A stretch of 59,334 nucleotides of DNA from Alloascoidea hylecoeti. Lineage: Eukaryota. The notes beneath the pieces are model-generated. The model saw only the letters and a program-made list of their open reading frames with translations, was not told where the DNA came from and searched no databases. This document shows positions 1 to 59,334 of the stretch, in pieces. The stretch is taken from positions 1,241,794 through 1,301,127 of the forward strand of contig BCKZ01000005.1 in assembly GCA_001600815.1 (NCBI GenBank), read 5' to 3'. The first letter of the stretch is position 1. The number at the start of each line of letters is the position of its first letter. The translations under genes were made by a program, and so were the position numbers.

Positions 1-199
1 AATCGAACTTCCAGAATCTCGTGTGAAACCGCCTTATGGGGAAACTTCATCAGATGCTTATAATTAGGTATTGACCGATTATAAGTTTTCTACGGTATGA
101 TGGACCAATTAAAAGTTTAGCAAACACCACCAACTGTAGGCTCTAGGGCCTATATCATTTTAAGAAAAGATAGACTCGTAACATTGAAATTATTGATCG

Positions 200-790
200 T
201 TGAAATAATATTCGTCCAAAGCCGACTAAAATTATCAGTCCCCTCACACTAATTTTCGGCCACCTATACTTGTTGATCATATACCGTTATACATATATAT
301 CGATATTCATATTCACACACAGCACAAATTTTATTCAAAGCTACCACAAATTAATTTAGAGACAGAATATACTGTATGTGGACCCTTTATGGAGAATACT
401 TAATTCAAGAAGTGGTCGAATACTTACTCGGCCCCTCAATAATTTCATCGAAGGCCTTTTAGGATCCCCAACCACTTTATACTGTGAACCAGGGCCTCCT
501 TTTTAAATTTTAGTTTATAGCATAAGACATAAAACCCCAAATTTCCTTGTGTTATAAATATTGATATTTTTTTGTTCCAAGGTCTGGTGTCGTCGTAGAA
601 AACATACCGAACCCGTAGCTGGACATAACCATCCCAATCGCCCATCTAATCTATCTTCAGACTGTTTCTCAGTTCTATTGGCTCTCTGCATTAATAAAAG
701 GCCGTTTACATGGAATTTTCATTATTCATCTGTTTTAGAACGGTTCTGTGAGCCTTTAGAGGGGCTGAAGAGAAAAGCGTCAGTTTGATC
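200..790 (-). mobile_element. Possible degenerate Tc1/mariner-like DNA transposon remnant
   Basis: Minus-strand frames give RTVLKQM, KIPCKRPFINAESQ and DW..VFYDDTR, loosely resembling Tc1 transposase RTVRRRL / KKPLL / W..VIFSDES. TTCGRCCA-like motifs lie at ~210-430. A segment (cactaattttcggccacctatactt) resembles 49620-49647. Heavily interrupted. Confidence 0.25.
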
Positions 791-944
791 TTCATCCAGC
801 TGTTAATACATATTTTTATCTACCTAGATTCACCAAGATTACGCAGAAATAGGGAGTGAGATAGCTAGCCTTGTTATTTTTCTCATTTGTTATTCCATAT
901 TATCATTGACAACCACGGAAGACAACCATTTAAGCAGTTGCAAT

Positions 945-2220
945 ATGTCCCTACACACAAATCTTAAGTCGAAAGCCGATTCTATGTCCGACGATCTCCC
1001 TTATGAAATATCTGAAATAATCTTCTTAGATTTGCTACTAAAGACTTTACTTAATTGTAGAAGTGTATCTAAAGCATGGAAACAAATAGCTGAAAATGAT
1101 ATGATAATGTATGGAAATCAAAGTTTCAAGAACAAAAATATTGGAAATATTATAATGATGATTCGGAAACAGATTCTTGATATGAATTGTATAAAGAACG
1201 TTCTCTTTTAGATTTGAATTGGAAAAATAATAAATTTACACGACATATATTAAAGGGTCATTCTAGCAAAACACTTTGTGTGAAATTTTATAAAAACTGG
1301 ATTATAACTGGTTCAAATGATTGGACAATAAGAATTTGGGATATTGAAACTTTTCAATGTTTAAGAGTTATAGGTGAACCAGATTTTGTGCTTTTATAAC
1401 AATTTGGTATATCAGATCTTTAGTTTCTAAACCAAGAAGTATCAACAGAGGAAATTGAGGATTTAATAGAAAATATCGATATCAACTTTCATCTGAGTGC
1501 TGTCGCATCTATCGATATTAATGATATATTTGATACTTCTTGTATGATTTGGAAACTACCAGATTCCAAACTAACAGATCGTCTGATGGCACCAACAGAA
1601 CCTGGTTATAGTTCTCATGCTAAAGTCGCTTTATCTAATGACTATATTGCGTGTTCTACCCATGATTCTATTGCGGTTTGGAAGACAAGTCTTGATAATT
1701 TAGAACATCAACTACAGGTTTATTTTAAATTCCGTTTTGGATTTGGTGATATTTGTGTTCATAATGGTATCATATACACTAAAGATGCAACCTGGAATTA
1801 TGAAAGTGTAATAAGTTCCTGGAATATTAAAACAGGTCGAATAAATATAATCGAATGAGATGCTTTACAGTAAGTGATCGATACTTAATAGTTACTGTTT
1901 ATGGCAAACTAACAGTTCGGGATTTACAATCAAATAAATTAATAAAGACTTTATCACATGACGCATATCCAGGAATTGGATTATATGTAGTCAATAACAA
2001 AATCATTTTTATTAATTGGAATTGTACTATTAAGATTTGGAATTTAAATGATATAAAATTATTTAAAGAATTTAAACTTTCAGAATATGAATTATATATG
2101 GAAGATGTTTATTCAATTGTGTTTGACTCGAAAAGACTAACTGTTTTTACTATGGATGATGATGTTGTTATTTATGATTTTACTGAAAATTTAAGGAAAA
2201 TATATTTAAAACATTTATGA
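945..2220 (+). pseudogene. F-box/WD40 protein pseudogene (copy 1)
   Basis: F-box LPYEISEIIF..LLNCRSVSKAWKQ followed by WD40 repeats (GH..CVKF..WIITGSNDWTIRIWD). Split over 4 ORFs by a 5-nt ATGAT duplication (~1100), a TGG>TGA and further frameshifts. Collinear with 53782-55042, ending YDFTENLRKIYLKHL. Confidence 0.85.
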
Positions 2221-2451
2221 ACCGTATAGAAAATTGAGAATAAACATCTTTCCTTAAAGAAATTTCAATAACAATAAACATTTAATCTCTATATTTTATA
2301 ACTATGAATTTATCCGCATTTTATCGCACTACAAAGAATAACTCATAAATGTAGGCCTATTAAAATTTAATGACTGGTAACAATAATATGGAGCAATATA
2401 CTAGTACTATAAATTGTATTAAATAAATTTATGGTTATAGACATAAACATA

Positions 2452-3209
2452 TTAATATTGTTTCTTGATAAAATCTATAATAGAAGTAACATAAGCACTT
2501 TTAGAAGGAAATTGATGACCTCCTTCATGTTCGATAATTGTTGTTTTTTCAGGAACACAGAAATCCAACATTTTAATTGATCTCTCCTTTGGTACTAATG
2601 TATCAGAAAGACCATAAATATGACAGGTTGGAATACTAATATCATTATGATCATGATAGAATTTGGCATGATTGTTGTTAGTATCTTCAACCATAAAAGT
2701 TGCAGCTACAACAGCAAATCTTAGATCCTGACCATGGTTGATCTCTCTAAGTTGTTCCGGGCTATCCCCACCAAGTAGGGCAGATATAACACCAGCACCT
2801 TGTGAAAACCCTAAAAGTCCATCATAAGGACCATTTTCTTTGATATAATCTCTTAGAAATTTCAATGGTTGATCAAGATTGTACCATTCATCACCAGCTG
2901 TTTCCTTTACCACTTTGTACCAACCAAGATTTGTTTCGGGTAAAAAGGAATCGGGGTTGGATCCCTCGGGAATAGCTGCTTCGAATGGTAAATCTTTATA
3001 TTTGAGTTTTAATGGTGAGTCTATGTACTCAAGTTGAAATCCGGCCTTTGTTAACTTCTTTCTTAGAGAGGAAGATTTATCTGAAAAAGTTTTACCATTC
3101 TGTGAAGAAAAAATGATTAGAGAGGTTAATTAATATTGATGAGTAATCTAATACTTACTTGGAAAAATCCATGGAGACATAATATTTTTTTGGTGTTAGC
3201 AACTGTCAT
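2452..3209 (-). CDS. FSH1/OVCA2-family serine hydrolase; exons 3209-3159, 3099-2452
   Basis: Exon 1 MTVANTKKILCLHGFFQ, intron 3158-3100 (GTAAGT..CTAAT..CAG), then NGKTFSDKSSSLRKKL. Motifs GPYDGLLGFSQGA, HIYGLSD and HEGGH give the S-D-H triad. Confidence 0.9.
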
Positions 3210-3524
3210 TTTGAATGTTGAGAAATAAAAGATATAATGAAAGAAAACGTTATAAAAAGTAACAGAAAGAATGCATTGTTGATATAAATTTTCACCAATG
3301 TTGGTTCAGCTGGGAATAAGAAGCCTTTTTTGGTGTATATAAACTTCCAGCGTTAGTAAACATTATTACACAAGGATGCATTTCCTATTTCTTATTTAGT
3401 TATGAGTAGTTATGAATTATTATCAACCCATAATTGCAAAAGAAGAGATCCATTTATACAAAAACTAGGGTTTGATTATGGGTTATACTATTTGAAATCG
3501 GAATTAATGCTATACATGTGAACA

Positions 3525-4157
3525 CTAAGGATGTTGCTTTAATAGTGAGGTTTGGCCTGGTCTTAAACCTGTTTTGGTAATGCTGTACAAGTAGTCCTGA
3601 AGTGAAATCCCAATATTAGCGAAAGGTGATACTAATTAACAGATCAACAATTAATGTACTACTTACTTTGGGGTAATGATGTTTATCTATCATGTGTAAT
3701 CGTCTCTTCTGGGGTGTTGAACATAGTTTTTCGCATTCCGGTAGGAAACATCGATACTAGTCATAAAGCAAAAATGGGCAACACAATGTTAGTTTGCTTC
3801 TAGTCTTTATATCTAAATTATAATGCTATAACTTACTATTTTCTCACCTCTAGATCTTCTCAAATCGGCAAAAGGATCGTGACTTTCAGTAATATGTAGC
3901 TCCATCAAAAAAGCGGAAGGGAAAATATGTCTACATCCGGAACAGACAAATTCATGGTATCTCACATAATGCTGTTCATACTCTTCATCCGAATGGAAAC
4001 TTTGTGGGTGTAAATGACAAGAAGGGGGAAGATTACATATCAATTCGGGAGCATTTGTAAAACTTAATCTGCGATGTTTAGATATTTCTAAATTAGATAC
4101 AGACTCTTTTAAATCCTTTGTATCCTCTTTTAGTTCATTTGCGGATCGTTTTGACAT
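3525..4157 (-). CDS. C2H2 zinc-finger protein, ZNF511-like; exons 4157-3837, 3756-3667, 3596-3525
   Basis: CNLPPSC..YEQHY..H, CSGC..F..LHITESHDPF, then spliced YRCFLPECEKLCSTPQKRRLHMIDKHHYPK/DYLYSITKTG. Two GTAAGT..AG introns keep the frame. Confidence 0.8.
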
Positions 4158-4301
4158 TTATCAATTGCAAAAGATTTCTCGCTATAGGTAGTTTTCGTTA
4201 ATTATATGCTGACTAATCTTTATATCATGTGTCCCACCAAACAAATTAAAGGTGTATTCAATTCAATTTCTCAAAAAGAACAAATATATCAATACAATAT
4301 A

Positions 4302-5101
4302 ATGGAAATGGAAGAGATAGATATACCAAAGAAACTTCCTTCAAAAGTAGAATCTCCTGAGATCACATTGATAGAAAAGCTACAAGCTCGACAAAAACAA
4401 TTAGCAGGAGGTTCCAAAAATGTAATTGAATTAACAGCAGAGGAAGCAAAGGTTTTTGAAAAGTTTAACACAAAGCAGGCGATTATCAACAATCGTAAAA
4501 AAATTTCCAAAACTAATAAGACATCTCATAATTCTGATCGAAATGAGGGTACATCAGAAAATGTCGCTAAATCCACAGAAGAAGTGATATCCTACGATGA
4601 TTTAGAACCTACAACCAAAGTGTTTTTCTGGCTCTTAGACAATATGATGTATATTATCCCATTAGTATCAATTCACTTTGTACTTGATGTTTTCGTGTAC
4701 CAAGAATACAGAGAGGAAGTTGACTATAATGCTGTTTTTACTCGGGCACTTAAAGCGTTTATACGTAAGTTTAATAAAAATGTGAAATATACTAAAATAT
4801 TTTAGTTACTAATACTAATATATACATCTTTATGCCAGTTTTTATTACTATTTATGCTACAATTCATAAATATAGGGAGAATCCAATAATCAAGGCTTGT
4901 TTCACTATTATATCAATGGGGGCTGGATGTTATCTGGTCTACTGTGTAAATGAAATGGAATATTTTGCCAAATTATTCCAAGCAGCACCCATTGGAACAT
5001 TAATAGCTTATCTATATATGGAACTTGATTGGTATTTTAGTGCTCTTTCAGCGATAGTTATAGTTGGATGGACCTTATTTAATGATTATACTTTTTTTTG
5101 A
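4302..5101 (+). CDS. Conserved fungal multi-pass membrane protein of unknown function; exons 4302-4764, 4839-5101
   Basis: Two ORFs joined in frame by intron 4765-4838 (GTAAGT..TACTAAT..CAG). Hydrophilic N-terminus, then hydrophobic segments (IHFVLDVFVYQEY; QAAPIGTL). Confidence 0.7.
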
Positions 5102-5194
5102 TTTTTTAGTTTAGTATATTGAAACACACATACACCTTTTTTCTTCCCAGTTTGTGAACACATAGACGTAGTGAATTCTTAGCAAAAATAGAAA

Positions 5195-5904
5195 ATGGCA
5201 CCACAAGCAGATAAACGAAGAGCAGAACTAGTAGTCCCGTATGTCTTTTGGGTACAGGTCAGACAAAAAATGAGAAGAGCTAGAATAAACTAACCCTTTT
5301 GAGCATGGCTAGTTTTGTGACACCTACCCCGAAGTCTGTTAACACAGCATCATCTTTGATTGCAAGCACCCTTCCTATGGCTGCTATGTTTACAAGGTAA
5401 TTTTCTAGTTAACATGTTTATATAACTATATGGTGATTTATTTTCAAATATTAACATAACTTTTTATTTCTAGAATCAAGTATGGTCAAATATCAAAGTA
5501 TAAAACACTCTGATCAAATCATTAACAGTTATTTAGAATTCTTTCATGGTCTTCAATTTTCACTTCATTGATGTCTTATATGAATGAACCCTCAAATGCT
5601 GTATATCCTGAAGGAAGACAATCAGCTCTGTTTTCTTTACTGTAAGTATTGAAATAAAATATGATATATTTCCAACTCAAAATCGGTTTTTTATTTTTTT
5701 TCTAACCAAATTATAGAATGTCATTTGTTGGTTTAGCAACCTGTTATATGGATGTAAGTGCACAATTTTTGAAAGTTTCAAATATTTTGTTATGAATTAA
5801 TTTTAAAAGAACACATAAAACTAACAAAATATGATCAGTTGGTGTTCCCTGGAATTGCTCCTGGTAGAGGATTACCAAAACCTTCAGCTTCCCCTTCACC
5901 TTAA
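5195..5904 (+). CDS. Asterix/PAT10 (WDR83OS, UPF0139) small ER membrane protein, 113 aa; exons 5195-5238, 5313-5396, 5474-5479, 5537-5641, 5717-5753, 5839-5904
   Basis: Absent from the ORF track; assembled by hand from five GT..AG introns. Product MAPQADKRRAELVVPFVTPTPKSVNTASSLIASTLPMAAMFTRIKILSWSSIFTSLMSYMNEPSN..SLLMSFVGLATCYMDLVFPG..; the RRxxLvvP and STLPMAAMFTR motifs fit recalled fungal Asterix homologs. Confidence 0.8.
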
Positions 5905-7108
5905 TGAATACATCCTAAGAAAATCAAAGTTGGCCTGAGTGACTCGTACGATTTAAATAATTTTTAAAAACTTTTGTTTTGGTTTACTGTTATAATTAAT
6001 ATTGCTATTTATATATTCTTTCAAAGAAATCACATATTTAAAGTAGTAATTAAGACTAAAGTAAAGAACTTAGAAAATGCATTGTATATCCATAATGTTG
6101 TAATCCTACGATCACAAACTACTTGTAGTTACAATTTCAATTGTTGCACAGATATAACACTTAATTTAGACCATTCTAATCATTAATTATCGGCCGTTTT
6201 CATAATTAAGTTTCGGCCGGTTTTGACACCCAGTTGCTCCAGATCCCTACATATTAGCGGATTATGCCGGTAATAATGCGACCAAAACTAAGCTTAGATA
6301 TAGTCGATAATGAATAATCATGATGGTCTAAATTAAGTAAACTAATTACACCTCACTGTTAAGCTTAACCTTAAACTGCATCACGTGGATGAATTTCTAC
6401 GTGGGTAATCTCGAAGTAAACTAATTCTACAGCAAATTATTAGCAATATCATATGACATTGAAATTTCCTAATCTTGGATATACCACAATTGAATATTTA
6501 TTATAACTAAATGTTATCTATAACCAATTATGCGAGTATTCAGATATAGATTTAAACGAAACAATATTGTAATTACAAACTTCATTTCAACAATAAGTTG
6601 TCACACTCCACGTGCTGTCACGATAATTCTGTAAGATTTTGCTAATTCTTTCAATTGTGTTCCTTAAATGTTCTGTGCATGTGCAGGAACTGCTGAATTA
6701 TTGCTAATTCGGAAAAATGCAATATTCATCACCAATGTGAGTTATAAAATTTCAGCACACTTTAAGAATTTACACCTCAGGTATATGCTTTATTTAATCG
6801 CTTACCACATTTATCAGGAGAACCATGACGTTTAAGAGAAGGAAAGAGATGAACTATATATTGATGGTTAATTTTTATAATTCTTATATCGTTTGATTTT
6901 TAACAAACTCTAATAGGGATCTATATCTATGCAATTATGCATGCATGTATATTGTCAATAGATCTCAACTAATATTTAAATTTTGTTTGATCCTCAGTAT
7001 AAATTTACGACTAGATCCAATATAAATAGGTTTAAATCTCTTGATGTCTTAATTGATTACAATTGCCTCTGTTTTTTCTCAAATATTCAATTTAAATTAA
7101 TATTTAAG

Positions 7109-9181
7109 ATGGAACCAACTCTACCAGAAGGCGCTGGTTACGCAGTTGTTATCGGTCTAAGTGGGTTCTTTGCTCTACTTTTAAATTCATTGACATCTTT
7201 ACAGAACAGATATTTTGAAAATAATACGCATTTAGCTGATGAATTTTCAGCTGCAAGTAGAAATGTCAAAACCGGATTAATTGTTGCTGGTGTCTGTAGT
7301 AGTTGGACATGGAGTTTAACTCTTTTACAACCATCAACTAACGCTTACTTAATGGGTATATCTGGTGGATATTGGTATATGGTAGGAGGTCTTGTACAAG
7401 TCGCAATTTTTTCCGCTGTTGCTGCAAAAGTTAAAGCAAATGCTGGAAGAACCACTACCTTCCCTGAAATTGCTTACTTTAGATGGGGAACAGCTGGTCA
7501 TTTAGCCTTCCTATGGTGTGGTCTTATCTGTAATGCTATTGTTTCGGCATGTATTTTGGTTGGAGGTAGTACCGTTGTCCATGCTGTAACAGGAATGAGT
7601 ATTTATGCCTCTTTATGCTTACTTCCCTTTGGAATAGCAGCATATATTTTCCTAGGTGGTTTAAGAGCAACATTTATTTCAGATGTTACACATACATTAT
7701 TCTTGTTAGTTTTTCTTTTGGTATTTTTATTTACAGTTTACGCTACATCTGATAAAATAGGTAGTCCTTCAAAAATGGTTGATCTGCTTACCGCTACAGG
7801 ACATGAATATCCTATTTCAAATAATTACCATGGTTCATATCTAACGTTCAGATCGCAACAAGGTGCCATTTTAGCTGTTCATTCGACAATAACAGGTTTT
7901 GGCCTTATCTTTTGTGATCAGGCATATTGGAGTAGAGCAGTAGCTGCTAGACCAGAACTAACAGCAAAAGCATATGTTCTGGGTGGTGTCGCATGGAGTG
8001 CCATTCCTTTTTCGATGTCTCTATCATTGGGACTTGCTGCAAGAGCATTAAGTCAGTATTCTGATTATAATATTCCTAGTGAAGATGACATAAATTCTGG
8101 TCTGGCTGCTGTTATTGCAGCATCTTATTTACTTGGGAAAGGTGGTAGTGTCATTATTCTATTGATGAATTTCTTATCTGTTACATCAGCCCTTAGTGGT
8201 GAATTAATTGCAACATCTACTCTGATATCTTATGATATTTACAAACATTACTTTAACCCAGATGCCACAGCTGAACAAGTTGTTAAAGTATCTCAGATTG
8301 CTGTGTTTGGTTGGGCTGCTTTTAGTGCAATGTTAGGTTGTGTTTTCGCTAAGATTGGAATTTCAATGAGTTGGCTGTTCTACTTTTTAGGAGTAACCTC
8401 ATCAGCTGGCGTTTTTCCTATTGCTCTGTCATTCGCATGGAAGGATTTGAATAAATTTGGAGCTATTGGTGGATCAATTGGAGGGACGGGCATTGCTCTT
8501 ATTGTTTGGCTTGTTATGGCTAAAAAATACCAGGGTGAAATTACAGTTGATACACTCTCCGAGCAATGGGTTTCGTTCACAGCTACTACAACCGCTCTTA
8601 TAAGTGGAGGGGTGATAGCTGTTGTATCATCGTTGATTAAACCTGCCAATTTCAACTGGAACATTACAAGAGTTAAGTCGATTTTAAAAGAGGTTACAGA
8701 AGACTTTAATATAAACAATGTTAATAACAATAACAAAGGGGTTATTGACGAAACTGTAAATGTATCAGACAATGCTAAAGAGTCTGATATATCCTCTGGA
8801 TCTAATAAAGATCATGAAAATATAGTCAGTGTTGATGAATTTGGTGTGCCTCCTGCGGATTATATTCCTTCACCTGATGAATATCACGGAATTGATATTG
8901 TTCTATTGGAAAAAATATTTAAAAAGTATGGTTTAATTTCCATAATTATTACACTAATAGTTGGATTTATTTTCCCTGTTCCGCTCAGTGCGGCACCATA
9001 TATATGGTCACCTAAGTTTTTAGGGGCAATTGTTGGAATTATGATTGCTTGGACATTTCTATCCTTCCTTTTGGTTGTTATATTACCAGTTTATGAATCT
9101 AGAAGAGAATTGGCTCTTGTATTCAACTCACTTTTTAAAAGAAATAAGGAAAATAAACAGTCGGCGGCTATACCTACATAA
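7109..9181 (+). CDS. DUR3: Urea/polyamine active transporter (SSS family)
   Basis: GAGYAVVIGL, ASRNVKTGL, SSWTW, GGLRATFISD, GSYLTFRS and DQAYW motifs; many TM helices. First ATG at 7109. Confidence 0.92.
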   Translation: MEPTLPEGAGYAVVIGLSGFFALLLNSLTSLQNRYFENNTHLADEFSAASRNVKTGLIVAGVCSSWTWSLTLLQPSTNAYLMGISGGYWYMVGGLVQVAIFSAVAAKVKANAGRTTTFPEIAYFRWGTAGHLAFLWCGLICNAIVSACILVGGSTVVHAVTGMSIYASLCLLPFGIAAYIFLGGLRATFISDVTHTLFLLVFLLVFLFTVYATSDKIGSPSKMVDLLTATGHEYPISNNYHGSYLTFRSQQGAILAVHSTITGFGLIFCDQAYWSRAVAARPELTAKAYVLGGVAWSAIPFSMSLSLGLAARALSQYSDYNIPSEDDINSGLAAVIAASYLLGKGGSVIILLMNFLSVTSALSGELIATSTLISYDIYKHYFNPDATAEQVVKVSQIAVFGWAAFSAMLGCVFAKIGISMSWLFYFLGVTSSAGVFPIALSFAWKDLNKFGAIGGSIGGTGIALIVWLVMAKKYQGEITVDTLSEQWVSFTATTTALISGGVIAVVSSLIKPANFNWNITRVKSILKEVTEDFNINNVNNNNKGVIDETVNVSDNAKESDISSGSNKDHENIVSVDEFGVPPADYIPSPDEYHGIDIVLLEKIFKKYGLISIIITLIVGFIFPVPLSAAPYIWSPKFLGAIVGIMIAWTFLSFLLVVILPVYESRRELALVFNSLFKRNKENKQSAAIPT

Positions 9182-9755
9182 AATCATTACATATATTATA
9201 TAGTCGTTTTGAAATGTAAAATTATAAGTTATAAATATTAATATAAAGCTAATCTAATTGTGTTACGACTACAATTGCACTGTTGTTTAAGAAAGTCAAG
9301 TTTTGTATATTGACATTGAATACTGCTATAGTCCTAATATCGGAAGCTATTAATTTTAGAATACATTCAAATTTAAATGGTATCATTATCTTTCTAGATC
9401 TCCCTGTATTTTATGTGGAAAGCTATAAGCTTATCACAAACCCAAGGAGTAATATCAGATGCACAATAAATATACGAAGCTGCTATATTTGTATATTGTG
9501 CATACAGACGTGTTATGCTTATATCCATTTCTTAGCCATTCATTTTTAGGCTAACCGGAGATTTGGGGGTAGTGTCGAGTGGCCTGAATTGTATAGTTGA
9601 TTTAATACGAAACTAGGGACTTCAATGTGTGAGTGTTGCAGATGTCTAAACTCGCTGTTTTTTTAAACGGTCCTTTTATAATATTAATACAGTGATTGCG
9701 GTCTTGACCGATATAACATCAAAAAAATAAAGCTTAAATTACAAAATATTAATTA

Positions 9756-9798
9756 TATAATATAGTATAGTGTAGTATAGTATAGTATAATATAGTAT
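9756..9798. repeat. (TATAG)n imperfect microsatellite
   Basis: About 8 pentamer units with TATAA/TGTAG variants. Confidence 0.8.
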
Positions 9799-9923
9799 TC
9801 AAATCATAATCAGGTAGCACATTAAATAAAAATCCGGCTGTATTCACAAATATTAGTACAAAAATCAATTACAACATCATAAATCGAGCATGCGTAAAAA
9901 AATTATTATAAGTAAAGTAACAG

Positions 9924-12503
9924 TTAATAAAGTCGAGATCGTTTTCTTTTCCTCAATATCATTCCTGTAATTAACTCATTTAGCATCGAAGCCGATAATT
10001 TAATTCTCAAACTCACATTATAATGGTTTTTACTTATAGGCAGAGAAGAAGTTTCTAACGTCCGTATGAAGTCTTCCAAGCAAAAAATGGACTCATCTTT
10101 TTTCCCCTCATTAACAATAACCTGTGATAAATAGCTCAATCCATTACATATAGCGCATTTCATTTCTTCATCTTTTTGAGCACACTTAAGTTTTCTAGTT
10201 CCCACCCATGGGAGTTTAGATCGGATCAATGATCGATTATTTAATTCTTTCTGAACAGATTGTTGTAAATACGGTATAATCATTTCAACGATATCATGTG
10301 TGTAGTCCTGTTTGGCTGTGTTTACAAGAAGTTCATCATAAGCAAAAACTGGTTGATGATGATTGTGTTTATAATGAATGAAAGAATCAACGCAAAATGG
10401 AAGCCAAACAGGAGGTGCAAAATTAACAGCTTCGTTAAAATTGAACCCATGATTGAAACCAGCATGATAAACTTTTGGGCACGTAATAACAAATTCACCA
10501 GGTCTTTGATCAACCGCATATACACTAACACCAGATTTCATCAGCATCTTTGGATGATGTAATGTAGTTAATTGAAATAATAGGTCAGGCTGTTGTTGGA
10601 ATAATTCTGGAACAGTAAGCTTCATCACTTTTTCAAATTTTTCAGCATCAAAAGCAGGAATCCCATACCAGGTTTTCGTTTCTCCTAAATGTTGATAATT
10701 TGCACTATATGTATAATGATCTTCATTGTGCCAACAGAAGGCAGAAAAGATCATCCCGATATAAGACCACGGAACAGTCATTCCAGAGATATCGCTGCTG
10801 AAGTTTCGTAACAAGGATTTCTGAAGATGAGGTAAAACGTTAGGATTCCATGGATCTTTAGAATACTTGTCATCAGGTCTTGTTTTTATTGTGGGAAACC
10901 CCGATACCTGGACATTTGAATGTATATCAGCACCATATTCGACCTTTACAGTATCCTCTAAACTATCCACAAGCCTCCAAAATTCTAGTTCTATAGCGTT
11001 TTCTTGTTCATATAGTTTCTCAGGAAGTTGACTATTCAAATCCGGAATCTCTAGCCCAATTTTCTTGAAGTATTTATTTCTAAATTTATCACATTTTTGT
11101 TGAAATTTTGGTAACGTATAATCTCCTCCTGCTTCAAACCCAAATGATTCTGGTGAAGTAATGCACTTTTCACAATACCATTTTCCTTTTGGAATAGCGT
11201 CGAGTTTAGGTTCTAGACAATAGATATGAAACTCCTTATCACACTCATCACAAAGCATGAGATGATCATAATCTTCATCTTTTCCACAAATTTGACATCC
11301 GTCTTTAATTTCCTTCTTGGTATAATCAGTGTTATATTTGCGTTCATATTTCGAATAAGTATTACGTCCAGGTTTTATATTACTGTCTTTAATGTGAGTT
11401 TCAAACGGATGAATTATATCTAGATAGATTTTCCTTACTTCCTCTGCAGTTTCAAACTTGATTGGAATACCCAGTATTTTAGCAACATCTGCCCAACAGT
11501 TTTGAGTTTCTATCCGTTTTAATCCTCCATTAGCTGTTATAATTCTTTTAAGATGATATAGACTAATCCTATTACCTTCAATATAATGATGAGTGATCGT
11601 TTGAGGTTCAATAACATTGAGTTTTCTGCTACTATGAAACTTAACAAGTTTATCAAGTAATTGTATTTCTGCCCTGGAAACTGCACCCATTGTATTTATA
11701 TCTTGCTGTCTTGTAGAAAAAGAGAAATCCTTGTCCAAAACTAACGGTGGTTTCCAAGATGCCGGCGGTACGATTTTTAAAATTCCGTACTTCTCGCCCA
11801 GTTGTCTTACAATGTTGCTTTGTAAATATTGAATAGGGTCATGGAATTCATCCTCAGTAGGGAATAAAGTAGGAGCTTGGGGTATCCCAAAAGGCCTCGA
11901 ATCCAACTTTTTCGGTCTTCTATAGCAAGAAAGAGGTCCATCATAATCTTTTTCCTTTAATCGAACAGGATTGCAGTTATTAGCCAACGTAAATATCCTT
12001 TTGTTTTGACCTTCATCGTCGTCTTCTTCCTCTTCTTCCTCTTCTTCATTATCTTCGCTGTATTTATCGTCATCATCTTCTTCTTTTTCTTTATCTTCGT
12101 CTTTATCCTCATCATCCTCATCATCCTCTTCATCATCGTCGTCGTCTTTATCTTTATCTTCTTCTTTTTCATCATCTTCCGTTATAAACGATCTCGAAGA
12201 CCTTAGACTTCTTCTCGATCTTCTAATACCTACAGAACTTTCATGCTCGATCTCTGAGTTATTATCGGTGTTAAGTTCCGAAAAATCACGTCTCTCTCCG
12301 CCATCGTATTTTGGTGCTTGTAATCTCGAAGAATTAAGAAGTCTTTTTGATTTTCTATTTGCTATCTCATGGTGCTTCCGCGGACCTTCCACAAATCCCG
12401 AAGGATCTCTGGTAGTGTGATACCTTGATCCCCCAACGTTAACATTTTTGCTATTATTTGACCGGAATCTTGATTCATTTTTAAGAGATTGAGCTCTTCT
12501 CAT
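9924..12503 (-). CDS. JHD2: KDM5/JARID1-family H3K4 demethylase (JmjN-ARID-PHD-JmjC, degenerate C5HC2)
   Basis: JmjN APTLFPTEDEFHDP..YGILKIVPP; PHD CQIC..CDECDKEFHIYCL..WYCEKC; JmjC WHNEDH..YHAGFNHGFNFNEAVNFA; acidic N-terminal tract. Orthology to JHD2 versus Lid2/ECM5 is not resolved. Confidence 0.88.
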   Translation of the reverse strand: MRRAQSLKNESRFRSNNSKNVNVGGSRYHTTRDPSGFVEGPRKHHEIANRKSKRLLNSSRLQAPKYDGGERRDFSELNTDNNSEIEHESSVGIRRSRRSLRSSRSFITEDDEKEEDKDKDDDDDEEDDEDDEDKDEDKEKEEDDDDKYSEDNEEEEEEEEDDDEGQNKRIFTLANNCNPVRLKEKDYDGPLSCYRRPKKLDSRPFGIPQAPTLFPTEDEFHDPIQYLQSNIVRQLGEKYGILKIVPPASWKPPLVLDKDFSFSTRQQDINTMGAVSRAEIQLLDKLVKFHSSRKLNVIEPQTITHHYIEGNRISLYHLKRIITANGGLKRIETQNCWADVAKILGIPIKFETAEEVRKIYLDIIHPFETHIKDSNIKPGRNTYSKYERKYNTDYTKKEIKDGCQICGKDEDYDHLMLCDECDKEFHIYCLEPKLDAIPKGKWYCEKCITSPESFGFEAGGDYTLPKFQQKCDKFRNKYFKKIGLEIPDLNSQLPEKLYEQENAIELEFWRLVDSLEDTVKVEYGADIHSNVQVSGFPTIKTRPDDKYSKDPWNPNVLPHLQKSLLRNFSSDISGMTVPWSYIGMIFSAFCWHNEDHYTYSANYQHLGETKTWYGIPAFDAEKFEKVMKLTVPELFQQQPDLLFQLTTLHHPKMLMKSGVSVYAVDQRPGEFVITCPKVYHAGFNHGFNFNEAVNFAPPVWLPFCVDSFIHYKHNHHQPVFAYDELLVNTAKQDYTHDIVEMIIPYLQQSVQKELNNRSLIRSKLPWVGTRKLKCAQKDEEMKCAICNGLSYLSQVIVNEGKKDESIFCLEDFIRTLETSSLPISKNHYNVSLRIKLSASMLNELITGMILRKRKRSRLY

Positions 12504-15500
12504 GGTAGGTCCATATAATGATAAGGAGGGAAAAAATCGAAAAGAACAGATTTAAAATCTTAAAGATGTAGTTTCTTATTTATTTCCACAAGGATAGAAA
12601 AATAAAACGAATAATTAGATATGTATAGAGAATAAATATTAATGCTGATATTAAATAATATTTGTGAACTATTAATATAATAATGTTGAATCGTTATCAA
12701 AGAAGGTTTTTAAAATGGGAAATCTAAATTAACCCCAAATTGTATACTTAAGGGTAGTATGGATGTTTCAAATTGCTATTTTATTCTCTATACTTTGATT
12801 GATTTTGGAAGATTAAGTTAATAATTAAACAGATAAGTGAATTTTACTTAAATATACTTCTGCGTCATGCCATATACGTTAGAAATTGCAATATACTAAA
12901 AATTAAAAAGATTAATGTGTGTATAGTACACTGGGTGGTCAAGTATGACATTGTTTTGCCCTGGAAAACTAAACCTATATATATATATAACTTATAAGCA
13001 TAATCCTCTAAGAAATATTAGAAAACAAAGTACAAATCACCTTCACCAACATGTCTAAGTATCACCGAAGACAATTCCAATAGTCAATAGTCCCCATTTT
13101 CTGAAACAACCTGTTTTATTTTCCTTCGGTATGGATTGCGACGTTGGTCGAAGAGCGATTGATCTAGCTAATTTCATACTAACACCTGGTACCATCCACT
13201 GTATTTCTAATTTCTATAGCCGTAACGTATATCATTTGGTGCGTGTCACTGAATATGAACATCTTTTCTTTCCTCATGAAATCTTCGTCCCAGAAATATG
13301 CATGCAGATGTATCTATTACTTCTATGAAGAAATATCTCAGAATGTATAATTTACATTGCTTTTTCACATTACTGTGGTGTTGTGGTCACATTTTTGACG
13401 AGGGGTGTTTAATGTTTTTTATCTTCCTATAAAAGTTCAGTTTCAGCGACACACACCATAAATGATTCTCTTAGAATTATAAAATTTTTTAATTCTATTG
13501 GCTATAGGAATTTATTGATATTTCATGCTTAAGCTATCTGATAATGACAATTATATGTAATTGATAATATATTATGAAATCAAATGTTAGTTTAAGAATC
13601 ACACATAACTGAAAAGATAACATTAGCTATAAGGCCTGGCCTTACAAAAATATTTGTTGATATCTCTAAAAGATCATCCAAGAGTTTTTTTAAAAAATCT
13701 ATACAAGTAGGATAAATTTAATGATATTTGAATTAATAATAATATATAGTAATTAATATATAATTAAAAGAAAAATCTAGAAAAAACTTCTCTAATAACC
13801 CACAAAACACATTGATGAACAATCGAAAAATCATTTTCCGATAAACAAGCGCTGAAAATTATAATATTAACGCAGGGCAGCGGAAGATGGATTTAAAAGC
13901 AATGACAACTTGCAAGGGTTTTTATACACGGTGTCTAACAAGAGAATAACAAATTAAACAGATATAAAAACAGACATATTAATTATCTTTCATTTTATTA
14001 ATTGAATTTAAATTATCAATCGATACCATTATCAACCTAAAATTTGAACCATTTTATTCATGATTAATATCGATCGATATATTACATAAAAATTGATAAA
14101 TAAGATACAACATTTAGTTTATAGTTATATTTAGCTACAGCTATAGTTTAACGTTTACAATTGTAATGGTACCATAGCTAACAAGAAAATAAATCTAAAA
14201 TTCATGGTACTCTTTAGATTTTAGTCTCATCCGAAACTTTATATATAATACAACCAAGCCAATAAAGTCAATCATAATTCGCAGTCAATAAGGTTTATGT
14301 AATCCGTATATCTGCCTTTGCTGCTATTTCCTAATGTTTCTATAAATTAGACTATAAAAAATATGTGTAAGTGGTATCGTTATATATTGACATATGATAA
14401 ACTGTCTCACCTTTAACTTAATTATTATATTTTCCTAGTGCATGTCCTTAAGAATTTGGCGTAAAACGAACAGAGTTAACAATTCAGCTTTATCGTTCTT
14501 TTTCTGTTCGGGCACCCATAAATCTGAATGGAGGATGATCCTGGGGAGATGATTCGGCAGCTTATTGGTAATTGAATTGGAATTACTCCAGATTTTGCTA
14601 CTTCTAGAGACTATATAAGCCTTATACCTATAGTAAGAGTGTATGTACCTACAGTTTGATGGTGAAATTGTCTCTATATTGGTAGAATAAATGGCTTTCC
14701 GTTTGGATTTACATGTTCTTTGATTTTAGGTGTGCTGCATTCATTACCTGTAATCAACTATTCTTCGTTTAATGTCCCTCTTTCAGAAATTAGGGGGTTC
14801 TTCCCTATAAACACTTATTTAGGGGTTATACTTATAATTTAATTATATAATCGGGACGATCCAACCAATCAGCAAAAGATGAAATATTTTCCATATTTAA
14901 GTGGTGAATTTCCTCCCTAATACATATTTTCTTTAAACACAACTGTGATTCCAGGGTTGACTGTGACAGTCTGTAAAAGACTACTTATGAATTATAGCCA
15001 GCTACCTTCACATATGGACATAAAATAGAATTAATATTAATTGTAATTGGCATAATAAACATTAGCCATTGTGAATATTATCATTAATGTTTCCTAAGCC
15101 TCCTTTTAAATATCTATTAATTAAGCAGGTTCCTCTATATGGCCTTCTCGAGACCTCTGTCAACACTTCCATCGCCTTGAAGAATATCCAATCAAGACTC
15201 CAGCTCTAGCTTCTAATCAAGTTTTAACGTCGTATTGGGTTAATAACACCTAGGCCTTATAATCTTTAACAACCATGTCATCCCCGGAAGCAATCATTTC
15301 TGTGTTTATAGATCTTAGAGTTTGTGGATAGTTGACAACAGCATGCGGTAAGATTCCATTAAACATTAATGAACTTTTTACTCTTAGATGATTCATACTC
15401 AGACCCGAATTGTATATAATAAGAGCTATAATGAATAGTAAGATCACTCTTAAAAATAATGAATGGAAACGTTTTGTGATAGGAGAAGCATTCAATATAT

Positions 15501-17715
15501 TCCTTATATTTGATTGAAGTCGTTTTATTCTTAAGTTGAACATTAACATTGCGATAAAATTATGGTGGGGAAAACTGATTTATATATAGTACCGGTTATG
15601 AGGGAAAATATTTCGAGTGAACCAAGATTATATAAATAGAAAACGATTATGTACGGTTAAAATAATTGCAATCTCGGTCAGTGGGATATCTAGTCTTTAT
15701 ATAATCTAATCATTTATTAGAGTTTGAATATTAGGGTTGATCACTGCTCTTGAATAGTCTAGGAAATCTTGATCCTACTACATGCTTTTATATTTGGTTG
15801 GCTGTGATTATATCAAGTTTCTCCTTCGATAAGTTTCTATGTATAATAGTAAAGATTAATTAGATTGTTTAGCTAGATGTTTCTAGATATGCATAGGTAA
15901 ATTTACAATAGATTAACAGAGGTTACTTTAAAACCCGATTTAATCTGATTGCACAGCTAGCTTACCAAACGTGTAACCCAAGCAGAGGTAGCCAGGTTGA
16001 ATGAAGATGCTTGATAAATCTTTACTATTCTAGAAAGTTATATTGAAAGGAATAAGATTTTTAACATTTCAAACCCGGGGCCCAACTCTAATTAATAACC
16101 AACTTTAAAGTATGTGGAAGTTCCTTCCATAATGAGTTCCTTGAATCAACGAGCAACAACACCACACCACTAGAAATTGAGACATCTTTCTGGATCTTTT
16201 TAGCCAAGCCATAACTCACCGCCACGCCAAAAATAGACCATAACTCATAGCGGGGGATCTGTTAAAGCACGTGGATTATATATATTTTTAATTTTTTGTT
16301 ATATGAATATATGTCAATCTCGATCATGAGGAGGGGGCGGTGATCAATTCACTCCTCTGGTAATTGTAAAGCTTGGTCTCGACCCTGCAGCTGTGAATGC
16401 TCAACTATGTTCTAACAGTCGCAACCATCGTATTATCTTATATGCATAACGGTAAGTATAATCCCTACAAATGGTAGTTACGAACTTACACGATCATTAT
16501 ACGCTGAAGCTTATACCAGCTATTAATCTATTGTAGGCATTAGATGGGCATGTATTCTTAAATCTGCTTGTAAAGACATAACTATTGAACATTCCATTAA
16601 CTGTAAGCTATAAAACCTACTATTGATAAATACCTTTTGGTTTAAAGGGTATTCTTGAAGAGTTTTTACATATTCTTATCTATAATATGATGAAATAGCA
16701 GCTATCCATTTTTGAAATTTGGTTCCTTTAGTTGTGGCGCTGGATAGGATTTAATAATTTAGTAAATTGAGTGGAAGAACATTGACCACAATTAGCACGG
16801 TGATCACCACATTTTATGAAAAGATGTTATACCCGGCACACCGGTATAAGATAATGTGTGTGTCATTGAGAGTAGCTATAGGGTAACCCTCTACCTTACA
16901 GTGAGGGTGATTGAGAGGGAAGCCTTATTCCTGTAGTACAGATAAATTTTCAGTATCGCATTATACTTAATTTGGGCCACATTATGTAATAAATATTTCG
17001 CGTTACCGCTCTATAATAATTGCTTGTCTATACATTCTTTCTTAAATTGTATGGACCTTTGTAATCCGGAAACATCAACCCTATTACGAAGAGTAATCTC
17101 GGATGTAAGTTATAATGTGAATGAAAAGTATATGTGCCTTCATGAGACCTACAATATTGGTAAAAAGCTTCCTCAGCTATAGAAAGTTCGACAACATTAA
17201 AGCTACAGATACTAAAAATTTTACCTACAGTAAATATCATTATCGATATTATTATCCAGTGAAACGAAATCTTTTGCCAGGATGAAATAATAATATGAAC
17301 TCGTACAATTAGTATGCATTAGAAATCATGTATTATAACACTATCCACCAAAATCAATTGCAATAGCCATATAGTAATATATCATTTTTCAATTGCAATA
17401 ACCTATGAAATCCTTTAAACGTTTAAAGTTTAAGGCCAACCATAGCTAGTTATATACCATGTGTATAAAAAAATAAACGAAAGCATAAAAAATGATACTA
17501 ATAGTCATAAGATAAAAATTAAATAAAAAGTAATTTAAGACTGAGTTGAAAGGGAAACAATTACAAACTTCCCATACAAACCATAAAACAACGTATTAGA
17601 ATAATATGAAAGAGAGAAAAAAAAAACAAAAAAAAAGGAAATGAAATGAAATGAAATAAATAAATACATAGAGGAGATACATATATAGTATGCTTTCATA
17701 TAATATAACGAGTGA

Positions 17716-18131
17716 TAATGATCAATAAAACCAATAAAAAATAATAAAAATAATAAGACTAGGCTGTAGCTAGCAAGATTTATTTTGACTTGCTGCTGTT
17801 GAATGTATATCTTTAATCCTTTTTCTTTTAATAAATATTTTCCACCACTATCTTAATCTTCAAAATACTCTTTGAGAACAGATTCATCATGTAATTCTGT
17901 TTTAACAGTATTATAAACATATTGAGTTTAATGATCAATAAAACCAATAAAAAATAATGAAATAAAGACTATAGCTAGCAAGATATATTTTGACTTGCTG
18001 TCATTGAATATATATCTTTAAACCTTTTTCTTTTAATAAATATGTTTTATTTACCATTATCCTAATCTTCAAAATATTCTTTAAAAACAGATTCATCACG
18101 TAATTCTGCTTTAACAATATTATAAACGTAC
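17716..18131. repeat. ~210-bp diverged tandem duplication of the IRE1 3' end and 3'UTR
   Basis: Units start at 17716 and 17929 (taatgatcaataaaaccaataaaaaataat..). The downstream copy encodes YVYNTVKTELHDESVLKEYFED* (17921-17853) versus IRE1 YVYNIVKAELRDESVFKEYFED*. Confidence 0.9.
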
Positions 18132-21100
18132 ATTAATAATTTTGGGAATCTTCTTTCAAAATATGAATAAAACTCACTAGGATAAGAACCTAATTCTGTT
18201 TTAACATCAGGAGGAAGATCATTATAATGATGACCTTTATTCCTTAGAGCTCGAAGTAAATCATTCAGCCGTTCAACTCGATATGTTCTGTATTTTCCTA
18301 AATTATCAATTAATTGTTTATCTAACTTTGAAAACCAATCGTTACCAACAATTCCATGAGCACCAGACTCGACCATTTGAACTAAACGAGATGGGTTCTT
18401 TAAATCTTGATCCTCAGCATCTAATTTATCAGAAAATTTGAGTAAGAAATCCAATTTTCTAGAATTAGACCAAAAATATGGATGCCTTAAAACTTCGCTT
18501 GCCTCTGGTCTTGCTGTTGGATCATTTGAGATCATAGATGATACAAGATCCAGAGCTTCACAATTTCCTTCTTCTTCAAAATTTTCTAGGCGATTTAAGG
18601 AATATCTGTTTTCAATAATGTTACCATCTCTTACATATCTATTACCAAATGGATGTTCCCCTTCAGTTATAAAATAATAAAATAAACAACCAATTGAAAA
18701 AATATCAATTGCTTTTGTCAATCCTTTACTTGGCTGTGAAGTAGAAGCATTATCTAAAAGATTAACAGTTGTAGTAGCACTCTTGATATCATCAGAAGGA
18801 GATGGAAGTATATGATTATTATATACCCCATTATTTTCATCGGTAAGCAATTCTGGAGCTCTCCAACCAGAAATGACAGCATCACGAGTTTCATCCGTAT
18901 AACTTGATTCATCATTTTCTAACCTCTTACACAACCCCAGATCTGATATCATAATTCTTGCCTTTGGTGTTGGTGATTGTTTTACAACTACCAAGACATT
19001 TTGTGGATTTATATCCCCATGAACAATTTTCAAAGAATGTAAATGTTTCAACCCAGAAGCCATTTGTTCCAATAGTGATTTCCCATTTAATACCTTTTCT
19101 ATACTTTTATAACCCTCTTTATGTTTTATAAAGTCATATAATGTACAATCAAATAATTCCAACGCAATGTACATAAAAGTATTATCCCTCTCCTTACAAT
19201 AATAACGAGCTATATTTGTGTGAAAGTCACTTTCTAAAAGTAAGTCAATTTCATTTGATGCAGTATCAAAAAATTCTAAAAGAACTCTTTTTACTGCGAC
19301 AGCTCTTGAACTATCAAATGTACCTTTAAAAACACTTGTTCCAAAAGTCCCACCTGAATAACCTAAACGTTCATTTGTAAATCTCAGTTTTCCAATCTCT
19401 GTAATAATAGGTTGTGATTCAATTGGAGTAGGAGTATTAACAGGTATTATACTATTTTCATTTACATTCAATGATTGTGAGTTATTAAGGGATGTGGCTT
19501 TTGCTTTAGCAGCAGCATTTTTCTTACCACCCCTTGTTCCTCTTTTTCTTCTCTTCTTTTGACCTGGTTCACTATTGTTACTTGTTATAGAATTATCATT
19601 ATTATTTGGAGAGTTGGGTTTCTCGCTGATTTGAGATGTATCCATTTCTTGTGATTGATCAGTTGAATCAGATAAATTTGAATCAGTTCTTCGATGACTA
19701 ATATCATTCACTTTTTTATTTTGAATTTCACTTTCATCTTCTATTGAATCAGATTTAATATTATTAAGTTTATCATTTTCAATTTTATTTTGATCATTTT
19801 CAATTCCTTTATTTTCATTTTCACTTCCATTTTCATTTTCATTTTTCTTTCCAATTTTATTAGATTTTTTTCCATTTATTTTATCATCATTTGATAATTT
19901 TGAAATATCAACAATAATTTCTTCTTCTTTTAAATCTTTTTTATTTAATTTCTTAAAATATAAATCCTCAATAAATTTCCAAATAATCTTAAACATTTTT
20001 AATCCATATTCACGAATAGTTCCAAAATTTGATTGCATAAATAAAACAAGTATAATGAATATAAAATCATAAATATATGAATAATTATTTGATTTTTCAG
20101 TTATTATTATATGATTATTTGAAATTCCTTGAGTATTAGTATTTTGATAATTTGGATGATAATATGGATTTTTTCGAATAGGGAAACTTTGTGCGGTATT
20201 GTGTGAATTTTGTGAATCTTCTGATCCTGGAGGTAATAATGCAGGTGCATCCCCAGGATTGAATCTAAAGTTTGGATTTTCAAGCTTTTGATCTTCATCT
20301 TTTTCAAATGAACTAGGATGACCATAATAAGGATATATAGAACCAATTCTGTATGGGTGATCAAATTCACCAGGAAATCCTTGGTTTGCACTCATAATAT
20401 CTCCAAAATAACCAGCAAAAGGAATCTCTTCATGAACACCAACAATAATATCTTCAATCATACCATCATCAAATTTTGTCCATAATTCTTGAAGATTTTC
20501 AGATGATAAACCAGCATCTAATAATTCATACCACTTAGCTTTTGAAGATTGTGATATCAAAGATGGAAAATTAATCGAAGAAAGAGCGTACCAAGATTGC
20601 CAATCGGTTTTATTAATAAAAGTTTTTGAATTATCAGGAAAGTTATTCACGACTAATGGATGAGATTGAATAACCAATTCTTTTTCTCTTGACATTAATA
20701 AATTTTCCCTACTTAATTGTAAATCCAAAATATCGAAAATTTCAATTGGTGTTGATTTTAATTGAACCTCCCATGCAAACCCTTTATTATTTATAGCTTG
20801 AATAGAGTTTGCATATGGAGACATAATAACGCGATCTCGAATACCAGATTTCGGATGTTTTGGACGAGAAGCAGGACGTCTGGTTCTGGGAGAATCACGA
20901 GGTGAGCGAGGAGGAGAAGGGGATGGAGACGGAGATGCAGTTGGAGAAGTATAATCGGGACCCCATACAGTATAACGGACGTTCCAAGCGGGTCTAGAAT
21001 TTGAGTGGATAGATAAGGTATAAACAGTTTTACCAATCATGACACTATCAGTATCTAAACAAATATCATCTTCATCATATTTTTCAGTAGATTCACCATA

Positions 21101-21622
21101 TTTTTTAAGTATTTTTCCAGTTTTCGCATCAATTGAGTATAAGACCGTGTGTTTGTATCCAGTATACACCCGATCTAACAAGGCAAACGGGGAGTCTGCC
21201 ACCAATTGTTTAATTGTCAACGGGAGCCTATGCAATCCACCGGCATCGAAATAAAACAGAGCACCCTCATTGACAGGCTCCACGATCCAAATGACATCGT
21301 CCGTGTTGTTTGAAGAAGTAGACATATCGATGAGAGGTTCACTTGACGGAATAGTCCACAATACGGACCCAGAAGTTTTGTTGATTCCGTGAAGAGATCC
21401 ATCTAAAGTCGCTGATAGAAAAACGTCGTATAGTTCAGGGGTATAATGGGAGTAAACAGCAGAGGGATCCGGAGCATAATAGGGAACCAAGGAACCTGCT
21501 CCAAGTTGGGCCACTGCAGTTTGCTGTGTATGTTGGAATGGTGGCAAAGAGGGATAAGGCGTCATGGGCACCACTGGACCCGCAAGGCACGCACCCAGCA
21601 TAAGAAGAACAGCCCAAAACAT
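18062..21622 (-). CDS. IRE1: ER stress sensor kinase/endoribonuclease
   Basis: Signal peptide, luminal domain (ATLDGSLHGI, IVEP..GALF), TM, RRKRGTRGGKK linker, kinase (VAVKRVL, SDLGLCKRL, GWRAPE) and KEN RNase (LGKYRTY, DLLRALRNKGHHY). Confidence 0.95.
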   Translation of the reverse strand: MFWAVLLMLGACLAGPVVPMTPYPSLPPFQHTQQTAVAQLGAGSLVPYYAPDPSAVYSHYTPELYDVFLSATLDGSLHGINKTSGSVLWTIPSSEPLIDMSTSSNNTDDVIWIVEPVNEGALFYFDAGGLHRLPLTIKQLVADSPFALLDRVYTGYKHTVLYSIDAKTGKILKKYGESTEKYDEDDICLDTDSVMIGKTVYTLSIHSNSRPAWNVRYTVWGPDYTSPTASPSPSPSPPRSPRDSPRTRRPASRPKHPKSGIRDRVIMSPYANSIQAINNKGFAWEVQLKSTPIEIFDILDLQLSRENLLMSREKELVIQSHPLVVNNFPDNSKTFINKTDWQSWYALSSINFPSLISQSSKAKWYELLDAGLSSENLQELWTKFDDGMIEDIIVGVHEEIPFAGYFGDIMSANQGFPGEFDHPYRIGSIYPYYGHPSSFEKDEDQKLENPNFRFNPGDAPALLPPGSEDSQNSHNTAQSFPIRKNPYYHPNYQNTNTQGISNNHIIITEKSNNYSYIYDFIFIILVLFMQSNFGTIREYGLKMFKIIWKFIEDLYFKKLNKKDLKEEEIIVDISKLSNDDKINGKKSNKIGKKNENENGSENENKGIENDQNKIENDKLNNIKSDSIEDESEIQNKKVNDISHRRTDSNLSDSTDQSQEMDTSQISEKPNSPNNNDNSITSNNSEPGQKKRRKRGTRGGKKNAAAKAKATSLNNSQSLNVNENSIIPVNTPTPIESQPIITEIGKLRFTNERLGYSGGTFGTSVFKGTFDSSRAVAVKRVLLEFFDTASNEIDLLLESDFHTNIARYYCKERDNTFMYIALELFDCTLYDFIKHKEGYKSIEKVLNGKSLLEQMASGLKHLHSLKIVHGDINPQNVLVVVKQSPTPKARIMISDLGLCKRLENDESSYTDETRDAVISGWRAPELLTDENNGVYNNHILPSPSDDIKSATTTVNLLDNASTSQPSKGLTKAIDIFSIGCLFYYFITEGEHPFGNRYVRDGNIIENRYSLNRLENFEEEGNCEALDLVSSMISNDPTARPEASEVLRHPYFWSNSRKLDFLLKFSDKLDAEDQDLKNPSRLVQMVESGAHGIVGNDWFSKLDKQLIDNLGKYRTYRVERLNDLLRALRNKGHHYNDLPPDVKTELGSYPSEFYSYFERRFPKLLMYVYNIVKAELRDESVFKEYFED

Positions 21623-21732
21623 GGTATTTAACTTGTTATTTATGATAGTTTCAAATTTTTTTGCTGAGAAGGTTTATGAATTCCATGGAGGCTCAACAAG
21701 GAGGGTAACTAAAATATCCTGAAACAAGCACC

Positions 21733-21743
21733 GGTTCGAACCC
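21733..21743 (+). promoter_or_regulatory. Isolated Pol III B-box (possible extra-TFIIIC site)
   Basis: GGTTCGAACCC in the 150-bp SUA5-IRE1 spacer, with no surrounding tRNA cloverleaf. Confidence 0.35.
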
Positions 21744-21772
21744 CGGATGTCGCAATATTTATTGTTATTTAT

Positions 21773-23014
21773 TTATCTAATTATAACAGATGAAGCTTTC
21801 TTTAATCTATTCATTATTGCTAATCCTTCATCTTCTTCTGTAACTCCTTCAACCAGTATAATATTCATCCCTAAATCATCCATTTCTCTCAATTCATAAA
21901 ATAAATTCTGTGCTATATCATGATTAGATTTCCCCAAATCTCGCTCTATAGAAATATATTGTTGTATTTCTGGTATTGATTCGAAAAACTTAGACTTAAG
22001 TAAAGCTATTTTTAAATCTTTTATATTTTTATTATCAATATCAAGAGTTTTAATATATTCTAGTATTTTTTCTTTACCATTCCCACATCCATCAAATAAT
22101 ACAACTTTGGCATCTGGTGAATAATGTCTATATTTCATGCCTGGAGTTTTAACAGGTTCATCTTTACCGACTGCTCGTTTAAAAACAACAATATTTTCCC
22201 ATTCTTTACCTCCAACTTCTTTGATTTGTTCCAAAGTAATGCATCCAGGCCTAAGTAACATTGGTGGAGATGATAATCCATCAATAACGGTTGATTCCAC
22301 TCCAACAGAACACAATCCACCATCAAGAATAGCAGGGATTTTGCCATGTAAGTCATGATAAACATGTTGTGCTGTTGTAGTGCTTGGTTTTGTTGATGTA
22401 TTTGAAGATGGTGCAGCAATCGGTTCATTTGTTAATTTGATAAGCGCTCTTGCAATTGGATTTGATGGCATTCTAACTGCAAAAGTGGGTTGACCAACAG
22501 TTGTTGCACTTGATAATTTTGAATTCTTAGGAATTGGTAAAAGAATTGATAATGGGCCTGGCCAAAATTTTTCAATTAATTTTAGATAGATTTGTGGTAT
22601 TTCCTGATTATCAAATAATTGTTCTTTTAGCATTTCAATTGATGAAACATGTGAAATTAATGGATTATCAGATGGCCTATTTTTAATTTTATAAATATTA
22701 TGAATTGATTTTGTTGAAAAACTTGATGCTGCTAATCCATAAACTGATTCAGTTGGAAATGCAATTGGTTGATTTGTTTCTTTTAAATATCTTGCTGCAA
22801 TTTCTAAATTTTGTTCAGTTTTAAAATCATTAATTTTTAAATTAAAATCATTAAATTTTTTAGAATTATTTAATTTTGGTATAAAATTAATTGAATTTGA
22901 ATCCATTTTTAAAATTTTTGTATTTAAATTTGAAATTCTATCTATTTGTGAAAAATCAAAATTAGAAAATTCATCATCTTCATTTGATTTTAAATTTATA
23001 TCTGCTTGTGTCAT
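21773..23014 (-). CDS. SUA5: Threonylcarbamoyl-AMP synthase (t6A); frame open upstream to TTG at 23167
   Basis: AFPTESVYGL, KNRPSDNPLISH, FWPGPLSILL, AVRMP, GVESTVID, PGMKYRHYSP, GLAIMNRLKKAS. Confidence 0.95.
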   Translation of the reverse strand: MTQADINLKSNEDDEFSNFDFSQIDRISNLNTKILKMDSNSINFIPKLNNSKKFNDFNLKINDFKTEQNLEIAARYLKETNQPIAFPTESVYGLAASSFSTKSIHNIYKIKNRPSDNPLISHVSSIEMLKEQLFDNQEIPQIYLKLIEKFWPGPLSILLPIPKNSKLSSATTVGQPTFAVRMPSNPIARALIKLTNEPIAAPSSNTSTKPSTTTAQHVYHDLHGKIPAILDGGLCSVGVESTVIDGLSSPPMLLRPGCITLEQIKEVGGKEWENIVVFKRAVGKDEPVKTPGMKYRHYSPDAKVVLFDGCGNGKEKILEYIKTLDIDNKNIKDLKIALLKSKFFESIPEIQQYISIERDLGKSNHDIAQNLFYELREMDDLGMNIILVEGVTEEDEGLAIMNRLKKASSVIIR

Positions 23015-25916
23015 TGTATTATGATTTATTGATAATGTATTTAATGATCTATAATTAATACTTGGAAACTTATCTAGATTGAATACTCTACTCAAAAAAG
23101 AGGAGCTCTTATTATACAATGATCTAAAAGTAATGTTCGTCGTCTTGAAATAATGAATGGTGATCAAACAAGATTAAATGAGGTAGGATGTATTTTTTTT
23201 TCTTCTACGGAATATTACTCATATTGATCTAATATACCACGTGATCTGAATTGAAATTTCAATATGGAATCCTGCAGCTGTTCATTCCACAGATTTGGTT
23301 TATCAACTGATGATTTTCATCATATGATAAATCTGCAAATAGTGGGTTCATGAACTGTTATTACAATTATGAAATTCTGGAATTCCTCATGAAAAAATAG
23401 AACGTTTACAAGGAGGTTTCTTAAGTTCTTCGCAACTTTAATAGGATGGACTCCATGGAGTAACGAATATAACGATGAATCGTCGACAATGCTAATTATA
23501 ATGTTTTCCTATATTATTGTTTTTGTGATGCCCCAGACATTCTTGATGGAGACTTTATTTTCCTGTTCATTGTATTGTAGTGCGTTTATATCATATTTTA
23601 TTAAGCTATTAAGTCACACGACAATTGTTCATGGGTTTTCCTATAGCTATGGCAGGAAGAGTACCTGAAGACTTTAGCTTTCGTTTCGGAGGATTCAATT
23701 TCCTGTCAGACCTTTACTTGACGGTTAAAACTTACAATATTAATATTTGTAGATACGTATTACGTAGTGATATTCTTCAAAAATATGAGGAGATTCTTAA
23801 CGATATAGCCCTTAAATTAATAATAATATTGTAAGAAAAGAATGTAAAATGCGTGAGGAAGTGAAATCCTATATCAACATCTGATATTTCCAATTCTACA
23901 AATCATTTTTATTTCTGTGGATTTGACGGGAATCTTTCCCGTAAGTCATAATTTTTTAATTTTTTTTTTAATTTTTTTTAATACATTTTATTATTTTAAT
24001 ACTGATCATCAATAGATCAGCAGCCTTGGTTTTCTCCAGGATATTGGAGAGTTTTCAAATATATCAAGCGATGAATATCGATCCCAAAATCCCTTTTGGA
24101 TTAACTGCTCTAAAAATTTCACATCTCATGATCAATCAACACAATCCGCGTGAATTTAAAGCACTAAAATATACCTATGATTTAGCGAATAATTACATTT
24201 AAAGATAAATACTATCATCATTAGGTTGAGGGCTTTTGTTACTAAGTATCATATAGCTATATATAACAAATTTATATCAATCCTAATATTATTAGCTGTG
24301 GTCAGGATGATGTAACTGTCAAACTATAGAGGATGTTTAAAAATTCTATTATCTGCTGAGTTTAATTGATCGAATATTAATAAGATAAAGGCATCTTAAT
24401 AATGGACATATATAAAGCTTTGGAAACTCTCATAGATCAATTGCAATGGTACATACAATGAAATATAACATATATAACTTACTTATCGCCAATCGCGATA
24501 TCGATCTGCCGCGGATAAAAATTGACTTAACCTTGACCTCAAATTCTCCAAAATGCAAACAGTTAACATTGCATATATTACATTAAACAGTTAAATGAAA
24601 CAATGTAAACAATGCATAGGTTAGTAGAACAGAAGCAAGTCGATCATGATAGCATGGAAGATGCGTCGTCTAGATCTAGTTCACAACATCGAGGAATTCC
24701 TTAAGCTTGTTGTGGATCGATATTTTAAAATTGGGAACACTTTGATCTCCCCAACATGATTCATATTTGCTCTCTTCTAGCTTAAGATATTATACCCAAG
24801 ATTAATATACAACTTTTAAAGTGGAGGACTATTAATATAACAGCTAAATAAAACACTTCAAACCTTGCAGAGGCCGGTAAAAATCAAAGCGCTTAAGACT
24901 CTCAAACATTACAAACGGCGTACATGAGCTCAAACTTTCACTTAATATGAATTGATTGTAAGTAGCCTTCAATGTTGTTGTTTTATATCTAAAAATAAGC
25001 ACCGGTACCCAAGGTTATAATTGGTTTCATTAATTTTGAGTGAGATTTATGGGCCGGATATAATTATTGAGCAACCTGAAAAATTTAGCCACAATTGCAA
25101 TTAATTGCAATGTTATAGCAATTATCTACAAGTTAATATTAATTTAAAATAGCAAAAGTTTAGAAACGTAAAGTCATCACCAACTAATTATAATGTAAAA
25201 TATGTAACTATCAATTTATAATGTTGTATGCCATAACTTTTAACCAAAATCTATAAATTTTACATTATAAATTATAATTACATGTGTCATCGAGACATGT
25301 GCAGCCGTTAAGCTAGGCAGTGCAATTTTATCCTTATAATTATATTTTTAACTAGTAACATTGAAGCTCTGGAATTTCATATTTGAGACAGCTTTGAATT
25401 ATATAATAGCTATTCATGCATCTAATATAGCTTATAATTATATACTTAGTGCAATTATAAGGCGATATAAACATTCTAAAGATAGATTATTCCTAGGATC
25501 AAAATATTGGACTTTGGGAGTATGATATCAACAAAAAATTATTTTATATAGTAAAACACAATATTGCAAAACATTTTCCTGTGTGTACATTTTTTCTGTT
25601 GTACTGTGCATCATTATGATCAGCAAATGAGATCATTCAAAGGTCACTCATTCATTGTAATTAGTTTTTGGAACCGAGGTGATTGTAGAGACATTTTTTA
25701 TCTATATATTAATCAAAAATTCCTTGGATTTCAACAGTTAAACTTTCAAATCTAGGTTATTATATATTTTTCAGTATCAAAAACTTTGCAATTGCTTAGC
25801 TTGTCATTCCTTTTTCTCAGTTTAATATTGCAACATTTTAAAATTATACATTCTTTTATAAATTAATTCTTCAATTCTTTAAATTATACTCTAATTATAC
25901 ATTTATCATTATCATC

Positions 25917-26819
25917 ATGTCATCTATGACCAAAAACTTGAGAAAAGCAGCCTCCAAAAGATCACTTGCTGCCATCTACAACTCTGATAGCGGAGCAGCA
26001 ACTGCACATGAAAACAATTTGAAAAATCTTAGAAATAGTTCAAATACAAATTTATCTGTTGGACATAATAACAATAATATGAATACTGGTTCACCTATTA
26101 TCCGAGTTACTTCAATTTCAAGACAACCTATTCCAGAACCAAAAAAATCTTCAGATTTACGAACAAGTTCACGATTAAATGTATCTTCTAATAGCCATTC
26201 TCATTCAGCATACACAACAACCGATTTTAGCGGGTTTGATGATAGTTTTGATAGTTATACTAACTACTCTGGATCAACGGCAGATACCGAACAAGATAAA
26301 ATGGCAAAAGCTGATTCATTTAAAGAAAAGGCAGATCAAGTTTTTGCCAAAGGTACTGATTTTCTAACTGCAATTGATTATTATAACAGAGCTTTAAGAA
26401 TGTGCCCACAATCATCAAAAAATAAAAGAGCAGAGCTTTTTGCATCTATTGGAAAATCATACTTAAATCTAAAACAATATAAACATGTCGTTGATTCCTG
26501 TTCAAAAGCAATCATGATGAATCCCCTCAATGTCGAAGCACTTCTTACAAGAGCAAGTGCAAATGATACTTTAGATACATGGGATTCTTTATATCAAGCA
26601 GTTCAAGATTATGAAGTTATTGCTGAAAATTCATCAGAATATACATTAGATGCCCAATCCCATCTTAATACTATTAGGCCTAGAATGCAAGAAAAGCAAG
26701 ACATTGCACAGAGGGAGATAATGATGAAATTGAGACAATTGCTACCAGAAACTCCACAAAGACCACAAAAGTTATCAAATAAAAGTTCTGGGATTTTAAA
26801 GATGTTCACTCAAAATTAA
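25917..26819 (+). CDS. TPR protein, TTC1-like
   Basis: Low-complexity N-terminus, then about three TPRs (AIDYYNRALRMCP; SCSKAIMMNPLNVEALLTRA) and an EIMMKLRQL tail. Confidence 0.7.
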   Translation: MSSMTKNLRKAASKRSLAAIYNSDSGAATAHENNLKNLRNSSNTNLSVGHNNNNMNTGSPIIRVTSISRQPIPEPKKSSDLRTSSRLNVSSNSHSHSAYTTTDFSGFDDSFDSYTNYSGSTADTEQDKMAKADSFKEKADQVFAKGTDFLTAIDYYNRALRMCPQSSKNKRAELFASIGKSYLNLKQYKHVVDSCSKAIMMNPLNVEALLTRASANDTLDTWDSLYQAVQDYEVIAENSSEYTLDAQSHLNTIRPRMQEKQDIAQREIMMKLRQLLPETPQRPQKLSNKSSGILKMFTQN

Positions 26820-28742
26820 ATTAACAGAAAACTGAAATCGTAACTGGCATGCGACAATTTTCTAGATGCTAAGCTTATTAAAGGGTTCTTTGGATATAAT
26901 ACAGTGTGTATTTTGAATTGTTCATCAAATTCTATAATTCTGGGACAATAATAAACGCATGTATATTTATTTATGTATCTATATTTTGTCCAACGGTCAC
27001 ATAAACACACACACTATCTTTCTCTCCTAATATTTCTAAAATGCTTCCAATTACTCGTTACTCATTATATTTGATTTAGTATGATATAACTTATGTATGC
27101 ACAACTCTATGGTACTATCATTAGCATTATTTTCTCTTTATCATCATCATCATCCTATGTTTATATTTCATATTAATTTGTGTTATCTTGTCTTGAGCTC
27201 ACTTCATTTCCTTTTAGTTTACTTCGTTATATATTATTCTATCTGTATTTTTAGTTAAATTATAATATTAAACGCTGTTGCCATTCTATAATTATTAATT
27301 ATAGGTTTATATTTACCATTATTTGTGGTGAAATTTACCAACGTTAACGTTAGTCGTCGACTCCTCGTTAATCAATAACTATAAGAGGCTGGCTATATTT
27401 AGATATTTGACACATTATATTACTTATTCCAGTATCACGATTCAATGAACTCACAATATAGTATGCCTTAAAATATATTTCTTTGATTGGCTTGACTCTA
27501 TTAGCTCGATCTAAAACTGCAATTTGCATTGTGTTTCATTATCACACAACTGATTAATTATAAAGTTGTAACTCAATTAACAGTTTACCATTGATGTGCT
27601 TATTGTTTCATTTAAAATTTGGTATACATTGCATTATAATATTGTTTATCTGTTTTATATATTCTTAAGTCGTATAAATATTATTATTAAATCACTCGTA
27701 ATGCATACATTTATCCAGCGGAGACCCTGAGTTTGGCACGCCAATACAAACATAAAATCGGCTTGTGAGATTGCAATAATCAATGCATACTCACAATATA
27801 TATTCGCTGCATAATTCACACACATTCGGAGTCTTTTCAGACACACCTTACAAAATAATGGTATTTTTGTTCATATTCAAAGAATGATTTATTAAGCCCT
27901 ACATTATGACAGATAACCGAGTAATAAGTTTTCACTTTACCTGTCACAAATTTGCTGCCCTAGATCTTTAATAATGTGTGCACGGCTAGACTGTCGGATG
28001 TGCACTCTTGAACAGGCGACAAGAGATCGTGCGACTTTTTGGCGTAACTGGTCCTAATTTACTTCTAACATATAATTATAACTTGTCACCAGTAAGGGAA
28101 GCATGCACAAATTAAACAGGGAATCTAATTTTTCAATAAAAATTGCATCTATTATGAATTTAAATATATATTGAAAATATTCACCGGTATATGAAATTAT
28201 GAATCGAATGAACTGGATTGTTCTATTAAAGGTTTACTGGTACAACGTTAATTAACGTGAACTATGCATGTTTGTAGGTAAACCGGATTATTATCATATA
28301 TAAGTATGTATATTATATAACGATTATTTTCCGGATACAAATATTTAGCAAAATTAACGTGTTTAGGTATAGAATTTATAATCGATTTATTATTGTTTAT
28401 AATACAGTTATTTCACTTAATTACGGCCATTCTGACTACTTATTATCGGGCATCCCCTGTTAGCTAATTTTCAGCCACATTATTACCCGTATGACCTAAT
28501 AATATTGATATTGGGGGAATATGGAACAATTTCGGGGGCCGAACTTGGCGGAATATTATCTTTAGAAATGACCGATAATCAGTAATAGTAACGGCCGCAA
28601 TTAAGTGAAATCACCGCAGGATCTTATCACGTGTACTTATTGAACCTAATCACAACATTAATATCTCTAATATTCTAAGAATATCCAACCACCTTTTACA
28701 AATATTCTTTCTCATCATTATTAATTACTTTAAAAAATTGAT

Positions 28743-29906
28743 ATGCGTTGGAATCTTGGCCTTATGGCCGGAGCAATAAAAGAAGCTAAACCAGAGAGTA
28801 TTGTTTTCATGGTTGGAGCAGGTATATCAACTGAAGCAGGTATACCTGATTTTCGATCTCCTGGAACTGGATTGTATTATAATCTAGCTAAATTAAATCT
28901 CCCATATGCCGAAGCAGTCTTTGACATTAACTATTATAAAAAATCACCAAAAGCATTTAATACATTAGCACTTGAATTATATCCAGGAAACTTCAATCCT
29001 ACAAAATTTCATTGTTTTATGAAAATCATTCAAGATAAAGGATTATTAAAAAGAATTTATACTCAAAATATTGATACTTTAGAAAGAATTGTTGGAATTG
29101 AATCAGATAAAATTATTGAAGCTCATGGATCATTTGCATCAAATCATTGTATTGATTGTAATACTGAAATGTCAGTTTCTGAATTTAAAAAACAGTTAAT
29201 AAATAAAGAAACAAATTATACACCTACTTGTCCTAAATGTAAAGGATTTGTTAAACCAGATATTGTATTTTTTGGTGAAGGCTTACCAAGTAAATTTTTC
29301 AGACAATGGGAAAAGGATAAAAATGATAATATTGATGTAGCTTTTATCGTTGGAACATCATTAACTGTTCATCCATTTGCTGAACTACCTTATGAATTAC
29401 CATCAACTACTACAAGAGCATTTATCAATAAAGTAGAAGCGGGTGGGTTTTCGATGAGGTCTATGGGAAGAGATCTTGTTATGATTGCAGAATGTGATTC
29501 TTGTATCCAAAGAATTGCTGAATTATGTGGATGGGATAAAGAGTTAAATGATATTTATAACAGTTTTAAGAATAAAAGTGAAAATACTAAAAAAGATGAT
29601 ATAAATGAACCAAAATCTACAAAGGAAGAACCAAAAAATTCTAAGTTATCAACTACTAAATTAAAGCCAAGAGAAGAAACCATTAATATTAATGATAAAG
29701 ATAAAAATAATGCTAATATTAAGGAAGTTAGCACTGATGTTATAGTTGATAACTTAACCAAAGAAGTTGAAGATTTAAAATTAACAAAAGAGACAAAAAT
29801 TAAAGATGAAAATAAAAAGGAAAATGAACCAAAACTAACAGTATCACATGGCAATGACAGTCCAACATCAAAAGCTTCAGAAGCAGAAACAGAAAAGAAA
29901 AAATAG
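28743..29906 (+). CDS. HST2: NAD+-dependent deacetylase, class I sirtuin
   Basis: GAGISTEAGIPDFRSPGTGLY, YTQNIDTLE, EAHGSF, CxxC..CxxC, KPDIVFFGE, GTSLTVHPFA. Confidence 0.93.
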   Translation: MRWNLGLMAGAIKEAKPESIVFMVGAGISTEAGIPDFRSPGTGLYYNLAKLNLPYAEAVFDINYYKKSPKAFNTLALELYPGNFNPTKFHCFMKIIQDKGLLKRIYTQNIDTLERIVGIESDKIIEAHGSFASNHCIDCNTEMSVSEFKKQLINKETNYTPTCPKCKGFVKPDIVFFGEGLPSKFFRQWEKDKNDNIDVAFIVGTSLTVHPFAELPYELPSTTTRAFINKVEAGGFSMRSMGRDLVMIAECDSCIQRIAELCGWDKELNDIYNSFKNKSENTKKDDINEPKSTKEEPKNSKLSTTKLKPREETININDKDKNNANIKEVSTDVIVDNLTKEVEDLKLTKETKIKDENKKENEPKLTVSHGNDSPTSKASEAETEKKK

Positions 29907-30332
29907 TATGAGTTAATACAATAGCAACTTTAATTTGGGATATTTTGATTTTGGATAGTTAATTGAAAATTATTATATTAATTACATTAATAATGAAGCT
30001 ACTACAGTTATATGTCTTTGTATTTAACGTTTCTGGTTCACAATTTTGCTTGTATAACATGTAAGGCCTTATAAAATTTACTTCATCCATAAAAATTAAT
30101 CTTGACTTTAAATGGTAGGTAGTCAGTTATATTATCTAAAATCAAATTTAACTTTTGTAACTAAATGGATTCTATTATAATCATAACTCATTCTAAATTT
30201 CATTATCAATCATATTACCATAATATCATTCGGTTTTATTACAATCAAACAATAAGAAAATAATAACATGTTTTTTTGGATAGATTATCGTAAATCATAA
30301 AATTGTTATCTTACATTAATAGTTAACAAATA

Positions 30333-31661
30333 TTATAGACTAACTTCAACCAAGTAATCTAACCTCACTTGACAACCTTTAAATACAATAAGCTCATCAT
30401 TTATAACTCCTGCCTTATCAGCCAGTGCCCAATATGAATCATATCCTTTTGGTGGTTTGGAAGATCTAGCGGTAGTAGGATAGAATGGATTTCCTATAGC
30501 AACACTGGCTAAAAATAAATAAACATGTGGTTTTTTAGTTGAATTTTGAGCCCAATATAAACCATCACAATATTGTAAAGATTTTGTTGATTTATTAGCA
30601 AAATATAAACCATGACCAAAAAGAGCACCAGCTTTTTGACCTGGTGATTGAGATGGTAATAATAAACCTTTTGATAAAATTGATAATAAATTAGCAGTTC
30701 TTGTACCATGCCATAAAGTCATAACATTTGAAATTTCGTTTGAACATTTTAAAAATGGTTCTTGCTGAGATTTTAAAGCAACTTTATAAATATTTGTAAC
30801 TTTTGATTCTGGAATACCATTATATTGATGATTTGATGCTTTTGATTCTTGATATTTTTTAGAAATTTCATCAATTATAGATTTATCATTAATATGTTCA
30901 ATTTCAACATCAAATAATTTTTCAACTTCTTCTTTTGAAGAGGAAGTTTCTTTAGGATCAGGAATTTTTGGATTTTTTTCTAAATCTTCTAAAAGTTTTA
31001 ATGTATCATATAATGCATTACAAATATTCATTTGACATGTCCAATTATTCAAATTATATATCAATGTTTCTTGATCTCTTGCATTTTTCACTTTATTTGG
31101 AATAATAAAATAATATTCATTATTTAAATCAGATAATTTTTCTTCATTTTTAATTATATCATCTAATAATGGTTTAATTTCATTTAAAATATCAACAGCT
31201 TTATTAACACCTTCTTTACTAATAACTCCTAATGGTGTTTTAAAGAGTCCATCTACTGAATCAAATTCAATATTTGTATTGCTTGTAATATTATGAATAT
31301 TCTCAACACTTAATGCTTCAATTAAATGTTTTGATTCATCATCTTTATATACAATTTGTTCTAATGCGATATCCATTGCATTTTTTTTACAATTAATAGT
31401 ATTTCCATTATCTGAAGTAGATTCAATAGTAGCTTTTAGCATTGCTTCCCGATATCCTTTATTCTTCTTTTGTCTTAATAATGTTTCATAATTACGCCTA
31501 CCACCAGTTTTCTTAGAAATAGCTCCCTTAGACCCTACACGTCCATAACGAATGGTAATAGTACCAAGCGCAGATGGATCACGCTCATCATATCTTAATT
31601 CATAGAATTTGTTGTTGTTTGCTTTTGTGTCAAACTTGATAAGCATTTTATGGTCTGACAT
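30333..31661 (-). CDS. Poly(ADP-ribose) polymerase, compact WGR-regulatory-catalytic type resembling bacterial PARPs
   Basis: WGR domain (NNNKFYEL..RYGRVG..LLRQKKNKGY), helical domain (TPLGVISK..LSDLNNEYYFIIP), catalytic H-Y-E triad (LWHGT; FGHGLYFA..KSLQY; NDELIVF..Q.RLDYLVEV). 442 aa, intronless, intact. Confidence 0.92.
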   Translation of the reverse strand: MSDHKMLIKFDTKANNNKFYELRYDERDPSALGTITIRYGRVGSKGAISKKTGGRRNYETLLRQKKNKGYREAMLKATIESTSDNGNTINCKKNAMDIALEQIVYKDDESKHLIEALSVENIHNITSNTNIEFDSVDGLFKTPLGVISKEGVNKAVDILNEIKPLLDDIIKNEEKLSDLNNEYYFIIPNKVKNARDQETLIYNLNNWTCQMNICNALYDTLKLLEDLEKNPKIPDPKETSSSKEEVEKLFDVEIEHINDKSIIDEISKKYQESKASNHQYNGIPESKVTNIYKVALKSQQEPFLKCSNEISNVMTLWHGTRTANLLSILSKGLLLPSQSPGQKAGALFGHGLYFANKSTKSLQYCDGLYWAQNSTKKPHVYLFLASVAIGNPFYPTTARSSKPPKGYDSYWALADKAGVINDELIVFKGCQVRLDYLVEVSL

Positions 31662-31716
31662 GGTTAAAGTTTTTTAGAAGAGCTCTGGAGATTTAAGATT
31701 TAAGCGTTTTTCTATT

Positions 31717-31744
31717 GAAATTTGAAATTTGAAATTTGAAATTT
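31717..31744. repeat. (GAAATTT)x4 tandem repeat upstream of PARP
   Basis: Four exact heptamers 56-83 bp upstream of the PARP ATG. Confidence 0.8.
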
Positions 31745-32196
31745 GGACATTATTTGAATATTGGATTTGGAGAAGTATTTATCAAAATTATGTTGCATTT
31801 TATCTATTCGACTAATATTTATTTTTTGTGCTAAAGTTTGACTCGTTTTGATGCACTATACTACCACGTGCCATAATATTAAGCTAGAGATTTGTTTAAT
31901 GTTAAAAGCAAGTCGGAGAGAACTCCGAAAGAATAACTCTCTTCATTGATGTTATTTTAATTTACATAATCTATTAAAATCTCATACACATATGAAATAC
32001 ACTGTAATGTTATACATTAAGCCCATGAGTAAACCGGCATTTCCAATCTCAAAGAGGGTCAAGTAAATTGAACCAATCTTTTCACCAGGATAATGATTGA
32101 GATGGCCATCATTCAAGTTTGAATTGAAATTACTCTCATCATATTTGAAGCTAAGTTGATTATCACCTGGAGTACCCTCATCACGAAAAAACATAA

Positions 32197-32556
32197 CTTG
32201 CAGAATTCGTAAGAGACTTGTCTAGTAAAGAAGAAAATGAAAGAATTTTATCGAAAACTAACGCTTTAGAACCAAAATGAAACAAGTTAAGGGGAAAACC
32301 CATACTCGAAATAAATACGATCAAAAAAAGAATAGAAAAGAAGAATTTTTCCAACTTTGAATTAAACAAGGAAAGCGTGGAAAATTGTCTGGAGAATTTA
32401 ATAGGATCAGTATCTTTTCTACATAATATAGTGAATTCTCTTTTTTGTGATAAAATAGTGGAATATACTTTGGTGTGAAGCAATGAATTTGATGCTTTAT
32501 CTGTCAATTTATTAGATAATGAATTCCGGTATGATTTCTTTATCAATTATAAATAA
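32197..32556 (+). pseudogene. Decayed unknown gene convergent with the F-box gene (partner, copy A)
   Basis: 119 codons LAEFVRDLSSKEENERILSKTNALEPK*..V*SNEFDALSVNLLDNEF with only two TGA stops. Homologous to minus-strand 55140-55680 and partly to 49100-49220. Confidence 0.5.
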
Positions 32557-33140
32557 ACCAATTAAATATTCATGTTCTTTTCCATCTGGTAAAACTTTTA
32601 TCACTGTATTTGATTGTAAAGCCAAAATTTTTAGTTTGTTGTAGTTACTAGTAAATGTGTATTGATCCTTTACCATAATTGGTCCTATTATATGAAATTG
32701 AAATTCTTGGATCTTTTGACCAGTTTCAATATTCCAGGAAGTTACTGCTGTAAATGCAGTACGTACTATATAGTATCATTATGAATGGGAACGCTACTGA
32801 TGCAACTTCCTCTCACACGGAATTGAAAATTAAACTGTAGTTCTCCAAACACCAATATAATCATAACCACAACATACAATATAATCATTTACAAACAGAC
32901 ATTATTTACAAGTGATGAAGAATGAGTGCCTCGTGGCATGAAACGGTGTATTGGTTTAAAATCTGGTAGATTCCAAATTATACAAGACGCATCCCATGAA
33001 ACAGAAACCAGATATTTTTCATTATATCCATACAATTAACACCAGCGGAATGAAAGTTGATATCGGTACGTTTTGTTAATTCAAATATTTCCAATTCTGT
33101 TAAATATGTTATTGGAATCCGAGAATCACCTAATACATTT
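32557..33140 (-). pseudogene. F-box/WD40 family internal fragment
   Basis: NVLGDSRIP..TDINFHSAGVNCMDI..SWDASCIIWNLPDFKPIHRF..SWNIETGQKIQEF, with frameshifts; matches 53930-55042. Confidence 0.8.
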
Positions 33141-33364
33141 GGACCCTAAAATGATTATAAAATTAAAGATTGGAGTAAAAAAACTCACCTTTACCAGTTA
33201 TCGATATAAATTATATTATATTTTCATTTCAAACTCAAATGAATTATTCATATAAGACTTTAAAAAGATGACGATAATGAAAGATAGAAAACGGAATTTA
33301 TTTTATTATAAATTTGTTAACTAATTCTTAAAATTCATCGTGAATTGTTATTTACCGAGTAGAA

Positions 33365-33869
33365 ATGTTATTAATGGAATTCCAAACCACGGTATGGGAC
33401 CCGGAACGAAGAACAGTCGCTAACTTTAACGTCCCCCGAATGCCTGTAAGGCCATCAGGGAATTTTTTAAGAAGTTGTTGAGTAAATATGAAAATCTAAA
33501 ATCCATTGCAGAAGATGTGCAGATGACGAACCAGGAAAAAGGGATCTAACTATAATAGATCAAATCACATCTTTAAGAAATGAGATTAAAGACGGATTTA
33601 CACATATGGACTCAGAGTTGAGTTCATTAAAAACAAGCCTTATACGGGTGGAGGATACCCAAAAAAAGAAATGCTTGTCCGATTTTAATAAGTCCTTCAA
33701 TTTTGGAATAAAGCGTTCCTCTTTAGAAGGTTATAGACCTGTGGGGTATTTAGATGAAGAGGGAACATTTGTCATGCCTTTAATGGTAAACTGGAAATTG
33801 ACTGATCTAAATTCCATTGAAAGATTAATTCCAATGAACGGGAGTTTGAGTTCGTTTGGGGTTGGATAG
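33365..33869 (+). pseudogene. Coiled-coil + Mug135/DUF1773-like gene, frameshifted and 3'-truncated
   Basis: MLLMEFQTTVWDPERR.. / KKLLSKYENLKSIAEDVQMTNQE / DLTIIDQITSLRNEIKDGFTHMDSELSSLKTS.. across two frameshifts. 33594-33827 is nearly identical (inverted) to 52060-52292. Confidence 0.6.
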
Positions 33870-34718
33870 AACCTTTGAAGATCAGGATGGGGCCTATATG
33901 AACTTTGGCGCATCCGATTATACCCGAATAAAAAAAAAATTTCCCACTAATAATGACTGCTGAAAAATGGTGTTAAAGCACTGAGTCGGAGAAAAAAACT
34001 CACTCCACAACAGAAAACACAAAATTGTACATTGAAAAATCATTATCAGAATTACGAGATTAAATAGATTTTAGTGATAGTATTAAATTTAATTTATATT
34101 AGTTGTTGGTTAAGAAAATGGTGGTTGAAAATATCAATTATGTTCCATGTGGTATCTACGTACCTGACTGCGTTGCCAGTGTTGTGGTTCATTTATATAA
34201 ATATTAGGCCATGTGATAAAGAATACAATCGCATTAATGATTAATTATGTATTCAACTTTTTGATAAAAATGATAATGCAAATTTTGCAAAAGGTCCTAA
34301 TATATTAATTTCCCAGCACTTAATTCCAAATAATCATTTGATGGACAACCATAATTTTGACTAATTGGTACATTAAATTCATCATATGGTACAACAATCC
34401 AAAGTCTATGAGAGTTGGTAAACCAAATATTGAGATCTTAAGAGAAGATTTTTCAATAAAAGAAATATTTGAATTAATAGAAGATTACCATTTAGAATTT
34501 CATTTGGATAGTTTTGCCTGTATGTGTATATTTTAGGATGCATTTTTATAGATATTATCGTAGTAAGTTAAAATGCAGAAAACATCTAAATTTGCTGCAC
34601 ATGAAGTGTACTTTACGATAATTTCCATCTCAGATTAGATTTTATTGATAGTATTTAGAATAATTTGTGTTTGTTGATGGTAACGATGTTGCGAGATGAG
34701 TGGCGGCGGGGTAAAGAA

Positions 34719-34747
34719 GGGGGAGGGGGAGGGGGAGGGGGAGGGGG
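34719..34747 (+). repeat. (GGGGGA)n, five G5 runs; G-quadruplex-capable
   Basis: GGGGGAGGGGGAGGGGGAGGGGGAGGGGG about 715 bp upstream of CYC1. Confidence 0.8.
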
Positions 34748-35268
34748 TCTAAAATGAAATTGTAGTTTGGGTATAAGATTATTCAGATTTAGGCAGTCTC
34801 AACTTTTAGTTAATATGGCCGTTAAGCTTCTGGAATCTGGGGTAGTTTCTAATATCGTTTCGTTTTATTTGCTCATCTGGGTGTTACTTGATCCAATATA
34901 CTGCCGGTTACAGGCTTAATTGGTCGCGACTACTAATTAGGATATCATTGTACATGTGTAACTGTCATCAATCTTACAAAACAGAGAAGAATTCATATAG
35001 CTGGGATATCAGCTTTTGAATATTTTGTTTCATTTCAATTATGAGACGAGATTGAGAGACCCTCTGAAACCTTGAACCATTTTATTCTGAGCATTCCTGG
35101 AGGACATTCCTGGAGGACAGAATTCAGATGAAGAAAGTATGAAAAAGTTTGCTTATTATTTGGCTATTTTAATTCGCTGAACGTTGTTCGCCACAGATTC
35201 CCACTTACATCCAAGCTGGGCAATAATGTGGCTGGAAACCGTTAATAACCGAGTATGGGAGGGCTGTG

Positions 35269-35333
35269 ATTGGCGGATGCACGGATGTTGCCAGGCGGAA
35301 CCGGACGGTGGACCAACAGGACATCCGACCAAT
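35269..35333. promoter_or_regulatory. Two CCAAT boxes (HAP complex) plus CGG triplets in the CYC1 promoter
   Basis: ATTGG at 35269 and CCAATCA at 35329; several CGG/CCG triplets between them. Confidence 0.5.
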
Positions 35334-35462
35334 CAGCAGATGCCGAATGATGTGTAGTACTAAGCCAAAATTATTTATATTTAGAGGCCTTCCGAATTTT
35401 TTCTTGTTCCTTTTCTTTGTTTTACACCTTCTTCAATTTAATACTTCAAAGAAAATTTCATA

Positions 35463-35789
35463 ATGGGTTACGCTTCTGGTTCTGAAAAAAAGGGTGCTAC
35501 TCTATTTAAGACTAGATGTCTTCAATGCCATACAGTTGAGAATGGTGGTCCACACAAGGTTGGTCCAAATCTTAGCGGTGTTTTTGGAAGAAAATCCGGT
35601 AATGCTGCTGGTTACAACTATACCGATGCCAACAAGAGAAAAGGTGTTGAATGGTCTGAACAAACAATGTGGGAATACTTGGAAAACCCAAAGAAGTACA
35701 TTCCAGGTACAAAGATGGCCTTTGCTGGTTTGAAAAAGGCTAAAGATAGAAATGATTTGGTTACCTATTTGAAGAAAGCTTGCTCTTAA
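35463..35789 (+). CDS. CYC1: Cytochrome c
   Basis: [42 protein letters not shown]. Confidence 0.98.
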
Positions 35790-36975
35790 ATGCATCTCTA
35801 GATGTTTTTAAATGCTTTCAATTTGATTAATGATGGATGGATTAGGATTAAAATTAAAATTAAGAAAGATCATATACAACTTTTGTATAATACTGCTAAA
35901 TGGTCAATAAATTTATTGCATTCTGATAATTTAAAAAGTTTTTTCGACCGTCGTGATTTATTATTGTCTTCAATGTTATCTGTGGTTTTAATATGGTTTG
36001 TATATATTTTTCATAGATATACTACTTGATAATGAAAAAAAGGCTTGGAAACAAAAAATAGATTTGTATATTAATATTCCAATTGTAATATTTTTCTTGT
36101 AGTTTGTATGAATCATCAATCATAAAATATAACTTTGAATTTTGTGAAGATAATAACGAATGGAATCAGGAATAAAATGTTTACATAATTGCTCAACTTG
36201 CTATACGTAATTGAGATCGGAAGTCCGATTAATTGGCTCTAGCCTTGCATATTTCCTGAAGTTTAATCCACCATGTAATTGACGTAGGTATGGCCGAAAT
36301 TAAGTAAGTCTAAGGAATCGAGGATTAACGGAACGAGCAACAAATATAAATTATTGAAAATAGTATTACTAAAATCTACTTAATATCGCAGTTCAGATAA
36401 TATATTTTTCTTTTGTAAATATTGTTGTCATGTGAGTGTTCTTTGTCTGGCACTGTCTACATATATTGAATCTTTAATTGTATTTTCAAGTATACCATGA
36501 TGAGCTGAAATATGGGCATCGTATGATACCTCTAAGTTCTTAGAATAGTCTAATTTCTCTTAAATGCAAGCGCCATAGTGAAGAATAAGGATTTATAAGA
36601 TTTAAAATATTGATGGGCCAATTCCAAAAGTGCAAAAAAGTTGTGACTACCAGGACTCTAAGGGGATAAAAGGAGGCAAGTAAGAGTTATATATGTGAAA
36701 GTTTCCCAAAAAAAGAATTGATTGAGCCTGATTCCTTCAATCCTTCTCGGTTCTTGAATGCATAGGGAATTACCGTATCTATCAGCTAGCTATAGTAAAT
36801 TTAAACGGACTATATTCAATAATTCCTTTAAAAATAAACACTATATATTTACATTATAAAAATACAGAAATTAATATATTATAGTTATAACAAAAAATAT
36901 AAAATCAAACATAAACGTAAACGTAAAAATAACACCGACCCCATACAACAGTAGCCAAAAAACTAATAATTAAAA

Positions 36976-39659
36976 CTACTTTTTAGTAGTAAAAGAGGAA
37001 ATCCAATTCTTTAAAAATTTTAAATTAATTCCATGATTATAATATTTTCTATCTTCATCCCATATAATCATATCCATTTCAAGTCTCATTGAATTTAAAT
37101 CACCAAATTCTGGAAATATTCTTGTTTTTTCAATCCCTTTATTTTTTTTATTTAAAATCATCATATTTATATTACCAAATTTATTTGGAAATAATTTATT
37201 TAAAAAAAATAAATTAACTAATTTTGATTTAAATTTTTGAAAATTATTATTATTATTATTATAAAAATTTAAAAAAAGATAAAATTTAAATTTTGAATAT
37301 AATAAACAAATTAAAAAAATAAAAATTGGTCCATAATATGATAAAAATAATGAATTATTCCAACCATTTTTTAAAAAAATTGGAAATCCTGAAAAAATTA
37401 ATAATAATAAATTACAAATTAATGTAAACCAAGCTAAATATGGTTGAAAATAATAATTTAACCAAGAAATTTCAATTGAAGATGATAATCTAATATTTTT
37501 ATCTTTTGTTAAATAATAATATCTTAAATATGATAATGACATTCCAATCCAAGTAATTAACCAAGAATTTGATATAAAACAAATTAAATGTTGTAAAATA
37601 ATTTCTAATGGGAAATGAAGAGCAATAAATGAAACAAATGATAAACACCAACAAATGAAAATAGCAATATATGGTATACCATTTGGGAAACATTTTGATA
37701 TAAATTTTGGTAAATGACCCATTGTTGATAATGAATAAAGTATTCTTGATGCAGAATAAAGTAATGATGATGAATTACAAATTGCAAAAACTGCTAATAT
37801 AGCATTTATAACTGCTCCACCTTTACATAAACCAGCTGAATTTAATGCAACAACCCATGGTGAATGATTACATTTTGAAAATGATGTCCAGTTAATATAA
37901 CCAGTTGAACAACCATTTTGATCATTAATTTCAACAAAACTACCTTCTTTAATAATTGTTGTTGATGATAAAGTTGTATTTTTTAAAATATACCGAAATA
38001 ATCTTAAATCACCAGAATAAATATTTAAACTTACTAAAAAAATTGCTAAAATATAAAAAATAACAATTCTCCAAAATATTAATTTTGTTGTTGATGGTAT
38101 AACTTTTCTTGGATTTCGAATTTCTCCAACACTAATATAAATTAAATCAGTACCTAAATAACAATAAATAGTTATTGAACAACCTAATAAAATTGATAAA
38201 AAATTCCCCATTGAACCATTAATAATTGGTAAATTATTTTCATTTGAAGTTAAATTTAAATTTTTAAATGATAAATCAAAATTTGGTTGAAATAATCCAT
38301 AAATTAATTTTTTTTCAAAAATTGATTTTGAAGAATCCCAATATTTAAAACCAATTTCATTATTTAATGGACTACTACCAGTATTTAAAGTAATCATAAA
38401 TATAATTAATGAAATCATTGAACCAAATACAAAAATCCCAAAAAATGTATTAAAAAAAGTTGTTAATCTTAATGATATTGCATTAATTGAAATATTTAAC
38501 CATATAATAAATGAAATCCATGCACCACTTGTTGGATCAGGTTTACCTAATTGTGGATAATAACTCATTATTATACAAACTCCTATAATTTCAGCAGATA
38601 TTGCTAATGAATATGCTAAAAATCCACATATACCAAAACCTAATGATAAATGAGGTGATACAAATCTTGATACATGTGATGCAACACCACCGCCAACAGG
38701 ATATAAAGTAACTAATTCTGAAAAACCAGATAATGTTGAAAATAATAAAAAACCAATAATTATAAATGATAATAATGTACCAAATGGTCCAGCAATTGTA
38801 AAAACTTGTCCAGAAACAAAAAATAAACCAATTCCAAAACATCCTGAAAATGAATATAATTTTATAAAATTTGATTGGAAATTTCTTAAAGTTTCATGAT
38901 TATTTGGTGGTATATTTGGATTATTAAATAATTTTTCAATTATTAATGATTGATTATTATTTAAATTTAATTCTTTATCATTTATTAAATTATCATTTGT
39001 TAAAATATTTGTTAAATTATTATTTGATAAAATATTTGATGATTTCATATTTGAATTAATTGAAATTTCATCAATTTTATTAATAATATTAATAGTAGTA
39101 GTATCATTTGAATTTTTATTTATATTATGAAATAATTTATTTATTTTTAATCTTGATCTTAAACCATTATCATTAATTAAATTTTCTTTATCATTATCAT
39201 TTTCTTTAGAATTTTTTTGTTTATTTTTATTTATTGTTGAATCATTTAAATGATTTATTGATGATTTAATTAAAACTCCTTTAATTCTACTAACACCAAA
39301 ACCTTTTAATTTTTTTAATGGATATTTTCTTTCATCTAATGTAATTATTTCATCATCATCAAAATTATCATCATCATTAAAATCATTTTCAATAAAATTA
39401 TTTATATTATTATATTCATTAATTTTTTTAAATTCTTGTTGTTTTGATTCATTATAAATATTATCAGGAGAATTTATAGTTGTAAAATAATTTCCATACA
39501 TTTTACTTTGATTTTGTTTAATTTTAATTTTTTTTAATTCACTATAAATTCTTGATCTTAATTCTTCTTCTTTTAAAACTTGTTTATTATATTTTTCAAA
39601 ATCTGTTAATTCATATTCTTCATTAATTTCATCATCAGTATTTGAATTTATTAATAAAC

Positions 39660-39719
<60 letters not shown>

Positions 39720-40464
39720 CATTATTGTTTAAAACTATATCATCTGCTTTAAGTCTTTGTAGTAATACTGATTCTTTTCTACTTAAATTATTTGAACTTG
39801 TTTCAGGTATATCATCATCATTAAAACCATTAATTGTATTATTTGTATTATTACTTTCATCTAATATTTTAGTTAAATAAAATCGATCATTAATAAGTTG
39901 TTCATGAATTTCAGGATCATTTAGCATATATTCAATATTATCATTATCATTATCATCTATTGATATTGATGGAATTTCATTCTTTATTATTAAATTATTA
40001 TTTTTATTTAAATATTCAAGAAAAACTCCTCCTCCTTGTGATTGAGATTTTGATTTTTGTAATTCATTAATATCATTGTTATTTTCGGAATAATTATCAG
40101 ATTCATCAATACATATACTATCATTTGATATATTTGTATTTAAATAAATATGTTTTATACCATCTTCATCAATACTTATTCTTGTATTTTCAAATTCATT
40201 TTCTGTATTATTATCATTTTCAAAATCTGTTATTGAAGTTTGATTCTTAAAATTATTTGTGTGTTTAATCTCAGGAAATAAAGATCTTTTCTTTGAATTG
40301 ATTATATTATCATTTTCTTTATCCTTATCAATATTATAGGAAGTGCCTTGTATTGGTAACCGAGCCTCATTAATATCAAGATTAATATTAAGATGATGAT
40401 AATCTTCTATGTCATCATCATTATCGTTAGGATGAACCACTGTCTGGGGTCCACCATTTATCAT
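36976..40464 (-). CDS. SSY1: SPS amino-acid sensor (APC permease fold with a long Asn-rich N-terminus)
   Basis: About 530-aa N-terminal extension, then GIGLFFVSGQVFTIAGPFG, EIGFKYWDSSKS..YGLF.P.FDL, GEIRNPRKVIP and SPWVVAL. Confidence 0.8.
39661..39726. repeat. (AAT)n microsatellite encoding poly-Asn in SSY1
   Basis: About 20 ATT units. Confidence 0.9.
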
Positions 40465-41099
40465 GTTATTGTCGAGGATTTTGAAGGTTTGATAATTAAA
40501 GATCTTGATTATAAATTAAAGACATAAAGACAAGTCGAGAATTTATATGATCGAAGAACTGGGTCACGTGTGTCTCAAAAAAACAGATTGTGACATTTCG
40601 GAAATGTGATTAAACTTTAAGCTTATTATATACAATAGAAATATCTGACACAAACATATAAAGTAGGGATGCTCTTTTGAATGAAGCTAAAAATAAGTAG
40701 TTCTAGACTTGCAGTTGTGTTTATAGACATGAGCACTGCCTGCCAAAGTAGTATCTGATTATTTATTTATTTATAATAAATATTCTTCTTGGCTTGTTTA
40801 CAGTTGAATTTAAATGAATCTTTGGACGACAACAAGACAACACTTTTCATAAATGTTTAAATTTGTGATGATGATGATGGCACACGATCATTTCCAAAAA
40901 ATAGCATCACAGTTGAAATAGTAATAAATTAACTTAATACTTTTATGGATATGCATAGTACATTATTATCAATTCATAATTAACATATTTGTTTAACTTT
41001 TGAGATATAAGATATATAAATTATATTATATAAAAAAAGTAGTATTAAAAAAAAAAAAAAACATAATACTTCAAAATTTTAAAAAAGATGAAGTTCTAA

Positions 41100-41960
41100 T
41101 TATAATTGAAATTTCTCTAAAATTTTCTTTTTTTCTCTTTCAATAAGCCAAAATTCAATTTCATTTATTGTTGGAATTGATTCAATATCACCTATTGGAC
41201 ACCAAGATTTAGGAATATTATCATTATTTTTTAATTGTTTTTTAAAATTATTTTGTGTTATTTGTTGTTCATAAATTAATAATGGATCTGAATAAGTATA
41301 ATTTGAAATTGAATTATCATTATCAACAGCGCTTCTTTTATTACTTTCATTTTCACTTTCAGTTGGAAAATCAAAATCCATAGTTGAATCCAAATCAATA
41401 TTATTAATAATTTCATCACGATATCCATAATAATCAGGACCAATTAAATTTTTTAATCTATTAATTTTTGTTCTCTTTTTAAATTCTTCTTCAGCAAGAT
41501 TTTTCCCTCTTCTTAATTTATTCAACTCTTCTTCTTGTTGTAATAATAATTCTTTAACACCTGGTAATTCTCTTGATCTACCAAAATATCTATAACCTCT
41601 AATTATTGGAACTGAATTCCCATGTGAATCAAATGCTTTATTAAAACGTAAATAGTTTGGTCCACCTAAATCTTTTATTCTTATTTCCCATGCATGTTTT
41701 TCTCTCATTAATTTATTTATCTCATCATTTAAATCACGGATCTGAAATTCAGTTAATGAGATATCTTGGATTTTTTCGACTTTACGGGATATTTCTCGTA
41801 CTACTTGAGATCTCCATTTCTCACACATGGGGACAGTTTCCACATGTGCGGTATTTCTTGGACGGTGAGTTCTTCCGGCATCTATGATTCCTAGCTCTGC
41901 AGCTTGCTGTTCCTGGAATCTATAGAGCAGAGATTGCGATTTTTCTGCGTTTCTTGACAT
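41100..41960 (-). CDS. ISY1: Pre-mRNA splicing factor (NTC)
   Basis: [74 protein letters not shown]. Confidence 0.95.
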
Positions 41961-42242
41961 GTCGAGGTAGAAGTTAAAGTGGAGTGATAAATATTAGAGT
42001 AATAGGGGAAAGAGAGGAGGGTAACAGAGCATGAGCAAGTAGGAAATTATGCAGCTTTGCTTGCGTCGTATCTGAGAAGGATGCATATGCATAGTCTGCA
42101 TAGTGCATATGCATACTATGCTTACGTAATGGCTACGTAACCGGCGCGTGCTTAGGTAATATATATACAGAGGCTGGCATTTATACTTTCCGGTGCGTTT
42201 CCAGACTCTTTCAGAGATCTCTTCTTCTAGGAACCGACCAAA

Positions 42243-44423
42243 ATGAACAACGTGTGGTCCTACTTGCCAACCGCAGTGCACTTCTCCCCGGACCTGGACA
42301 GAGAGTCCTCCCCGTACGCGTCCTCGGGGGTCTACTTGAAGTACAACTCCCTCCCAGGACCCTCCAGTGGACCCTCCAGTGGACCCTCCAGTGGCTCCCC
42401 CAGTGGCTCCCCCAGTGGAACCTCCTCCCCAAACAACGACCTCGTGCTCACCATCTCTCCCTTCAACTTCAACGTCAACACGACCGTGCTCATCTCCACC
42501 AGCTCCTCCATCTCAGACTCCAAAGTCACCTGGATCCCTTCGACCATCAAACACTCCATCAATCTGCTTTCCACTGAGTCTTCGGTTCCGTCTTCTCTGT
42601 CCTCCATAATCCCCGGAAACTCTAATTTGCAGAAACTGGTCTCAAAGTTTATTCGCTCAGGCTTTCGTTTCTATCCAAACTATGAATTGTATGCTGACGG
42701 AGAAATCGACTACAAATCCCATCCTCAATCTAGCTCTCAATCTTTGCAAAATGTAAAATTATATCTTATCATTATTAAACCTTCTGTTCCTGTGGAAATA
42801 GTTTCTTCTTCTTCTTTAACAACAACTACAACTACAACAACTGAAGAAAATGAAACTGATGTTGAATTAGATGATTCAACTGTTCATCCAGAAACAATCT
42901 TAATCTCTAAAGCAAAAAGAGAAATGGAAAAACAACAACTTCTAAAAATCTTAAAACCTCCTCCATCATTTAAAATCATCTCTTTATCAAATATTGATAT
43001 TAATAAATATCAACAAAATCAAATCTTAATTAAATCATGTCCATTTTCTTTATCAAATCCTGTTTTATTTAGTGATTATCATTCAAATGGAAATATTAGT
43101 TATTTAATTAAATCAAATAATCATGAACAAATTGATGCAATTTTAAGTGATATTAGATATTTAGATAATATGGAAGGTGGTATTGTCTTTTTAGATTCTT
43201 CAAATGAACCTGAATCTTTAAATAATGATTTATACTCAATTGGTATGGTTGGCGGTTCATTTAAAAAATTAAATGGTCAAGGTGATTTATTATTAATTAT
43301 AACTTGGGATTTAATTTTAAATATTTTACAATCAATTTTTTTAAGTGATGGCAAATTATCTTTAACTAAAATTAAAGAATTAACTATTAATAATGATGAA
43401 TTAAATGAATTAAGAATTCACCCAAGAGCTCCTTTTCCTTATGTTGGAAATCCAATTCAATTTCAACCACCAATTACAAAAATAAAAACTTCTTCATTTA
43501 TTGAATCAAATAATTCTAATTTACAAAAAAAATTTGAAAAAGAACAACAACAATTAATTGATAATTATAATCCAATTCAATCAATTGTAAGTATAACAAT
43601 TGAAACTTTTAATTCTGTTTGTTGGGGTTCAGGTATATTATTATCAGATACAATAGTTGTTACAAATCGTCATGTTATTAATAATTATGATAAATCATCA
43701 ATAACAATTTGGTTTTCAAATTCAAAATCATCAAGAATTTTTGATATTATTAAACCAATTTCTGATTTCGATTTAGTTTATTTACAATTAATTGAAAAAT
43801 GTCCAATTAATTATAATAAACCTGCAAAATTATGTAAAAGATCAATTTTAAAAGGTGAAAAAGTTAAATCTATTGGATTTGGTTTATTTTATCCATTAAT
43901 TAATCCAATGCAATTATCAACTGATTTACAAAGAAGAGAAGGTGAAGAAATTAATGATGGGAAATTAAATTTAAATTTAAATCCAATGGATTTTTTACAA
44001 CCATTAATTTCTCAAGGTGTTATTTCAACTTTAATTTCATTACCATTATTCCCGCCAAATACAAAAAATATGATTCAAAATCCAAATTTACCAATAATGG
44101 CAATTTCATCAGCAGGATGTTGGAATGGTTCATCAGGTGGTGGATTATTTAATTCCAACAATGAATTAATTGCAATGTTAACATCAAATGGTAAATTAGA
44201 ATCAACTGGTGAAATATTACCATTTTTATCTTTAGGTATACCAATTTATGGTATAATTGATTATGGTTTTAATTTAATTAATGCAAAAAATAATTTAGGT
44301 TTAAATGTTTGTATTTATGATGATAAAGAAATTAAAATTAATTCTGATATTAAAAAATGTTGGGATTTAAAACCAACTCATAAAGAAGTTGTTTGGAGAA
44401 AGGAAATTGGTTATAAGTTATAA
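42243..44423 (+). CDS. Trypsin-like serine protease, TYSND1/DEG15 peroxisomal processing protease-like
   Basis: WGSGILL..VVTNRHVI (His), FDLVYLQL (Asp), NGSSGGGLFN (Ser); degenerate first protease domain (MEGG); C-terminal YKL resembles PTS1. Confidence 0.7.
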   Translation: MNNVWSYLPTAVHFSPDLDRESSPYASSGVYLKYNSLPGPSSGPSSGPSSGSPSGSPSGTSSPNNDLVLTISPFNFNVNTTVLISTSSSISDSKVTWIPSTIKHSINLLSTESSVPSSLSSIIPGNSNLQKLVSKFIRSGFRFYPNYELYADGEIDYKSHPQSSSQSLQNVKLYLIIIKPSVPVEIVSSSSLTTTTTTTTEENETDVELDDSTVHPETILISKAKREMEKQQLLKILKPPPSFKIISLSNIDINKYQQNQILIKSCPFSLSNPVLFSDYHSNGNISYLIKSNNHEQIDAILSDIRYLDNMEGGIVFLDSSNEPESLNNDLYSIGMVGGSFKKLNGQGDLLLIITWDLILNILQSIFLSDGKLSLTKIKELTINNDELNELRIHPRAPFPYVGNPIQFQPPITKIKTSSFIESNNSNLQKKFEKEQQQLIDNYNPIQSIVSITIETFNSVCWGSGILLSDTIVVTNRHVINNYDKSSITIWFSNSKSSRIFDIIKPISDFDLVYLQLIEKCPINYNKPAKLCKRSILKGEKVKSIGFGLFYPLINPMQLSTDLQRREGEEINDGKLNLNLNPMDFLQPLISQGVISTLISLPLFPPNTKNMIQNPNLPIMAISSAGCWNGSSGGGLFNSNNELIAMLTSNGKLESTGEILPFLSLGIPIYGIIDYGFNLINAKNNLGLNVCIYDDKEIKINSDIKKCWDLKPTHKEVVWRKEIGYKL
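42357..42419 (+). repeat. 12-bp coding tandem repeat (GPSS)3(GSPS)2
   Basis: ggaccctccagt x3 plus ggctcccccagt x2. Confidence 0.85.
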
Positions 44424-45891
44424 TATATATATATCATATATCATTATCATATTTTTAAAATAAAAAAAATTTATATAATTTATTGTTGAGTTTAAGTTTA
44501 AGTTGGAGGTTATAATTATTACATAATACTTATGTTATTATTATAATCATTTAGATTAATATTAATATTAATATTCGTTCCTTTATAGTTTAATTTATTC
44601 TATTATTTGCTTTTATTTTCAATCTTTTATCTATATCATATTAATATTACAATTGGTATTGTTAATGGATTATCATCATACATATGCATTCAAAGTTGTA
44701 ACAATTAATTTGAAATGATAAAATGACCCTTGCAATTGCAATAGATAATTATGACTGTGTTACTATAGATATGTTGTAGGTGAAACTATTCAATATATGC
44801 TTTATGATAACAAACTTGAACGCTTAACTGATATTGAAATGTGTTCTAAAATATTTTATAGTATATTTTATAGGCCTTATATTAATTCTTCGACGTTGTG
44901 ATATTTATATTATATTTTATGTGTGTAATTGTAAATGAAAAGTAAAAGCATAAGTACATTACCCTGAATTTAGCTAAACTAAAGTTAAATTCTCAATAGG
45001 ATCATTATTTAGATTCCTCGTCACAATTTTTAAAATTCTAATGGAAAATCTTAATTATTATACTCACTTGTATCTTGATTATCATTATGTAACTCTTTTT
45101 TCCACCTGTCCTCAAGTAATCTTCAAATACTTGGAATTGGTAAATCTAAATCAATTCTTCATTTTAACTGTTTTTCATGTTATAGAAAAAAAAAACCATT
45201 CCTGTATCATCAAAGGTTTTTTTTTTTTTTTATTAAGCGCTTATCTTCGGATTTTAAAAATGTCCAAATACTTTTCTATAAAAATCGGGAATTTAATTCA
45301 ATTTTTCAATTATCACTTATCAATTCAATGATCTATCCTTTCTTTTTAGGGGGACCTCCATTAAAACTTGAAAATAAAGAAACTTCAATTACACTGATCA
45401 TTTTAATTTCTAGATCTATAGATATAGCTATCTATTGATGATTAATCACAATTATCAGTTCAGGACATTATCTTTAATACTAATCATTTCTCCTTCTTTT
45501 GATATAACATATTTTTCAATATTATCACTTTTGTTTCCATCACTGGATTCTCCTCAAAATACTCATTTATATCAATATTTAACTTTCTCTTATTTATTCC
45601 CAATGCCCCTTTTTCTGTCTGTCCTATCTATCAAACATGGTTTACCAGCATCAGGTTCCTTTGAGTCTTTCATAAATCGGTCTCCCATCATCTTTCTTCT
45701 CATCTGTCCAATAAATAGTATCGTCAGTGATATATTTAGCCAATTCAGTTTTGTTTAATGTAGAGATTAAAAAATATCAAATCCTGCTTGATTTGACTCC
45801 TCCATTAATTTTGGTAATGATTTGGCATGTTCAGTGGATTGATAGATAAACACGTAATTTCTCTAAAACTCTTGGAAAACAAATTAATTTA

Positions 45892-46400
45892 AGAATTTGG
45901 GATAATGAAACTTTTCGAGGTTTAAAAATTTTAGGTGAACCAAATCTTGAGATATTATGACAATTAGGTATCACATTTTATTTGGGTAGTTCTGCTTGTA
46001 TGGATATTAATGATAAATATCTGGTTTCTAGTTCATGTGATGCGCCTTGTATCATTTAGGAGTTACAAAATTTTGAACCAATAGATCGTCTGATAATGAT
46101 AATACCAACAGAAACTAGTTCTTGTTAAGTTATAAATGGTATCGCTTTAAACAATAATTATATCGTGATGATAATTATATTGAGGGTTGGAACTCAAACC
46201 TTGATAAATTAAAGCATTAACTACAATATAATTTTCAACTCAGTTTAAAAGGCAGATATCTTTTTATCGATGTGTCCAGTCATAATGATATTATATATGG
46301 TAGCGATTTTGGAAATATAAAACCTTGGAATATTGAAACTGGCCAAGTAATCCAAACATCTGATTATATTCGCGTTAAATGCATTACAGGTTCTAAACAC
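45892..46400 (+). pseudogene. F-box/WD40 family fragment (middle part)
   Basis: RIWDNETFRGLKILGEPN..CMDINDKYLVSSSCDAPCII..FEPIDRL..WNIETGQVIQ, with stops and frameshifts. Confidence 0.75.
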
Positions 46401-46480
46401 TAATATACTCATTGTATAAAGCGACACCATTTATACTTGAATAATGATTTTTTTGCGTTATCAGATGTTGTTTTACTGGT

Positions 46481-46840
46481 TTAACATTGAAAAGTTTCAT
46501 TATCCCAAATTCTAATTGTACAATCATGTGAACTACTAGTTATAATCCAGTTTTTATTGTCTCGGCAGAATGATCACTTAATTTATGCTGTGTGAATTCA
46601 CAATTCAATTCTAAAAGAATACGTTCTTTTTATAATTCGTACTATGAATCAGTCTCTGATTAATCATTATTAGTATTTTCAATATTTTTGATCTTGAAAC
46701 TTTGATTTTTTCCATGATTTAGATACTCCTCAAATAAAGTCGTCGGTTGAAAATCTGAAAATATTATAACACATATTTCATAATGAAGATAAGAAACAAA
46801 ATCTATTGTATTCCCAGGATTTTTGTGTAAGGATACGTTG
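46481..46840 (-). pseudogene. F-box/WD40 family fragment (N-terminal part)
   Basis: LHKNPG..YEICVIIF..KSKFQDQKY..SETDS*YELYKER..HKLSDHS..NWIITSSSHDCTIRIWDNETFQC; upstream sequence resembles that of copies 1 and 53782. Confidence 0.75.
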
Positions 46841-47204
46841 CAATTGTTATCTACTCGTGGTTGTCAATAAATACATCTAAAACCTATTCTTGCCTTTTGA
46901 GAAGAAAAGAAAGAAGTTGAAGCTGCACTACTTTCACATAATATAGAGCTGGGTAAAAATTAAAGTTGTGCCTTTCTTTTATGATACTTTGGATATCGTA
47001 TCTAAGATATACGAACTTTATTGTTACGAAGTGATCGTATAATTAATGAATGTAAATGTGATTAAAAGTATATATGTATTGTATTTAGTTTCACAAGGGA
47101 ATACTAAATAGTCTTAGCACACTGAGGTAACACAATAAATGTTTGACAACGCAATATAAATTCCGGATTGATCTTTAAAGAATGAGGATTCTTTATAATC
47201 GGGG

Positions 47205-47781
47205 TGTACTTATTCATAAAATTAAAACTTTATATGCATGTGCTTATACATAGTGAAGCCAGCCGTTGATGCATAGCCAATTACCATCTAACGGCACATT
47301 TGCATTGTAGCAATTAAATTTTAATGTGTTTATCATCTGCAAGTAACAATAACCCCAATAAATTCTTTTTAGATCAGTGGTTATATATCGCGACCAAAGA
47401 CGGCTTCGGGACTATTGAATTTTCAGGCTGCTATCTCCACATCCTCGCTTTGTGATATTATTATTAGTCGTGTTATTTAATTGGAAATAAGCGCCAACGG
47501 TACCGGTGCTAGCGAAGAAAGGAATAATGAACAGTGTGAGGTGTGTACTCCTGGGTTCCTGGGCTCTTCAAAGGTCTTAAAATTTGTAGTTCATATTTCA
47601 TAATACTATGGTTGGTGATATCTTTTAGTGTACACCGGTATATATTCAGTTCTCTACATAGATAATTAAAAGAGTATACTGATCAAAGAAGATTGGAGCT
47701 AGAGATTGAAGCAGGAGTCGATAGGCAACAACCAGAGATTCTTAATCAAGAGCATACCTTTTAAGCGAGAAGAAATCTGGA
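47205..47781 (+). repeat. ~570-bp repeat, left arm of an inverted pair
   Basis: Reverse complement of 50958-51525. By eye, one substitution and one ~9-nt indel near the inner end. Confidence 0.9.
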
Positions 47782-48154
47782 AAACCATAAGAAATAAGGG
47801 AAGCCCAACTAATCCTGATGCATTAAGTGATTATGAAATATTAATGAATATGGACCTTTTTGCGACTTATGGGAGCGATAAAGCTTTCCAGAAGATCATA
47901 TTACTTCAATCATATAGCGAAAAATTGATTGTATTTCCACTTTAGTTTCTTTTTATCCTTTAAATTTGCTATAAATTTCCTTTGTGCCTTGATAATTTAT
48001 CACGAGAAATTAAGTGACTTTCCAATTGTTTATGATCGTCTTTATCATTTGTATTCCATCAATATTTCTATGGATCAAAAGTCTGGAAAGAACTTCAATG
48101 TGTTCAAGCGGGAACACAACCCCAAAAACATAACTTACGGGATATACCATTTGC

Positions 48155-48406
48155 AACAGCTTTCAAACATTAAAAAGTTTCACTATCCCAAATTCTTATT
48201 GTAAAATCTTCTGAATTAAAAAAAAAAATTCAAATTCCAGTTTCTAAAAATTTTACACAAAGATTGTTTCGCCATTAATGACCCCTTAATACTTCATAGT
48301 GTATATTTTTCCTTTTTTCAATTTCTTCCCAGAATGAATCAAGTTCTGAATATTCATTAAAGTATTTCCATTCTTGACATTGATACTTTGATTTCCATAT
48401 CTTATT
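48155..48406 (-). pseudogene. F-box/WD40 family fragment
   Basis: IWKSKYQCQEWKYFNEYSELDS..VLRGH..LCVKF..IRIWDSETF*CLK. Confidence 0.7.
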
Positions 48407-48450
48407 TGTCATCAAAAAATGTAATAAGTGTATAGAGGATATTCAAAAGA

Positions 48451-48797
48451 TGTCAGATATCAAACATGGTAGCGGCGCCGCCACGAGAGGCATCAGGTTC
48501 GAGTCCGCCGTAGGACGGTAGTTTACATCAGTCTAGTTGAGGCTTAGTAGGGTAACGCATAAATGGCCCGAAAGTAAAATGTCCGAGTCAGTCTGCAAGA
48601 AGTCCGAAACCCGCAAGATCACGGGGGTGAGCAGATATGGCGATTAGTAAAGTGACCTGCCTAAGGTTGGGGGGTGTGTTGGATATATATTACACTCTTA
48701 GAACAGTTCACTAAAGAGTCGATTGGCTTTTTGGCGCAACTGGGAGAACAGGCACTTTGAACTTTAACACATGATGAAAAAAAATTTTGTCAGATAT
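48451..48797 (+). mobile_element. SINE-like or LTR-leader-like GC-richer insert
   Basis: Flanked by the direct repeat TGTCAGATAT (48451-60, 48788-97); TGGTAGCG at 48467; B-box GGTTCGAGTCC at 48496-506; A8 at 48777-84. Confidence 0.45.
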
Positions 48798-48874
48798 TTT
48801 TATAAGGGGAATTGGAAATAAAATCGAAAGGCTTTACACTATTTTCGTTATTCGAAATCTGAAAAATTAAGATT

Positions 48875-48965
48875 TTGGTACTGATTCGAAAAGACTAGCT
48901 ACTTTTACTTTGGAGGTTGATCTTGTTACTTGTGATTTTACCGAGAATCTAAGGTGAAATATATT
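48875..48965 (+). pseudogene. F-box/WD40 family C-terminal fragment
   Basis: TDSKRLATFTLEVDLVTCDFTENLR, followed by the family's conserved downstream sequence. Confidence 0.7.
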
Positions 48966-49278
48966 TAAAATATAATCCATTAAAAATTGAAAATAAAATC
49001 ATTGTTTAAAGAAACTTCAATAAGAGTATTCATTTTAATCGCTAAAGATCTATGACCTATTGATAATTAATCACAATTATCAGTTCAATGCATTTTCTTG
49101 ACTAAAACAACTCTATAATACTGTAATAGAATTCATTAAGAAACAAATGGATAGATAAATCATCAGATTTATTACTTCATAATTATGAATTCATCCGCTA
49201 TTTATCCCACCACAAATAAACAGCGTATAGACACATAAGAATTAAGAATAATACACACATCATTGCATAAATACGAAC

Positions 49279-49650
49279 CAGTTGTTGACCTATAACTTAT
49301 ATTCGCCCACCGGTTAAATTAATACTTCGGCCACTTAAGATAATAATACTAGACATGGGGCACTAATTATTAGCCAACCTAATGTTGCACAAACTTTTTG
49401 GTCACACTTTGAATGAACTAAATATTAGACGATGCCATGCCTAAAGATACGATCTCTTCTTCAAATTGAATATTCGACCACTTCAATTTATTATTGGTCC
49501 ACATCACACAAAAACATTCGGCAACTTAGCAGGAGACCAGATATTCGGTCACTTCTTAAATTAATTATAGCACCACACTTTGAGCTACATTCGACCATTT
49601 GACAGGCTAATTATTCAGTACACTAATTATCGGCTATCTATACTTAAAAT
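49279..49650 (+). repeat. Cluster of about 7 degenerate ATTCGRCCAC motifs; possible DNA transposon end
   Basis: attcgcccac, ttcggccac, attcgaccac, attcggcaac, attcggtcac, attcgaccat, atcggctat, all in one orientation. Confidence 0.45.
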
Positions 49651-50305
49651 AAGAAATACATGTTGATACATGTATTTACACATAGATATCAATATTCACA
49701 TACATTTAAAGTCAGTGGAGGCATATTTATTAATATTCTCCTGGAAACAACACTATTGCTATCATTAAGGGTATTTATTAAGGCCCTATCTAGGGCCATT
49801 GTTTGGAGATTGTGGAAATGCCATCACTAGATATGGTGTCTCATTACGCACATTTTATGGATATACATATAATGGGAAGTACTTCTGATGATTTATCTTA
49901 TATTTTTTTGTCTTTATCTTAGAAGTTAGTTTTATATGGGAAATACTGCTGTAATAAATAAGTTTTGTTGATTAATTCTTTAATTTGTTGATTGAAATTG
50001 GCGATTTATGTTGCAAACATTTTGACGTTTAGCAGATTACACCTTAAAATTTCAGATGTCGCGCGAGATAAGAATTTACGACAGATATGGTAAAGTGTTT
50101 TTACCCCTTGTCCTGGTAACATTTTTTTGGATGTTACTCCAAAATATTTCACACTCTTTAACTTTGAAGAAATACGCCAATAACTCTTCTAGTGTAACAC
50201 CTACTCAAATTCAAATCCTGAGAACTATAAATTATTCAATACCTTTGAGGAGCTGGCTTGAATTGATATTTCTTTAAGCAATATTTATTTTCAATTTTCA
50301 AGGAA

Positions 50306-50957
50306 TTATAAATATTTCAAATATTTTCTCCTTAATTTTTCAGTAAAATCATAGACAATAATATCACCATCCATAGTTAAAGCAGCTAACATTTTGGAAT
50401 CAGCACCAATTGAATAAGCAGGATGTAAATTTGATTCTTTATGTTTTAATTGTTTTAATAATCGAAAATGTTTTAAAGAATAAATCTTGATAGTACATTC
50501 ATAATTAATAGAAATCATCAAGTAGAAATAATGTAATTGGTACTTCATCTTCTCTGGCATTGGATAAAAGAACTATTGGTTCATTTGATATTAAATCCCG
50601 AACTGTTAGTTTTCCGCCATCAACAACAAATAAGTATCGATCATTTACTTCAATGCATAGTACATAACCATACCGAAATTCTTGCAACATTTGACCAGTT
50701 TCAATATTCCAGGATCTAACAGTTGTAATTCTTCTACTATATATTATACTTTTGGAAATGAAAATCTCTTCAAGGTTCTGTTCTTCAATACGGAATTGAA
50801 AATTAAACTGTAGTTGATGTTGGAAATTATCAAGACTTGATTTCCAAACCCCGATTTAAAAATTATCACAACATACAATATAATCATTATATACAGCGAC
50901 ACCATTTATAGATAAACCATGTTCTGCTGCTCCTGGGATTATGAAACGATCTATTGG
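50306..50957 (-). pseudogene. F-box/WD40 family C-terminal half, truncated by the inverted-repeat arm
   Basis: PIDRFIIPG..VAVYNDYIVCC..WKSSLDNFQHQLQF..SWNIETGQMLQEF..YDFTEKLRRKYLKYL; abuts the repeat at 50958. Confidence 0.82.
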
Positions 50958-51525
50958 TCCAGATTTCTTCTCATATGCTCTTGATTAAGAATCTCTGGTT
51001 GTTGCCTATCGACTCCTGCTTCAATCTCTAGCTCCAATCTTCTTTGATCAGTATACTCTTTTAATTATCTATGTAGAGAACTGAATATATACCGGTGTAC
51101 ACTAAAAGATATCACCAACCATAGTATTATGAAATATGAACTACAAATTTTAAGACCTTTGAAGAACCCAGGAACCCAGGAGTACACACCTCACACTGTT
51201 CATTATTCCTTTCTTCGCTAGCACCGGTACCGTTGGCGCTTATTTCCAATTAAATAACACGACTAATAATAATATCACAAAGCGAGGATGTGGAGATAGC
51301 AGCCTGAAAATTCAATAGTCCCGAAGCCGTCTTTGGTCGCGATATATAACCACTGATCTAAAAAGAATTTATTGGGGTTATTGTTACTTGCAGATGATAA
51401 ACACATTAAAATTTAATTGCTACAATGCAAATGTGCCGTTAGATGGTAATTGGCTATGCATCAACGGCTGGCTTCACTATGTATAAGCACATGCATATAA
51501 AGTTTTAATTTTATGAATAAGTACA
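50958..51525 (-). repeat. ~570-bp repeat, right arm of an inverted pair
   Basis: Reverse complement of 47205-47781. Confidence 0.9.
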
Positions 51526-51948
51526 GTATATCTACAAGTTTCATTAAAGAAAGGAAAAGTTGTTCATTTTTCAACTCTCTTTGCGAATTCCAATCTCAAA
51601 TATTTATGTCGTGCAGAAAATACTGATGTTTCTCAAAATGCCTAAAAATTATTCAGACAACCAATAATTAATCACTCTAACGGAAATCAGAAACATATAT
51701 AACAAAGGATTCCACGTTTCTGCCAAGCAATTTCTTGACAATTATTCATGAGCGGTATAAAAGAGAAGTATTTGTGTTATTTACCGCCAACTATTCATCC
51801 TTTTATTGTCCTTCTCAAGAGTAACGAATTTTTTGATTCACTTGCTGAAATTACCAAAAAAACACTGTATAGTGAACAGCCAAGTTCCAAACCTAGCTAT
51901 GGATAATCATGTTGACAGATATAACAAGTTGACAATTATTACTGAAAG

Positions 51949-52281
51949 TTAATCCAAACACCCTCCTATAGAGTGTATAAGTTGGTCAACTTTTGCTTTA
52001 TTAGTGAGATCAACCTTCACTCCATAACGTTTGCACTTAACATTTATATCATTGGTCGATAATCTTTCAATGGAATCTAGATCAGTCAATTTCCAGTTTA
52101 CCATTAAAGGCATGACAAATGTTCCCTCTTCATCTAAATACCCCACAGGTCTATAACCTTCTAAAGAGGAACGCTTTATTCCAAAATTGAAGGACTTATT
52201 AAAATCGGACAAGCATTTCTTTTTTTGGGTATCCTCCACCCGTATAAGGCTTGTTTTTAATGAACTCAACTCTGAGTCCAT
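51949..52281 (-). CDS. Mug135/DUF1773-like C-terminal domain ORF (110 aa, probably 5'-truncated)
   Basis: N..KR..YRPVGYL..G..LTDLDSIERLSTNDINVKCKRYGV..KAKVDQLIHSIGG fits the recalled Mug135-like C-terminal pattern (L.sie.i..L...e....L..YG.....K..L...iG). Lacks the N-terminal part seen at 33365. Confidence 0.55.
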   Translation of the reverse strand: MDSELSSLKTSLIRVEDTQKKKCLSDFNKSFNFGIKRSSLEGYRPVGYLDEEGTFVMPLMVNWKLTDLDSIERLSTNDINVKCKRYGVKVDLTNKAKVDQLIHSIGGCLD

Positions 52282-52352
52282 ATGTGTGAATCATTATTAT
52301 TAAAGACAGATTTATACATATGGACTCAGAGTTGAGTTCGTTAAAAACAAGC
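52249..52352. repeat. 44-bp-arm inverted repeat (hairpin) over the Mug135-like ORF start
   Basis: Arms 52249-52292 and 52309-52352, 16-nt loop, 3 mismatches. Followed by another scrambled family fragment (MNQERDLNIIEQITTLRNEIRDE, ~52385-52455). Confidence 0.9.
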
Positions 52353-53781
52353 GCTGACCAGATCAAGACAGAAATTATACGGGATGAACCAGGAAAGGGA
52401 TTTAAATATAATAGAACAAATCACAACCCTTAGAAATGAAATTAGAGATGAATAGAAAGAGTTCCAGAGGTGAGTGGCGTTTCCGGAACCCAAACATATC
52501 GCTCATGGCCACCCCAAGCACTTTTGATCATGTGATGAAAAAGAGACAATACGAGGCACACACCCTCGTATTTATACCTTTGTATTTTGTCTGATGGCGG
52601 AATAGAGTCTACTCGGATGGAAAGTATTGAGAGGGAGAAGACTATCCAATCAGATGCTAGATAGAGGATATATTAGTTCGTTAGTTACTTTGCTATATGG
52701 GTATGAGTCCTCCTGTCTATAAAAAAATATGAATAATTTATACCAACTATTAAGGAATTATTGTTAAATAACATATAATTCAGGACTCCTAACTTTTCTA
52801 AATATTACTGGATACAATTCCAGTAAAACAAAAAAGACCTCCTTTTGATACTACAACTAGATTTAGTCGCATTGGATATGATGAGGATGCGAGGAGTTCT
52901 CAAAAAGTGATTGATCCAGCTAACCCCATAACTCGGACAATAATTTTGAGAGCGGATCCATGGCCTTATTGAGTTTACCTTTAATTATGGCTTACTATTA
53001 ATAATTTTTGTCGGATCACTTTTGAGTTTTACCTATTTCAATGACATTGAGATGTGAAAGCTCGTATGCCAACATAATTGTTCCATTTGATTTTCCTCCT
53101 GATTTTTGGATATAGGAGTATAAAGACTGTTCTTTTGAAGAATACCACCTTCAAAAGCTTGAATAAAAGGTATTGCTACCCGTTATACTACTTTTTTGAT
53201 ATGCACCTCTGAAAAAGTTTCCCTAAAAGTTCTCTGTAACAGACGAGTATCGCGTGTTCTTTGTCAGACCCTTTTGTCATTCTTTTATTAGTATCCTACC
53301 TTCTCGCTCATATAACTTAGGCTTTCCGCCAGTCGTCTACAGTATTAGAGTATCAATATATGTATTGAAGCCAGACGCGACTCGCGGTAATCTGGAGAAC
53401 ACCTGCAAATCTACCAGTTTTAGCATAGTTATGGCCTGATACTACCAAATAAACGATATATTTCTTTTCATCTCTAGTCAACCAAATGGTCGAATATGAT
53501 TAAGATTTCAAAAAACTTGCATACATCTATGTAATGCAGGAACTGTATAATATTTAAAATAATAAGTCACCTGAATACTTTCTCCTAAAAATGCCATAAT
53601 AAAATGCCGAAACTCACATACAAGTGACGAAAATGACGCCCGAATGTGCTACTTTAAAGAGAGTTAGTTTGTAGTCATCAACCCATAGTGGACACTTATT
53701 TTTTAATCTACCTGAAGTTCTTACGCCCTTTCTTTTCTTCTTATTTTGTATCGGAACAACTAACGTCTTACCAACTGCAAT

Positions 53782-55042
53782 ATGCCCCTACACGAAGATC
53801 TCAAGTCCGCGGTCGATTTAATAGTCAATCTTCCTGTTGAAATATCCAAGATAATCTTCTTGGATTTGCTACCAAAAACTTTACTTAATTGTAGAAGAGT
53901 ATGTAAATCATGGAAACAAGTAGCTGAAAATGATAATATATGGAAGTCTTAAAGATCAGAAATATTGGAAATACTATAATGAAGATTCGGAGACTGATTC
54001 ATGGTATGAATTATACAAAGAACGTTATCTTTTAGAATTGAATTGGAAAAATGGTATATTCACACAGCATAAATTAAGTGGTCACTCTATCCAAACAAAT
54101 TGTGTTAAATTTTATAAAAACTGGATTATAACTGGTTCACAAGATCGTACAATTAGAATTTGGGATAGTGAAACTTTTAAATGCTTGAAAGTATTAGGTG
54201 ATCCAAATCGTGGGATTTCAACAAAAAATTTATCAAATGCGGAAATGTTGGAATTAAGAAGATATTCCGATATCAAATTTCATTCAGATGGTGTTAATTG
54301 TATGGATATTAGTGACAAATATTTGGTTTCTGGTTCATGGGGTGTGTCTTGCATAATTTGGAGATTACCAGATTTTGAACCAATAAATCATCTGCTAATG
54401 TCAGTAGAAATAGATGATGATACAGTTCTAAATAATGTCATTGTATACAATGATTATATTGTATGTTCTGGTTATTATTATATTGGTGTTTGGAAATCAA
54501 CTCTTGATAATTCTGAACCACTACAGTTTAATCTTCAATTCCGTTTAGATGTAAGTGGAATTGGTGATATTTGCATTCATAATGATATTATATATAGTAC
54601 TGAATATACAACAGTAAGATCCCGCAAAATTGAAAGCGGTCAAATAATCCAAGAGTTTAATTTTAGACAACTAGGACCCATTGCAGTAAAGGATCAATAC
54701 TTAATAGCTGGTAACTACGACACACTAACAGTTTTGGATTTACAATCAAATACAGTGATGAAGGTTTTACCATATGATGAAGCACATGAACAACTTATTA
54801 GTATATTTATAATTGATAATAAAATCATTTATGTTAATTATGATTGTACTATTAAGATTTGGAATTTAAATGATTTAAAATTATTCAATAAATTTGTAAA
54901 TTTAGAACATTTATTAAATACACGTTCAGGTCGTTCAATTTGTGCTGATTCGAAAAGACTAGCTCCTTTTACTATAAATGGTGATTTTGTTATCTATGAT
55001 TTTACTGAAAATTTAAGGAAGAAATATTTAAAACATTTATAA
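53782..55042 (+). pseudogene. F-box/WD40 protein, near-intact (one frameshift after the F-box)
   Basis: ATG 53782 MPLHEDLKSAVDLIVNLPVEISKIIFLDLLPKTLLNCRRVCKSWKQVAENDNIWKS*. An apparent 5-nt deletion at ~53950 relative to paralogs (WKSKFQ[DE]QKY); WD40 frame open 53930-55042. Confidence 0.85.
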
Positions 55043-55139
55043 TTGAGTGTCTGAAAATAAACATTGCCGCCTAAAGAAAATTTAATCTATCGATAATTAA
55101 TCATAGTTAGCAGTCCATAATACGATATTTAAACCCCGC

Positions 55140-55775
55140 TCTAAAATTCCAAAGGAATTCATCATCTAATAAATAGATTGATGAAGCATCAAATTCATTG
55201 CTTCACATACATATGATTCATTCTTCTATTTTATCACTCTAGAAAGAAAATGCGTTTATGCAAGAAATACAAATCTGGGTTATAGTTTCAAAAGAATAAA
55301 AGAAGTACTACAACTGATTCAAGATTAACTGATAGTGTATAACCCATCTTTTTCAGGCACTACCTCTAAAGAAAAGTGAATTCACTAAATATTCTTTCTA
55401 TAGAAAAACTACTGATCCTACTAGACTTTCCTTGTTTTAATTTAAAGTTGGAGAGATTTCTTTTCTATTCTATTTTTGATCGTATTTATTTTGAGTATAA
55501 TATATTATATGTTTTCCTCTTAACATGTTATTACCAACCGCTGCTTCATTAAGCATTTATGCCTTGCTTCTGCTACCGTTACTTAATTGTTTCATTTTGG
55601 TTCTAAAGATTTAGTTTTCGCTAAAATTCTTTCATTTTCATCTTTACTAGAAAACTCTCTTACGAATTCTCCATCAAGCTAAGCAGGTTGGTTGTCTTGT
55701 GGTGATGGTGTATCCAAAGAAATAAATTCACCGTATACTCGTCTAAAATGGTCAAATCCCAGTATGAAAATGGAC
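55140..55775 (-). pseudogene. Decayed unknown gene convergent with the F-box gene (partner, copy B)
   Basis: ..GEFVREFSSKDENERILAKTKSLEPK*..INTIKNRIEKK..*SNEFDASSIYLLDDEF; homologous to 32197-32556. Confidence 0.5.
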
Positions 55776-56239
55776 ATGTTTCACTGCAAACTACAACTCA
55801 TTTAAATTAAACTTGGGGTTTATCAATTTTTACTCTTATTTTTGATAAATTGTTAGTTTTAATTTTGTATAATTTCAAATAAATTTCTTAATCTCATCCT
55901 TTTCAGGTAACTACCCGATTTAGTTTTAATCAAGTTTCCGTCGCCAAATGTCCGTTTTATTTAACAAAAGTGAACATCTTGTTCAATCTTAGATGAAAGT
56001 TTCAACTTGACTATACAACCTCAATTTGTTAACCAAAATTTAATGAAGTAGTTACCGATAATTCTTCAATACGGCCTAAATTAAGCGGAGGCTAAGGGCA
56101 TATATAAAGATTATTATCTTGTGATAATTTGAAAACAAATAGAAATATTTTATTTTTAGATTACTCAACGCTCTTTAACTATTATGAGATTAGATTAAAT
56201 CTAAANAAACAGTTTTATATCTAATTTTGAAAATAAAAT

Positions 56240-58907
56240 TTATANTACTTCACCATTNAACCATTCAATTGAAAAGGGTACACAATCATAAGGCATATCT
56301 AAGTCAGCTGTATCAAAATGTGAAATATCATCCATATTTATATCAGTATCATCATTAATATTGACATTTCCATACATTCCATTAGTATTATTTGAGTTAT
56401 TATTATTATTATGGTGTTGTAATTGATCGGAGAAATTTGAATCAGCNAAATAGGAAAATTGAAAATGTCTGGCCATGGGACTAGTAAGATAGTGATCAGT
56501 ATTGTTCACCGAATTAAACTCATGAATTATATTACAAATATTAGCTGTATTTTGCGATTCATGATTTTCATTGCCATTGTCAGTTTCAATTTCATTCTTT
56601 TTGTTTAAATTTGTATTAAACAAGTTGNCATTAATAATATTATCTGACATCAAAGAATCTATTTTACTACCTGCTAAATTAATCTCCTTGTTAGCGCTAA
56701 TGTTGTAAAAAGAATTAAACTCTGCTACTGAACCGAAATCATCATCAATAGTATTATTATTAAAAACAACTTTATTTTGAGATGTTTTCACTATAAGTGA
56801 TGCGACAAACGATATTNTCCGTGCGTAAAAATAAACGAGTGAATATCTATTTGTAACCTTTTCAAGTTCCAATATTACCGACATTAACGATCGTTTTGAA
56901 GCTTCTCGAAATTCATCTGATCTCAAAATTTCGTTTCCTGATTCTGTTGTTGATGATACACCATCTGGATTTGATTTATAAATAAAATCAAGACTCGGTA
57001 NAGAATATAAATATTCAGGTATTTGACTGCGTAATAAAATTGATACAATAAACATGCTTGCTTTTAATACTGCTTTTAATAAAATTGGTGATATTATTGA
57101 TAAAACTCCATAACCAAAATATTCATTACAATTATTTAAATGTTCAAGTGAAAAATAGAAAAGAACCATTGTAGTTAGACTTGCATATCTGAAATATTTA
57201 TTATTTAATTCTTTTTCTTCTGGTCCAGTATTAAGATATAAAATATAATAAGATGTATGAATATATCCTAAGATCTCAATCCTTAGGTTAATTAATCGCA
57301 ATCTTTTATTTCTATTTAATAAATCTTCATCTGTTATACGATGAAATAGATCTGTAAATGATGGTTTAGTTTCCAAAAGAAAAATTAACATTTTTTCNGT
57401 TATTGATTCTAGATTTGATCTTCTTGCTTTTATTTTCAAGTTCAATGATAGCTGAATTGATTCTCTTACATATTGACATACTGTATATAGCAATTGATAA
57501 TACTCGACCTCTGCTTGAAATATTGGATCATTCTCGACGGATTCAAATAATTTCAAAGGACTTGTATCACTGTAATTGGTATTCAAAATTAGTGGCGTAC
57601 CCATATCGGATGATTGCAGTGTATCAGTCATTAGTACGATTGTCCATATTTGTCTCCGTTGATATTTAAACGTTTCACTATAATCGCTATTAATTATATC
57701 AGGATCTCTGTTTAAGTCCAACGAAAGAGCAATTTCACATATTCGACCTAATATTATTGAATTGTTTTCCATACATACTTTCTCACCATATTCTGGTGCA
57801 ACCTCATAATAAAATTTCAACAGTATTAAATACCATATCAATTCAAAAGAATTTTTTGATAAAAATGAGAATGATACAGCTCTTTGTGAAAGAGAAGCAT
57901 ATTCTTCTGATATTTCAATATCATTATCATAAATTGGTTTCAAATGTTTATATCTGGGTAGCGATAAAAAATAATTTGGATCACCATTCATATAAGGTAA
58001 AGATATATAACCAATTCTTAAAAATAATAAGAAACTAGCAAGTAATATGAATTCATTTGAATTATCAATACCACCAACTAAATTAATCTTAAATTTATAG
58101 TATTGTGAGAATTTCATTGCTTTTAAGTCTAAAATCGAATTGAATGAGTCAATTAAAGATCCACCTTGATATGATGGCGATAGAATCCTAATAACAAGTA
58201 CAGCATTTTTCAAAATTAAATCACAGATATATTTAGAAGGTAATAACTTTTCAACTTCGGTAATTAATGATCTCTTTTTACTATAATCATTGAGAATAGA
58301 GTGACTGCTATTACCTATAGTATCATAACCATGAAGCAAACCCTCGCTACCACGATCATTGACACCAAATATATTGTTCGTTAGCTCAGTCTCAATGAGG
58401 ATTGTTGATTTGAATGCAGCATCTATTATATTTTTAAAAATGGGATCTAATGAAGATATAAAAGTCCTACTCGTTGCAAAATGAGTTGTATGATCTTGTT
58501 CTATATCCAAAATTTGGATTTTAGTTGATAAATCTAAAATAGGATCCTTCTTGCTATTTTCATTATGATTCTCATTGATAAAGTATATTTCTTGTTTCCC
58601 CCTCTGTTTTTCTTTCTGTTTCAATTTTGACTCCAAGCTTTTAATTTCTTCTTTTAGTATAGAATTAATCATTCTAAAATCTTCTTCAACATTAACTTCA
58701 TCCTTAGTTTTGTATCTACAATAGTTAGAAAACCCGATATTTGAGCAATTTCCACATTTTGGCTTTTTCCCATCGCACTGAATTGATACAATAAATGTTA
58801 ATCTTCATGTGTCGTTTAATTGAGCTGGAGAATCTTACTTTCACGTGACGCTGCCTACAGGGACAGCAAGCTATAGCTTTTCGATGACTTCCCTTGGAAT
58901 AAACCAT
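56240..58907 (-). CDS. Zn(II)2Cys6 transcription factor; exons 58907-58839, 58777-56240
   Basis: Spliced ACCPCRQRHVK/CDGKKPKCGNCSNIGFSNYC (intron 58838-58778, GTAAGA..TTAAC..CAG); middle homology region LDLNRDP..QRRQIW..D..S..GTPL. Confidence 0.9.
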
Positions 58908-59334
58908 GATTAAAATCGGTCCTTTTCACTTTCAAATAACTATGAAATTTACAGTTATGAATATTTTAAAATATATATGGGTGTATGGTGGCGGTCCATC
59001 CTAAGCGTAAGTACACCCACTCGCCTACATTAAACAAAACTCCACGTTTCAGGAAAAGAAGCAATTGACTCTCACGATGTGCATGTTAGCCTCCATAGCC
59101 TGCTGACTAGATATTCTAGATTAATTTCGTACGTGGGATGGATTAAATGGTATAGCATGTAATACACTAAAAATCGGCCATTTTTATGACGTATTCAGCG
59201 AATGTTTGAGCTTAACGTTTGTTCCGGCCAATATGTTATTATAGGTATTAATCATAAAATGTCAATATTAGATAAACTAAAAATGCCTCTTAGTGTTGTT
59301 AGAGGGTTGTTATTATTAAATTCATTTCAATTGA

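Follow-up and report, generated by a model that had tools for sequence, protein, structure and literature searches.

Ascomycetous yeasts have, to our knowledge, long been considered PARP-less. The first reading of the DNA studied here, made from its letters alone (the sequence-only reading), also took it that budding yeasts lack PARP, a baseline that has been unsound since 2025, when Sepsiova et al. (NAR, PMC12412787) described Pyl1 of Yarrowia lipolytica together with PARP homologues of 42 Saccharomycotina species. For Pyl1, auto-PARylation and modification of Ku70/80 were demonstrated, and the same paper terms the eraser of PAR in yeasts enigmatic and reports PARG from no yeast (PMC12412787). 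In bacteria, HaPARP of Herpetosiphon aurantiacus and CdPARP of Clostridioides difficile CD160 have PARP activity in vitro, and bacterial PARPs are held to derive from eukaryotes (PMC8120803, PMC5966428); since the literature derives them in this way, the deep history of PARP runs both ways. The kind of enzyme described below is therefore already known from the yeast PARPs, Pyl1 in particular, while the literature that we searched for a phage-to-fungus PARP link held no statement of a phage or plasmid ancestry of yeast PARPs. The gene lies in a stretch of 59,334 nucleotides of Alloascoidea hylecoeti (contig BCKZ01000005.1), called the window throughout, and its product is called the query.

Domains and catalytic residues of the Alloascoidea PARP

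By its domains, catalytic triad and fold, the query is a member of the WGR-HD-ART PARP family, with a WGR motif that reads YGR (Table 1). All three Pfam matches scored above the curated cut-offs (PF00644, 89.1 bits against 26.7; PF05406, 38.3 against 22; PF02877, 40.7 against 26.8), and the catalytic fragment of PARP1 in the PDB matched the query at 2e-22. Neither BRCT nor zinc-finger nor any further domain was found in the protein with Pfam. The residues H318, Y353 and E423 were invariant in alignments of 38 rows and 13 rows, and in the 38-row alignment G40 and R41 of the motif were near-invariant, the preceding W being replaced by Y in the query. The AlphaFold model (pLDDT 83.6, pTM 0.77) has helices at residues 95-127 and 149-229 and was matched by Foldseek to the WGR-HD-ART chains of DNA-bound PARP1 and PARP2 (E 1e-24, TM ~0.6). 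The catalytic Pfam match spans only positions 6-147 of the 199 in the model, and the segment from Tyr to Glu is ~25-30 residues shorter than in PARP1. An uninterrupted PARP frame of 442 codons, a full H-Y-E triad and the lack of BRCT and zinc fingers had all been claimed from the letters alone and were borne out, and the short catalytic tail claimed with them is consistent with the extent of the Pfam match.

Table 1. Features of the PARP gene, in positions of the window
Feature	Position	Strand	Details
PARP gene, intact	30333..31661	minus	uninterrupted 442 codons + stop at 30333-30335
Alternative in-frame start, residue 6	ATG 31644-31646	minus	gives 437 aa, the form in the protein collection (P0002)
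WGR domain, residues 6-73	31443..31646	minus	Pfam PF05406 1.4e-9; motif Y39-G40-R41
Helical (regulatory, HD) domain, residues 95-229	30975..31379	minus	Pfam PF02877 3e-10 on residues 141-219; AlphaFold helices
ADP-ribosyltransferase (PARP catalytic, ART) domain, residues 265-442	30336..30869	minus	Pfam PF00644 3.7e-25 (residues 265-417)
Catalytic His318 codon (CAT)	30708..30710	minus	aligns with HG of PARP1; invariant in alignments
Catalytic Tyr353 codon (TAT)	30603..30605	minus	aligns with PARP1; invariant
Catalytic Glu423 codon (GAG)	30393..30395	minus	aligns with PARP1 in second stretch; invariant

Predicted activity

Elongating PARPs are marked by an H-Y-E triad whose third residue is Glu. 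For the activity, DNA dependence and targets of the query we infer, by homology with PARP1-3 and the experimentally characterised Pyl1, that the WGR domain would bind DNA ends or breaks, that this binding would lift the block of the HD on the active site, and that the enzyme would then use NAD+ to poly-ADP-ribosylate itself and proteins at DNA ends such as Ku70/80. The short catalytic Pfam match and Tyr-Glu segment, together with the replacement of W by Y in the WGR motif, would also fit an intact protein that is not a DNA-activated polymerase, that is, a mono-ADP-ribosyltransferase, a constitutive enzyme or an NAD+ consumer; Pyl1 was reported to be active in vitro without the need for added DNA (PMC12412787), no eraser turned up in the window, and the Pyl1 paper reports PARG from no yeast. 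We regard such a protein as unlikely, given that the triad carries the Glu of elongating PARPs, that the relative Pyl1 produces true PAR chains (PMC12412787) and that PARP activity is known from the bacterial HaPARP and CdPARP, which are built in the same way (PMC8120803).

Chromosomal setting of the gene

The genes flanking PARP are ordinary fungal ones and include an HST2-like sirtuin gene (Sir2) and an intact cytochrome c gene. A joint transfer of the sirtuin gene with PARP is ruled out because the sirtuin is a SIRT2/Hst2 orthologue (2.6e-81). The window also encodes SUA5, Isy1 and a TPR gene, and its genes are of fungal, yeast-like type. In clusters at 90% identity its cytochrome c, SUA5 and Isy1 each stand alone, whereas the Sir2 protein shares its cluster with one other member. 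Single contigs assembled from runs of three studies span positions 25000-31744, an interval with the TPR and Sir2 genes and the entire PARP gene, and one of these contigs represents a metagenome strain that differs by 2 SNPs in 6,344 nt and by none inside the PARP frame. Because single contigs of three studies, one of them from a SNP-bearing metagenome strain, cross the Sir2-PARP junction, a chimeric assembly at this point, which the sequence-only reading had named as an outcome that would refute it, is excluded. The kin of the gene look foreign and some of its database relatives bear evidently misleading organism labels, so a contaminant or assembly artefact outside the yeast chromosome might be suspected, but against the spanning contigs, a read depth over PARP that is even with the flanks and a host-like codon usage we give this explanation practically no credence.

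Neither PARG, macrodomain or ARH sequences nor relics of phage genes turned up in frame scans that covered the flanks (frames of at least 40 aa) and the rest of the window (at least 85 aa). The scans gave only a frame-split WD40-like stretch at 31985-33145 (a weak match, E 0.0095) and the intact cytochrome c, so that the decayed accessory neighbours of PARP described earlier were not recognisable in these scans; nor was any co-transferred gene or relic found beside PARP in the window frame scans, which is a caveat to transfer. A tRNA scan found no tRNA genes in the window. Codon usage of PARP is host-like, with a GC3 of 0.11 and an RSCU correlation of r 0.93 with the host pool (0.54-0.95 for host genes). 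The candidate donor loci are as AT-rich as the host (host pool against L069 pool, RSCU r 0.95), which makes codon usage uninformative on a foreign origin.

Nearest relatives of the query

The best full-length matches of the query were non-fungal and came from phages and AT-rich megaplasmid-like elements. Two clusters (P0003 and P0005) were 56-57% identical to it, three Klebsiella phages, among 8 matching records of 50,697, aligned along 100% of the query at 48-49% identity, and phage and enterobacterial names are attached to the nearest-kin clusters. The phage family profile phrog_23333 (PHROG) matched residues 6-440 at 1.8e-46, and the query has the insert-less architecture of the short phage and plasmid PARPs of 420-440 aa. 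Klebsiella phages vB_KpM_FBKp34, KP13-16 and 05F01 (Stephanstirmvirinae) and their uncultured relatives encode PARPs that match the query in length (428-429 aa in the phages) and in having the same three domains and no insert, and the motifs NIHNITS.T.I and KSL.YCDG are common to the query and the Klebsiella phage proteins. The phage PARPs sit in virulent genomes of 137-147 kb beside the nucleotide-metabolism genes NrdD/NrdG, whereas the query is encoded on a eukaryotic chromosome. The megaplasmid-like PARPs (P0003, P0007) also share the architecture, P0003 being overall the most similar to the query (56% identity) and the group reaching a mean of 61% in the ART. Their elements have 29-35% GC, a base composition similar to that of the query, and carry NAD synthase, NMNAT-like, HisRS, type IVb pilin/shufflon, Dps and NrdD genes as neighbours; the Shigella and Serratia labels of these elements in the databases do not fit their composition. 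Further relatives lie on IMG/VR contigs alongside RIIA/RIIB, DNA polymerase and ligase, and the wider family is present on megaplasmids of 0.8-1.17 Mb (Pseudomonas, Variovorax, Vibrio). Outside eukaryotes the family comprised 3264 representatives at E<=1e-3, of which 300 reached <=1e-30.

Overall identity to the query was 54% for the plasmid-like rows, 52% for the phage rows and 49% for 16 fungal rows, and the same order was found in the HD (56%, 51% and 46%) and in the ART (61%, 58% and 56%); in the WGR region the phage rows were closest (50.2%), with the plasmid-like (46.9%) and fungal rows (46.0%) level behind them. Chromosomal bacterial homologues (Armatimonadota/Planctomycetota) had 23-29% full-length identity in an alignment-based genome scan, while a scan of bacterial genomes with the single query protein gave no matches. 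The bacterial or phage type that the query had been assigned from its letters, as opposed to the canonical BRCT-bearing fungal type, was supported in that the nearest full-length kin are phage and megaplasmid-like proteins; the Herpetosiphon type named at the same time is, judged by the 23-29% identity of chromosomal bacterial homologues, at best a broad family. HaPARP and CdPARP are described with the WGR-PARP_reg-PARP architecture that the query also has.

The WGR-HD-ART core fold and the catalytic triad are shared with PARP1/2/3 and with fungal fPARP1 (PrpA/NPO). The query differs from the canonical eukaryotic PARPs in lacking BRCT, zinc-finger, SAP and WWE domains and in a shorter C-terminal part of the ART; its identity to them is only 20-25%, and a branch of ~2-3.4 substitutions per site lies in between. 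Canonical fungal fPARP1 is built as BRCT-WGR-PRD-CAT, and the query has neither its BRCT nor its closeness to PARP1-3. Canonical eukaryotic PARPs matched the query at ~1e-22, compared with 1e-66 to 1e-43 for the bacterial and phage tier. A fused long form of the query was not found in a search for longer proteins, which gave 8 weak matches, none closer than 1.1e-11.

With the Pyl1 class the query shares an N-terminal WGR, a C-terminal PARP domain with the H-Y-E triad, the lack of BRCT and zinc fingers, an intronless gene and a sparse occurrence in Saccharomycotina. It is 50-52% identical to the Yarrowia-type proteins across 60-65% of its length, and its matches to two proteins of Yarrowia sp. 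(P0026, 2.6e-124; P0029, 3.8e-123) lie far below the homology cut-off of the Pyl1 paper (TBLASTN E<1e-6). The Pyl1 paper, using SMART, describes a central coiled-coil/basic insert in place of a recognisable PARP_reg. In contrast to Pyl1, PARP_reg is recognised by Pfam in the query but not in the Yarrowia proteins, and the query has 442 aa, not 575-631 aa.

Phylogeny and the helical-domain insert

The main tree was a careful IQ-TREE maximum-likelihood tree of 75 rows. The fungal clade counts 16 rows, a number that includes four rows without an organism name (P0034, P0035, P0049 and P0051). Further trees had 7 canonical eukaryotic outgroups (PARP3-type rows), and fPARP1 sequences were not among the tree rows. 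In the main tree the query was sister (86/92) to a fungal Pyl1-type clade of Yarrowia, Trichomonascus, Kickxellomycotina and Hesseltinella, and this sisterhood had a support of 92 in FastTree, 92 in a quick SH-aLRT analysis and 94 in a 52-row tree. Query and fungi together were nested within phage and plasmid clades at 98/95, 100/94 and 100/100, and the same nesting was obtained once the 7 outgroups were added. The branch of the outgroup is very long (1.7+1.7), and that of the query is long as well (0.77).

In AU tests whose taxonomic constraint groups (C and D) were tested only after the tree had been seen, monophyly of Saccharomycotina was rejected (dlnL 75, p-AU 2.8e-5), as was a clade of the query with 4 Yarrowia-type rows (dlnL 39.4, p-AU 8.4e-6). 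Forcing the query into a clade of 23 phage and plasmid rows cost 1.98 lnL and was not rejected (p-AU 0.396), the ML tree having it with the fungi, and forcing all 17 eukaryotic rows together was 15.1 lnL worse and likewise not rejected (p-AU 0.165). Between residues 165 and 177 of the HD, each of the 16 fungal-clade rows carries an insert of 42-200 aa, with 164-200 aa in the 4 Yarrowia-type rows, where the insert is of the coiled-coil/basic kind (160-200 aa), whereas all 58 non-fungal rows have 7-21 aa at the same site and the query has 11 aa. Some catalytic-domain residues are common to the query and the fungal proteins. The query is thus related to, yet distinct from, the Pyl1 clade of Yarrowia, lacking the HD insert and being rejected as a clade with Yarrowia.

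Origin of the gene

Because the clade of the query is nested among phage and megaplasmid-like proteins, horizontal acquisition is the best reading of these data. We put a probability of roughly 70% on horizontal transfer from a phage/plasmid gene pool into fungi, with full host adaptation afterwards, as the best explanation of this three-domain PARP. Apart from fungi, the carriers of the lineage would be large bacteriophages and giant bacterial plasmids, its transfer into fungi would be the source of the gene in this yeast, and later host adaptation would have left a single-gene island with host codon usage at a chromosomal site beside the HST2-like sirtuin gene. Acquisition by the yeast had been proposed from the letters alone, and kin and tree nesting favour it; the direction from phage/plasmid to fungi is likely but not formally proven (AU p 0.165). 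The same reading had named nesting with vertically inherited fungal PARPs as an outcome that would speak against it. Half of this was borne out: the trees group the query with fungal PARPs, but these PARPs conflict with the phylogeny of the species (p-AU 2.8e-5 and 8.4e-6).

The reverse direction, in which phages and plasmids captured from a fungus an old fungal paralogue that had come down by vertical descent, with loss in most fungi, is in our view quite improbable. The all-eukaryote constraint survives the AU test, the gene is spread over Saccharomycotina, Kickxellomycotina and Mucoromycota, three phyla or subphyla of fungi, its codon usage is entirely host-like and reviews derive bacterial PARPs from eukaryotes (PMC8120803, PMC5966428), but the unconstrained trees place the fungi several well-supported nodes inside non-fungal clades, and the fungal rows conflict with the species tree. 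Moreover, non-eukaryotic diversity is much larger and deeper (the 300 representatives at <=1e-30; path lengths >2 per site), canonical eukaryotic PARPs are far weaker matches to the query than the bacterial and phage tier, and the gene is sparse in yeasts, being reported from 42 of 1219 reference genomes (PMC12412787).

Under transfer from the phage/plasmid pool, the missing Pyl1-clade insert and the rejected clade with Yarrowia mean that the query represents a separate entry or else the earliest branch of the fungal lineage, still unmodified. Since the fungal link of the query is moderate (86/92) and the alternative costs only 1.98 lnL, the trees are compatible with one entry as well as with two. 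Tentatively, and at less than even odds, we suggest that yeasts regained PARP at least twice from the phage/plasmid pool after losing the ancestral one, the query being a separate and still phage-like acquisition, while the Pyl1 lineage, after gaining an NLS-like insert, would have spread through Yarrowia, Trichomonascus, Kickxellomycotina and Mucoromycota. A single ancient entry, itself a sub-case of transfer from the phage/plasmid pool, would place the acquisition in an ancestor of the query and the Pyl1 clade, with the query keeping the insert-less form and later fungus-to-fungus transfer or differential loss shaping the distribution. The sister position of the query in the ML trees and the shared catalytic-domain residues agree with it, and we hold it to be possible though rather doubtful: support for the sisterhood stayed below the starred level throughout, the insert is missing from the query, and in every region but the WGR, where the fungal rows tie with the plasmid-like ones and both fall below the phage rows, the query is closer to phage and plasmid rows. 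The trees could also place the query wrongly, its branch being long and its composition AT-biased.

Implications for yeast and phage PARPs

Membership in a lineage that is otherwise one of phages and giant plasmids, and that lies off the fungal species tree, offers a testable explanation for the sparse distribution of PARP in yeasts. The zygomycete enzymes belong to the same phage/plasmid lineage as the yeast ones, and the query retains the phage-type architecture. If the proposed direction is true, a DNA-damage signalling enzyme borne by phages or plasmids would have been domesticated by eukaryotes that lack a known PAR eraser, and if bacterial PARPs came from eukaryotes, the enzyme would have made a round trip from eukaryotes to bacteria and phages and on to fungi. 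In turn, Yarrowia genetics and biochemistry may reveal the role of the uncharacterised PARPs of phages and megaplasmids.

Structure and chromosomal integration of the PARP gene

The PARP gene is an uninterrupted ORF of 442 codons, and its 442-aa product contains WGR (residues 6-73), PARP_reg (141-219) and PARP catalytic (265-417) domains, all above the curated Pfam thresholds, with no further Pfam domain. The WGR motif reads YGR, and the PARP1 catalytic residues align with His318, Tyr353 and Glu423, which were invariant across alignments of 38 and of 13 relatives. An AlphaFold model built from 38 sequences (pLDDT 83.6, pTM 0.77) was matched by Foldseek (E = 1e-24) to the WGR-HD-ART chains of DNA-break-bound PARP1 and PARP2. 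Since ORF, domains, triad and fold agree, the sequence-only reading was correct in describing an intact WGR(YGR)-helical-catalytic PARP with an H-Y-E triad.

The same reading had raised the possibility of a chimeric assembly junction, which was not borne out. The stretch was present in four public runs from three studies. In the two isolate studies, whose runs are possibly the assembly's own source, a 7,895-nt contig covered 25000-31744 with 0 differences from the window, while a wood decay run labelled as a metagenome, which provides independent evidence from another strain, yielded a 6,344-nt contig over 25401-31744 with two SNPs that runs through the TPR and sirtuin genes and includes the PARP gene in full. 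Read depth at PARP was level with that of its flanks. Codon usage of PARP was not distinguishable from that of the host (GC3 0.11), and its RSCU correlation with pooled host genes was 0.93, compared to 0.54 to 0.95 for twelve host genes (eleven of them 0.82 to 0.95). The candidate donor loci match the host in AT-richness, and the host pool correlated at r = 0.95 with the pool of one of them, metagenome locus L069. The host-like codon usage therefore shows that PARP is integrated in its host, but gives no date and speaks neither for nor against transfer. Overall, the PARP gene is real, intact, chromosomally integrated and of phage/plasmid lineage.

The window (~30% GC) is a fungal, budding-yeast-like chromosome segment encoding IRE1, SUA5, a Jhd2-like JmjC/ARID/PHD protein, ISY1, a Sir2-family protein, cytochrome c and a fungal-specific transcription factor. 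The sirtuin adjoining PARP is a SIRT2/Hst2 orthologue (2.6e-81 vs human SIRT2; 4.5e-77 vs yeast Hst2), and its top-ranked phage match reached just 34% identity across 57% of the protein. The decayed accessory neighbours proposed from sequence were not recovered, as no PARG, macrodomain, ARH or phage relics were found in the flanks of PARP.

Several host features were also observed. ORFs of at least 100 aa cover only ~43% of the window, and an F-box/WD40 gene (three frames), a DUF7719 gene (two frames) and a WD40-like stretch beside PARP are split over reading frames. Because contigs of three studies match the window over 25000-33629, the split WD40-like stretch is not a window-specific assembly error; the split genes may be pseudogenes, introns or errors common to the assemblies. 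In each of the four runs, read-contig depth over a short stretch was ~18x that of the adjoining sequence, suggesting a dispersed repeat, possibly a solo LTR; no tRNA gene was found in the window. The N-terminal half of an amino-acid permease ORF (1162 aa; local GC ~19-20%, GC3 0.05) is a long Asn/Asp-rich low-complexity extension.

Coordinates of the features described (window positions unless a locus or alignment is named)
Feature	Coordinates	Strand	Remark
PARP ORF	30333-31661	-	442 codons
Frame-split host gene	828-2217	+	
Frame-split host gene	4188-5098	+	
Frame-split host gene	31985-33145	-	WD40-like
High-depth stretch	33822-34222		
Amino-acid permease ORF	36976-40464	-	1162 aa
Metagenome locus	L068:1-21302		PARP at about 10001-11305
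Metagenome locus	L069:1-21302		PARP at about 10001-11305
Metagenome locus	L070:1-21299		PARP at about 10001-11305
Klebsiella phage vB_KpM_FBKp34 PARP and anaerobic ribonucleotide reductase genes	L001:6001-12034		
Fungal Pyl1-clade insert	PARP alignment A3, columns about 195-350		query residues 165-177

The closest relatives lie on mobile elements

A word-indexed search with the yeast PARP gave 629 matches, and HMMER, run exhaustively, retrieved 3264 representatives at E<=1e-3, 300 of them at E<=1e-30, nearly all of 400-450 aa, in identity tiers of 43-57% (top), ~40-42% (second) and 31-39% (broad). Canonical eukaryotic PARPs were far behind (PARP1 at 2e-22 in a PDB search; best long protein at 1.1e-11). 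The named top-tier members were fungi (Yarrowia sp., Trichomonascus vanleenenianus, five Kickxellomycotina genera and Hesseltinella). By contrast, the strongest full-length matches (56-57%) were clusters without names of their own, whose 90%-identity members are named Klebsiella phage vB_KpM_FBKp34 (annotated poly [ADP-ribose] polymerase), Klebsiella phage KP13-16, K. pneumoniae, Serratia sp. and Shigella flexneri. Among the fungi, Smittium angustum carries two paralogous short PARPs (P0039 and P0045; BB558_000514 and BB558_000522) on one 96,901-nt contig, which indicates a local duplication.

By tblastn of 50,697 phage records, three Klebsiella phages (137-147 kb) matched the whole query at 48-49% identity, and Xanthomonas and Stenotrophomonas jumbo phages matched at 32-34%. 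In FBKp34 (Stephanstirmvirinae) the PARP gene lies near NrdD/NrdG, and the 40-42% tier was found on IMG/VR contigs beside RIIA/RIIB, DNA polymerase, ligase and helicase genes. An alignment-based scan of 185,579 prokaryote species, each represented by a single genome, yielded 55 loci, the best at 39% on a 3.4-kb MAG contig; full-length matches, chiefly from Armatimonadota, Planctomycetota and Bacillota, were at 23-29%.

Three metagenome loci (L068-L070; contigs of 105, 208 and 866 kb) carry PARPs 93%, 93% and 71% identical to P0003, one of the closest relatives. These loci have 29-35% GC, are ~80% coding and encode NAD synthase, an NMNAT-like protein, HisRS, PilS/bundlin (type IVb) pilins, a PilV-shufflon-like protein, Dps, HNH nucleases, NrdD and ankyrin repeats. 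Contigs bearing cluster members of this clade reach 1.37 Mb, and annotations place the wider family (31-35%) on Pseudomonas, Variovorax and Vibrio megaplasmids of 0.8-1.17 Mb (26 records). The Shigella/Serratia labels of clade members are at odds with base composition, and an enterobacterial chromosome was ruled out by the GC and gene content. This closest non-fungal clade was absent from both the phage records and the prokaryote species genomes. From gene content we infer plasmid-like carriers, and L068-L070 may come from a giant, AT-rich plasmid or element of an uncharacterised kind. The phage and plasmid-like matches thus identify the close kin of the yeast PARP as mobile elements, namely large phages and giant plasmid-like elements. 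In phage and plasmid-like elements alike, at most a few kb separate PARP from anaerobic ribonucleotide reductase genes, and in the plasmid-like loci NAD+ synthesis genes are also nearby, which hints that the mobile-element PARPs are linked to nucleotide/NAD+ metabolism.

Phylogeny and the helical-domain insert

In a FastTree phylogeny of 136 rows, rooted on seven canonical eukaryotic PARP3/WWE-type proteins, all named fungal sequences formed one clade (100) with the query as its sister (92), and both were nested within successive non-fungal clades (82, 97, 98, 99). A careful IQ-TREE analysis (75 rows, 440 columns, LG+C20+F+G4 PMSF) supported query plus fungi at 86/92, the enclosing clades at 98/95, 100/94 and 100/100, and a 16-row fungal clade, in which P0034, P0035, P0049 and P0051 were counted as fungal by tree position and architecture rather than by name, at 100/99. 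The nesting recurred in a 52-row tree with outgroups. In AU tests, neither a union of the query and the phage/plasmid clade of 23 rows (dlnL 1.98, p 0.396) nor one of all 17 eukaryotic rows (dlnL 15.1, p 0.165) was rejected. A union of six Saccharomycotina rows (dlnL 75, p 2.8e-5) and one joining the query to the four Yarrowia-type rows (dlnL 39.4, p 8.4e-6) were rejected; both groups are taxonomic, but were tested with the tree already seen. Thus, the fungal PARP genes do not follow the species tree, and the query is no simple orthologue of Yarrowia Pyl1; it may attach either as sister to the fungi or inside the phage/plasmid clade.

Between query residues 165 and 177, all 16 fungal-clade rows have 42-200 residues, all 58 non-fungal rows have 7-21, and the query has 11. 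A pattern search found basic, NLS-like K/R clusters (KKRKR, RKRK, KRK) in 13 of the 16 fungal-clade inserts; the query lacks this K/R-bearing insert, which looks like a nuclear localisation signal that would have been gained after entry into eukaryotes. The helical domain of the query is 56% identical to plasmid-like and 51% to Klebsiella-phage PARPs, compared to 46% for fungal rows, and its catalytic domain 61% and 58%, compared to 56%. The insert counts and regional identities show that the yeast gene keeps the phage/plasmid architecture.

Origin of the fungal enzymes

We consider it probable (roughly 0.7) that fungi received the gene from the phage/plasmid pool. The direction of transfer is read from topology and diversity, since the very long outgroup branch left no test of it significant. 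Bacterial WGR-PRD-CAT PARPs have been described in reviews (PMC8120803 and PMC5966428) as probably eukaryote-derived, and transfer in reverse, against which the nesting of the fungi speaks, is unlikely. Within transfer into fungi, a separate acquisition of the query gene, in keeping with its architecture, can be proposed tentatively; one entry shared with the fungal Pyl1 clade, in keeping with the sister placement, is slightly more doubtful still.

The enzyme kind itself is already known, in yeasts since 2025 and in phages from sequence, PARP-type ARTs having been noted there (PMC9503650, in part). According to the available portions of Sepsiova et al. (NAR 2025, PMC12412787), Y. lipolytica Pyl1 is a functional PARP that modifies itself and Ku70/80, is active in vitro without a need for added DNA and is induced by telomerase loss; TBLASTN of 1219 Saccharomycotina reference genomes gave 44 hits in 42 species, with yeast PARPs in Alloascoideales, Dipodascales and Phaffomycetales, and among Saccharomycotina those portions report no PARG and ARH3 in just five species. 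Neither "horizontal" nor "phage" occurs in its main or supplement text, a 2026 review of fungal ADP-ribosylation mentions neither Pyl1, Yarrowia nor horizontal transfer, and literature searches found no published link between yeast and phage/plasmid PARPs. What the present gene adds is evolutionary: the fungal "Pyl1-class" enzymes sit inside a radiation carried by mobile elements and depart from the species tree, and A. hylecoeti holds a phage-like form of the gene, free of the insert, that resists grouping with Yarrowia.

Follow-up and report, generated by a model that had tools for sequence, protein, structure and literature searches.

Does the open reading frame at positions 51949 to 52281 of this stretch of DNA (59,334 nt, referred to here as the window) belong to a killer meiotic driver of the Tdk1 type? 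A first-pass annotation had named it a candidate for one, stating that mug135 has been renamed tdk1 and that its product is built of an N-terminal domain (NTD), a stalk, and a C-terminal domain (CTD). Both statements are found in the literature. The gene mug135 (SPCC330.04c) is now tdk1, and Tdk1 comprises an NTD (residues 1 to 111), a stalk (112 to 275), and a CTD (276 to 357), with DUF1773 at 268 to 340; a cryo-electron microscopy structure with Tdk1(211-357) is available as PDB 9JA5 (PMC11551393). The further premise of a toxic CTD conflicts with PMC11551426, which reports that Tdk1C binds Bdf1 and has no toxicity when expressed alone. Toxicity is attributed there to Bdf1 binding together with the formation of foci through an oligomerizing N-terminal region, and the antidote is described as the full-length protein (PMC11551426).

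Three fragments of one gene

The reading frame exists as it had been described, on the reverse strand, with 110 amino acids from ATG to stop and the C-terminal end ...KRYGVKVDLTNKAKVDQLIHSIGGCLD. From stop to stop it covers 113 codons (51949-52290). Base composition predicts about 0.34 open frames of at least 113 codons by chance in a window of 59,334 nt, so the length of this frame, copy B, is not significant by itself. Copy B is a real gene remnant because a near-identical second copy, copy A, is present. The two loci lie 18,232 nt apart and share a tract with exactly 2 mismatches (99.1% identity), at 33599 and 33810, the latter altering codon 69 (Asn in copy A, Asp in copy B). The annotation had counted two copies about 18 kb apart with some 230 nearly identical bp, and the 233 nt found here bear this out.

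Copy B is truncated at its 5' end. Its Met is an internal Met in the frame of copy A, and stop codons lie immediately 5' of it. A tblastn search within the window found no homology to the N-terminal part or to the first helix near copy B. Copy B had been described as an almost bare CTD; it has no NTD, and of the stalk it retains only the end. The Saccharomyces cerevisiae meiotic promoter motifs MSE (CRCAAAW) and URS1 (GGCGGC) do not occur in the 465 nt upstream of copy A or in the 619 nt upstream of copy B, which is uninformative in a lineage distant from the source of the consensus.

Copy A can be read over three frames. Frame 1 (33344-33478, with an ATG at 33365) gives a 38-aa N-terminal piece, MLLMEF...PRMPVRPSGNFLRSC, that contains PRMPVRP. 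Frame 2 (33430-33546) gives a helix piece, ...IREFFKKLLSKYENLKSIAEDVQ..., and frame 3 (33492-33866) gives the stalk and a partial CTD, ...DDEPGKRDLTIIDQITSLRNEIKDGFTHMDSELSSLKTS.... Reading through the copy takes two frame changes, one within 33430-33478 and the other within 33492-33546. The order of N-terminal piece, PRMPVRP linker, heptad helix, and CTD is legible only across these three frames, and the linker holds no PP dipeptide, only PRMPVRP. The stalk had been called heptad-like; in copy A (IIDQITSLRNEIKDGFTHMDSELSSLKTSLIRV), the hydrophobic residues from 2 to 30 are spaced 3,3,4,4,3,4,3,4, which is a heptad pattern. Similarity to copy B stops at 33827, and the 13 codons that close copy A beyond this point are unrelated to copy B. 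Downstream of copy A, tblastn detected no trace of the last ~36 codons of the CTD, and this missing 3' part is the part of copy B that gives the Pfam match described below.

Fragment B' shows homology to positions ~33466-33600 of copy A (94% over a 54-nt repeat match; tblastn). It matches the tail of the first repeat, the linker, and the head of the second repeat of copy A and has a 2-nt frame change of its own at ggaaaggga. B and B' are joined head to head (Table 1). This junction may have arisen through inversion of a 5' stalk segment, which would have left two similar repeat units of the stalk pointing in opposite directions.

No intact full-length coding sequence was found in the window: copy A carries two frame changes and is missing its 3' end, copy B is truncated at its 5' end, and B' is an inverted fragment. 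The single NTD-stalk-CTD protein that had been assembled from this region combines three pieces from two strands and is encoded at no single locus.

Table 1. Positions in the window of the three fragments, the sequences they share, and the adjoining genes
Feature	Position	Strand	Description
Copy A	33365..33869	+	Pseudogene; readable from the N terminus to the middle of the CTD, over three frames
A/B shared tract	33595..33827	+	Corresponds to 52292-52060; 233 nt, 2 mismatches
Copy B	51949..52281	-	~30 residues of stalk end (MDSELSSLKTSLIRVEDTQKKKCLSDFNKSF) and ~80 residues of CTD
Fragment B'	52290..52452	+	Inverted stalk piece, IKDRFIHMDSELSSLKTSADQIKTEIIRDEPGKG followed by LNIIEQITTLRNEIRDE in another frame
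B/B' head-to-head junction	52249..52352		44-nt arms, 52249-52292 and 52309-52352, 93% complementary; 16-nt spacer
F-box/WD40 gene, divergent to copy B	53764..55042	+	WD40 by Pfam; F-box (53764-53952) out of frame with the 370-aa WD40 ORF (53930-55042)
Decayed F-box/WD40 copy, divergent to copy A	32199..33136	-	76-92% identical to 54213-55673

Resemblance to the Mug135_C domain

Copy B was compared with 24,736 Pfam models. The best match was Mug135_C (PF08593), with an E value of 0.019 and 15.6 bits, aligning residues 65 to 106 with positions 35 to 80 of the 82 in the model. The Mug135-like assignment proposed earlier has weak support: this family comes first, but below the PF08593 gathering cutoff of 23.8 bits. 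Copy B is not filed as an established member of PF08593/IPR013902. The same residues match XLF almost as well (E of 0.055). In XLF the head precedes the stalk. The XLF N-terminal domain was rejected as an identification, since the domain found here follows the stalk, unlike that of XLF.

The control set consisted of the 46 other stop-to-stop ORFs of 80 to 150 aa in the window, 37 of which are neither genes nor gene relics. None of the 46 matched Mug135_C. Three of the 37 apparently nongenic ORFs reached an E value of 0.02 or lower for an unrelated family (PSS, TM225, and MUN), and an E value of 0.019 for Mug135_C is for that reason weak on its own.

In the ESM-Atlas, the neighbors of copy B were fungal clusters, all at 0.85 to 0.88, under the 0.9 level for a lead, and recognition of copy B was 2290, slightly under the 2300 mark. 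In the cluster at rank 3, 16% of the members carry PF07957 and 10% carry PF08593; in the cluster at rank 9, PF08593 is present in 42%. The 105-aa frame of copy A, which is without the last 36 residues, gave no usable match. The loss of the Atlas signal in copy A indicates that the Pfam and Atlas signals rest on the same ~45 residues.

Pairwise searches returned no relatives. With phmmer, no relative of copy B was found among 1.84 billion representative proteins at an E value of 1e-3 or lower; the only two matches, both repeat proteins (one bacterial, of 463 aa, the other of 1555 aa), were judged spurious on inspection. Word-indexed homologue searches with the 110-aa ORF, covering longer proteins and those of near length, gave no match, and none of the 270 pattern matches from a scan of JGI metagenomes was confirmed by tblastn. 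A phmmer search of the PDB at E values up to 10 had no match to copy B, a result that covers Tdk1 if 9JA5 is in the copy searched. The single-sequence AF2 model of copy B had a mean pLDDT of 37.2 and was unusable for fold comparison. The layout of the gene, the restriction of the family to fungi, and its tendency to leave truncated copies agree with the assignment independently of these signals. Overall, copy B is fairly likely to be related to the Mug135_C/Tdk family.

Duplication history and genomic setting

Both Tdk-like loci adjoin an F-box/WD40 copy in divergent orientation. The region had been described as recently duplicated, and this holds for the 233-nt tract, at 99.1% identity; the flanking F-box/WD40 genes are just 76-92% identical. 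This difference fits better with an older duplication of the gene pair, after which the short tract was probably homogenized by gene conversion, or copied again, in recent time. The picture of a multicopy family with fast turnover finds support in the three fragments within 59 kb and in the contrast between this tract and its flanks.

The F-box/WD40 family itself has at least eight copies or fragments in the window, apparently all damaged (828-2217, 32199-33136, 45853-46355, 46480-46708, 48134-48400, 48874-49044, 50262-50957, and 53764-55042). The best copy is that at 53764-55042. The copy at 828-2217 has an in-frame TGA where its paralogue has Trp, and near 1843 it also changes frame. Programmed frameshifting conserved between F-box and WD40 was rejected as an explanation, because the two copies need different shifts (+1 versus -1/+2) and one contains an in-frame stop. 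A 552-nt inverted repeat (47205-47756 and 50974-51525) is 100% complementary by repeat search and 99.8% by blastn. Its arms contain no long ORF and enclose 3.2 kb of WD40 debris, and it points to a recent inverted duplication in the gene-poor region at 44.4 to 53.9 kb. No tRNA genes that could serve as rearrangement landmarks were found in the window.

The window is AT-rich, with about 19 to 36% GC per 2-kb window. The genes on both sides of the Tdk-like loci encode an SSF transporter, a JmjN-ARID-PHD-JmjC protein, IRE1, SUA5, a Sir2-family protein, PARP, an amino-acid-permease-type transporter, ISY1, and a trypsin-like protease. The closest named relatives of ISY1 are from Lipomycetaceae, at no more than 46% identity, so that the collection searched contains no near relative of this ascomycete host. 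The nearest PDB chain to IRE1 is that of S. cerevisiae, at 373 bits; the IRE1 chains that come next, presumably human, score about 300. Of the CTG codons of IRE1, two of the three in the aligned part sit at the DLG motif and at a conserved Leu (a fourth, codon 746, is outside the alignment), and CUG is therefore probably read as Leu. A gene with WGR, PARP_reg, and PARP-catalytic domains lies at 30333-31661 (-), and the JmjN-ARID-PHD-JmjC gene lies at 9924-12503 (-); such genes are unusual for Saccharomycetaceae-type yeasts. Together with the ISY1 identities, they suggest a deep-branching ascomycete lineage. The annotation had spoken of a budding yeast, which is plausible for this ascomycete host with its ISY1 nearest to Lipomycetaceae.

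Several other features of the window were recorded. An uninterrupted cytochrome c ORF at 35442-35786 (+) came up in the control scan (Pfam Cytochrom_C, E of 1.2e-13). A 199-aa ORF with no Pfam match (4206-4805, +) is directly followed by a 101-aa DUF7719 frame (4796-5098; E of 6.1e-15); the two may belong to a single gene (4206-5098, +) that a short intron or a change of frame interrupts. A long (ATT)n run on the plus strand at 39620-39730, where local GC is 19%, is an Asn run in the minus-strand ORF 36976-40464 and lies in the 530-residue N-terminal extension of the amino-acid-permease-type transporter encoded there. A tandem direct repeat of ~205 nt (17716-17918 and 17929-18127; 86% identity) runs across the 3' terminus of the IRE1 ORF, at 18062. 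An 810-aa ORF at 56240-58672 (-) matches no Pfam family at an E value of 1e-5 or lower.

Probable decayed relics and known Tdk systems

We propose, with moderate confidence, that copies A and B and fragment B' are decayed, nonfunctional relics of a Tdk-like gene. The ancestor would have been a small intronless fungal gene of roughly 185 to 190 codons. It would have encoded a short NTD, a proline-containing linker, a heptad helix of ~85 residues made of two similar repeat units, and a CTD of ~80 residues, probably distantly related to the Mug135_C/IPR013902 domain found in the Tdk family. The ORF at 51949-52281 would be the 3' third of one copy of this gene, starting at an ancestral internal Met, and its frame would still be open because the fragment is young. 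The designation as a candidate killer meiotic driver is unsupported for these copies, as all three pieces are broken or truncated. Copy B is without the N-terminal region that Tdk1 needs for autoinhibition and for toxic foci, and neither killing nor drive is therefore expected of it; since the corresponding fragment of Tdk1 is harmless, a bare C-terminal ORF makes no credible killer. Pseudogenes account for 49 of 93 tdk loci in Schizosaccharomyces, and a decay path from driver to resistant allele to pseudogene has been proposed (bioRxiv 10.64898/2025.12.28.696746). The relics would fit this path.

A lineage-specific coiled-coil gene unrelated to Tdk/Mug135, with a chance match over ~45 residues, would explain why the Pfam match is below threshold with XLF nearly tied on the same residues and why no pairwise relative appeared in 1.84 billion representatives or the PDB. 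It would also sit easily with 3 of 37 junk ORFs reaching an E value of 0.02 to some family, with every Atlas score being below 0.9, and with recognition stopping at 2290 against a mark of 2300. However, the best of the 24,736 models is that of a family described as fungus-only, with its domain placed C-terminally behind a long helix (bioRxiv 10.64898/2025.12.28.696746), and the same arrangement is seen here. The Atlas neighbors indicate the same family, though from the same ~45 residues as Pfam, and the multicopy, pseudogenized state is a hallmark of the Tdk family. We therefore regard an unrelated coiled coil as unlikely, while giving it appreciable weight.

Other readings would change what the fragments do, or whether they are broken at all. 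The 110-aa ORF could be expressed and functional, either as an antidote-like or dominant-negative fragment that coassembles with an intact paralogue or as a toxic bare CTD. Such a role would suit a frame that has stayed open for 113 codons where about 0.34 are expected, with a TATAAAT 35 nt upstream of its ATG, and a reconstructed, nondriving tdk allele in Schizosaccharomyces is reported to have still conferred resistance (bioRxiv 10.64898/2025.12.28.696746). We consider this improbable: the internal Met start with stops immediately upstream marks the ORF as a by-product of truncation, Tdk1C alone is reported to be nontoxic with a full-length protein as the antidote (PMC11551426), and no protein with the sequence of the ORF is in the collections searched, whereas the ISY1 of the window did turn up. 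With just 2 differences from copy A, a selection test is impossible. It is a similarly long shot that a living drive family persists in this deep-branching yeast. An intact master copy elsewhere in the genome would then have supplied both old loci with the 233-nt tract in recent time, the ORF for helix and CTD would be retained as an antidote-like or resistance fragment capping the assemblies of the intact driver, and the divergent F-box/WD40 gene would belong to the same module, e.g., as a host or driver factor controlling protein stability. Mis-assembly of repeats, with one or two intact genes really present and the frame changes, inverted junction, and 99% tract being artifacts, is very improbable. 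The region is rich in repeats, including the near-perfect 552-nt inverted repeat; the first frame change of copy A falls in an interval with a T6 run; and the lesions rest on one assembly. However, 12 other ORFs of the window (22,416 nt, containing 198 homopolymer runs of at least 5) are uninterrupted, so the frame changes in copy A and B' are unlikely to be assembly errors. The second frame change of copy A sits where A and B' differ by nonhomopolymer indels, and the in-frame TGG-to-TGA stop in the neighboring gene family shows true decay in these repeats. The sequencing runs of three studies also contain 0.79 to 0.95 of the words sampled from 51000-56000; no RNA run is among those listed as containing them.

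If the homology with Tdk holds, the relics would be additional Tdk/IPR013902-type genes in decay, here in a yeast lineage remote from Schizosaccharomyces. The family is described in the literature as old and patchy, with a high turnover, and the relics would fit this description. IPR013902 proteins are reported from 32 of 130 Saccharomycotina species, with none in the Saccharomycetaceae as given in these sources (PMC11551393; PMC11551426; bioRxiv 10.64898/2025.12.28.696746). Lipomycetaceae are reported to carry DUF1773 proteins (PMC11551393), and homologues outside Schizosaccharomyces, those of budding yeasts included, have already been proposed as possible killer drivers (PMC11551393; bioRxiv 10.64898/2025.12.28.696746). 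The novelty of the present fragments is accordingly low: they would at best be new decayed members, as both the presence of the family in budding yeasts and its possible role in drive are already published. Their practical value is that of a pointer, since intact paralogues in the full genome would be real candidates.

Three groups of known proteins can be set beside the relics. Near copy B lie DUF3294 (PF07957) Atlas clusters of 149 to 171 aa, one of which also carries PF08593; at 0.85 to 0.87 these are leads only. Their size is close to that of the proposed ancestral gene, and copy B has no Pfam match to PF07957 at E values up to 10. The Tdk family (tdk1, tdk210, and tdk203; PF08593/IPR013902) is fungal, like the relics, and is composed of a small N-terminal part, a linker, a long helix, and a CTD of ~80 residues, an order legible in the relics only across the three frames of copy A; its domain is the best Pfam match of the relics, below threshold. 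Tdk drivers have an N-terminal region with a Z-shaped domain and a PP motif at the linker, in contrast to the PRMPVRP of the relics with no PP dipeptide, and Tdk1, at 357 aa, is about twice as long as the proposed ancestor. The relics lie between housekeeping genes, with no sign of a chromosome end. A genome typically has several Tdk genes, of which many are pseudogenes, and the relics are likewise multicopy and all broken. The IPR013902 proteins of budding yeasts (Debaryomycetaceae, Pichiaceae, and Lipomycetaceae) pass the InterPro/Pfam signature, whereas copy B does not; they too are multicopy, in Saccharomycotina hosts, a type that is plausible here. Debaryomyces hansenii has nine, many of them without an NTD (bioRxiv 10.64898/2025.12.28.696746). 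A substantial fraction of the budding yeast proteins is without this domain, a state that the authors read as pseudogenization and that copy B shares.
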